A stretch of DNA of 64,000 bases from Eledone cirrhosa. Lineage: Eukaryota. Positions 1 through 64,000 of this stretch are shown piece by piece. The stretch covers positions 20,150,001 to 20,214,000 of the forward strand of contig OZ024752.1 of NCBI GenBank assembly GCA_964016885.1, read 5' to 3'. The notes beneath the pieces were generated by a model. That model searched no databases. It was not told the DNA's origin and was given only the letters and a program-made list of their open reading frames with translations. The first letter of the stretch is position 1. Each line of letters begins with the position of its first letter. The position numbers and the translations under genes were made by a program.

Positions 1-253
1 ACAGTTCCAGCTGATTTGAACAGAAAAAGGTGAGAGAATCCTTACTGGATATGGCCAGTTTAAATGCTAAAGGGTTAAAGTGTTGCTCTAACATTAAGTT
101 GGTTTCATAATAGTGAAGTGCTGTTCTACCTAATATTGTGTTACATAGCATTAAAGTGTTGCTCACTCTCTGCCATATTCCTAACTCTTCTACTATTTTA
201 TATGAAAATAAAAAGAAACAATTAAGAAAGCTGCTACCGTTTGTTTATTGCAG

Positions 254-389
254 AAAACAATGCTTTGCTTGAGTGCCACTCCAGAGAAATTATTACTTGG
301 AGCTGAATTGTTGGACTTGAAGAAGAAATATAATGATAGCTATTACAGGGAGTTCAGTATTGATGATCTTGAGAACTTCCAAGGAGCAG
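254..389 (+). CDS. ANO10: ANO10 exon (1st in window): [45 protein letters not shown]
   Basis: ttgcag acceptor, CAG/gtacc donor; resembles the ANO10 LLGAE..L.K....MR.F motif; phase 1 matches the next exon. Confidence 0.88.
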
Positions 390-3300
390 GTACCAAGAAA
401 TATGTTTGATAATATGTTTAATACAATATCTACTTTCTACTAATGGTGGTAGTTTGAAGTAGAGGGGATCAGTGGCAGTGTTTAGATAGGGGTTCAAAAC
501 ACACATTTAGTCAGCAATGCCAGGATGATGTTTTTGTTTTGTTTTCTATTGTTTTATTGTGTTTTTTGCAGATGTGGGGGTGGGTGGTGGGGAGGCCTTG
601 CTCATTTCTTTCTAACTTTTTAGTCTGGAAGTAGAGTGACAAGTGGCTTATGTGGACTGCTTTAAACTGCTGAAGTTGGTGTGGCTGATGTTCATATTGA
701 ACTAGTGCAAGTTTATCTCTAATTCTGTGCAAGTTTATCTCTCATCCTGTCTAGAGAGAGTCTTGTACTCTCAGTCACTAATGCCTAGGAAACTGGAGAT
801 AAGCACTGGCCTAATGATCCTTCGGTTTAGAACAAACTTTAACTTTAACTAACTAAGGTTAATCTCTGTAGAAACAAATGTAAATAGAAATTTAGAAGCC
901 TTTCAGTTAAGATCATGGTTGAGATTCTGTAATACAGGTAAAGGAATTATGGTAAGATTGAAAGGTAATTCTTAATGAAGGAGCTATTACCCTCTTTTCT
1001 GACACTAGTTTGACTTTTCATTTTGGCTAAACAATTATATCATATTTCAGAGTTATACTTGTCTGGCAAAGTGATTTCATCTAAGCCTGAGTGTTGAAAC
1101 ATTGTGGAAGAGTCATCTTAGCCATTCAAAAACACTTGCTTTGCAGCATAGAATTACATCCCATTACATTTTGGGTTCAAATCCCACCATGGTTAGCTTT
1201 GCCTTACGGGGTCGATAAAATAAAGTACCAGTAATGCACTGGGGTCGATTTAATCAACTTTCCCCTTCTCCAAAAATTGTTAGCTTTCTGCCTAAATCAG
1301 AAATCATTATTGTTATTTGTATAAGGGCGGTGGATTGGCAGTATCGGTAGAGGGTCGGACGCCATGCTTTGACGCATAGAGTTACGGCCCTTGCCATTCT
1401 GAGTTCAAATCCCACCAAGGTTAACTTTGCCTTTCATCCTTACGGGGTCGATAAAATAAAGTACCAGTAATGCACTGGGATAATTGCTGGCTTTGTGCCT
1501 AACGTAGAAACAATTATTGTTATTTGTTACTTCCACTATAAAAGACAGCTTTAAGCTGAGTTGTCCAATCTAGAGTGGAACTAAGAGATGTTTGGATAGA
1601 GCAGAGGTTATCAAGGTGGCTGTACCCCCTCCCCCAAGGGAGGGCGTTGAGAAGGTCCAGGGGGCGCTGCAGCCAAAGGGGGTGGTGGTAGAGATGGTAT
1701 AATACTATATTAAATATCAAATGATAAATATATATTAATATAGTAAAATAAAAAATATATAATATTCATTTATACATATATATTATATTATTTATTATAT
1801 ATAAACTAACGATTTTATTTATTATATATTATTTACAATTTGCATGTAGGCAGGTGTCTCTTGAAATAAGGGTAGGGGGCGCTGAGGGGGGCAGTGGCCT
1901 GAAAAGTTTGAGAACATCTGGGATAGAGTGATGAAAGTTTGATAGTGTTGCAGGTTAGTAATTGGTGGGGAGTAAATGGTAGAAGAGGCATATAGAAAGG
2001 AAAGAATTTGTATAAACGGTGGGGATATTTCTATATTTATCTTCAAGTCAGATGTTCTGTTGCAGATATCAGGACTAATTTTTCATTGAATCATGTTCTT
2101 TGCTTCAGAACATTCAGAACTCCGACACATGTTGGGTTTGTTGATGAAAATCATTTTAGTTTTTTTAACTCTTTGGTTACCAATCCAGCCCAAACAGGCT
2201 CTGGTTCTATGAATTATAATCACCCATTTTAAAGGTTTCCAATTTAAATTAAAATCTTCCTACATAATATATAAGACCTTCCTTTAGTATTTAAACTTGC
2301 CACACCCAGCCAGAATTCTCTCACCTCTTTCTGTTCAAACCAGTTGTAACTGGCTGCTCATACTGATGTTAAGGTATTGTTCTCAAATTAAATAATATCA
2401 AAATCTCATAGATTCTATATTATGCAAGGTAAAGCCTTTACCATGAAAATATAATAGTAAATATAGAGTAATGTGAATGCTAAAGGGTTAAGTTACTATC
2501 TTAGTAATGAAATAATTAATAATTTTAGTAAATCCCTCAAATTGTTCATTAATTAATTAGAATAGTGTGTATTTCATTAGAAATGCAGTCATGAATGGTT
2601 TCAGTCACCTTCAAGAAAACAGATGAGTCACTTGTCTGAAATAGTGACCAATTAGGATTCCATTGGGACCAAAACATTTTAATTTAATGTGGGAAGGGAG
2701 GAGTGTTTAGTTATGTCATAAATTATAATTTATGGCATAACTAAACACTCCTAATTATCAATGATGTGGGCCTTCACCTCCTCCAAACTAACAGATGTCA
2801 CATCATTCACTATTGTCTAGGGCTGTGTTGGATATTTACATGTCATTATTTATATGTAAACTTTCATGTACATACAAACTAACAACAATACAACTTTCCT
2901 GTGCTTTTCACTTCTCATTTTCCTGTCTCTATTGTAACATCATTCATAATTTTATTTTACTTTCCCATGTTTTTATTAAACTTCTGTGCAGTATTGTCTT
3001 TGTTACAGATTACATCAATAAATTATAAAACTAAAAGCACTGTAGTATTTAGAAATATCTATTAGTGAGTAGATACACCTAAGATGAAGCCTTTCTCTAT
3101 TGGCTGAAATTCCTCTTACTAGTGCCATAACTAAATCTTTAAAATTACATTGTAGAATAGTTATTTTAGTCATTGAAGAACACATCAAAACTGTTACTTC
3201 TTAAATAATACTAAAGTATTTCTCAAATAGTACTAGTCATTCTTAAATAATACTACTGTGTTTTTTAAATAGTACTAAAGTCATTCTGAAATAATCATCA

Positions 3301-6300
3301 TTATCATCATCATCATCATCGTTTAATGTCTATCTTCCACGCTAGCATGTGTTTAGACGGGAATTGTCCCACTTGAGGCAAGATTGGTCGTCTTGCTCGT
3401 ATTGGACTGTCTGGCAGGTTTTATACGGCTGGATGCTCTTCCTAACACCAACCACGTTTACAGTGTGGACTGGGAGGTTTTTACCGTGTTACCTACACGG
3501 CCACATTACAGCGTGGACTGTGTGTTTTTTTGTTGTGTCACCTACACGACCTCATTTATTTAGGACTGGATGTTGTGGTACCAACATAACTTTACAGAGA
3601 AAGGGGTGGTGTTGATAGGGGTGGGGGAGTTGGGGGAGTGGGAGGGGGTGTATATTTGATTAAGAGGTGCCTACTGACTGTAGGTTTCGCCAGTTACATT
3701 GTCTTAAAGAGGTGTAAGTGTGTAAGGTCGGAATTTATCAAATCGTCCCAGGTTTTTCTGGGTCTGCCTACTCAGTAACTTCCGTCAATTTTGATCGCCC
3801 TGCACTTTTTTATACAGCTGTCGTCTTTCATGCGCATCACGTGACCATACCAACGTAGTCTTCTCTCGAGTAAACAGCATCTGATCCCTCTTATACCTAA
3901 TTTCTCACTTAGTTCATTTATGCTTTGCTGTTCACGTATATTACTATTACACATCCAGCGGAGCATGCAAGCTTCGTTCCTCTCCAGTCTGCGTATATCC
4001 TCTGCACACAATGCCCATGTCTCACTGCTATGTGACATTGATGTTCGTATGCAGGCATCATACAGTCTGCCTTTCATTTTTAGAGAGAAACCTTTATCAG
4101 CCAATAGTGGTATAAGCTCTCTGAACTTTTTCCATCCCATTCTGACTCTGACTACTGTACTTTCTGAGCACCCTCCACCACTGCTGATTTTGTCACCCAG
4201 GTAACAGAAGGTGTCCACTATTTCTATAGAGCCATCAGAGCAATAGAAGGAGCTAGTATCCTGTGGGCGCTTGCTACTTATTGCACCTGAGCACCAGCCA
4301 CATATAAAATCTACGTTCTTAGATAGCTTACCTGTGATCCCACTACATCTTTTATGCACCCATACTTTGCATTTGGGACATAAAATGGAATTTCTGCCTA
4401 CTCCTTTCCTACACACTGAGCATGGCCATTTCCCAGAGGGGACCAGTGCCCTATTTTCCTTTCTACATACTAGAACTTTAGTCTTAGACAAGTTAACTTT
4501 AAGGCCTTTTGAGTCTAGGCCACGCTTCCATGTTTGGAATTTCTTCTCTAGTTCAGCCATCAATTCAGCTATGAGCGTTAGATCATCTGCATAGAGAAAT
4601 TTCCATGGGCAGCCAGTCTTGAACTCCTCTGTTATAGCCTGAAGGGCAATAATAAATAGGAGGGGGCTAAGGACAGAGCCCTGATGGACACCAACTTTTA
4701 CGCTAAATTCTTCACTATATTCGTTGTTAATTCTAACCTTGCTGACTGTTTCTTTATACAATACTAAAGTATTTCTCAAATAGTACTAAAGTGATTCTTA
4801 AATGTACTACAGTATTTCTGAAATAGTACTAAAGTCATTCATAAAAGAACTAATGATATTCTTAATAGTACTGCAGTAATTCTTAAGTAGTACTAAAGTA
4901 TTTCTTAAGAGTACTATATTATTATTACTTGATATACTATAGTATTACCTAATAAACTATATTATGGTATACTATAGTATTACTTAACAGTACTATAATA
5001 TTACTTAATCATCATCATCATCATCATACGCTTGCTTTTCCTTGCTTGCAAGGGTGGGAGGGGTTCGATTCAACACAGCATCCCTCCACTTGTCACAGTC
5101 CTTCATCATCGACTTTGTGAACTTCAACGATCTGAGGTCAGCTCTCACCACCTCCGCCCTTGATTTTCGTCGTCTTCCTCTACTTCGTCTTCCTTCCACC
5201 ATGATTTCTTGGCACTTCTTTACCCAGCGGTCATGCACATCACATGGCCCTACCAACACAGTCTTCTCTCCCGCACACTACAGTTGATCCCTCTTATACA
5301 CAATTTCTCACTCAACTCAATGGTTGTTCACGCACATTGACATTGCACATCCAACATAGCATGCTTACTTCATTTCTTTCCAGCCGTCGCATATCCTCTG
5401 CAGTTGCTGCCCATGTCTCACTACCATGCAGCATCGCGCATCTCACACAGGCATCATATAACCGGCCTTTCACTTATAGGGAGAAACCCTTCTTTGCCAA
5501 CAGAGGAAGCAGCTCCCTAATCTTCTTCCATCCTGTCCTTATTCTAGATATTATGGCCTCGGAGCATCGTCCTCCCTTGCTAATCTGATCACCTAGGTAT
5601 CAAAAGCTATCAACCACCTCTATAGATCCTACCTGCATTTGAAAAATGTGCCTATCACTGACATTTCTACTATCAAATTTGCCTGAACATCTACTGCATA
5701 TATAGTTTTCCCGACCTGTTAATTTGCCTACTATCCCAAGATCTGCAATGTGTACAAATTATAGAATTTATGCCAACTCCTTTTCTACGTATGAAACATG
5801 GTCATTTCCCTGATGGAATCAGAGTTTTGTCCTCTTTCCTACTTATCAACACTTTAGTTTTGCTAGGTTCACTCTCAGTCCTCTTAATTCCAACTGCTGT
5901 TTCCATAGCCAGAATTTCTTCTCTAGCTCCTCTACTGATTCTGCTATAAGTACCAGATCATCAGCCTAGAGAGGTTCCCATGGACAGCCAGTCTTAAACT
6001 CCTCTGTTATGGCTTGGAGGACTATAATGAACAAGAGTGGGCTGAGAACCGAACCCTGATGTACTCCTACTTGTATCTGGAATTCCTCACTAAACTCCAT
6101 TCCTACTCTCACTATACAGACAGCACCTCTGTACATAGCTTGCACTGTTCTCACAAGCTATTCCTCTACACCTAGTTTCTTTAGGGACCACCAGATGACA
6201 GATCGAGGTACTCTATCAAAGGCCTTCTCTGGGACAAAAAAAGTTAAATATAGTGGCTTATTATTCTCTAAGAACCTCTCTTGTTGTTGTCTCACTAAGA

Positions 6301-9300
6301 AGAGGGCATCTGTTCTACTCTTCCCAGGCACAAAACCAAACTGCATCTCATCTAGTTTGACCCTTTCTCTAATCAGTTGGGCTAGTATTCTTTCTGTCAC
6401 TTTCATAACCTGATCCATCAGCTTTATGCCCTATAATTGCTCCTCTCCAGAGCATCCCCTTTACCTTTGTAGCAATTTACAAGAATACTGCTGCACCAGT
6501 CTTTGGGTATGACACAACCATATAGCCTGATTGATGATGTGTGCAACCAGTTTAGTTCCTACTTCTCCTGATGCCTTCAGCATCTCAGCAACTATCCCCG
6601 ACGGTCCAGCGGCCTTACCACTTTTCATTTCCTTAATCGCCTCTTGGACCCTATAATCGTCAATCTCAATAGCTGGTCCCTCGTTCGGGTCTACTGGGGG
6701 TAGTTTTTCTCTCTCCCATTCATTCTCAACATTCATTAGTCTCTCATAATGACATTTCCAGGCCTCTTTCTTCTGAGCATCAGTGAAACTAAGTGTACCA
6801 TCATCATTTCGGACACACTTATCTCCAACAACATCCTGATTTACACTGACACACTGCCTTGCAATGCAAAACACCTCACGTCTCTGATCCTCTCATCACA
6901 GAACATTGGCAAACCTCCTACGCTCAGCTTCCTTGCGTGCTAAGTACATCTGACGTCTTGCCTCTCTTTTAGCGGCTGTGGATCACTCTATACTCTCATC
7001 ATTTTTTCAAGCCTTCCATGCTAGTCTTTTTCTCTAATGGCCCTATCTACCTTGCTATTCCACCACCAGGTCACCCTATGTCTGGTTGGAGCTTTGCTCC
7101 AGCCACAAGTCTCTTCAGTAGCCTGCAGTAAATTGTCACATAAGAACTTCCAATTATCTTCTATGTCCTACAATTCTAATTCGTCTTCTTTCTCGTCATA
7201 CACATCTTGAAGGGCTTTCCTAAATTTATATTAAAGTGAAAGGTCTTTTAGCTTCCAGACCTTCCTTTTCTACACCTTCCTGTATGTCTCATTCCGTCTC
7301 TTGCTTATTGAGATATCACTAATGACTAACATATGTTGGGGGTACATTCTTCCCCAGGGTATGCCTTGGTATTCATAACCATCTGTCTCGTTGCCTAACT
7401 AGCAAGAAGTCAATCTGGCTTATGTGCTCGTCTGATTTGTAGGTTATTATTGGTTGGTAGGCTTCTGGAAGTTAGTGTTGCAAATGGTTAGTTCACTTGC
7501 ATCACAAAATTCAACATCAACACCACCAACACCAACACCACCAACAACACCAACACCACCAACACCCACACCACCAACACCAACACCACCAACAACAACA
7601 CCACCAACAACAACACCACCAACACCACCAACACCAACACCACCAACACCAACACCACCAACACCAACACCACCACCAACAACAACACCACCAACACCAA
7701 CAACACCAACACCACCACCAACAACAACACCACCAACACCGACACCACCAACATCAACACCACCAACACCAACACCACCAACACCAACACCACCACCACC
7801 AACACCACCACCAACAACAACACCACCACCAACAACAACACCAACACCACCACCACCAACAACAACAACACCACCACCAACAACAACAGCACCAACAACA
7901 AAACCACCACCACCAACAACAACAACAGCACCAACACCAACAACACCAACAACACCACCACCAACAACACCACCAACACCACCAACACCACCACCAACAC
8001 CACCAACACCACCACCAACAACACCAACACCTCCACCAACAACACCACCACCACCAACAACACCACCAACACCACTACCACCAACACCACCACCACCAAC
8101 AACACCACCACCAACAACAACAATACCACCACCAACACCACCACCACCAACAACCCCACCACCAACAACACCACCACCACCACCGACACCACCACCACCA
8201 CCAACACCACCACCACCACCACCAACAACAACAACACCACCACCACCACCAAAAACACCACCACCACCACCAACAACAACAACACCACCACCACCACCAC
8301 CACCAACACCACACTATCCCAATGTACACTCCTTACTGTCTCTCCCTCCCTCTCACTCTCTCACACGCTCTCACACTCTCCTTCTCTCTCACTCTCTCAC
8401 TCTCTCTCTCACTACCTCTCTCTTCCTCCTTCGCACACTCCCCCTTCCCCCCCCCACTCACCCCACTATCTCTCTTTCACACTCCCCCTCTCTATTCTAT
8501 ATTACAGAAGACATCTGTTCATTCTTCACCAATACTGAGAAAATCAAGATAGTCTATCGTTACCTGTGTGGTCTCCGTGCCCAGAGGGCAGACACCCATA
8601 TACCTGGCTACCCAGACGCAAGACTCTACCCAGGAAAAAGCTTATGTAAGTTCTCACCTTATCTGCCATCTCCACCCCAGCCCTCCTAATGAGCTATACC
8701 TTACCTGCCATCTCCACCCCAGCCCACCTAATGAGCTATACCTTACCTGCCATCTCCACCACAGCCCACCTAATGAGCTATACCTTACCTGCCATCTCCA
8801 CCCCAGCCCTTCTAATGAGCTATACCTTACCTGCCATCTCCACCCCAGCCCACCTAATGAGCTATACCTTACCTGCCATCTCCACCCCAGCCCTTCTAAT
8901 GAGCTATACCTTACCTGCCATCTCCACCCCAGCCCTTCTAATGAGTTATACCTTACCTGCCATCTCCACCCCAGCCCTCCTAATGAGCTATACCTTACCT
9001 GCCATGTCCACCCCAGCCCACCTAATGAGCTATACCTTACCTGCCATCTCCACCCCAGCCCTTCTAATGAGTTATACCTTACTTGCCATCTCCACCCCAG
9101 CCCACCTAATGAGCTATACCTTACCTGCCATCTCCACCCCAGCCCTTCTAATGAGCTATACCTTACCTGCCATCTCCACCCCAGCCCACCTAATGAGCTA
9201 TACCTTACCTGCCATCTCCACCCCAGCCCTTCTAATGAGCTATACCTTACCTGCCATCTCCACCCCAGCCCTTCTAATGAGTTATAGCTTACCTGCCATC

Positions 9301-12300
9301 TCCACCCCAGCCCTCCTAATGAGCTATACCTTACCTGCCATGCCCACCCCAGCCCACCTAATGAGCTATACCTTACCTGCCATCTCCACCCCAGCCCTTC
9401 TAATGAGCTATACCTTACCTGCCATCTCCACCCCAGCCCTTCTAATGAGTTATACCTTACCTGCCATCTCCACCCCAGCCCTCCTAATGAGCTATACCTT
9501 ACCTGCCATCTCCACCCCAGCCCTTCTAATGAGCTATACCTTACCTGCCATCTCCACCCCAGCCCACCTAATGAGCTATACCTTACCTGCCATCTCCACC
9601 CCAGCCCTTCTAATGAGCTATACCTTACCTGTCATCTCCACCCCAGCCCTTCTAATGAGCTATACCTTACCTGCCATCTCCACCCCAGCCCACCTAATGA
9701 GCTATACCTTACCTGCCATCTCCACCCCAGCCCTTCTAATGAGCTATACCTTACCTGCCATCTCCACCCCAGCCCACCTAATGAGCTATACCTTACCTGC
9801 CATCTCCACCCCAGCCCTTCTAATGAGCTATACCTTACCTGCCATCTCCACCCCAGCCCTTCTAATGAGCTATACCTTACCTGCCATCTCCACCCCAGCC
9901 CACCTAATGAGCTATACCTTACCTGCCATCTCCACCCCAGCCCACCTAATGAGCTATACCTTACCTGCCATCTCCACCCCAGCCCACCTAATGAGCTATA
10001 CCTTACCTGTCATCTCCACCCCAGCCCTTCTAATGAGCTATACCTTACCTGCCATCTCCACCCCAGCCCTTCTAATGAGCTATACCTTACCTGCCATCTC
10101 CACCCCAGCCCTTCTAATGAGCTATACCTTACCTGCCATCTCCACCCCAGCCCTTCTAATGAGCTATACCTTACCTGTCATCTCCACCCCAGCCCTTCTA
10201 ATGAGCTATACCTTACCTGCCATCTCCACCCCAGCCCACCTAATGAGCCAAACCTTACCTGCCATCTCCACCCCAGCCCTTCTAATGAGCTATACCTTAC
10301 CTGCCATCTCCACCCCAGCCCACCTAATGAGCTATACCTTACCTGCCATCTCCACCCCAGCCCACCTAATGAGCTATACCTTACCTGCCATCTCCACCCC
10401 AGCCCTCCTAATGAGCTATACCTTACCTGCCATCTCCACCCCAGCCCACCTAATGAGCTATACCTTACCTGCCATCTCCACCCCAGCCCACCTAATGAGC
10501 TATACCTTACCTGCCATCTCCACCCCAGCCCGCCTAATGAGCTATACCTTACCTGCCATCTCCACCCCAGCCCACCTAATGAGCTATACCTTACCTGCCA
10601 TCTCCACCCCAGCCCTCCTAATGAGCTATACCTTACCTGCCATCTCCACCCCAGCCCACCTAATGAGCTATACCTTACCTGCCATCTCCACCCCAGCCCA
10701 CCTAATGAGCTATACCTTACCTGCCATCTCCACCCCAGCCCTCCTAATGAGCTATACCTTACCTGCCATCTCCACCCCAGCCCACCTAATGAGTTATACC
10801 TTACCTGCCATCTCCACCCCAGCCCTCCTAATGAGCTATACCTTACCTGCCATCTCCACCCCAGCGCTTCTAATGAGCTATACCTTACCTGCCATCTACA
10901 CCCCAGCCCTCCTAATGAGTTATACCTTACCTGCCATCTCCACCCCAGCCCTCCTAATGAGCTATACCTTACCTGCCATCTCCACCCCAGCCCACCTAAT
11001 GAGCTATACCTTACCTGCCATCTCCACCCCAGCCCTTCTAATGAGCTATACCTTACCTGCCATCTGCACCCCAGCCCACCTAATGAGTTATACCTTACCT
11101 GCCATCTCCACCCCAGCCCACCTAATGAGCTATACCTTACCTGCCATCTCCACCCCAGCCCTCCTAATGAGCTATACCTTACCTGCCATCTCCACCTAAT
11201 AAGCTATACCTTACCTGCCATCTCCACCACAGCCTTCCTAATGAGCTATACCTTACCTGCCATCTCCACCCCAGCCCACCTAATGAGTTATAACTTACCT
11301 GCCATCTCCTCCCCAGCCCACCTAATGAGCTATACCTTACCTGCCATCTCCACCCCAGCCCACCTAATGAGCTATACCTTACCTGCCATCTCCACCCCAG
11401 CCCACCTAATGAGTTATACCTTACCTGGCATCTCCACCCCAGCCTTCCTAATGAGCTATACCTTACCTGCCATCTCCACCCCAGCCCACCTAATGAGTTA
11501 TACCTTACCTGCCATCTCCACCCCAGCCTTCCTAATGAGCTATACCTTACCTGCCATCTCCACCCCAGCCCACCTAATGAGCTATACCTTACCTGCCATC
11601 TCCACCCCAGCCCTCCTAATGAGCTATACCTTACCTGCCATCTCCACCCCAGCCTTCCTAATGAGCTATACTTTACCTGCCATCTCCACCCCAGCCCTCC
11701 TAATGAGCTATACCTTACCTGCCATCTCCACCCCAGCCCACCTAATGAGCTATACCTTACCTGCCATCTCCACCCCAGCCCACCTAATGAGCTATACCTT
11801 ACCTGCCATCTCCACCCCAGCCCTCCTAATGAGCTATATCTTACCTGCCATCTCCACCCCAGCTCACCTAATGAGCTATACCTTACCTGCCATCTCCACC
11901 CCAGCCCTCCTAATGGGCTATACCTTACCTGCCATCTCCACCCCAGCCCTCCTAATGAGCTATACCTCACCTGCCATCTCCACCCTAGCCCACCTAATGA
12001 GTTATACCTTACCTGCCATCTCCACCCCAGCCCACCTAATGAGTTATACCTTACCTGCCATCTCCACCCCAGCCCTCCTAATGAGCTATACCTTACCTGC
12101 CATCTCCACCCCAGCCCACCTAATGATCTATACCTTACCTGCCATCTCCACCCCAGCCCACCTAATGAGCTATACCTTACCTGCCATCTCCACCCCAGCC
12201 CTCCTAATGAGCTATACCTTACCTGCCATCTCCACCCTAGCCCACCTAATGATCTATACCTTACCTGCCATCTCCACCCCAGCCCACCTAATGAGCTATA

Positions 12301-15300
12301 CCTTACCTGCCATCTCCACCCCAGCCCACCTAATGAGCTATACCTTACCTGCCATCTCCACCCCAGCCCTCCTAATGAGCTATACCTTACCTGCCATCTC
12401 CACCCCAGCCCACCTAATGAGTTATACCTTACCTGCCATCTCCACCCCAGCCCACCTAATGAGCTATACCTTACCTGCCATCTCCACCCCAGCCCACCTA
12501 ATGAGTTATACCTTACCTGCCATCTCCACCCCAGCCCTCCTAATGAGCTATACCTTACCTGCCATCTCCACCCCAGCCCACCTAATGAGCTATATCTTAC
12601 CTGCCATCTCCACCCCAGCCCACCTAATGAGCTATACCTTACCTGCCATCTCCACCCCAGCCCACCTAATGAGCTATACCTTACCTGCCATCTCCACCCC
12701 AGCCCACCTAATGAGCTATACCTTACCTGCCATCTCCACCCCAGCCCACCTAATGAGCTATACCTTACCTGCCATCTCCACCCCAGCCCACCTAATGAGC
12801 TATACCTTACCTGCCATCTCCACCCCAGCCCACCTAATGAGCTATACCTTACCTGCCATCTCCACCCCAGCCCTCTTAATGAGCTATACCTTACCTGCCA
12901 TCTCCACCCCAGCCCTCTTAATGAGCTATACCTTACCTGCCATCTCCACCCCAGCCCTTCTAATGAGCTATACCTTACCTGCCATCTCCACCCCAGCCCA
13001 CCTAATGAGCTATACCTTACCTGCCATCTCCACCCCAGCCCACCTAATGAGTTATACCTTACCTGCCATCTCCACCCCAGCCCACCTAATGAGCTATACC
13101 TTACCTGCCATCTCCACCCCAGCCCACCTAATGAGCTATACCTTACCTGCCATCTCCACCCCAGCCCACCTAATGAGCTATACCTTACCTGCCATCTCCA
13201 CCCCAGCCCTCCTAATGAGCTATACCTTACCTGCCATCTCCACCCCAGCCTTCCTAATGAGCTATACCTTACCTGCCATCTCCACCCCAGCCCACCTAAT
13301 GAGCTATACCTTACCTGCCATCTCCACCCCAGCCCACCTAATGAGCTATACCTTACCTGCCATCTCCACCCCAGCCCACCTAATGAGTTATACCTTACCT
13401 GCCATCTCCACCCCAGCCCACCTAATGAGCTATACCTTACCTGCCATCTCCACCCCAGCCCACCTAATGAGCTATACCTTACCTGCCATCTCCACCCCAG
13501 CCTTCCTAATGAGCTATACCTTACCTGCCATCTCCACCCCAGCCCACCTAATGAGCTATACCTTACCTGCCATCTCCACCCCACTCCACCTAATGAGCTA
13601 TACCTTACCTGCCATCTCCACCCCACTCCACCTAATGAGTTATACCTTACCTGCTATCTCCACCCCAGCCCTCCTAATGAGTTATACCTTACCTGCCATC
13701 TCCACCCCAGCCCTCCTAATGAGTTATACCTTACCTGCCATCTCCACCCCAGCCCTCCTAATGAGCTATACCTTACCTGCTATCTCCACCCCAGCCCTCC
13801 TAATGAGTTATACCTTACCTGCCATCTCCACCCCAGCCCTCCTAATGAGCTATACCTTACCTGCCATCTCCACCTAATGAGCTATACCTTACCTGCCATC
13901 TCCACCCCAGCCTTCCTAATGAGCTATACCTTACCTGCCATCTCCACCCCAGCCCACCTAATGAGTTATACCTTACCTGCCATCTCCACCCCAGCCCACC
14001 TAATGAGCTATACCTTACCTGCCATCTCCACCCCAGCCCACCTAATGAGCTATACCTTACCTGCCATCTCCACCCCAGCCCTCCTAATGAGCTATACCTT
14101 ACCTGCCATCTCCACCCCAGCCTTCCTAATGAGCTATACCTTACCTGCCATCTCCACCCCAGCCCACCTAATGAGCTATACCTTACCTGCCATCTCCACC
14201 CCAGCCCACCTAATGAGCTATACCTTACCTGCCATCTCCACCCCAGCCCACCTAATGAGTTATACCTTACCTGCCATCTCCACCCCAGCCCACCTAATGA
14301 GCTATACCTTACCTGCCATCTCCACCCCAGCCCACCTAATGAGCTATACCTTACCTGCCATCTCCACCCCAGCCTTCCTAATGAGCTATACCTTACCTGC
14401 CATCTCCACCCCAGCCCACCTAATGAGCTATACCTTACCTGCCATCTCCACCCCAGCCCTCCTAATGAGCTATACCTTACCTGCCATCTCCACCTAATGA
14501 GCTATACCTTACCTGCCATCTCCACCCCAGCCTTCCTAATGAGCTATACCTTACCTGCCATCTCCACCCCAGCCCACCTAATGAGTTATACCTTACCTGC
14601 CATCTCCACCCCAGCCCACCTAATGAGCTATACCTTACCTGCCATCTCCACCCCAGCCCACCTAATGAGCTATACCTTACCTGCCATCTCCACCCCAGCC
14701 CTTCTAATGAGCTATACCTTACCTGCCATCTCCACCCCAGCCCACCTAATGAGCTATACCTTACCTGCCATCTCCACCCCAGCCCTTCTAATGAGCTATA
14801 CCTTACCTGCCATCTCCACCCCAGCCCACCTAATGAGTTATACCTTACCTGCCATCTCCACCCCAGCCTTCCTAATGAGCTATACCTTACCTGCCATCTC
14901 CACCCCAGCCCACCTAATGAGTTATACCTTACCTGCCATCTCCACCCCAGCCTTCCTAATGAGCTATACCTTACCTGCCATCTCCACCCCAGCCTTCCTA
15001 ATGAGCTATACTTTACCTGCCATCTCCACCCCAGCCCTCCTAATGAGCTATACCTTACCTGCCATCTCCACCCCAGCCCACCTAATGAGCTATACCTTAC
15101 CTGCCATCTCCACCCCAGCCCTCCTAATGAGCTATATCTTACCTGCCATCTCCACCCCAGCCCACCTAATGAGCTATACCGTACCTGCCATCTCCACCCC
15201 AGCCCTTCTAATGAGCTATACCTTACCTGCCATCTCCACCCCAGCCCTCCTAATGGGCTATACCTTACCTGCCATCTCCACCCCAGCCCTCCTAATGAGC

Positions 15301-15960
15301 TATACCTTACCTGCCATCTCCACCCTAGCCCACCTAATGAGTTATACCTTACCTGCCATCTCCACCCCAGCCCACCTAATGAGTTATACCTTACCTGCCA
15401 TCTCCACCCCAGCCCACCTAATGAGCTATACCTTACCTGCCATCTCCACCCCAGCCCACCTAATGAGCTATACCTTACCTGCCATCTCCACCCCAGCCCT
15501 TCTAATGAGCTATACCTTACCTGCCATCTCCACCCCAGCCCTTCTAATGAGCTATATCTTACCTGCCATCTCCACCCCAGCCCTCCTAATGAGTTATACC
15601 TTACCTGCCATCTCCACCCCAGCCCTCCTAATGAGCTATACCTTACCTGCCATCTCCACCCTAGCCCACCTAATGATCTATACCTTACCTGCCATCTCCA
15701 CCCCAGCCTTCCTAATGAGCTATACCTTACCTGCCATCTCCACCCCAGCCCACCTAATGAGCTATACCTTACCTGCCATCTCCACCACCCAACACTAAGT
15801 GAACCCTTGCTATTTCAGTACGTAAGTTCAAGAGTGCAGGAATTATTGAGCATGTCTACCCTCTTCATGACACAGAACAGTTGAAACGTTTAGCAACAAG
15901 TTGGGACTTGAAGTCTTTCTTCCGTCAGTTACCCATGGGTAAGTATCTCATTCTTTCTCT

Positions 15961-16037
<77 letters not shown>

Positions 16038-18962
16038 CAGGCATTCTATTGTCATTCAGTCTTTTTTGGCTGTATTCTTCTTTTTTGTCTTCTTTCTTCT
16101 CCTCCATTCAGTTTGTGTCAAAGGACAAAACTTCCCTACACTAAATAGATTGTATGGCCATACATAAACAAGATGCAGACGCTTTGGAATATCTGGGAAT
16201 AGCCCTTCTTCAGTACTTACTTGGTCCATGTAGACCTGTCCAACCCTTGCTAGCAGGGAAAGCAGACATTAAATGATGATTCAAAATATATGGCCGTATA
16301 TGTAGGTTTTATATGTGGCCAATGCTAAGGTGCAGTAAGTAGCAAGTGCCCACAGGATACTATCTCCTTCTATTGCCCAGATGGTTCTATAGAAATAGTG
16401 GACACTTTCCATTACCTGGGTGATGAAATCAACAGTGGTGGAGGGTGTTCTGAAAGTACAGTAATGGGATGGAAAAAGTTCAGAGAGCTAATACCACTGT
16501 TGACCACAAAAGGTTTCTCTCTAAAAATGAAAGGCAGATTGTATGATGCTTGTATACAAACAACAATGTTACATGACTGTGAGACATGGGCATTGTGTGC
16601 AGAGGATCTGTGCAGATTGGAAAGAAACAACGCATGCATGCTCCGATGGATGTGTAATAGTAATATACATGAATGGCAGAGCATAAACAAACGAAGTGAG
16701 AAATTAGGCATAAGAGGGATCAGATGTAGTTTACTAGAGAGGAGATTGTATTGGTAAGATCATGTGGTGCATATGAAGGACAACAGCTGTATAAAAAAGT
16801 GCAGGGAGATCAAAATTGACGAAAGCCTCAGAGTAGGTAAATCCAGAAAGACCTGGTACGAGGTGATAAAAGCTGACCTCTCTAAGACAATGACACAGGA
16901 TCGAGATCTTTAGCGCTATGCAGTAATACAGAAGACCCGTCTTGTAGGCAGCTCTTAATCGAATACACACCCTAAACCCCTACACCCCACACACCCTACA
17001 CCTTCCTCCCACACCACCCTTGCTCTGTAAAGTTATGTTTGTACCACAAAACATCCAGCCCACACTGTAAAGTGGTTGTGTAGGAGAAATGGCAAAAAGC
17101 ACCCAGTCACAATGTAAATGTGGTTGATGTTAGGAAGGGCATCTAGCTGTAGAAAACCAGCCAGATAGTCCTATACGAGCAAGACATGGTCACTCGACCA
17201 AACTTGCCTCAAATGAGACAAATCCATCTCACCCATGCTAGCATGAAATATAAACTTTAAATGATGATGATGATGATAATGATAATTATGAAGTTTGCTT
17301 CACAAGGTGGTTTTGAGTTCAATCCCATTGCACAGCACTTTGGGAAAATGTGTTCTACCATAGCCTTGGATTAATCAAAGCTTTGTTTGTGAATGAAACT
17401 TAGTAGATGGAGACTGTGTGGAAGACCATTGGTGAAACAGTTCCTTAATTGTAGGTGGTAGACTTGATCTATAATCCAATTTAATCAGCTGGATCATGAG
17501 TGACTTCAGCAGAGTCCACTCTGTTGCAAACATTCAGGCTAAACCTCCAGTCTGGACACACCTTCCTCCCACCAGTGTTAGAGGTCCTGATTAAGGTCAT
17601 CATCACTGGTCTTTTTCTTCTGGTTAAGCCTTAAAAGAATGAAAAAAAGCAAAAAAAATATTCAAATTTCTTACCTACTCTGACTAATCCATTTACTGTT
17701 TTGTTTCCTCATTACAGATGACATCAGATCTTATTTTGGAGAGAAACTGGCCATATATTTCTCGTTTCTTATCATCTACACCTATGCCCTCATTGCTCCA
17801 GCTATTATTGGTATCATCTATTTAATCACCAGTTGGAACAACATTTACCGAGAAGCCATCTTTGCTGTCTTCAACCTAATATGGACCACCATTTTTCTGG
17901 AGTTCTGGAAGCGATTCTGTTCTGAGCTCACCTTTAAATGGGGTACTCTCAATGAAGTTCCTGAAACCGAGGAACCTCGTCCAAGCTTCCATGGCGTTTT
18001 GGGTGTAAATCCTGTGACAGGCAATCCTGAGCCTGTCTACCCCAAGTGGAAACGGCGTCTAAGATTTTATTGTGTCACAGTTCCAGTGATAATACTTTGC
18101 TTGTTTCTTGCCTTCGAAGCAATGTTATTGTACTTCCAAATGCAGGATTGGGCAAACCGTCTCTATGAAAATAACCCAAGCTACCTGAACTATGCCAATA
18201 TGTTGTGTTTCCCCAGCATCATCTATGCTGTTGCTGTGACTCTCATGAATCTCTTGTATAACATACTTATTAAGAAGCTCAATGATTTTGGTAAGTGTGT
18301 GGTAACCATGTATATAAAGATATATTTTACATTAAAATGAACTAATTTTGGTTTGACCTGCTATGAGGAGGACAAATATATGTCTGATCATTCTTTTCAT
18401 TCACAAAAATAAAGCTAAAAATTCTTTTCCTGCTGAGGGGGTTCAGCAAAAGACACAGTTTTCTCAAGTTAATGAAGATCTAGATAGATGCAGGTTAGAT
18501 CTGGTTAAGTTAACCTTAACAGGGGGATAGTAGATTTGTTAGTGTTAAGTGCACAAAACCACTTCAATTGTGGACTATAAAAATAGAAATGAAGGTCAAA
18601 CATATATGTGTGTGTGTGAATGATCCCTTAACTTCTAGCAGAGTCATTGGGATGTCGTTGTTACATGCAGTGTACTTTGGGCACTATAAACCTGGCAAGG
18701 CTTATCCCCTATCTAGGTCTGAATGTAGCCGATTTCTTCCAGAGAAGTTGAAAAAGAGATATAGAGAGAGAATTGACCTCAGTACTGGACTAGTACTTTT
18801 TTTATTGACCTTGAAAGGATGAAAAGCAAAGTTGGCTTTGAACTCAGAGCATGCAGTCCTGGAACAAATACCACAAGGCATTATATCTGACATTCTAATG
18901 ACTCTACCCACACACACACACATACATGCTCCCCTCCACACACTCTCGCTCACATACTCACT

Positions 18963-19001
<39 letters not shown>

Positions 19002-22000
19002 TGGTTAAAAAAACGGGAGATTATATCCGTCCTCGAGTATAGTTTACTAATTTGTTGTGGAACTAACTCTCTATCTATCTATCTATCTATATATCTATCC
19101 ACCTTACTGAAGGAATACGAAAGGTTCACAGGAGCGAAGCTGAATCGGGACAAGTCCATCGGTTTGCAACTCAGATTGTGGAGAGGCAAACCGATGCCTT
19201 CCGATGGCATCGTCGGACGCTGGACGGAAGGACTGGTAAAGCTGCTCGGGGTCTGGTTTGGTCCGGACCTCCAGGTGGAGAAGAACTGGAACGAGGTGAC
19301 GGCCAAGGTGTTTGCACTCACCCAGAAGTGGGCCGAGTGCAAACTATCCTTGAAAGGTCGAGCGGAGGTGACGAACACTTTTATAGCATCCGTCATCTAC
19401 TACCACTTGACCGCCGTGCCTTGTCCAGCCAAAACGCTCACCAAAATGGAGCACGCGCTCTTCCAATTCCTTTGGAAGAAGCGGGCTCCTTTGGTGAGAA
19501 GATCCATCTGCTGCCAACACCCTTCCAACGGAGGGCTGGGGATGCCGTGGCTGACAATGCGCAAACACGCGCTCAGGCTGCGGCATCTCTACATATTCCT
19601 CACCGGACAACCGGTGTGGGCCCCGTTCGTGAGGCAAGCCTTCCCACGACTCGCCTCTCTGACCGAGCTGCAGTCCTGGGTCAAGCAAAGACCGAGGAAA
19701 ATGGGCGACTGGAACATCGAATGTGCTCAGGTGCTCACAGCTCTCTGGCAGGCGGACCCGGCGATCAGTGGAGACTCCACTTCGTCATTCTATAGAGGGT
19801 TGATCCGCAGCAAGTGCGACAACATGCTCAGAGAAGCTCTGGGCATGGAGGAAGACGAACTGGCCAGTCTGTTTGGTAGGAACTTCCGCCCGGGACTGAT
19901 GGACAACTTCCAAAAGTCCCTGGCCTGGCAGTGCTACTGAGGAGCTCTAGCAGTTCGGGACAAGCTCTACAGATATGGGCACCTGTGCAGGGGCCCTTCG
20001 AAAAAGATCTGTCCAAGATGCGTGCGAGACGAAGAAACCGTCGCACACGCATTTATACACTGCCCGGGCGTTATCGACCTGTGGGGCTATGTGGAACGAC
20101 TATTGTCGCTGGTGGACCAATCCGGTTGACCACCGAGTCCATTGTCATGATCAAACCGCCACCCTCCTTCAAAAATGGAGGAGAGGCGGTTTTCCTTTGT
20201 GTGGTAGCTATAGCAAAAGAGGTTGTATGGTGGACAAGGTTAAAAGGGCTGAGGTCAGACACCTTTCTCTCCGGCCAACAACTGATTCTTTTTTTCAAAT
20301 ACCACTTTGGAAGAAGAATCAGGAAGGAGAGAGAGAGGTGCTGTACCCCAGCAAGTTTTATGAAAGGTGGGTGAAAGTGGCGAGAATGGCCCGAGTGAAT
20401 GGGCCTTCTCTCTATATCAGCCTGTAGGTTGAGGAAAAGGAGGAAGAGAGGAAAGGGGTACAAACTCTTCGTACTCCTGGAGGTGAGGGCTGCACATTTT
20501 TTCGTTGGTATGTGTTACCCATCTGAAATGTCTCCCCCTATTGGGGAAAATCGATTAACTTTTCAATTGCATTTGTGATAATATTTTACACGTTTTTATT
20601 GTATGTAAACTTCCCCCTTTGTATTTGTCCCCTTCTTTTGTGCCCCTGTTGTGGCTAATAAAGAAACATATCTATATATATGTATATATATATACAATGT
20701 AGTATATATAAGATGTCATGTATTTCTATTTACAGAAAACCATCGGCTGCAGTCTTCCTATGAAAACCATCTGATAGTAAAAATGGTTTCAGTAAGTTAT
20801 GATAATGTGTTACTTTTCCACAATCCCCTTAAATCCCCTTAAATATTTCATACATTAGATATTATTTTCTTTACACAGAATTCTTATTATCCTACACAAT
20901 TCACTCTATATTCTTTCATCACCAGCAACAGCAGCATTTTATATCCATTTTTGTTCCATGCTGGCTAAAGTTGAATATGTCATTCAGATAACATCAATAT
21001 AATCAGAGCTCTTGTCCTCATAAATCTGCTAGTGACTATACCATACTTACATACATTCTAGGATGTCCTTCCGAATGCTAACTACTTTACAGAGTGTACT
21101 GAGTGCATTTAACTATGGCACCATCACTAGTAAAGTTGTCGTCACCTTGACACACCTGAACAGTTCTCTCAACTTTATGACTTACAACGTTGCCCCATAT
21201 CTATACTGACCTCAGTTTCTTAAAGTATCCACCAAATGCTTTATGTTGTCACCACATCCTATCCTACACTCTATACTATCCTATCACTGTCTTTCATATG
21301 TTCTTTACCGTTTTACTATGTAGGATGTTAAAGAAAACTCCATTAACCCTTTAGCATTTAAACTGGTTAGAATTCTCTCACCATCCAGAATTCTCTCACC
21401 TCTTTCTGTTCAAACCGGCTGTAACTGGCCAGTCATACTGATGTTAAGGTATTGTTCTCAAAATAAATAATATTAAAATCTCATAGATTCAATGTTATGT
21501 GAGATAAATATATATATGGCCCCAGCCAGATGGCTGAAACAGGTAAAAGAGTATATATATATATATATATATATGCAGAGGTTATATTTAATTTGTTGGG
21601 ATACAACAAGCTTAAAAATATTTTTATAACTGATATAAAGCACTCAACGGGTAATTGGAGTAAATATACAATATATTAACAAATGGAAACTATATTTATA
21701 AAACCATATTTATTTTATTATACATATTTCAAGGGCCACCAAGGCAAATTATGGTGCGCTTTCATCAGATAAAATACAATACAGATTAGTTTTATAAATA
21801 AATATTGACATACCCTGAAAAAAAGACAACCTTAATGGTTCCTATCCAGGAAGCTCCAACCGTTAAGGTTGTCTTTTTTTCAGGGTATGTCAATATTTAT
21901 TTATAAAACTAATCTGTATTGTATTTTATCTGATGAAAGCGCACCATAATTTGCCTTGGTGGCCCTTGAAATATGTATAATAAAATAAATATGGTTTTAT

Positions 22001-22043
22001 AAATATAGTTTCCATTTGTTAATATATATATATATATATATTG

Positions 22044-22103
<60 letters not shown>

Positions 22104-25100
22104 TATATATATATATCAAATGAAGCAATGGAGTAAAGGACTCCTGTTGTTTCCTGTAATATAATAAGCTCAGGGAAAATTTTCCAAGCTCTTCAAAATA
22201 TATAAGAATACATGAAAAGAACATGTTTTTTCATTACAGGGTGTATGTCACCCTGTGTACAGATTAGCTCTTTTTATTTACACTAGATATGGTTAATGTA
22301 ACATTACTAGGCATGGATTAGTGGATAAGCAAATTGGATTTACAATCATGAGGTTACGAGTTCAATTCCCAAACCAAGTAATGTGTTATGTCCTTGAGCA
22401 AGACACTTTATTTCTGCCAGGAGTTGTGACTGGTAGATAATATCAGCAGTGGAAAGACTAATGGAAACATTGTTTCCTCGGTCCAATATGACAAGTTCCA
22501 CCTCACTCAATAAGCAAACAACATCTGGGATCTTGTCAATTAATTTGATTGATTGATCGAAGGTAGGGGGAGTCTATTGTACAGCATCATATGTACACCA
22601 ACACCAGTAAATACACCTAGCCTGTTAGTATCATATGTACAACTTGAAGCCCTACAGCCACAGTTTCAATATAACAACATACCAACCATATTATCATATA
22701 TATAGATATGTCATGTATACATATATAATGTATACATATATAATGTATAGATATATCATATATATATATATATATCATCATCATCATCATCATCATTTTA
22801 CGTCCGCTTTTCCCTGCTTGCAAGGGTGGGACGGGAACTGATTCTGGCTTGATTTCTACAGCTGGATGCCCTTCCTAACACCAACCTCATTTACAGTGAG
22901 TTCTGGGTGCTTTTTTTCCATGGCACCTCCACGACCACTTTGCAGTGGAATGATATGGACTCCAGTCCCTATCATCTCATTTCTACAGCTGAGTAAACTG
23001 GAGCAATGTGAAATAAAGTGTCTTGCTCAAGGAAACAACACATCACCCGGTCTGGGAATTGAACTCACAACCTTTCGATTGCAAGGCCAATGCTCTAACC
23101 ACTAAGCCATGTGCTTCCATTATCATATATACATATATATATATATCATATATACATATATATAGATATATCATATATATATATATCATATATATATACA
23201 TATATATATAGTGGAGGCACATGGCTTAGTGGTTAGAGCATTGGGCTTGCAATTGAAAGGTTGTGAGTTCAATTCCCAGACCGGGTGATGTGTTGTTTCC
23301 TTGAGCAAGACACTTTATTTCACATTGCTCCAGTTTACTCAGCTGTAGAAATGAGATGATAGGGACTGGAGTCCATATCATTCCACTGCAAAGTGGCCAC
23401 GGCAAAAAAGCACCCAGCACTCACTGTAAATGAGGTTGGTGTTAGGAAGGGCATCCAGCTGTAGAAATCAAGCCACATTCAGTTCCTGTCCCACCCTTGC
23501 AAGCAGGGAAAAGCGGACGTAAAATGAAATGATGATATATATATATATCATATATACATATATATATATCATATATACATATATATATATATATACATAT
23601 ATATTATAGATACATATATACATATATATCACATATATATATATATATAAATGAAAAGTATAGAAATTATTATGAGCAAGAAGCACACAGTATTTCAAAA
23701 TATATAAGTGACTATAGCGTCAACATGGGAAAATAGTTAGCATAAGATGTGGGGAAAATAATTGAAACTCAATTCAAAAAGAATCAGGATATAGATTCAT
23801 CCAACAGAATTTAGTGAAATCCAGGGAAAAATCAATAGAGCCTTAACTCCTGATAAAATAAAGTTTAAAATACTCATCCTTCAATTTGGAAAAACTACAA
23901 ATGCTCTGTATAATCTTGAAAAGACTATTTCACATCATATATATATACATATATATCATATATATACATTTATCATATATACATATATATCATATATATA
24001 TACATATATCATATATACATATATACATATATATCATATATACATATATATATATCATATATACATATATATACATATATATCATATATACATATATATA
24101 TACATATATATCATATATATCATATATACATATATATATACATATATATCATATATACATATATATACATATATACATATATCATATATACATATATATC
24201 ATATATACATATGTCATATATACATATATGATATATGTATATCAAATATACATATATAATATACACTTATATAATATACACATGTATAATCATCATCATC
24301 ATCATCAACGTTTAACGTCCGTGTTCCACGCTTGCATGGGTTTGGACGGGGGTAGTCCCACTTGAGGCAAGAGTGATTGTCTTGCTCGCATAGGACTGTC
24401 TGGCAGGTTTTCTACAGTTGGATGCCCTTCCTAACACCAACCACATTTACAGTGTGGGTCTGGGAGGTTTTTACCGTGTTGCCTACACGGCCACATTACA
24501 GCGTGGACTGTGTGTTTTTTTGTCGTGACACCTACACGATATAATATATATATATATATATATGTAACGGAAGGTGTCCACTATTTCTATAGAACCATCT
24601 GGGCAATAGAAGGAGCTAGTATCTTGTGGGCACTTGCAACTTATTGCACCTGAGCACCGGCCACATATAAAGTCTACGTTCTTAGATAGTTTACCTGTGA
24701 TCCCACTACATCTTTTATGTACCCATACTTTGCATTTGGGACATAAAATGGAATTTCTGCCTACTCCTTTCCTACGCACTGAGCATGGCCATTTCCCAGA
24801 GGGGACCTGTGCCCTATTTTCCTTCCTACATACTAAAACTTTAGTCTTAGACGGAAGTTACGGAGTAGGCAGACCCAAAAAAATCTTGGACGATTTGATA
24901 AATTCCGACCTTAAACACCTGACCCTCTAAGACAATGTCACTGGACCAAGATCTTTGGCGCTACGCAGTAATACAGAAGATCCACCTTGCCTAAGTACAA
25001 AACGAAACCTACAGTCAGTAGGCACCTCTTAACCAAATATACACCCCCTCCTACTAACCCCCCCATCAACACCACCCCTTTCTCTGTAAAGTTATGTTGG

Positions 25101-28100
25101 TACCACAACATCCAGTCCTAAATAAATGAGGTTGTGTAGGTGTCACAACAAAAAAACACACTGTCCACGCTGTAATGTGACCGTGTAGGTAACACGGTAA
25201 AAAGTAACCAGTCCACACTGTAAACGTGGTTGGTGTTAGGAAGGGCATCCATCCATGGAAAACCCGCCAGACAGTCCTACACAAGCGAGACGACCAATCT
25301 TGCCTCAAGTGGGACAATTCCCGTCTAAACCCATGCTAGCGTGGAAGATAGATGTTAAATGATGATGACACATATATAATATATATTTTCTTTCCTTTCC
25401 AGTTCAACTTTGTCAACTCCTTCATGTCGCTGTTTTATATGGCATTTTACCTGCAGGATAACACGCTACTGTATAGTGTAAGTATATATTATACCCTGTA
25501 TATGGAATGTGTCTGTATGTGTGTGTGTAGACATGCAGGTGTGGCTGTATGTCTGTGTGTGTGTGTGTAGACATGCAGGTGTGGCTGTATGTCTGTGTGT
25601 GTGTATAGACATGCAGGTGTGACTGTATGTCTGTGTGTGTGTAGACATGCAGGTGAGGCTGTATGTCTGTGTGTGTGTGTGTGTGTAGACATGCAGATGT
25701 GGCTGTATGTCTGTGTGTGTGTGTGTGTGTGTAGACATGCAGGTGTGGCTGTATGTCTGTGTGTGTGTGTGTGTGTGTGTAGACATGCAGATGTGGCTGT
25801 ATGTCTCTGTGTGTGTGTGTGTGTGTGTGTGTAGACATGCAGGTGTGGCTGTATGTCTGTGTGTGTGTGTGTGTGTGTGTAGACATGCGTTGTGGCTGTA
25901 TGTCTGTGTGTGTGTGTGTGTAGACATGCAGGTGTGGCTGTATGTCTGTGTGTGTGTGTAGACATGCAGGTGTGGCTGTATGTCTGTGTGTGTGTGTGTA
26001 GACATGCAGGTGTGGCTGTATGTCTGTGTGTGTGTGTGTGTAGACATGCAGGTGTGGCTGTATGTCTGTGTGTGTGTGTGTGTAGACATGCAGGTGTGGC
26101 TGTATGTCTGTGTGTGTGTGTAGACATGCAGGTGTGGCTGTATGTCTGTGTGTGTGTGTGTGTAGACATGCAGGTGTGGCTGTATGTCTGTGTGTGTGTG
26201 TGTGTGTAGACATGCAGGTGTGGCTGTATGTCTGTGTGTCTGTGTGTGTAGACATGCAGGTGTGGCTGTATGTCTGTGTGTGTGTGTGTGTAGACATGCA
26301 GGTGTGGCTGTATGTCTGTCTGTGTGTGTGTGTAGACATGCAGGTGTGGCTGTATGTCTGTGTGTGTGTGTGTGTGTGTAGACATGCAGGTGTGGCTGTA
26401 TGTCTGTGTGTGTGTGTGTAGACATGCAGGTGTGGCTGTATGTCTGTGTGTGTGTGTAGACATGCAGTTGTGGCTGTATGTCTGTGTGTGTGTGTGTGTA
26501 GACAAGCAGTTGTGGCTGTATGTCTGTGTGTGTGTGTGTGTAGACATGCAGGTGTGGCTGTAAGTCTGTGTGTGTGTGTGTGTAGACATGCAGGTGTGGC
26601 TGTATGTCTGTGTGTGTGTGTAGACATGCAGGTGTGGCTGTATGTCTGTGTGTGTGTGTGTAGACATGCAGGTGTGGCTGTATGTCTGTGTGTGTGTGTG
26701 TAGACATGCAGGTGTGGCTGTATGTCTGTGTGTGTGTGTGTAGACATGCAGGTGTGGCTGTATGTCTGTGTGTGTGTGTAGACATGCAGGTGTGGATGTA
26801 TGTCTGTGTGTGGGTGTGTGTAGACATGCAGGTGTGGCTGTATGTCTGTGTGTGTGTGTGTAGACATGCAGGTGTGGCTGTATGTCTGTGTGTGTGTATA
26901 GACATGCAGGTGTGACTGTATGTCTGTGTGTGTGTAGACATGCAGGTGAGGCTGTATGTCTGTGTGTGTGTGTGTGTGTAGACATGCAGATGTGGCTGTA
27001 TGTCTGTGTGTGTGTGTGTGTGTGTAGACATGCAGGTGTGGCTGTATGTCTGTGTGTGTGTGTGTGTGTGTGTAGACATGCAGATGTGGCTGTATGTCTC
27101 TGTGTGTGTGTGTGTGTGTGTGTGTAGACATGCAGGTGTGGCTGTATGTCTGTGTGTGTGTGTGTGTGTGTGTAGACATGCGTTGTGGCTGTATGTCTGT
27201 GTGTGTGTGTGTGTAGACATGCAGGTGTGGCTGTATGTCTGTGTGTGTGTGTAGACATGCAGGTGTGGCTGTATGTCTGTGTGTGTGTGTAGACATGCAG
27301 GTGTGGCTGTATGTCTGTGTGTGTGTGTGTGTAGACATGCAGGTGTGGCTGTATGTCTGTGTGTGTGTGTGTGTAGACATGCAGGTGTGGCTGTATGTCT
27401 GTGTGTGTGTGTAGACATGCAGGTGTGGCTGTATGTCTGTGTGTGTGTGTGTGTAGACATGCAGGTGTGGCTGTATGTCTGTGTGTGTGTGTGTGTGTAG
27501 ACATGCAGGTGTGGCTGTATGTCTGTGTGTCTGTGTGTGTAGACATGCAGGTGTGGCTGTATGTCTGTGTGTGTGTGTGTGTAGACATGCAGGTGTGGCT
27601 GTATGTCTGTCTGTGTGTGTGTGTAGACATGCAGGTGTGGCTGTATGTCTGTGTGTGTGTGTGTGTGTGTGTGTAGACATGCAGGTGTGGCTGTATGTCT
27701 GTGTGTGTGTGTGTAGACATGCAGGTGTGGCTGTATGTCTGTGTGTGTGTGTAGACATGCAGTTGTGGCTGTATGTCTGTGTGTGTGTGTGTGTAGACAA
27801 GCAGTTGTGGCTGTATGTCTGTGTGTGTGTGTGTGTAGACATGCAGGTGTGGCTGTAAGTCTGTGTGTGTGTGTGTGTAGACATGCAGGTGTGGCTGTAT
27901 GTCTGTGTGTGTGTGTAGACATGCAGGTGTGGCTGTATGTCTGTGTGTGTGTGTGTAGACATGCAGGTGTGGCTGTATGTCTGTGTGTGTGTGTGTAGAC
28001 ATGCAGGTGTGGCTGTATGTCTGTGTGTGTGTGTGTAGACATGCAGGTGTGGCTGTATGTCTGTGTGTGTGTGTAGACATGCAGGTGTGGATGTATGTCT

Positions 28101-28573
28101 GTGTGTGGGTGTGTGTAGACATGCAGGTGTGGCTGTATGTCTGTGTGTGTGTGTGTAGACATGCAGGTGTGGCTGTATGTCTGTGTGTGGGTGTGTGTAG
28201 ACATGCAGGTGTGGCTGTATGTCTGTGTGTGTGTGTGTAGACATGCAGGTGTGGCTGTATGTCTGTGTGTGTGTGTGTAGACATGCAGGTGTGGCTGTAT
28301 GTCTGTGTGTGTGTGTAGACATGCAGGTGTGGATGTATGTCTGTGTGTGTGTGTGTGTAGACATGCAGGTGTGGCTGTATGTCTGTGTGTGTGTGTAGAC
28401 ATGCAGTTGTGGCTGTATGTCTGTGTGTGTGTGTAGACATGCAGGTGTGGCTGTATGTCTCTGTGTGTGTGTGTGTAGACATGCAGGTGTGGCTGTATGT
28501 CTGTGTGTGTGTGTAGACATGCAGGTGTGGCTGTATGTCTGTGTGTGTGTGTAGACATGCAGGTGGGGCTGTA

Positions 28574-28604
<31 letters not shown>

Positions 28605-31600
28605 ACACATGCAGGTGTGGCTGTATGTCTGTGTGTGTGTGTGTGTGTGTGTGTAGACATGCAGGTGTGGCTGTATGTCTGTGTGTGTGTAGACATGCAG
28701 GTGTGTGGCTGTATGTCTGTATGTGTGTAGACATGCAGGTGTGGCTGTATGTCTGTGTGTGCGTGTGTAGACATGCAGGTGTGGCTGTATGTCTGTGTGT
28801 GTGTGTGTGTAGACATGCAGGTGTGGCTGTATGTCTGTGTGTGTGTGTGTGTAGACATGCAGGTGTGGCTGTATGTCTGTGTGTGTGTGTAGACATGCAG
28901 GTGTGGCTGTATGTCTGTGTGTGTGTGTAGACATGCAGGTGTGGCTGTATGTCTGTGTGTGTGTGTAGACATGCAGGTGTGGCTGTATGTCTGTGTGTGT
29001 GTGTAGACATGCAGGTGGGGCTGTATGTCTGTGTGTGTGTGTGTGTGTGTGTGTACACATGCAGGTGTGGCTGTATGTCTGTGTGTGTGTGTGTGTGTGT
29101 GTGTAGACATGCAGGTGTGGCTGTATGTCTGTGTGTGTGTAGACATGCAGGTGTGTGGCTGTATGTCTGTATGTGTGTAGACATGCAGGTGTGGCTGTAT
29201 GTCTGTGTGTGCGTGTGTAGACATGCAGGTGTGGCTGTATGTCTGTGTGTGTGTGTGTGTAGACATGCAGGTGTGGCTGTATGTCTGTGTGTGTGTGTAG
29301 ACATGCAGGTGTGGCTGTATGTCTGTGTGTGTGTGTAGACATGCAGGTGTGGCTGTATGTCTGTGTGTGTGTGTAGACATGCAGGTGTGGCTGTATGTCT
29401 GTGTGTGTGTGTAGACATGCAGGTGTGGCTGTATGTCTGTGTGTGTGTAGACATGCAGGTGTGGCTGTATGTCTGTGTGTGTGTGTAGACATGCAGGTGT
29501 TGCTGTATGTCTGTGTGTGTGTGTGTGTGTAGACATACAGGTGTGGCTGTATGTCTGTGTGTGTGTAGACATGCAGGTGTGGCTGTATGTCTGTGTGTGT
29601 GTGTAGACATGCAGGTGTGGCTGTATGTGTGTGTGTGTGTAGACATGCAGGTGTGTGGCTGTATGTCTGTGTGTGTGTGTAGACATGCAGGTGTGGCTGT
29701 ATGTCTGTGTGTGCGTGTGTAGACATGCAGGTGTGGCTGTATGTCTGTGTGTGTGTGTAGACATGCAGGTGTGGCTGTATGTCTGTGTGTGTGTGTGTGT
29801 AGACATGCAGGTGTGGCTGTATGTCTGTGTGTGTGTGTGTAGACATGCAGTTGTGGCTGTATGTCTGTGTGTGTGTGTGTGTAGACATGCGTTGTGGCTG
29901 TATGTCTGTGTGTGTGTGTGTGTAGACATGCAGGTGTGGCTGTATGTCTGTGTGTGTGTGTACACATGCAGGTGTGGCTGTATGTCTGTGTGTGTGTGTG
30001 TGTAGACATGCAGGTGTGGCTGTATGTCTGTGTGTGTGTGTAGACATGCAGGTGTGGCTGTATGTCTGTGTGTGTGTGTGTGTAGACATGCAGGTGTGGC
30101 TGTATGTCTGTGTGTGTGTGTGTGTAGACATGCAGTTGTGGCTGTATGTCTGTGTGTGTGTGTGTGTAGACATGCAGTTGTGGCTGTATGTCTGTGTGTG
30201 TGTGTGTGTGTATGTGTAGACATGCAGCTGTGGCTGTATGTCTGTGTGTGTGTGTGTGTGTGTAGACATGCAGGTGTGGCTGTATGTCTGTGTGTGTGTG
30301 TAGACATGCAGGTGTGGCTGTATGTCTGTGTGTGTGTGTGTGTAGACATGCAGGTGTGGCTGTATGTCTGTGTGTGTGTGTAGACATGCAGGTGTGGATG
30401 TATGTCTGTGTGTGTGTGTGTGTAGACATGCAGGTGTGGCTGTATGTCTGTGTGTGTGTGTGTGTGTGTGTAGACATGCAGGTGTGGCTGTATGTCTGTG
30501 TGTGTGTGTAGACATGCAGTTGTGGCTGTATGTCTGTGTGTGTGTGTGTGTGTAGACATGCAGGTGTGGCTGTATGTCTGTGTGTGTGTGTGTGTAGACA
30601 TGCAGGTGTGGCTGTATGTCTGTGTGTGTGTGTGTGTAGACATGCAGGTGTGGCTGTATGTGTGTGTGTGTAGATATGCATTTGTGGCTGTATGTCTGTG
30701 TGTGTGTGTGTGTAGACATGCAGGTGTGGCTGTATGTCTGTGTGTGTGTGTGTGTAGACATGCAGGTGTGGCTGTATGTCTGTGTGTGTGTGTGTAGACA
30801 TGCAGGTGTGGCTGTATGTCTGTGTGTGTGTGTAGACATGCAGGTGTGGCTGTATTTGTGTGTGTGTGTAGACATGCAGGTGTGTGGCTGTATGTCTGTG
30901 TGTGTGTGTAGACATGCAGGTGTGGCTGTATGTCTGTGTGTGCGGGTGTAGACATGCAGGTGTGGCTGTATGTCTGTGTGTGTGTGTAGACATGCAGGTG
31001 TGGCTGTATGTCTGTGTGTGTGTGTGTGTAGACATACAGGTGTGGCTGTATGTCTGTGTGTGTGTGTGTAGACATGCAGGTGTGGCTGTATGTCTGTGTG
31101 TGTGTGTAGACATGCAGGTGTGGCTGTATGTGTGTGTGTGTGTAGACATGCAGGTGTGGCTGTATGTCTGTGTGTGTGTGTGTGTGTAGACATGCAGGTG
31201 TGGCTGTATGTCTGTGTGTGTGTAGACATGCAGGTGTGGCTGTATGTCTGTGTGTGCGTGTGTAGACATGCAGGTGTGGCTCTATGTCTGTGTGTGTGTG
31301 TAGACATGCAGTTGTGGCTGTATGTCTGTGTGTGTGTGTGTGTGTAGACATGCAGGTGTGGCTGTATGTCTGTGTGTGCGTGTGTGTGTGTGTAGACATG
31401 CAGGTGTGGCTGTATGTCTGTGTGTGTGTGTAGACATGCAGGTGTGGCTGTATGTCTGTGTGTGTGTGTAGACATGCAGGTGTGTCTGTATGTCTGTGTG
31501 TGTGTGTGTGTGTGTGTAGACATGCAGGTGTGGCTGTATGTCTGTGTGTGTGTGTGTGTAGACATGCAGGTGTGGCTGTATGTCTGTGTGTGTGTAGACA

Positions 31601-34600
31601 TGCAGGTGTGGCTGTATGTCTGTGTGTGTGTGTAGACATGCAGGTGTGGCTGTATGTCTGTGTGTGTGCGTAGACATGCAGTTGTGGCTGTATGTCTGTG
31701 TGTGTGTGTAGACATGCAGGTGTGGCTGTATGCCTGTGTGTGTGTGTAGACATGCAGGTGTGGCTGTATGTCTGTGTGTGTGTGTGTGTGTAGACATGCA
31801 GGTGTGGCTGTATGCCTGTGTGTGTGTGTAGACATGCAGGTGTGGCTGTATGTCTGTGTGTGTGTGTAGACATGCCGGTGTGGCTGTATGTCTGTTTGTG
31901 TGTGTGTGTGTAGACATGCAGGTGTGGCTGTATATCTGTGTGTGTGTGTAGACATGCAGTTGTGGCTGTATGTCTGTGTGTGTGTGTAGACATGCAGGTG
32001 TGGCTGTATGTCTGTGTGTGTGTGTAGACATGCAGGTGTGGCTGTATGTCTGTGTGTGTGTGTGTGTAGACATGCAGTTGTGGCTGTATGTCTGTGTGTG
32101 TGTAGACATGCAGGTGTGGCTGTATGTCTGTGTGTGTGTGTAGACATGCAGGTGTGGCTGTATGTCTGTGTGTGTGTAGACATGCAGGTGTGGCTGTATG
32201 TCTGTGTGTGTGTGTAGACATGCAGGTGTGGCTGTATGTCTGTGTGTGTGCGTAGACATGCAGTTGTGGCTGTATGTCTGTGTGTGTGTGTAGACATGCA
32301 GGTGTGGCTGTATGTCTGTGTGTGTGTGTGTGTGTAGACATGCAGGTGTGGCTGTATGTCTGTGTGTGTGTGTGTAGACATGCAGGTGTGGCTGTATGTC
32401 TGTGTGTGTGTGTAGACATGCAGTTGTGGCTGTATGTCTGTGTGTGTGTAGACATGCAGGTGTGGCTGTATGTCTGTGTGTGTGTGTGTGTGTAGACATG
32501 CAGGTGTGGCTGTATGCCTGTGTGTGTGTGTAGACATGCAGTTGTGGCTGTATGTCTGTGTGTGTGTGTAGACATGCAGGTGTGGCTGTATGTCTGTGTG
32601 TGTGTGTGTGTAGACATGCAGTTGTGGCTGTATGTCTGTGTGTGTGTGTAGACATGCAGGTGTGGCTGTATGTCTGTGTGTGTGTGTGTAGACATGCAGG
32701 TGTGGCTGTATGTCTGTGTGTGTGTGTAGACATGCAGTTGTGGCTGTATGTCTGTGTGTGTGTGTAGACATGCAGGTGTGGCTGTATGTCTGTGTGTGTG
32801 TGTAGACATGCAGGTGTGGCTGTATGTCTGTGTGTGTGTGTGTGTAGACATGCAGGTGTGGCTGTATGTCTGTGTGTGTGTATAGACATGCAGGTGTGAC
32901 TGTATGTCTGTGTGTGTGTAGACATGCAGGTGTGGCTGTATGTCTGTGTGTGTGTGTGTAGACATGCAGGTGTGGCTGTATGTCTGTGTGTGTGTGTGTG
33001 TAGACATGCAGTTGTGGCTGTATGTCTGTGTGTGTGTAGACATGCAGGTGTGGCTGTATGTCTGTGTGTGTGTGTGTGTGTAGACATGCAGGTGTGGCTG
33101 TATGTCTGTGTGTGTGTGTGTGTAGACATGCAGGTGTGGCTGTATGTCTGTTTGTGTGTGTGTGTAGACATGCATGTGTGGCTGTATGTCTGTATGTGTG
33201 TGTAGACATGCAGGTGTGGCTGTATGTCTGTGTGTGTAGACATGCAGGTGTGGCTCTATGTCTGTGTGTGTGTGTGTGTAGACATGCAGGTGTGGCTGTA
33301 TGTCTGTGTGTGTGTGTGTAGACATGCAGGTGTGGCTGTATGTCTGTGTGTGTGTAGACATGCAGGTGTGGCTATATGTCTGTGTGTGTGTGTGTGTAGA
33401 CATGCAGGTGTGGCTGTATGTGTGTGTGTGTGTAGACATGCAGGTGTGGCTGTATGTGTGTGTGTGTAGATATGCATTTGTGGCTGTATGTCTGTGTGTG
33501 TGTGTGTGTGTGTAGACATGCAGGTGTGGCTGTATGTGTGTGTGTGTAGATATGCATTTGTGGCTGTATGTCTGTGTGTGTGTGTAGACATGCAGGTGTG
33601 GCTGTATGTCTGTGTGTGTGTGTAGACATGCAGGTGTGGCTGTATGTCTGTGTGTGTGTGTGTGTGTGTAGACATGCAGGTGTGGCTGTATGTCTGTGTG
33701 TGTGTGTGTGTAGACATGCAGGTGTGGCTGTATGTGTGTGTGTGTAGATATGCATTTGTGGCTGTATGTCTGTGTGTGTGTGTGTGTAGACATGCAGGTG
33801 TGGCTGTATGTCTGTGTGTGTGTGTGTGTAGACATGCAGGTGTGGCTGTATGTCTGTGTGTGTGTGTGTGTAGACATGCAGGTGTGGCTGTATGTCTGTG
33901 TGTGTGTGTAGACATGCAGGTGTGGCTGTATGTGTGTGTGTGTGTGTGTAGACATGCAGGTGTGGCTGTATGTCTGTGTGTGTGTGTGTGTGTGTAGACA
34001 TGCAGGTGTGGCTGTATGTCTGTGTGTGTGTGTAGACATGCAGGTGTGGCTGTATGTCTGTGTGTTTGTGTGTGTGTGTAGACATGCAGGTGTGGCTGTA
34101 TTCTGTGTGTGTGTGTGTAGACATGCAGGTGTGGCTGTATGTCTGTGAGTGTGTGTGTGTGTAGACATGCAGTTGTGGCTGTATGTCTGTGTGTGTGTGT
34201 AGACATACAGGTGTGGCTGTATGTCTGTGTGTGTGTGTGTAGACATGCAGGTGTGGCTGTATGTCTGTGTGTGTGTGTAGACATGCAGTTGTGGCTGTAT
34301 GTCTGTGTGTGTGTAGACATGCAGGTGTGGCTGTACGTCTGTGTGTGTGTGTAGACATGCAGGTGTGGCTGTATGTCTGTGTGTGTGTGTGTAGACATGC
34401 AGGTGTGGCTGTATGTCTGTGTGTGTGTGTAGACATGCAGGTGTGGCTGTATGTCTGTGTGTGTGTGTGTAGACATGCAGGTGTGGCTGTATGTCTGTGT
34501 GTGTGTGTAGACATGCAGGTGTGGCTGTATGTCTGTGTGTGTGTGTAGACATGCAGTTGTGGCTGTATGTCTGTGTGTGTGTGTGTAGACATGCAGGTGT

Positions 34601-37600
34601 GGCTGTATGTCTGTGTGTGTGTGTGTAGACATGCAGTTGTGGCTGTATGTCTGTGTGTGTGTGTGTGTAGACATGCAGGTGTGGCTGTATGTCTGTGTGT
34701 GTGTGTGTAGACATGCAGGTGTGGCTGTATGTCTCTGTGTGTGTGTGTGTAGACATGCAGTTGTGGCTGTATATCTGTGTGTGTGTGTAGACATACAGGT
34801 GTGGCTGTATGTCTCTGTGTGTGTGTAGACATGCAGGTGTGGCTGTATGTCTGTGTGTGTGTAGACATGCAGGTGTGGCTGTATGTCTGTGTGTGTGTGT
34901 GTGTAGACATGCATGTGTGGCTGTATGTCTGTATGTGTGTGTAGACATGCATGTGTGGCTGTATGTCTGTGTGTGTAGACATGCAGGTGTGGCTGTATGT
35001 GTCTGTGTGTGTGTGTGTAGACATGCAGGTGTGGCTGTATGTCTGTGTGTGTGTGTGTGTAGACATGCAGGTGTGGCTGTATGTGTGTGTGTGTGTAGAC
35101 ATGCAGGTGTGGCTGTATGTCTGTGTGTGTGTGTGTGTAGACATGCAGGTGTGGCTGTATGTGTGTGTGTGTAGATATGCAGGTGTGGCTGTATGTGTGT
35201 GTGTGTGTAGACATGCAGGTGTGGCTGTATGTCTGTGTGTGTGTGTGTGTAGACATGCAGGTGTGGCTGTATGTCTGTGTGTGTGTGTGTGTGTGTGTAG
35301 ACATGCAGGTGTGGCTGTATGTGTGTGTGTGTGTAGACATGCAGGTGTGGCTGTATGTCTGTGTGTGTGTGTGTGTAGACATGCAGGTGTGGCTGTATGT
35401 CTGTGTGTGTGTGTGTGTGTGTGTAGACATGCAGGTGTGGCTGTATGTGTCTGTGTGTGTAGACATGCAGGTGTGGCTATATGTCTGTGTGTGTGTGTGT
35501 GTGTAGACATGCAGGTGTGGCTGTATGTCTGTGTGTGTGTGTAGACATGCAGATGTGGCTGTATGTCTGTGTGTGTGTAGACATGCAGGTGTGGCTGTAT
35601 GTCTGTGTGTGTGTGTGTGTAGACATGCAGGTGTGGCTGTATGTCTGTGTGTGTGTAGACATGCAGGTGTGGCTGTATGTCTGTGTGTGTGTGTGTGTAG
35701 ACATGCAGATGTGGCTGTATGTCTGTGTGTGTGTAGACATGCAGGTGTGGCTGTATGTCTGTGTGTGTGTGTGTGTAGACATGCAGATGTGGCTGTATGT
35801 CTGTGTGTGTGTAGACATGCGTTGTGGCTGTATGTCTGTGTGTGTGTGTGTGTAGACATGCAGGTGTGGCTGTATGTCTGTGTGTGTGTAGACATGCAGG
35901 TGTGGCTGTATGTCTGTGTGTGTGTGTGTGTAGACATGCAGGTGTGGCTGTATGTCTGTGTGTGTGTGTGTGTGTGTAGACATGCAGGTGTGGCTGTATG
36001 TCTGTGTGTGTGTGTGTGTAGACATGCAGGTGTGGCTGTATGTCTGTGTGTGTGTGTAGACATGCAGGTGTGGCTGTATGTGTGTGTGTGTGTAGACATG
36101 CAGGTGTGGCTGTATGTGTCTGTGTGTGTGTGTGTAAACATGCAGGTGTGGCTGTATTTCTGTGTGTGTGTGTGTGTGTAGACATGCAGGTGTGGCTGTA
36201 TGTCTGTGTGTGTGTGTAGACATGCAGATGTGGCTGTATGTCTGTGTGTGTGTGTGTGTAGACATGCAGGTGTAGCTGTATGTCTGTGTGTGTGTGTAGA
36301 CATGCAGGTGTGGCTGTATGTCTGTGTGTGTGTGTGTGTAGACATGCAGGTGTGGCTGTATGTCTGTGTGTGTGTAGACATGCAGGTGTGGCTGTATGTC
36401 TGTGTGTGTGTGTAGACATGCAGTTGTGGCTGTATGTCTGTGTGTGTGTGTAGACATGCAGGTGTGGCTGTATGTCTGTGTGTGTGTAGACATGCAGGTG
36501 TGGCTGTATGTCTGTGTGTGTGTAGACATGCAGGTGTGGCTGTATGTCTGTGTGTGTGTGTAGACATGCAGGTGTGGCTGTATGTCTGTGTGTGTGTGTG
36601 TGTGTAGACATGCAGGTGTGGCTGTATGTCTGTGTGTGTGTGTGTGTAGACATGCAGGTGTGGCTGTATGTCTGTGTGTGTGTGTGTAGACATACAGGTG
36701 TGGCTGTATGTCTGTGTGTGTGAGTGTGTGTGTAGACATGCAGGTGTGGCTGTATGTCTGTGTGTGTGTGTGTGTGTGTGTAGACATGCAGGTGTGGCTG
36801 TATGTCTGTGTGTGTGTAGACATGCAGGTGTGGCTGTATGTCTGTGTGTGTGTGTGTGTGTAGACATGCAGGTGTGGCTGTATGTTTGTGTGTGTGTGTG
36901 TGTAGACATGCAGGTGTGGCTGTATGTCTGTGTGTGTGTGTGTAGACATGCAGGTGTGGCTGTATGTCTGTGTGTGTGTGTGTAGACATACAGGTGTGGC
37001 TGTATGTCTGTGTGTGTGTGTGTAGACATGCAGGTGTGGCTGTATGTCTGTGTGTGTGTGTGTAGACATACAGGTGTGGCTGTATGTCTGTGTGTGTGTG
37101 TGTAGACATGCAGGTGTGGCTGTATGTCTGTGTGTGTGTGTGTAGACATGCAGTTGTGGCTGTATGTCTGTGTGTGTGTAGACATGCAGGTGTGACTGTA
37201 TGTCTGTGTGTGTGTGTAGACATGCAGGTGTGGCTGTATGTCTGTGTGTGTGTGTGTGTGTGTAGACATGCAGGTGTGGCTGTATGTCTGTGTGTGTGTG
37301 TGTGTAGACATGCAGGTGTGGCTGTATGTCTGTGTGTGTGTGTAGACATGCATGTGTGGCTGTATGTCTGTGTGTGTGTAGACATGCAGGTGTGACTGTA
37401 TGTCTGTGTGTGTGTGTAGACATGCAGGTGTGGCTGTATGTCTGTGTGTGTGTGTGTGTGTGTAGACATGCAGGTGTGGCTGTATGTCTGTGTGTGTGTG
37501 TGTGTAGACATGCAGGTGTGGCTGTATGTCTGTGTGTGTGTGTAGACATGCAGGTGTCGCTGTATGTCTGTGTGTGTGTGCGTGTAGACATGCAGGTGTG

Positions 37601-39575
37601 GCTGTATGTCTGTGTGTGTGTGTGTGTGTAGACATGCAGGTGTGGCTGTATGTCTGTGTGTGTGTAGACATGCAGGTGTGACTGTATGTCTGTGTGTGTG
37701 TGTAGACATGCAGGTGTGGCTGTATGTCTGTGTGTGTGTGTATGTGTGTAGACATGCAGGTGTGGCTGTATGTCTGTGTGTGTGTGTGTGTAGACATGCA
37801 GGTGTGGCTGTATGTCTGTGTGTGTGTGTAGACATGCAGGTGTCGCTGTATGTCTGTGTGTGTGTGTGTGTAGACATGCAGGTGTGGCTGTATGTCTGTG
37901 TGTGTGTGTGTGTAGACATGCAGGTGTGGCTGTATGTCTGTGTGTGTGTGTGTGTAGACATGCAGGTGTGGCTGTATGTCTGTGTGTGTGTGTGTGTGTG
38001 TAGACATGCAGGTGTGGCTGTATGTCTGTGTGTGTGTGTGTGTAGACATGCAGGTGTGGCTGTATGTCTGTGTGTGTGTGTGTGTAGACATGCAGGTGTG
38101 GCTGTATGTCTGTCTGTGTGTGTGTGTAGACATGCAGGTGTGGCTGTATGTCTGTGTGTGTGTGTGTAGACATGCAGGTGTGGCTGTATGTCTGTGTGTG
38201 TGTGTAGACATGCAGGTGTGGCTGTATGTCTGTGTGTGTGTGTGTGTAGACATGCAGGTGTGGCTCTATGTCTGTGTGTGTGTGTGTAGACACGCAGTTG
38301 TGGCTGTATGTCTGTGTGTGTGTGTAGACATACAGGTGTGGCTGTATGTCTGTGTGTGTGTGTAGACATGCAGGTGTGGCTGTATCTCTGTGTGTCTGTG
38401 TGTAGACATGCAGGTGTGGCTGTATGTCTGTGTGTGTGTGTAGACATGCAGTTGTGGCTGTATGTCTGTGTGTGTGTGTAGACATGCAGGTGTGGCTGTA
38501 TGTCTGTGTGTGTGTGTAGACATGCAGGTGTGGCTGTATGTCTGTGTGTGTGTGTGTGTGTGTAGACATGCAGGTGTTGCTGTATGTCTGTGTGTGTGTG
38601 TGTGTGTGTAGACATGCAGGTGTGGCTGTATGTCTGTGTGTGTGTGTAGACATGCAGGTGTGGCTGTATGTCTGTGTGTGTGTGTAGACATGCAGGTGTG
38701 GCTGTATGTCTGTGTGTGTGTGTGTGTAGACATGCAGGTGTGGCTGTATGTCTGTGTGTGTGTGTGTGTGTGTAGACATGCAGGTGTTGCTGTATGTCTG
38801 TGTGTGTGTGTAGACATGCATGTGTGGCTGTATGCCTGTATGTGTGTGTAGACATGCAGGTGTGGCTGTATGTCTGTGTGTGTGTAGACATGCATGTGTG
38901 ACTTATGTCTGTGTGTGTGTGTGTGTAGACATGCAGGTGGGGCTGTATGTCTGTGTGTGTGTGTAGACATGCAGGTGTTGCTGTATGTCTGTGTGTGTGT
39001 GTGTGTAGACATGCAGGTGTGGCTGTATGTCTGTGTGTGTGTGTGTGTGTGTAGACATGCAGGTGTTGCTGTATGTCTGTGTGTGTGTGTAGACATGCAT
39101 GTGTGGCTGTATGCCTGTATGTGTGTGTAGACATGCAGGTGTGGCTGTATGTCTGTGTGTGTGTAGACATGCATGTGTGACTTATGTCTGTGTGTGTGTG
39201 TGTGTAGACATGCAGGTGGGGCTGTATGTCTGTGTGCGTGTGTAGACATGCAGGTGGGGCTGTATGTCTGTGTGTGTGTGTAGACATGCATGTGTGACTT
39301 ATGTCTGTGTGTGTGTGTGTGTAGACATGCAGGTGGGGCTGTATGTCTGTGTGCGTGTGTAGACATGCAGGTGGGGCTGTATGTCTGTGTGTGTGTGTAG
39401 ACATGCAGGTGGGGCAGTATGTCTGTGTGTGTGTGTGTGTGTATGCAGGTGGGGCAGTATGTCTGTGTGTGTGTGTGTGTGTATGCAGGTGAGGCCGTAT
39501 GTATGTGTGTATGTGTCTGTATGCAGGTGGGGCTGTATGTCTGTGTGTATGTGTCTGTATGCAGGTGGGGCTGTA

Positions 39576-39608
<33 letters not shown>

Positions 39609-40258
39609 CTGTATGCAGGTGGGGCAGTATGTCTGTGTCTGTCTGTGTGTGTATGTGTGTCTGTATGCAGGTGGGGCTGTATGTATGTGTATGCCTGTGT
39701 GTGTGTGTAGACATGCAGGTGGGGCTGTATGTCTGTCTGTGTGTGTCTGTATGCAGGTGGGGCTGTATGTCTGTGTGTGTGCGTGTGTCTGTATGCAGGT
39801 GGGGCTGTATGTATGTGTGTGTGTGTGTGTGTATGTGTGTGTCTGTATGCAGGTGGGGCTGTATGTCTGTCTGTGTGTGTTTGTATGCAGGTGGGGCTGT
39901 ATGTCTGTGTGTGTGCGTGTGTCTGTATGCAGGTGGGGCTGTATGTATGTGTGTGTGTGTGTGTGTATGTGTGTGTGTTTGTATGCAGGTGGGGCTGTAT
40001 GGGTATTTTTGTTGAGCTTCTCTCTCTCTCCAAGAAATTCCAGTCAGCACAGATATTTACCACACACACACACACACACAAGCACACACAAACACACACA
40101 CTCACACAAACACATACACACACACAAACACAAACACACACACACACACAGAGAAACACAAACACACACACACACAGAAACACACAAACACACACACACA
40201 CACACACACACACAAATACACACACACACACACCAAACACAGAAACACACAAACACAA

Positions 40259-40291
<33 letters not shown>

Positions 40292-43200
40292 CACACACAT
40301 ATTACCGTTACCATTTAATGTCCATATATATGACTGAGGTTGTATATTGAACTATATAAGAAATGCTCAAGCAAATATTGACCACCTTGAAGAATATCTT
40401 TACAATCCAGGAAGAAGAAATCCCCACCAGATGTCTGACTCAAAAGATGAAAGTCATCAGCAGATGATTGGTGTATGTTGTGCCAAAGATGTCAGCCACA
40501 TTGTTGCCAACTGTGACAGAATCTCTTCTTGTTTCATGTTCCCATGAGACATGATGTGATTGCTAGATTGATCTGCATTGCACTACAGCAGGCGAAAATA
40601 ACAAATAGAGATGAATATATTGAGATTAATGGCTCAAAGAAAACCTAAAAATAAAACTACCATCAAATTAAAACATAATTGGTCTGATGTTCTTGTTTGG
40701 GACGATAGATTAATAACATGCACTGTTGTAGGTAACTGCTCACTTGATGTCAATGTAGTAAATACAATGAAAGTATGATACCTGTGGACCATTGATGAGG
40801 GGTTTTCAGATTGAGTAGCAAAGATACACGTTCAGTATGATACCTATTATTATTTCAGCTACAGGACTAAAGTATGGCTAAAAAAGGATAAGCTACAAAT
40901 GGCCACAATATCTGGAACCTTCAATATCTATAAAAAATTGTTATGATTTAAATGATGAACAATTGAACAAAGCACAATAAAGATTTACTTTTCGTTGCAA
41001 TGTTGCCACCAGGAAGATGGCCAGTCAAAATTTTAAAAGAAAAAGACACACATATTTATACACATACACAAATATACATACATACACACACATTTATTAC
41101 TGTTGAATATTCCTTTTGTTAAAGCTTTACATAAATAGTAGACAAATTCTCTTCCCCAAACGTCAACTACCACCACACCACCACACCACCACCACCACCA
41201 CCACCACCACACTACATCACCACACCACCACCACCACCACCACCACCACCACCACCACCACACCACCACCACACCAGCACCACCACACCACCACCACCAC
41301 CACCACCACACCACCACCACCACCACATCACACCACCACCGCACCACCACCATCACCGCACCATCACCACCACCACCACCACACCACCACCACCACCACC
41401 ACACCACCACCACCATCACATCACACCACCACCACACCACCACACCACCACCACCACCACACTACATCACCACCACCACCACACCACCACCACCACCACC
41501 ACCACACTACATCACCACACCACCACCACACCAGCACCACCACACCACCACCACCACCACATCACACCACCACCGCACCACCACCACCACCGCACCACCA
41601 CCACCACACCACCACCACCACCACACCACCACGACCACCACATCACACCACCACCGCACCACCACCACCACCACCACACTACATCACCACCACCACCACA
41701 CCACCACCAACACCACCACACCACATCACCACCACCACCACCACCACACTACATCACCACCACCACACCATCACCAACACCACCACACCACATCACCACC
41801 ACCACCACACCACATCACCACCACCACCACCACACCACCACCACCACACCACCACCACCACCACACCACCACCACCACCACACTACATCACCACCACCAC
41901 CACACCACCACCACCACTGCCACACCACCACCACCACCACCACCACCAACACCACCACACCACATCACCACCACCACCACCACACCACCACCACCACCAC
42001 ACCACCACCACCACACCACCACCACACCACCACCACACCACCACCACCACCACCACCACCACCACACTACATCACCACCACCACCACACCACCACCAGCA
42101 CCACCACACCACATCACCACCACCACCACCACATCACACCACCACCACCACCACCACCACACCACCACCACACCACACCACCACCACCACCACACTACAT
42201 CACCACCACCACACCACCACCACACCACCACCACACCACATCACCACCACCACCACATCACACCACCACCACCACCACCACACTACATCACCACCACCAC
42301 ACCACCACCACCACCACACCTCCACCACCACCACACTACATCACCACCACCACACCACCACCACACCACCACCACCACCACACCACCACCACACCACCAC
42401 CACCACCACCACACCACCACCACACCACCACATACCACCACCACCACTAATCTCTCTGTCTCTATCAGGATCTGGTAGCTCTGTTAATTACCCAACAAGT
42501 CATTGGTCAACTGCAAGAATCTGCGTTACCCTTCCTGGTTCTCAACTTCTGGACTAAGAAGACAGAGAAAGGTGTTGGAAAGGATGACAGATGGGAAGAG
42601 GAAGGAATACCACCAGAACTCATACAACAAATCTATAGTGAGGCCTCAATGGAGAAATACCAGGTAAGATATTTGCTGGTCAAACCTTCTTTTCAGACCC
42701 TTTTTTTTACAGTCCAGCCCCATGACATCACTCACCCTTATACTTCCAGCATGGCCTTTCCCTCCCCCAAAGCCCCATGATGTCACTCACCCTCAGACTT
42801 CCAGCAAGACAGCCCCCCATTTCCAGCCCCATAACATCAATCGCCCTCATACTTCCGATACACCCCCCCATCCAACTTGATGTCAGTGACTCATTATACT
42901 TCCAGCAACCCCTCCCTTCCTCCAACCCTCCAGTCCCACACACACAATAAGTTCTCACAGGGTTTCAACTGTAGAACTACTTACAACGTGTAAAGTAATT
43001 ATTCTTTTCCATTCTATATTTCAGGGTACTTTAGACGACTATTTGGAACTTTACCTCCAGTTTGGCTATGTCTTCCTCTTCTCATCTGTCTACCCCCTGG
43101 CAGCGTTCTGGGCCCTCCTCAACAATATATTTGAACTACGCATTGATGCATTCAAAATGTGCTGTGTCTTCAGACGTCCGTTTCCTCTGTCTGCATCCAG

Positions 43201-46200
43201 CATTGGCGCCTGGCAGGTAATAAATTCCTTGTTGCACATCATTAACATATATTGCTGTATGGTTTAGAATAAATGATACATCGGTCAAGAAAAAGTATTG
43301 TTTCCTTTGTAGCAAGTGAAAATATCTCAGAAGGCAGAGGGAGAAATTAATACATGATACAGAGATCACATGCGGGCAGTAAGGTAAACAAAAAGTGAAA
43401 TAAATCATCCAACCATCTCAAGCAGGTGACAAAAAAGGCAGTGCTTGAATTTGAACATCACATCGCAACCAACCCTGACAGAAATATGTACATTCAAAGC
43501 AGAGGCCTCACTCTCCAGTTGTCCTCTTCACAATCCCCACACAAGCCAGATTACTGATGACCCCAAGGAATGCGTTGAACTCATTGCTGAATGCTATGCA
43601 GACATTTTCACTGTTGAAAACCAGAATGTACCATCTCCACCGCCTCTGACATCAACTATGGAACTTATACCTGCAATACTGCGACGTCATCTCAAGAATA
43701 AACGCAACCATGCTTCTCCTGGTTTTGATGGTGTTATGTACCTGCTTTTCAAACGTGTTGGGTACTTCCTTCTGCACCAGCTTTCACTCTTCTTTCAACA
43801 GTACTACTCCGGAGCAGTGGAAAACTGCTAGTGTCATTCCTCTGTTCAAAAAGGGTGACCGCATATCACCTGTGAACTATCGTCCAGTTAGTTTTACTAG
43901 CTGCATTGCCAAACTGATGGAATCCTGTGTCAGAGAAACACTTTGGAACTTCTAGAATTTTCACAGTCTTATCCAGCCCTAGCAATTTGGATTTATCCCT
44001 AACTCCAGCTGCTGTGATCAACTTATCGAGTTTCTTGAGGACATCACCCGGGTCACTGATGGCAGCTCATGTTGTTTACCTTGACTTTGAAGATGATGCA
44101 AATAAGTAGATGGTTAAGATTCAGTCATGACTGAATCTTAACCATCTACTAAGTCAGGGTATGTCATGCATCATCTTATTTTATCTGATGAGGACGTACT
44201 GTTGAAGATAGCTCAGTACCTCTGAAATATGTATAATAAAATATACTTGATCACACGAATGTCTATTTTTGTTAATATTTTGAATTAATATTATATATAT
44301 ATATATATATGGTATCTTTTATGTAATTTCCTAGATGATGTTTGAATTAATGGGTAGGATAGCTGTGATCACCAACTGTGTCATTATTGGATTAAACCCC
44401 CAGGTACAGAAGTTGGTACCTGGACACCAAACACCTGTTCAACTGGTCATCATTGTCGTCATTATGGAGGTTTGTAAATCTTTTCTATTGACTAGTGTTC
44501 AATCATTCAATCACTACTGCTATTAATGTTGCTGTTTGTCATATTATTAATGGCAGTATCAGTAGAGGGTCGGACGCCATGCTTTGCAGCATAGAGTTAC
44601 GGCCCTTTACGGTCTGAGTTCAAATCCTGGTGACGTTAACTTTGCCTTTCGTCCTTACGGAGTTGATAAAATAAAATACCAGTAATGTACTGTAGGAACA
44701 ATTATTAATGAGTTGTTAAATATTGTTATATTTTTACAGTATATTGTATGTTGTATATAGTTAGTCTCAATAGTCTTATGATTCCTCCATACTACTGATA
44801 GAATCTATTTATAGGTCCACTATATATATATACACACATATATATATATATATGTACATACACATGCATACACACACACATATATCTATATATATATGTA
44901 TATATTTTCTACGGCTGGATGCCCTTCCTAACGCCAACCACACTGTAATGTGGTTGGCGTTAGGAAGGGCATCCAGCCGTAGAAAACCAACTAGAAACAA
45001 TCCTATATGAGTGAGACACGGCCTCCCGACCCAACTTGCCTCTAATTGGGACAAACCCGTCTATCCCATGCTAGCGTGGAAGATGGACATTAATCAACGA
45101 TGATGATGATATATATATATATATACACACACATATATATATCATCATCATCATCATCGTTTAACGTCCATTTTCCACGCTATACATATATATATATATA
45201 TGTCACTGGACCGAGATCTTTGGGTTTACACAGTAATACAGAAGACCCGCTTTGCCTAAGTACAAAGTGAAACCTACAGTCAGTAGGCACTTCTTAACAA
45301 AAAAAATTTTTTAAATACACACCCGTCCCACTAACCCCACCCCATCCACACCACCCCTTTCTCTGTAAAGTTATGTTGGTACCACAACATCCAGTCCGAA
45401 ATAAATGAGGTTGTGTAGGTGTCACGACAAAAAAATTACACAGTCCACGCTGTAATGTGGCCGTGTAGGTAACACGGTAAAAACTTCCCAGTCCACACTG
45501 TAAATGTGGTTGGTGTTAGGAAGGGCATCCAGCCATAGAAAACCCGCCAGACAGTCCTATACGAGCAAGACAACCAATCTTGCCTCAAGTGGGAAAATTC
45601 CCGTCCAAACCCATGCAAGCGTGGAAGATGGACGTTAAACGATGATGATGATGATATATATATATATATATATATCATCATCATCATCATCATCAACGTT
45701 TAACGTCCGTGTTCCACGCTTGCATGGGTTTGGACGGGGGTATTCCCACTTGAGGCAAGAGTGATTGTCTTGCTCGCATAGGACTGTCTGGCAGGTTTTT
45801 TACAGTTGGATGCCCTTCCTAACACCAACCACATTTACAGTGTGGGACTGGGAGGTTTTTACCGTGTTGCCTACACGGCCACATTACAGCGTGGACTGTG
45901 TGTTTTTTTGTCGTGACACCTACACAATCTCATTTGTTTCGGCCTGGATGTTGTGGCACCAACATAACTTTACATAGGAGGGGGTGGTGTGGATGGGGGT
46001 GTGGGTGGTGGGACGGGGGTGTATTTTGTTAGAGATGCCTACTAGTAATAATAATAAATTTGAAGACTAAAATCCAAAGAGAGCTCGATAAGGATAAATA
46101 TATATCAAATATACAAGAACCGTAGAGCAAATATTTATTAAAATAACAGATTAAAGTTTAAGCAAAGAATCGCTGCTTTCACCCTTAACGGGATCTTCTG

Positions 46201-46259
46201 AAGATCCTGTTAAGGGTAAAAGCAGCAATTCTTTGCTTAAACTTTAATCTGTTATTTTA

Positions 46260-46295
<36 letters not shown>

Positions 46296-46811
46296 TATGT
46301 TCACACGCGAAACAAAACACTACCTGAGGTTTCATATATATAAATTTATTTTACTATTTGGATTGGCAGTATCGGTAGAGGGTCGGACGCCATGCTTTCC
46401 AGCATAGTTACGTCCCTTTACGATCTGAGTTCAAATCCCGCCGAGGTTGACTTTGCCTTTCATCCTTACGGGGTCGATAAAATAAAGTACCAGTAATGCA
46501 CTGGGTAATTGCTGGCCTTGTGCCTAAAGTAGAAACAATTATTACGGCCATTTGCATTGGAACGTTCACATTTCAAATTTTTATAAATAATTTGTATATA
46601 TTTTTTCAGCATGTGATCTTAGGGGCTCGGTCCTTCCTCACTTACCTGATACCTGATCTCCCTAAATGGGTAGAAATTGCAGTAGCCAAGGAAAGATTTG
46701 AAGCTAAGAAGGCTTTGGAGAAAGTTGTAAGTTGATTACATATTTTAGTTATTTTTTTGTTTAAATGTTTAAAAGTGGTGGTGGTGATGATGGTGGTGGA
46801 CGTGATGGTAC

Positions 46812-46842
<31 letters not shown>

Positions 46843-48152
46843 GGGGATAATGATGATGTTGGTGGTTATGTTAGTGTCAGTGGTGTTAGTGGTGTTGATA
46901 GTGTTGTTGGTAATGGTGGTAGTATTAGTTGTGGTGTTGATATTAATACTGGTGGTGGTGGTTATACTGAGGAGGAAGAAGATGTTAGTTCGTTAGACTC
47001 AGGTCAATCATGATACAGTAAACTTATGACCCAAAGCATTCTAGTTGTGACCATCCTGTCGAGCATACATTAGCTAATATCATTTCCCTTAGTCATTAGT
47101 GTCATTAGTGACTTTACGGTTGTTTCTACCCAATCAAATGACCATAGAGAGGTTCACTTATATGATGATATGTACTCTTGGCTCCAAAATAATAGGGGAG
47201 TTTATTAATGCTTCAGATCCCTCCCCGCTTTTATTCCAACTCCAATGTTTATTAAATTTTGCTAATCTATCTCTGGCGAAATTTTGTGATACATATCGAT
47301 ACAGCAGCTGGAGAATATAATAACAGTTTTATTTTACATTAAACAAACATTATATATGACAAAAGAAGAACATTACAAGAAATCCCATATTTTCGAATGT
47401 ACACTATACAATTACGGATTTCCCCCCCATTATTTTACCAGTAATGCACTGGGTAATTGCTGGCCTTGTGCCTAAAGTAGAAACAATTATTTAACAGGCG
47501 GTGTTACGTCCCTTTACGATCTGAGTTCAAATCCCGCCGAGGTTGACTTTGCCTTTCATCCTTACGGGGTCGATAAAATAAAGTACCAGTAATGCACTGG
47601 GTAATTGCTGGCTTTGTGCCTAAAGTAGAAACAATTATTTAACAGGCGGTGAATTGGCAGTATCGGTAGAGGGTCGGACGCCATGCTTTGACGCATAGAG
47701 TTACGGCCCTTGCCATTCTGAGTTCAAATCCCGCCGAGGTTAACTTTGCCTTTCAGCCTTACGGAGTCGATAAAATAAAGTACCAGTAATGCACTGGGTA
47801 ATTGCTGGCCTTGTGCCAAACGTAGAAACAATTATTTAACAGTCAAGAGTCGGTGGTTTCAAAGAGGGAGAACTATTAACTTATGGAGTAATCTCCCTTA
47901 CTTTTTTAAAATAACGTATAAACTATTACTAATAGTTCTTATTAACATCAATAATCTACATTCGCATTAATGGTAAACATGTTAGAATGATACAGGCATC
48001 GATCATCAGGCCTGTGATTTTCAAAGCCAGTGTTTATTGTTTTTGAAACAGTTTTACTTTCAAAATACAAATTCTTAAAATAATTTTCTTATTTTCTCCA
48101 GAAAATCCAAAATGCCATGAAAAGAAAAGGTGAACAACAACATCCCAACTAA
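254..48152 (+). CDS. ANO10: Anoctamin-10 (TMEM16K) Ca2+-activated scramblase/channel, 5'-partial; join(254-389,8508-8645,15819-15938,17718-18290,20736-20791,25403-25477,42469-42663,43025-43216,44335-44469,46610-46726,48102-48152)
   Basis: Eleven AG/GT-bounded exons with compatible phases splice into 595 aa plus stop. ANO10 signatures: [43 protein letters not shown]...[76 protein letters not shown]. Confidence 0.96.
1110..1518 (+). mobile_element. Two tandem tRNA-derived SINEs with Nin/Deu-like core
   Basis: A-box-like TGGCAGTATCGG, B-box GAGTTCAAATCC, core GCCTTTCATCCTTACGGGGTCGATAAAATAAAGTACCAG. Confidence 0.8.
1602..1920. mobile_element. hAT (Charlie/Buster-type) MITE
   Basis: Imperfect TIRs CAGAGGTTATCAA / TTGAGAACATCTG with an exact 8-bp TSD GGATAGAG (1594-1601, 1921-1928). 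Confidence 0.8.
2281..2491. mobile_element. piggyBac-type MITE (family also at 1-78, 21343-21508, 52781-53001)
   Basis: TIRs (C)CCTTTAGYATTTA...AATGCTAAAGGG followed by TTAA; shared interior among copies. Confidence 0.7.
3296..4759 (-). mobile_element. 5'-truncated RTE-clade LINE (RT C-half, Cys/His finger, 3' UTR, (GAT)n tail)
   Basis: ORF with [38 protein letters not shown]; (ATC)n tail at 3296-3320. Confidence 0.93.
5008..7455 (-). mobile_element. Degenerate RTE-clade LINE, second subfamily
   Basis: Frameshifted fragments [38 protein letters not shown]; (GAT)n tail. Confidence 0.9.
7512..8312. repeat. (CAA/CAC) trinucleotide low-complexity array followed by a CT-rich tract
   Basis: Visible; lies upstream of the exon 2 acceptor. 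Confidence 0.97.
8508..8645 (+). CDS. ANO10: ANO10 exon 2: [46 protein letters not shown]
   Basis: attacag acceptor, gtaagt donor; IPGYP..LYPGKS motif. Confidence 0.95.
8655..15788. repeat. 42-bp minisatellite, ~170 copies (ATGAGCTATACCTTACCTGCCATCTCCACCCCAGCCCACCTA), filling ANO10 intron 2
   Basis: Directly visible 42-bp period; three units with 10-bp deletions near 11195, 13873 and 14493. Confidence 0.99.
15819..15938 (+). CDS. ANO10: ANO10 exon 3: [40 protein letters not shown]
   Basis: tttcag acceptor, gtaagt donor; anoctamin PLHD motif. Confidence 0.95.
15952..16035. repeat. (CT)n microsatellite
   Basis: Visible. Confidence 0.95.
16300..17280 (+). mobile_element. RTE LINE 3' fragment
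   Basis: DTFHYLGD...[12 protein letters not shown]...ETWAL...MLRWMC, homologous to 3296-4759; GAT tail. Confidence 0.9.
17718..18290 (+). CDS. ANO10: ANO10 exon 4 (573 nt, TM1-TM4): [15 protein letters not shown]...KKLNDF
   Basis: attacag acceptor, gtaagt donor; continuous ORF with YFGE, LEFWKR, NPVTG motifs. Confidence 0.97.
19100..20667 (+). mobile_element. 5'-truncated Tx1/L1-clade non-LTR retrotransposon (RT thumb plus CCHC zf-RVT)
   Basis: [48 protein letters not shown]; AATAAA at 20657; microsatellites on both sides. Confidence 0.9.
20736..20791 (+). CDS. ANO10: ANO10 exon 5: [19 protein letters not shown]
   Basis: ttacag acceptor, gtaagt donor; ENHR..S.YE..LI.K motif. Confidence 0.95.
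21711..21776 (-). ncRNA. Antisense copy of the same hammerhead motif
   Basis: Exact reverse complement of 21922-21987, in the left arm of the fold-back. Confidence 0.75.
21922..21987 (+). ncRNA. Minimal type-I hammerhead ribozyme motif (Penelope-like-element type)
   Basis: TATTTTAT-CTGATGA-[AAG CGCACCA...TGGTGGCC CTT]-GAAA-TATGTA-TA-ATAAAATA: 8-bp stem I, intact core, stem II, short palindromic stem III; predicted cut after 21979. Confidence 0.8.
22775..23536. mobile_element. Inverted pair of composite tRNA-head SINEs with RTE-type tails
   Basis: 22775-23122 and 23209-23536 are near-identical reverse complements around a TA-rich spacer. Confidence 0.85.
23930..24290. repeat. Interrupted (TA)n satellite (TATATACA/TATATCA)
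   Basis: Visible. Confidence 0.93.
24290..25367. mobile_element. Rearranged RTE LINE pieces (- 3' UTR, - finger region, + 3' end)
   Basis: Near-identity to parts of 3296-4759 in both orientations. Confidence 0.88.
25403..25477 (+). CDS. ANO10: ANO10 exon 6: [25 protein letters not shown]
   Basis: polypyrimidine+ccag acceptor, gtaagt donor; TM5 motif. Confidence 0.95.
25508..40001. repeat. Compound minisatellite: 26-bp core AGACATGCAGGTGTGGCTGTATGTCT plus variable (GT)n, roughly 350-370 units
   Basis: Directly visible; starts ~30 nt after the exon 6 donor; units degenerate after ~39400. Confidence 0.99.
40060..40299. repeat. Imperfect (CA)n microsatellite
   Basis: Visible. Confidence 0.97.
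41166..42447. repeat. (CAC)n / CCACA low-complexity array ending at the exon 7 branch point
   Basis: Visible. Confidence 0.97.
42469..42663 (+). CDS. ANO10: ANO10 exon 7: [23 protein letters not shown]...SMEKYQ
   Basis: CACTAAT branch point, ctctgtctctatcag acceptor, CAG/gtaaga donor; TM6 with conserved Glu. Confidence 0.95.
43025..43216 (+). CDS. ANO10: ANO10 exon 8: [45 protein letters not shown]...SIGAWQ
   Basis: tttcag acceptor, CAG/gtaat donor; TM7-8 acidic Ca2+-binding residues. Confidence 0.97.
43440..44095 (+). mobile_element. Degenerate CR1/L2-group LINE RT fragment
   Basis: [20 protein letters not shown]...[23 protein letters not shown]. Confidence 0.85.
44177..44243 (+). ncRNA. 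Second minimal type-I hammerhead ribozyme motif, same family
   Basis: TATTTTAT-CTGATGA-[GGA C GTACTG loop CAGTAC C TCT]-GAAA-TATGTA-TA-ATAAAATA; predicted cut after 44235. Confidence 0.8.
44335..44469 (+). CDS. ANO10: ANO10 exon 9: [45 protein letters not shown]
   Basis: ttcctag acceptor, GAG/gtttgt donor; AVITNC motif. Confidence 0.95.
44905..46045. mobile_element. Cluster of RTE 3'-end fragments in both orientations around (TA)n/(CAT)n
   Basis: Repeated GGTTGGTGTTAGGAAGGGCATCCAGCC motif and GAT tails. Confidence 0.85.
46360..46525 (+). mobile_element. Same SINE family (other copies at ~44550-44700, 49575-49692, 51625-51730)
   Basis: Near-identical to 1326-1518. Confidence 0.82.
46610..46726 (+). 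CDS. ANO10: ANO10 exon 10: [39 protein letters not shown]
   Basis: ttttttcag acceptor, gtaagt donor; EH....IPD.P.WV motif. Confidence 0.95.
46774..46962. repeat. (GGT/GAT)n low-complexity tract
   Basis: Visible, ~50 nt after the exon 10 donor. Confidence 0.9.
47437..47838 (+). mobile_element. Head-to-tail SINE array (two truncated copies plus one full copy)
   Basis: Repeated tail GTAGAAACAATTATTTAACAG between copies. Confidence 0.82.
48102..48152 (+). CDS. ANO10: ANO10 probable last coding exon: [16 protein letters not shown]
   Basis: strong polypyrimidine tract + ctccag acceptor, phase 0, short ORF to TAA; little conservation to confirm it. Confidence 0.7.
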   Translation, partial: KIQNAMKRKGEQQHPN

Positions 48153-48869
48153 AATTGTATTGGATCAGGTATCAACTGTGTATATATACACACACACACA
48201 CGTATAATGGAAAACCAAATAAGATAATGCTGATTAATATATGCACATTAATATCATCATGATATAGATGTGCATAATATATATATGTACACTCAGTATA
48301 TATATATATATACACACACACATATATATACTCACACATACATGCACACACATACATATCTCTTCTTAATCTAAAGATTATTTCAATAATGTTGTGCCTT
48401 AAGAGAAAACCATGACAAAGTTAAGTTTTATATTTATTGTGATATTCTATAAACTTTATGAAACTAACCTTTTACCTTTGCAATAGACCAAACTATTTTT
48501 ATACTAAATAAGTTTTGTAAATTCTGTGTGGGAGTGTTAACCTCACTAAACTGCTGAAGTACTTCATTTTTAAACCAAACTTGACAGTTAACTGACTGAA
48601 AATGTCTAGCGTTATATACAATAAAGAATTCTCCATCGGTTTCAACAATGAGCTTTAACTCATTCGACCTGGTCATATGTGACAAGTTTGGACATTTGAA
48701 TAACCAACCTAACCGACTGTTTCTATACAGTTTTCATCTACTTAATATATCTCCATACATAGTTTCCAATTAGCTTTGTATGACTATATTCTAAATTTCA
48801 TATTTCTCAAAGGAAATTTAGATTTCATGATAACATATTTTAATGCATTGAGATATTTTATCTATTAAT

Positions 48870-49512
48870 TAGCACTGTCAATGACATAGCATCTACTAGT
48901 TAGGTCTATTGATAATATACCATCAAGTAGTTAGGTCTGTCACTGACATAGTATCAAGTAAGATCTGTCACTGACATAGCATCAAGTAGTTCGTTCTGTC
49001 AATGACATAGCATCTAGTAGTTAGGTCTGTCACTGACATAATAACAACTAGTTCGGTCTGTCAATGACATAGTATCTAGTAGTTAGGTCTGACAATAACA
49101 TAGTATCAACTAGTTCAGTCTGTCAATAACATAGTATCTAATAGTTCGGTCTATTGATAATATAGCTCTAGTAGTTAGGTCTGTCACTGACATAGTATCT
49201 AGTAGTTCAGTCTGTCAATGACATAGTATCTAGTAGTTCGGTCTGTCAATGACATAGTATCTACTAGTTCGGTCTGTCACTGACATAGTATCTAGTAGTT
49301 AGGTCTATTGATAATATAGTATCTAGTAGTTAGGTCTATTGATAATATAGCATCTAGTAGTTAGGTCTGTCACTGACATAGTATCTAGTAGTTAGGTCTA
49401 TTGATAATATAGTATCTAGTAGTTAGGTCTATTGATAATATAGCATCTAGTAGTTAGGTCTGTCACTGACATAGTATCTAGTAGTTAGGTCTATTGATAA
49501 TATAGTATCTAG
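48870..49512. repeat. 31-bp tandem repeat (CTAGTAGTTAGGTCTGTCACTGACATAGTAT), ~20 copies, two variants
   Basis: 31-bp period visible at 49201-49262; variants CTGTCACTGACATAG and CTATTGATAATATAG. Confidence 0.93.
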
Positions 49513-49514
49513 AA

Positions 49515-49756
49515 CAGGCATGGGCAGCCTGGAATATGGTTCGTCTTCAGGGATGCCACACTTCTAAATACATTTAAGGTTCAAATCCCGCCGAGGTTAA
49601 CTTTGCCTTTCATCCTTCCGGGGTCGATATAATAAAGTACCAGTAATGCATTGGGTAATTGCTGGCCTTGTGCCAAAAGTAGAAACAATTATTATTTTCT
49701 TTTTTGTTAAGTGTGCCATTCAGAAAGTGAAATGGGCCACAGTTTGCCCATCATAG
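49515..49756. mobile_element. Degenerate hAT MITE with nested SINE
   Basis: CAGGCATGGGCA / TTGCCCATCATAG ends; 7/8 TSD ATCTAGAA / ATGTAGAA. Confidence 0.5.
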
Positions 49757-50607
49757 ATGTAGAAGCAATGTCAGTTGATGAGATAACTAGGTGAAACAAT
49801 CTATATTATAATAACTATATTTGTTTTGTCTGTCATACGAATATTGGGTTCTGAACTTTTTATTTAGAATTTGTGTAACAAAAACGGTGGAGAGAAATGT
49901 TCTAAAATGCATTCATGCATATCAGAAAACAGGCTTCTCTGCAAAAATGGTTGTCTTGCTTCCTCCCTCTAACTATACATTGTCCTATACTATGAATGTA
50001 CCCATAAACATATCTTTAAGGTTTGTTGACGAAATCAAACATTATCTATTCTCTCCATTTAATATATTTAATAAGTAAAAAAATTATAAATAATTAAAAT
50101 TGCATTCGTATTGGAAGATTGATAGGCTACAAGATTCAGGGGAGATAATCCGGTATCCAATTGAGAAAACTAATGGCATTAAGTTTGTTACTTTCCCATC
50201 CACACCTTTTTTTATCTCTTTATAATATTATAAACGTATTTCTAATTTTTTAATATTTGTGTTTTTTTTTTAATTACGTTAGCTTGTTAAATAGATTTCA
50301 GTAATGTCTGAACAAGTATATTGCCTTACAACTAACAAAACTAAGACAATTGCTATATTGACAATTATAGAACAATGCTTATTACTTTAAGATAAAAACT
50401 GTGATAAATGGAATTCACATATTCACATGAACGTAAATACTTAAAGTCTGGTAAATTACAAACAAAACAGTCGTTTACTAATATAGAAACAACACTGCTG
50501 CTAAAAAATACTTTTAAAATGTTTTCTTTTGTTTTTCATAGTTTAATTTTGTTATAGCAAAACTAAGGAATATTGAACGACATCGATTGGATATATATAT
50601 ATATCCA

Positions 50608-50640
<33 letters not shown>

Positions 50641-50641
50641 A

Positions 50642-50674
<33 letters not shown>

Positions 50675-53262
50675 ACTTATCATCATCATCATCATCAACG
50701 TTTAACGGACGTTAAACGTTGATGATGATGATGATGATAAGTGGATATATCAATTGAGAAACAAAATAGTATTTTGTAGATATATAGCGAGCAAATGATA
50801 TGTAGATTAGATTTATTGAGCTTTGTAATGAGAAACATTATCGATATATATTTTACATGTATTGATTAAACCTAAAATTAACTTTTACATATATATATAT
50901 ATGTGAGAGAAATAGATATAGTCAGCCAAGAATATATAATTTACCCCTCCCCATTTGTTGGCCTTTTTATCGTATTATAAACATTTTGCCGTTAAATAAT
51001 GTAACTATTTATTCTTACATATACTCACCTGATACGCCATAGGGAGTAAAATGAAGAAATATGTATATAATGCAGAACTGGTGAACTCTTCAGCCATTGA
51101 TTGACATTTATCTACCTTAAGTATGGATTGATATCAAAGATATAATGAAAATACTCTCATTATTGAACTATGAATTTTGTTACGATTTGCTCCTTTCTGA
51201 ACCTTCTTTGGGGCTCGGGATATGAAATCTTGGTGCACCCATCCCGTGCCGCCCTGGACAGATTGCAGGCAGATTGCCAGTTTTTTACAGCATGAAATGG
51301 AGACTGCGATATATTTTTTGTACAGGTCCTTCTACCTAAAGCCTCTAACGTACAGCACAATGCTGTATGATTCTTTTTGTTACGTCTCACCATATGTTTT
51401 GGTAGTCTTATCCACGCCAGTCACCAAGCTGGTAGTTTTCTCAGATGAAATCTAAAATTATATATTAACACTTGAAATATTTTATTATTGACTGTGAAGA
51501 TTAAATTTTACAAAAGTAGGCTTAGTTAAGCCTTCAACTCTCTCTTAGCTCTCTAGATATAGGGCTCTGATATTGCAAAACTAACCTATTCATTGCTGGT
51601 GTGTCAGGTTATTCGCAATATACTCATTGCCGAGGTTCACTTTGCCTTTCATCCTTATGGGGTCGATAAAATAAAGTACCAGTAATGTACTGGGATAATT
51701 GCTGGCCTTGTGCCAAAAGTAGAAATAGTTATATGTTTGTATTGAAAGAGCAAAAGTATTCTATAATGAAAGAATTAACATTCTTGATTATGTCTTTGAT
51801 ATTTTTCCATACTTAAGACCAACTGATGGGACAAATGTTCACCTGATGTGCTATATACTCTCCCCATTTGACAAACAATATTGGTGCTTAAATCATGCTT
51901 TTATACATCTTAAAATCTACTACGTTTTAAAAACAAAATTTTGTAAAATTAACTTATTTTAAAAATATATTCTAAAGTAATAAATAATAATAAATATGGT
52001 TTTAAATTTTTAATGTGTTATTTTTTTTACTTTAATTTTTTGTTTTTAATCTGCTTAACTCAGTCCTTCCTCTGAAATGCTGCTACATGTCTTAGAAAGT
52101 CATAGAACAGAGCCTCCAGAGACCTCAGTTGTACTTGGACTCTGTACAGTCAAGCTCCTCCGTAAGATCAGAATGTCGACAGCCCACCTGAGGAAGGAGC
52201 CCTGTGAGGTGGGGTGGCAGTTGTAGTGGGTGTTGCTGGCCATTGCGGGAATGCTTTTGCGATCTTGTCCGCGGGGTGCAGCCCCTTTACATCCGTGCCC
52301 TAGGCCCAGACCTAATCACCCTCCCCATTCTTCTGTGACACTAGAGTCCTTGCCATTCCCTCTCTTTTCCATTTTTTTCTTTATATTTTCCTATTTTACA
52401 TTCTATTCTTCCCAATCTAAATTTTCTTCTTTTCTTTTTCTATTAAACTGTATTTACATGATATATTCCATAAATAAATTATTGTTTATTAAACTGCTTC
52501 TTTACTAGATTCTTCTCCAACTTCCCTGTAGTATGAAAGGTATCACCATATGTCTGGGGATTTTTTTCATGCTGACATGAGTTGGACTGGTCATCACAGA
52601 TCACATTCAATACTTACTCAAAGGGAACCACCCTTCTCCCAGATAGGCCACGAGCCACCATGTCTTGCTTGCATATGTTCAGACTTTTACATGATTTCTA
52701 CAGCTAGATGCCAGTCCTATCACTAACAAACAATATAATCAGCCTGAGAGGGAATTTAATCATTATTATTATTATTATTATTAACCATTTAGCATTTACA
52801 TTACTCTATAATTACTATTTCATTTTTATGGTAAACACTTTATCTCATATAATTATCTCACATAATATGGAATCTAAAAGATTTTGATGATATATATTTT
52901 GAGAACAATACCTTAACATAAGTATGAGCAACCAGTTACAGCCTGTTTGAACATTAAGAGATGAGAGAATTCTAGCTGGATACAGCCAGTTTAAATGCTA
53001 ATCATATTAAAAACACACAAACTGTTAAATTCACTTTACATTTATCATTTATTTCTTGGTGTAAACATGCCACTAACACTGTTCCACAGTGTAATTGTGT
53101 CATTGGCCAGGTCACAAACAAGGAACAAACATTTTAACACCAAGAATCATGTAATGTGAGTTTAACAGTTTTTGTGTGTTTTTTTACACATATATTAGGT
53201 CCTTAAGTGTGATAAGTTTGTTTTCCTTATGCACATACAAATTGAAATCTGACATTTCATAC

Positions 53263-53485
53263 TTAACACTTTAGTATTTACATTACTCTATATATACTAT
53301 TATATTTTTATGATAAAGGCTTAATCTCACATGATATCTCACATAATATCGAATCCATGAGATTTTGATATTATTTATTTTGAGAAGAATACCTTAATGT
53401 CAGTATGAGTGACTTGTTACAGCCGGTTTGAATAGAAATTGAAAATTCTGACCAGATGCGGCCGGTTTAAATGCTAATGGGTTAA
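53263..53485. mobile_element. piggyBac-type MITE with TTAA at both ends
   Basis: TTAA-CACTTTAGTATTTA ... TAAATGCTAATGGG-TTAA. Confidence 0.72.
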
Positions 53486-55892
53486 AGAGGTGTCTGTGTG
53501 TATATATATATATATATTTGAAAAAAAGGAAAAGAATTACTTCACTTGTAGTGTTAAATAATTTGATTTAATTTTATAATATTATGAGTTGGTATATTAT
53601 AATATTATAAAATTAAATCAAATTATTTAACACTACAAGTGAAGTCATTCTTTTCTTTTTTTTCAAATATACCTAACTGTAACAAGGATCTCACACATTT
53701 TCCAATATATATATATATATGTATATCCCAGGTTCAATTAGGGGTAACCACAGTAAGTAAGGTACTCAATACATAGCAGAGTATATATTTTTAATATAGA
53801 AATGGCTTCTAAAGGACTAGAACTGTTTCATTCAAAAGAGATCATCATTGTGATATGATGGTATTTATACATTTTCTGGTGGTGATTGGGATGGGTGGAG
53901 GTCATTGACTGATGGATCTAAAGAATGGGGATTCTTTGAAAAAAATATATTTAGAGAAAAATACAATGACACAGATTGATACAAATGCTGGCACTCCTAA
54001 TTTTCAAGGTTCATTTATTCTAAGCAAACAAAGGGTTTTCATTAAGTGGCTGTATTAACACGGTGTGTTAAAGGATGATGAAGTCTGTAAAAAATGGTCA
54101 GGTGTTTACAATCACACACACACATATATATACAAAAATGAATATATATACATACATATACACATATACACATATATATATATATATGTGTGTTCATCCC
54201 CCACCTATCATACATGCCAAAACACATATATATATATGGAGTGTAACGGGCAGTTACTGTAGGTTCTTCCAGGTGAACACTCGTTGCGTAGTTTCACATC
54301 TGTAACGAGCTAAACAGAGTGTAATATAATAATAAAAGGACGATTTGTTATGTCTTCATTACGTTTATTGAGTAGTTATGCATGTTTCACTGTTGATCAG
54401 TTCAAGGTTCGATCTGTATTGATCTGGCCCAACTCTGGAATCAAAAGTTCAACGGACCTCTGCTGTGGTAATGATAGAATGAACATATAAGACATAGAGA
54501 TGTCTGCAACAATTTGTGTTCATATGGTGGTCAGTTTATGTTGTTTTGATTGGTGGTTTAGCTATGAGGAATGGTTTGGCATGTGTGATAGGTGGGGGAT
54601 GCACATAGTGACGAGGTGGTGGTGGGGAGCAATGGTTGATGTGAGTTGCGGGGTGTGGTGAGGCGGAGGTGCTGGGTGTGGTGTGGATGTGGTAGGGCTG
54701 TGCGTGATGGGAGATGAAAGAGTGCGGTGCTGTACTAGGGGTACTGAAAAGGAAAAAGGAGGTTATCCTAGGTTGGGATGGGGCTTTGTTGTAAGCTATT
54801 TATATATCCTTAAAGGGGTATTTGTGCTGTAATGAATTAAGGGATGAGGTTAGTGTTTGAAAAGGCTATAAAAAAAAAAGTGTGAAAAAGTTGCAAAAAT
54901 AACTGGGTAAAGCCGGATACCGGTGCAGTGCATATTGTGTGAAGAGAATATAACAAGGAATATAAATATACATGTGTACACACATACCCAGAGACACACA
55001 CACATATAACCATATAAATATACATACATATGCATACACACAAGATACACCAAGCCACACACTCATACATTCATAAATATATGTGCTTGTGGTTGGACAT
55101 ATAGAATATCCATATTGGTTATGCTGCACTCCTGCGTGGGCACAACGCGCTCTCATACATATTATACGAAATATACGTAGTTTCTGACTCACTGCCACAT
55201 ATGTCTGTGTCTCTGCATCTGTACACACTAACGAAATATGCGTGCTCCTAGGCCCAGGGGTCCATACGATTATATCAGTGTGCAGGGGTGTACACAAACA
55301 TATATATATATACACACACAAAAGATGCGTGAATGTACATGCTTTAGCAGTGCATCTAGCTATTGTGTGGGAATAAATGGTTGTAAAAAAATTTTTTTAT
55401 AGGATATGAGAAGGGTTAAATTGTGCCTGAGAATACACTGTACGCCTTGGTCCCCAATACACTACCTAACATCTACTCTATCAATATTTAATTTTAAAAC
55501 ACACTGCAGTTACTTCCCTTAGGTAATTATGCCCCTTTATAGCCGCCATTTTGGTGAAATAAAATCGTTTTCTTTTCAAACAAATAACGATCAAAGAGTG
55601 GCGATGTGTATATCTGCCTCCAAACATTCCTCTGGTGGAATAATTATACCTTTACTGAGTATATTTGCTTTACTGTCATATGGATTGGACTTTCCCTCCA
55701 GCAACATCCTTAAAGACAAAAATGTTTCTTCTCAGATGAATATTGTAGTATATATACACACACGTCTACCTACTGTAGTATATATATACACATATATGTC
55801 AACTTGTTATATTATAATTGTACTTCGAGATGAAACACTGTAAGAAGTAAATCTTGTTTTTAAATGTATTGCCTTCTCCATATATATTTGAT

Positions 55893-56717
55893 TATATATA
55901 TATATATATATAAAATTCTTTATCTCTCTTCTTGTCTGTCTGTTCCTATGCATTCTCAAACGGCTGGACCAAATCAAATCAAATTTTACAAGGTAATAGT
56001 ATTAGACCCCAGGAGTATCAACATGTAATTTTTATTTGGATTAAAACAATATAACACTATCTAAAATAACATTTCGATAGTGAACCATAGTAAACCACCA
56101 CCACGACGTCACATTTTGTATATGAGTGTGTATGTGTCTGTGAGTGTGAGTTTGTTACTACGTAAGTTGCATACACATTATCTTCACACACACATCTACA
56201 TATGTGATGACAGACAGGTGTGCGTGAATGTATGTCTGTGTGTGTGTGTCTTAGTATATGTATGTGAAAGTGTGTGTGTGTATGTGAGAGTGTATATGTG
56301 ATAATTTTTATTTTCATTTGGATTATGAATATGTATGTGTCTGAAGGTACGTTATTAAATACACATATGTAGCTACTGACAGAAAAATGAGGTGAAAAGC
56401 TCTGCGTGTGTCTGCGTAAATATATGTCCGTGTATGTCTGTCTTAGTATATGTATGTGAGAGTGTATGTGCATGAGTGTGTAGCAACAATTTATTCATTT
56501 GGATACCAACAAGAAATTACACAATGAATATTGTTTACCCTAAGGTGTTTCAAGATTGACAGATTTTCATTTCTAAATTCTATTATCATAACAATTTTGA
56601 TATTTTAAAAATAAAATATAGATATTCTGAAATAATTACGAGAAAAAAAAACATATCTTCATATTTATTGTTTACTAATCTGAATACGAACAGCAGTAAC
56701 CCAGGCAATTCAGCTAG
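55893..56717 (+). mobile_element. Probable non-autonomous Helitron-type element
   Basis: (TA)nTAAAA start, (GTCT)n, CTCAAACGGCTGGACC block, 3' end ...CAATTCAGCTAG followed by T. Confidence 0.5.
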
Positions 56718-56729
56718 TATATATATATA

Positions 56730-57257
56730 TATCATCATTTTACGTCCGCTTTTGAAAGAGTGGGATGGGTCCTCTTCAACACAGCATCTCTCCATTCGTC
56801 ATCTCCTCTGAGAGCTTCAGTGATCTAAGGTCAGCTCTCATCACCTCCAACCATGTTTTTCGAGGTCTTCCTCTACTGCATCTTCATTCCACCGGAATTT
56901 CTTGGCACTTCTTCACCCAGTGGTCATCTTTCATGTGCATTACATGGCCATACCAACTCAGTCTTTTCTCCCGCACACTACAACTTATCCCTCTTATACA
57001 CAATTTCACTCTCAACTCGTCTATGCTTGGTCGTTCACGCACATCCATCGGATCATGCTTGCTTCATTTCTCTCCAGCCTTTGAATATCCTCCGCAGTTG
57101 CTGCCCATGTGTCACTCACTATATGCAACATCATGCATTTCACACAGGCATCATATAACCAACCTTTCGATCGTAGAGAGAAACCCTTCATTGTCAACAC
57201 AGGAAGCTGCCCCCTAAACTTCTTCCATCGTATCCTTATTCTAGATACTATGGCCTA
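56730..57257 (-). mobile_element. RTE LINE 3' fragment (subfamily of 5008-7455)
   Basis: Aligns by eye to 5030-5560. Confidence 0.85.
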
Positions 57258-57875
57258 TACTGTAAATAAGGAAAATATGTTTATTCAAAAATATAGACCA
57301 GCATTAAATATAGTTTAATATATGTTAATATTTTAACACCTTAACTTGGTAACCATGCCTCCACCCCCACCCTTCTCCATTTCTACTAATGGAATCATCT
57401 TTATTTCTATTATCAAAAGAATCATTTTTAATTCTACTATCAAAAGCTTTGCTACACAAACACACCCTAATACAAATTAAAAAAATATATTTCTTTTTTC
57501 TACCCTACCACCACTATTCAATTTATTTCAATAGAAAGTCCGAATTTTGACACCTCAGCCATACTCACTGAACCAGAACTATTACTTGACCATTATCTTT
57601 TGTTTGGCACAACATTTTCTATGACAAACCATCCTTTTCTGGGACCTATATTATATGGCCAATCATGTGACTGTGAAAATGGCAATAAAGAACCCTCAAA
57701 CACGAAATTTGATGTACTTATTCATGTGACAGTCATCAACCAACCAAATTACACTTATAAAAAAAAACAATTTGAGCCACATTTTTTAAGGCAAATACAA
57801 TAAGAACTTTGAAACATGAACTGGATCAAACGCTCTCTAGACAAAGGGAAGTAGCTAGAGTTACTTCCCATAGAA

Positions 57876-57919
57876 TTTCTAGAATATTCCTTGAACTTCC
57901 GTTCCAGAGATTATAAAAG
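57876..57919 (+). promoter_or_regulatory. Heat-shock-element-like TTCtaGAAtaTTC followed by TATAAAAG, in an LTR-like fold-back
   Basis: Three correctly spaced inverted nGAAn units at 57877-57889; TATA at 57912-57919. Confidence 0.4.
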
Positions 57920-58799
57920 AAAGAGCAAAGAGCAATCTCCCTCTCTTGCAGTTTGACCTTGCTAAGGTAAACACCAATTCTTCTTTTGCTCCACAAGCAC
58001 AAACAATATGTAATGACAAAACATTACTCCGGTGATTGGCTGAGGCGTTGGCCATGCCCGTAGTAATGTTTTGTCGTTACATATAGTTTGTGCTTGCGGA
58101 GCAAAAGAATTGGTGTTTACCTTAGCAAGGTCAAACTGCAAGAGAGGGAGATTGCCATTTGCTCTTTCTTTTATAATCTCTGGAACGGGAAGTAACTCTA
58201 GCTACTTCCCTTTGTCTAGAGAGTGCGACATACTTATTAACGTGTAGTAAGCCAAGGCACTACTTATCACAGCAGAACAATTGGGTTATGCTTGGTCAGT
58301 CACCGGGCTGGTAAGTCGACGGCGTAGAAATACAGAGAAATGACGTCCACCCAGCTAGAAAATTCATGCCTCTTTTTTCACTTCAAAACAGTTCCAGCTT
58401 CATTTTTGTAAAGGCATTCCCTGGAGCAACTGGCAAGATGTAGAACTTACCAAGAAACTTTGGCCCTCGGCAAGGACCCAACTTCATTCTTCCTACACAT
58501 TCATCAACACTTTTTATCGTTACTTATGCGGCATGCCAGCAGCTTTTTACTCTTTTACCAATTGTAAATATTTATGGAGAAAAATAAACCTTTTATATAA
58601 TTTCTTCGCTCTGTTTTCCTATTTGATCCTTTCCTCACGAAGAAACTTAAACATGCAGCCTTATAACATAATCTTCTATAAGGATCCATTCTTACAACCA
58701 AAAGATATGATTCTAAAGAATTTTCTGCTAAAAACGTGACAGCCATCAACCAACCAAATTATTTTTTTTAAATCCAACAATTCGAGCCACCTTTTCCAC

Positions 58800-59995
58800 T
58801 GATGTCTTAGCGGCAATAAATGAAATTAAACACAATTCAGCAGTAGGCCCCGATAGGTTCCCTGCTTGTGTCCTTTAGCGACACCAACTTGCATCTCCTC
58901 TTAATACTCTGTGAAGGGTCTTACTGGATGCTGAATATATTCCTGAAAACTTTTTGTCCCAGTTTTAGAAAACGGAGACAAGTCCCTTGCAGTGAACTAC
59001 CGTCCGATCTCACTCACCTCTCATATCATTAAGGTATTTGAGAGAGTGGTGAGATCGCGAATGACCCACTTCCTTGAGAGTAACAATATGCTGAACTCCA
59101 ACCAGCATGGGTTCCGTAATGGAAGGGACTGCCTAACGCAACTCCTGCATCACTTTGATGATATTTTGAGAGCTTTGGGAGAGGGCTCCAACACTGATGT
59201 CATCTACCTTGATTTCAGCAAGGCCTTCAACAGGGTTAATCATAAGATTCTTTTGAAAAAACTATTCAACATTGGCCGTCTCTGGAAAGTTACAACAGTG
59301 GATCAAGTGTTTCCTGACAGACAGAGCCCAGCATGTTGTAGTCGAAGGAGTACAAGCAAGCCCAGCCAAAGTCAGCAGTGGCGTCCCACAAGGCACTGTG
59401 TTGGGCCCACTTCTTTTCATTATCTACATTACTGACATCATCAAGCACATCAACATAAGAATCTTCGCAGATGATTCCAAGCTCCAAAGGGTCATCAATG
59501 AAGTGGGTGACTGAACATGCCTTCAGTTAGACCTACTGTCTGTTATCCAATGAAAAGAACAATATGCTGCTGTACGAGGATAAATTTGAGTTAATCCACT
59601 TTGGAAAAGAGGATGCCCTGAAACTCCCATACTCTCTTCCTTCAGGTGAAACTCTTGTGGCATCCAACAACATCAGAGACTTGGGAGTAATTGTGGACAA
59701 CAACATAAGCTGGGCCACGCATTTAAACAGCAAAGGTGTCATGACTCGCAGAATGTGTTCCTGGATTCTCAGAACCTTCCAGTCGAGAGATATCCACTGT
59801 TATCCTTCTCGTCTCCACTTTGCCTGACCCCACCTTGAATACTGTTGTCCACTGTGGTATCCCCACATGAAACAAAGTATCATGAAAGTTGAAGCACCTC
59901 AAAGGTCAATTACAAAAAAGATAGATGGCATGACAGGCCTTGACTGTTGGTCGAGTAGAAAAGCTCAACCTTTATTCTCTCCAATGTCGCCGTAA
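58800..59995 (+). mobile_element. Degenerate CR1-group LINE RT
   Basis: NYRPISLTSH, QHGFR, DVIYLDFSKAF, SGVPQGTVLGPLLF, IFADDSK, RDLGVIVD; stops and frameshifts. Confidence 0.9.
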
Positions 59996-60292
59996 CTCTC
60001 TGCGTCAAAGGATGGCGTCCGACCCTCTACCGATACTGCCAATTATAATTTAGGCCCATGGCCAGCAATTTGAAGAAAGAGATAAGCCGATTAAATCAAC
60101 CCCAAGTATTTCACTGGTACTTTATTTTATTGACCCTAGGATGAAGAAAGGATTTGAACTCAGAATGTAAAACTCTGTAACTAAATGCCACCAAGTTGAA
60201 CTCAGTGGAAGCTAGAGTGTAAAGAGCTGTAAATAAAACCTGCCAACAATAAACAGAAAACAAAGAAAAACAGACACAAGTTTTGGAAGGTC

Positions 60293-60298
60293 TTTATT
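60293..60298 (-). promoter_or_regulatory. Candidate poly(A) signal of the LRP12-like gene
   Basis: AATAAA on - strand followed by a GU/U-rich tract (cttgtgtctgtttttctttgttttctg); ~2.3 kb downstream of the stop. Confidence 0.45.
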
Positions 60299-60461
60299 CA
60301 CCAATCTGGTTTTATCAATAAATTCTTTCTTAGAGAAATTTGTTGCAGTCAAAAATATAAAATAGGTTGTTTGTTTGTTAATGTTTTTGTTATTGTTATG
60401 GAGTTTTGATGGTCAAAGGTGGCTGGAGTAGAGCAATGTAAAAGCATTTAACAACACACGC

Positions 60462-61330
<869 letters not shown>

Positions 61331-61969
61331 CAAAAATAGATACACACATACATACATACATATGTGTGCGTCTGTGTGTGTGTCTATATATATATAAATA
61401 TATATAAACACAAACACATATATGTTTGCATGTATGTGTTTGTATATGTGAGTGTATGAGTATATATATATATATATATATATGTTAACAGTGTTAGGTC
61501 TAGCAGTAAAGAAATTAACTCTGTAAATTAGATTAGAAATTAATATTATTTATTAATCAACCAGGTCTGATTATAATTTTTTAATTTAATTTGATCTATT
61601 TTATGTTGTTTTTTTGTTTTTTTGTTTATATAATGTACCATGTTTCTATATAGTTTTGAACGGAGTGCTATGTTGGCCTTGTTGAAAGAAGCTTCAATTG
61701 ACCAAATTTCTTATACTAGATCCCAGTGGAAGATTCAACAGAATAGAGAAAATCCTGACAAAAACGCTCTACCAATTGTGTATTTGAACCTTCTTCCTTC
61801 CCCTTCACTCCACTGCTAATTCAGTCTTCTTGCCTTCCTAATTCCTGCACACCTTTCCCTCCATCTCGCTCACTTCTGGTGGCTTCTCAAGATGTAAAAA
61901 TCAACAGTTTTAAATTACGAGTGGTTTCTTTTTGTCCCTCAACTCAACCCCAATCCTATACATCTCAGT

Positions 61970-62065
61970 CTGTGTCTGGTTTAGACAGTCAACATTGCTG
62001 TGTCTGGTTTAGACAGTCAACATTGCTGTGTCTGGTTTAGACAGTCAACATTGCTGTGTCTGGTT
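61970..62065. repeat. 28-bp tandem repeat, ~3.4 copies (CTGTGTCTGGTTTAGACAGTCAACATTG)
   Basis: Exact copies visible. Confidence 0.93.
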
Positions 62066-62417
62066 GTTTGTCTGTATGTTTCCGCTAATTTGTGCTTCAC
62101 ACTATAAACTCCTTTGTCTGGACAAAAGAAACAACACCTCAGCTGTGAAAGCAGTCATGTTTCAAGCAGACAGAAGTCATTATGTTAGAAACTATTGTTA
62201 TTATCATTGTTATTTTCTCTGAGTCTCAGTCATTGATGTTATTTAACTGGAAAGTTTGTTCAAATGAACATCAAGCCTCTACCTGCTGCCTCAGATTTTC
62301 AGGACGTATCAGAGGGTTCTTGCAGTTCCCAGCAAGCATGCCTTTTGAAGTGTTCCAAAAAGGGGGCTGGACTAATGTTCTTTAACCACCCTTGGAAACT
62401 CTTCGAGATAATTATTA

Positions 62418-62454
<37 letters not shown>

Positions 62455-62596
62455 GCAAACAGAAATGATTTGGGTGTTTTTGGTTGGGAGCAGGGAAACG
62501 AGCAAGACCCTTGAGGAGAACTCCAACTCCTCTATAATATTCCAGTTGGGGAGGAGGAGGGGAATCAACAAGAATGGAAGGGGCCGATACACAGAT

Positions 62597-63732
62597 TTAA
62601 ATGGCTGTCAAACTGTCACTGGTGTTTATACAATCGCTGGGGACTTGCTCTGATTGGCTGGAATTCAGCGAATCACAAGAGCCGATTCTGAAGTGGAGGC
62701 TGGGCATGTGTATTGCATTGCTGTCGTTGAGGTTACTATGACAACAGTCGCTGGACGTGCTGCCCACTTGAGACAAAATGGTCGGCCTCTTGTCATCGTC
62801 ATCGTTGGCCATGACAATGTCACCCCCGAGTCTGTCAGTGGTGCCACTAACGTTATCACAGATGGCACTGGCCATTTCCATATTGTTGGAGTCAGTGAAG
62901 TTGAGGAGAGGCTCACTGGAAATTCTGCCGCAGATCTTCACCGGAGATGGATGCCGCCAGCAAGCAGTGATGTCTTCGGAACTGAATTGAACCTCCTCCT
63001 GCTCAACATCTCCAATCCTCCCCTCTATACCTGACCCACCACCACTGCTACCACCACCACCACCACCACCACTACCACCACTACCACCACTGTTGCTGTT
63101 GTTTCTGCCAACATTACTCTCCACATCTATTTGTCTATTGGCCCTCTCACCTCGGTGTGTTTCATCGCGAGTATCTGACTGCTCAGAATCAGATGACTCA
63201 CTGGGTAGAAGAAGGGTGGCAGTTGATCCTTGCCTATCAAAGTCAGTGTTTGTGCTATTTACAGTGTCGTGTTGGCCATCTATAATTAGAGGAACATCTG
63301 ACCCTTCACAGCCCTCCTCTGTTGTTGGCCTTTCCATTGCCACGACAACAGTGGGATTCTGTTCCACAAGTTCGGCCGTCGTCTGGCTGCTCTCGGTCAA
63401 ACAGCTTCTTGACCGCGAACTGGAATTTGATGAGCGGTGACGGCTACGGTTACTGCGTCTTGAGTGACGTCTGCGTTCCTGGAAGATACGTTGGGCTTCT
63501 TCAAATGGCATTGACGTAATCATTGCTTCACAATAAGAAGGGGGTGCTGGGCGCCTCATAAACTCTGACTGCCAGTGGGTGAGTGGTCCTCCAGGTTCGG
63601 TGAGTCGCAGCCGATGTCTGTCACGGTGGCGCAGAGAGTTCAGTTTACAGGTAAATCCAAGGGCAATGACCAACAAGAGAGCACAGGTGAGGGAACCAAC
63701 TACAGCCACCAATATCACTCTGTTAGAACTGC
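62597..63732 (-). CDS. LRP12: Terminal exon of an LDL-receptor-related protein 12/3-like receptor (TM helix plus long disordered cytoplasmic tail), 5'-partial
   Basis: RVILVAVVGSLTCALLLVIALGFTCKLNSLR...RRPAPPSY matches the LRP12/LRP3/LRP10 TM and juxtamembrane signature; acceptor ttcttgttacag ends at 63733 on -; ORF open to stop at 62597. Confidence 0.88.
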
Positions 63733-63804
63733 CTGTAACAAGAAATACATGAGATTGCATCAATAACAGTTTCTGATTTAGGCACAAGATCAACAATTTA
63801 TGAG

Positions 63805-63984
63805 AAGGGAAAATCGATTAAACAGACCCCAGTGTGTTACTGGTACTATATTTTATCAACCCCGTAAAGGATGAAATACAAAGCTAACTTCGGAAGGATT
63901 TGAACTCAGAATGTAAAGGGCTGTAACTATATGCTACAAAGCATGTTGTTCGACGCTCTACCAATACTGCCAATCCACTGCCTT
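63805..63984 (-). mobile_element. SINE copy in an LRP12-like intron (another - copy at ~59995-60240)
   Basis: Reverse complement of the SINE head, B-box and core. Confidence 0.75.
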
Positions 63985-64000
63985 TATTGCATTGATAATA

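What the first reader, a model, noticed from the sequence alone, without database searches (positions are those of the whole stretch)
21922..21987. Intronic hammerhead ribozyme in the sense strand of ANO10 pre-mRNA
Seen: complete hammerhead core (CUGAUGA ... GAAA ... UA), an 8-bp stem I (UAUUUUAU/AUAAAAUA), a pairable stem II and a very short stem III. Known: minimal type-I hammerheads with palindromic stem III are typical of Penelope-like-element termini and can cleave as dimers. Inference: AUAUGUAU self-pairs over 8 bp with tandem U.G, so dimeric cleavage after 21979 is plausible. No PLE ORF is recognisable nearby, so this looks like a short non-autonomous ribozyme-carrying element.
Basis: partly seen in the sequence, partly recalled or inferred. 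Interest (0 to 1): 0.78.

Follow-up and report, generated by a model that had tools for sequence, protein, structure and literature searches.

The report
Mirror-paired hammerhead in Penelope transposon remnant
A hammerhead-ribozyme motif, one of more than 30,000 related motifs in this genome, lies in a small back-to-back remnant of a Penelope-type jumping gene inside an ANO10 intron, where its own mirror-image copy is predicted to pair with it and keep it from cutting, so it is likely ordinary transposon baggage rather than a control switch of the host gene.

Summary
The motif is real: a type I hammerhead at 21922-21987, sense strand, in an ANO10 intron (20792-25402). Longer copies elsewhere join this sequence to an RT + C-terminal GIY-YIG ORF with the marks of the Hydra clade of Penelope-like elements, so it is a 5'-truncated terminal repeat (pLTR) of an autonomous family, not a separate non-autonomous element. 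Two exact patterns count 30,613 related motifs genome-wide (controls 0); stem II covaries between subfamilies. In the ANO10 pre-mRNA the antisense arm is transcribed first and is predicted to lock the ribozyme in a 170-bp hairpin (102 kcal/mol better), so cleavage there is unlikely. Family-wide, two-armed insertions pair one long (+143) with one short (+50) 3' end in 46 of 47 cases, arms pile up at a start-site-like boundary near -137, and 93 of 95 arms that reach the cleavage site run through it: the copied RNA was uncleaved. No expression or cleavage data. New member of a known kind.

The parts
21922..21987 (+). Type I hammerhead motif: 8-bp stem I, CUGAUGA, stem II (3 bp, C.C mismatch, 6 bp with one bulge, 10-nt loop), GAAA, palindromic stem III AUAUGUAU, predicted cleavage after A21979
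21898..22005 (+). Predicted extension of stem I: 14-bp basal helix 21898-21911 / 21992-22005 (arm folded alone)
   Evidence: z -1.13, so weak by energy; a different long stem I extension is seen by eye in subfamily copy L096
21842..22043 (+). Short arm of the insertion: pLTR from one base after the putative start site (-136 on the reference) to the short 3' end (+50), with a (TA)n expansion at 22022-22041 inside it
21575..21840 (-). Long arm: inverted pLTR from -120 to the long 3' end (+143), carrying the 93-nt 'tail'
21711..21776 (-). Second, identical hammerhead motif on the minus strand (antisense in ANO10 pre-mRNA)
21552..21574 (.). (TA)n target tract, left side
22044..22116 (.). (TA)n target tract, right side
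20737..20791 (+). ANO10 exon upstream of the host intron
   Evidence: AG/GT borders and frame read by eye
25403..25477 (+). ANO10 exon downstream of the host intron (intron 20792-25402, 4,611 nt)
44177..44243 (+). Hammerhead of a sister subfamily (same stems I and III, different stem II) in a later ANO10 intron, with a short palindromic junction at 44105-44150

Best explanation
The motif is the hammerhead of the terminal repeat (pLTR) of a high-copy Hydra-clade Penelope-like retrotransposon, present here in a young, 5'-truncated head-to-head insertion in a (TA)n tract of an ANO10 intron, and it is predicted to be silent in the ANO10 pre-mRNA because its antisense twin is transcribed first and would pair with it. 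Shown: anatomy, family link, copy number, end structure. Inferred mechanism of origin: the element's GIY-YIG endonuclease cuts both strands of a (TA)n tract; each 3' end primes reverse transcription inside one unspliced, uncleaved element RNA, one at +50 and one at +143 after the hammerhead cleavage site (both followed by a short UA run that can pair with the target); both cDNAs run through the hammerhead and mostly stop at or before the RNA's 5' end near -137; repair joins them head to head. In the intact element the hammerhead likely works as a dimer through its palindromic stem III, or with help from the element's protein, to trim tandem read-through transcripts; in this copy it is a passenger.
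For: Family link: 52 matches from the 40 best of 828 candidates, 95-100% identical for the full-length ones; three copies extend about 1.5 kb upstream into an ORF with RT and C-terminal GIY-YIG motifs (L032, L034); L055 joins hammerhead, tail and ORF start in one stretch; uninterrupted 742-aa ORFs L061, L062. Copy number 22,465 + 8,148, reversed controls 0. Stem II: 6 of 9 pairs change on both sides among 18 chosen sequences, 98.3% of cells paired vs 92.9% shuffled, 0 of 500. Stem III varies between AUAUGUAU and the perfect palindrome AUAUAUAU (39 of 75 alignments). Ends: of 90 long-end loci, 47 have an adjacent inverted arm with the short end, 1 with the long end, 4 other, 2 direct, 36 none detected; 46 of 47 after removing one duplicate, p 7e-13. 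5' ends: 34 of the 49 arms that reach -129 stop within -138..-129; 2 of the 95 arms that reach +8 stop within -2..+8. The two arms of one insertion agree at 154 of 157 subfamily-diagnostic positions vs 61% on permutation (28 insertions). Folding: whole insertion -283.6 kcal/mol as hairpin vs -181.4 with hammerhead stems forced; hammerhead pairs near 1e-22 at each of four elongation lengths. Literature: two internal RT start sites, both strands cut and extended, uncleaved RNA as main substrate, protein-assisted hammerhead (PMC11167929); dual hammerheads 100-700 bp apart on opposite strands from truncated PLEs (PMC4209133).
Against: No cleavage assay and no RNA data. Folding models are equilibrium predictions; A-to-I editing or proteins could loosen the hairpin (not tested). 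Rfam does not recognise the motif, pair 10.1-11.1 is A-U and the monomer's stem I is predicted to slip, so intrinsic activity may be low or nil. Pfam finds no RT or GIY-YIG family in the ORFs; the domains rest on motifs compared by eye with the published Hydra alignment. In one search the count of pairs with two-sided change was not above shuffles (6 vs 4.8, 133 of 500), the sequences are related and were found with a pattern that fixes core and stem III. 36 of 90 long ends had no partner arm within 900 bp (longer elements, or other outcomes; not resolved). Agreement of the two arms is also expected from self-priming or from two RNAs of one master copy. 5' ends are alignment ends against one natural copy (L056). 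No extra-G cap signature at the -137 boundary (7 G of 24, p 0.39).
Confidence: 0.85

Rival explanations
1. Same element, but the hammerhead does cleave ANO10 pre-mRNA at 21979, by folding locally before the long hairpin zips or by dimerising with another sense copy (for example the sister motif at 44177-44243, which has identical stems I and III).
For: Core is intact and sense; palindrome can self-pair (-2.2 kcal/mol); a compatible sense motif lies in the same gene.
Against: The antisense arm is upstream and complete before the core emerges; predicted 102 kcal/mol penalty; partner is 22 kb away beyond a 14-kb array and other exons; metazoan PLE hammerheads cleave poorly even as dimers (PMC4209133, parts 1-2).
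Confidence: 0.07
2. The palindromes arise by self-priming or template switching (one arm copied from the other, possibly from an antisense RNA, as proposed for rotifer Penelope elements) rather than by twin priming on one sense RNA.
For: Arms of one insertion share subfamily marks; palindromes at head-to-head junctions were read this way in PMC3846280 (passages).
Against: Either arm can be the longer at its 5' end and both pile up at the same -137 boundary, which has initiator-like sequence in three subfamilies; the two 3' ends are fixed and nearly always unlike, as two internal start sites on a sense RNA would give (PMC11167929).
Confidence: 0.25
3. A separate non-autonomous retrozyme/SINE-like element that spreads as a circular or tandem RNA.
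For: Most copies are short and ORF-less; a sister subfamily forms a 4-copy tandem array in L029.
Against: 5' ends are ragged and grade into ORF-bearing copies; this copy is inverted, not tandem; the short arms lack the sequence upstream of -137.
Confidence: 0.05
4. A host-co-opted intronic ribozyme like the conserved amniote intronic hammerheads.
For: Sense orientation in an intron of a conserved gene.
Against: Arms differ at 1 of 164 positions and the motif is identical to the commonest variant (42 hits): a young insertion among >30,000; both orientations are present; no cross-species conservation could be tested.
Confidence: 0.02
5. The palindrome is an assembly artefact.
For: Long perfect palindromes can be artefacts; no contig of the laid runs spans the whole stretch (which says this proves nothing).
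Against: Unequal arms with the family's two fixed ends, unique flanks, and the same design at dozens of loci on many contigs.
Confidence: 0.01

Closest known systems
Hydra clade of C-terminal EN+ Penelope-like elements (Craig et al. 2021, PMC8557442; includes Hydra-1_Obim from Octopus bimaculoides)
   Same: Single ORF RT + C-terminal GIY-YIG; RW(R/K), DKT, CxCX5C linker, no CCHH; (TA)n targets; hammerhead near the 3' end with 3-4 bp palindromic stem III; inverted 5'-truncated copy; tail at one end.
   Different: Different family from Hydra-1_Obim (protein start and hammerhead differ, compared by eye with the supplement); about 1.5-kb AT-rich 3' UTR; tail 93 nt instead of 30-40; stem II with a C.C mismatch not seen in the listed Hydra hammerheads; best database relatives only 39-43% identical.
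Poseidon PAc of Anolis carolinensis (Frangieh et al. 2024, PMC11167929)
   Same: Two internal RT start sites that define the tail; AT-rich target; both strands extended; template mostly uncleaved.
   Different: Other clade; start sites lie in the ORF and 30-40 nt apart there, in the 5' leader and 93 nt apart here; that paper saw no strand difference in start site in vitro, whereas here two-armed insertions pair unlike ends 46 of 47 times.
Minimal PLE hammerheads (Cervera and de la Pena 2014, PMC4209133)
   Same: Type I, palindromic 15.2-16.2 region, long stem II, thousands of copies, dual motifs on opposite strands 100-700 bp apart.
   Different: A-U or G-U at 10.1-11.1 instead of the conserved G-C, no extra base between 9 and 10.1 in this reading, 8-bp stem I; at least 30,613 copies vs 9,000 in Xenopus (but 126,247 type I motifs in axolotl, PMC7229834).
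Non-LTR retrozymes (PMC7229834; bioRxiv 10.64898/2026.07.22.740005)
   Same: Short, ORF-less, type I hammerhead, derived from PLE pLTRs.
   Different: Retrozymes are head-to-tail tandem repeats; this insertion is head-to-head.
Conserved intronic hammerheads of amniotes (RECK etc.; as reviewed in PMC6155905)
   Same: Type I hammerhead in the sense strand of a host intron.
   Different: Those are few, old and conserved across species; this is a young repeat copy with an antisense twin.

Membership tests
Type I hammerhead ribozyme | Core CUGANGA...GAAA...UH with three stems, stem I open | tested here: met
   triplet AUA, cleavage position 21979
Type I hammerhead ribozyme | Stems supported by compensating changes | tested here: met
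   stem II 6 of 9 pairs two-sided; stem I only wobble changes; stem III fixed by the search pattern; related sequences, so not independent
Type I hammerhead ribozyme | G10.1-C11.1 pair (usual, not obligatory) | tested here: not met
   A-U in 35, G-U in 12, A-C in 1 of 48 distinct motifs; U11.1 partly fixed by the pattern
Type I hammerhead ribozyme | Match to an Rfam hammerhead model | tested here: not met
Type I hammerhead ribozyme | Mg2+-dependent self-cleavage at N17 | not testable with these tools
   needs in vitro assay
EN+ Penelope-like element | One ORF with RT and GIY-YIG endonuclease | tested here: met
   in other genomic copies sharing the pLTR, by motifs; absent from the window copy; Pfam silent
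EN+ Penelope-like element | pLTRs in partial tandem and/or inverted, hammerhead in pLTR, tail at one end | tested here: met
Hydra clade | RWK-like motif, DKG changed to DKT | tested here: met
   RWR and KSDKT in L055, L057, L061, L062 vs PMC8557442 section 11
Hydra clade | CxCX5C linker, no CCHH in EN, CxxC and CxH beside the conserved E and N | tested here: met
   CNCRNKSNC, CDLC/CALC..EE, N..C.H, read by eye
Hydra clade | Insertion into (TA)n | tested here: met
Hydra clade | Length generally under 3 kb | tested here: not met
   2.2-kb ORF plus about 1.5-kb 3' UTR plus pLTR, about 4 kb; the paper says 'generally'
Hydra clade | Groups with Hydra in an RT phylogeny | not tested
Non-LTR retrozyme | Head-to-tail tandem units each with a hammerhead | tested here: not met
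   window copy is head-to-head; a tandem array was seen only for a sister subfamily in L029
Domesticated intronic hammerhead | Conserved at the orthologous intron across species | not testable with these tools
   G000 has no relatives here

The most novel reading that the evidence does not exclude
This lineage records the Penelope integration reaction tens of thousands of times in miniature: one uncleaved sense RNA is primed twice, at two fixed sites 93 nt apart, one per target strand, and both cDNAs run off at the pLTR start site, leaving head-to-head hairpins. That would settle, for the Hydra clade, sense versus antisense template and explain the one-sided tail as a strict rule; the invariant C.C mismatch in stem II would mark a protein or tertiary contact that switches the hammerhead on, and thousands of perfect intronic hairpins would feed RNA editing or small-RNA silencing.
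Probability: 0.4. Interest if true: 0.55.

Novelty: new member of a known kind. Interest (0 to 1): 0.33.

Why it matters
For ANO10 itself probably little: the copy is a young passenger predicted to be self-masked. The family matters modestly: it is a very large (at least 30,613 motifs, about one per 100 kb), still young Hydra-clade lineage with uninterrupted ORFs, and its ends give sharp, testable coordinates (start near -137, priming at +50 and +143, no pile-up at the cleavage site) for the open questions of how Penelope-like elements make inverted ends and what their hammerheads are for.

Tried and rejected
Rfam: no match at gathering score; only chance hairpin families at E<=10. Pfam on the ORFs: nothing for L032, only sub-threshold chance hits for 3 ORFs. 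Cleavage footprint: 3 arms starting at +4..+7 in the first sample suggested templates cut by the ribozyme; in the larger sample chosen by the long end, 2 of 95 arms stop at -2..+8, so rejected. Two independent RNAs drawn from the pool of subfamilies: rejected, arms agree at 154 of 157 diagnostic positions. Cap-derived extra G at the -137 boundary: 7 of 24, p 0.39; about 4 of the 24 rows were misclassified by my filter, still not significant by eye. Core better kept than flanks within the subfamily: no, 29 of 900 (3.2%) vs 110 of 2534 (4.3%) in the 3' flank, about 1.5% once two subfamily-diagnostic sites are removed by hand. Genome-wide counts of long ends (2,374) and short ends (3,417) are of the same order but the patterns cover different sets of subfamilies, so not used as a test. 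Expression: no RNA holder listed; 4 of the 6 listed runs were laid, all contigs of unrecorded kind, none spanning the stretch; no evidence either way. Energy of the strand-swapped dimer could not be scored; the cofold minimum was not the active dimer. Target-site duplication cannot be read inside (TA)n. Earlier scan findings: none for this genome. A paper on dimeric PLE hammerheads that I recalled (Lunse et al. 2017) was not held and is not used.

Full report
Observation. The loose core pattern occurs 4 times in the window against 0.66 expected. The host gene is ANO10 (Pfam Anoctamin; Anoctamin-10 far ahead among solved structures), on the + strand, with exons read by eye at 20737-20791 and 25403-25477 and a further one at 43019-43252; the motif is in a 4.6-kb intron, sense. 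Rfam does not recognise it and energy folding of the bare motif does not give the hammerhead.

The motif is half of a palindrome: arms 21671-21840 and 21858-22027 are 170 nt and 99% complementary, so an identical hammerhead lies on the minus strand. The whole insertion runs from 21575 to 22043 between (TA)n tracts.

Family. A DNA search of the own genome (3.0 Gb) scored 40 of 828 candidates and returned 52 matches, the full-length ones 95-100% identical. Copies L006, L009 and L023 share about 1.5 kb of AT-rich sequence upstream, which leads into an ORF with RT and C-terminal GIY-YIG motifs. A protein search gave 192 matches from 96 scored of 89,142 candidates; of 12 regions fetched, L061 and L062 hold uninterrupted 742-aa ORFs and L055 joins hammerhead, tail and start codon in one stretch. 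The ORFs carry RWR, DKT, a CxCX5C linker, no CCHH, and CxxC/CxH beside the conserved E and N, the marks given for the Hydra clade in PMC8557442 section 11; targets are (TA)n. The protein start and hammerhead differ from the published Hydra-1_Obim (supplement, by eye). Database relatives are 39-43% identical at best, the best named one from Argonauta hians; with the genome size this suggests an octopod host (inference). Two non-overlapping exact patterns count 22,465 and 8,148 motifs, controls 0.

Is the hammerhead under selection? Among 48 distinct motifs, 18 were chosen to span four subfamilies and aligned. Stem II has two-sided changes in 6 of 9 pairs, 98.3% of cells pair vs 92.9% in shuffles (0 of 500), slid controls 36-52%; the number of pairs with two-sided change alone is not above shuffles (133 of 500) and the rows are related. 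A C.C mismatch at the fourth position of stem II is kept in 45 of 48. Stem III alternates between AUAUGUAU and the perfect palindrome AUAUAUAU (39 of 75 alignments in loci not chosen by the core), as a dimer model expects. Within the subfamily the core is hit as often as the flank. So selection acts on active master elements; genomic copies decay neutrally.

How such insertions end. With positions counted from the cleavage site, 3' ends fall at +50 or +143, each followed in the intact element by a short TA run, and the ORF starts near +197. Of the first 100 places of a long-end pattern (2,374 in all) I examined 90 (one left out as already held, nine not fetched): 47 have an adjacent inverted arm with the short end, 1 with the long end, 4 other, 2 direct, 36 none within 900 bp; 46 of 47 without one duplicate. 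5' ends pile up: 34 of 49 arms reaching -129 stop within ten bases, at a C-A-C-T-A initiator-like motif found at the same place in three subfamilies, with a TATA-like run about 30 nt upstream clearest in the sister subfamily (promoter role inferred). Only 2 of 95 arms reaching +8 stop at the cleavage site, so templates were uncleaved. Both arms of an insertion carry the same subfamily marks (154 of 157). The simplest reading is one sense RNA primed at two fixed internal sites, one per target strand, with run-off at the RNA 5' end. [quoted passage not shown] The window copy fits the rule (long arm -120..+143, short arm -136..+50) and is young: arms differ at 1 of 164 positions.

What it does in ANO10. 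The antisense arm is upstream, so it is made first. The insertion folds as one long hairpin (-292 kcal/mol, z -33.6); forcing stems I and II costs 102 kcal/mol and hammerhead pairs are negligible at four elongation lengths. Even alone, the + arm prefers a slipped stem I, the octamer duplex is weak (-2.2 kcal/mol), and metazoan PLE hammerheads cleave poorly in vitro (PMC4209133, parts 1-2 of 4 read). The nearest sense partner seen is 22 kb away. Cleavage of the pre-mRNA is therefore unlikely; a long double-stranded intronic hairpin is the likelier product (prediction; editing or small RNAs not tested). No RNA run was available.

Comparison and novelty. Hammerheads in PLE termini, opposite-strand pairs from truncated copies, the Hydra clade in Octopus, and the one-sided tail are all in print. 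A search for 'hammerhead ribozyme' with 'octopus' listed 4 papers, of which only the Craig et al. preprint bears on this; searches (listings only, apart from the papers named) showed no description of this family, but Repbase/Dfam and subscription journals were not searchable, and bioRxiv supplements are closed. Also seen: PMC7229834 and PMC6155905 (passages), bioRxiv 10.64898/2026.07.22.740005 (part 1 of 5). Verdict: a new, very abundant member of a known kind; the local claim of a working intronic ribozyme is not supported; the strict long/short pairing and the -137 boundary are the parts worth following.

Noticed in passing
window 44105-44300 (+): Sister-subfamily hammerhead insertion in a later ANO10 intron, with a 46-bp palindromic 5' junction and a short-type end into (TA)n; unlike the main copy it has no long antisense arm, so it is the better candidate for unmasked cleavage in ANO10 pre-mRNA.
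   Followed up: partly
L029:285-1363 (G000:C5 near 32,484,300): Four head-to-tail copies of the sister-subfamily hammerhead unit, spaced about 280-310 bp with (TA)n spacers: a retrozyme-like tandem array that could form dimers; these copies have a change in the stem III palindrome.
   Followed up: no
stem II, window 21940/21964 and all subfamilies: A C.C mismatch after three base pairs is kept in 45 of 48 distinct motifs while the pairs on both sides change.
   Followed up: partly
window 21883-21892: A GGGTA(T/C)GTCA motif about 40 nt after the putative start site is kept across three subfamilies whose surrounding sequence differs; it looks like a 5' splice donor or a promoter element. If a donor, the hammerhead would lie in a leader intron of the element's mRNA.
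   Followed up: no
window 22820-23500: A second inverted structure in the same intron (arms of 189 nt at 98% and 105 nt at 94%), from another repeat family.
   Followed up: no
window 8656-15786 and 25510-39828: Very long minisatellite arrays inside ANO10 introns: 42-bp unit x 170 and about 38-40-bp unit x 355.
   Followed up: no
window 3772-4785 (-), 16329-16757 (+), 19002-20427 (+), 58947-59432 (+): Fragments of non-LTR retrotransposon ORFs.
   Followed up: no
window 21345-21550: A very high-copy repeat directly left of the insertion (highest depth), ending next to the (TA)n target.
   Followed up: no
L031:5651-7353, L032:5028-6530 (oriented as), L066:9146-9901: Fragments of other GIY-YIG-bearing Penelope-like families, some as inverted pairs, next to Hydra copies.
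   Followed up: no
L061:3175-5400, L062:3284-5509: Asparagine-rich stretches between RT and EN in the uninterrupted ORFs, recalling the N-rich inserts of rotifer Penelope elements (PMC3846280).
   Followed up: no
L055:6745 (-), L060:2244 (+): Two further hammerhead-like motifs with longer stem II regions, from unrelated families.
   Followed up: no
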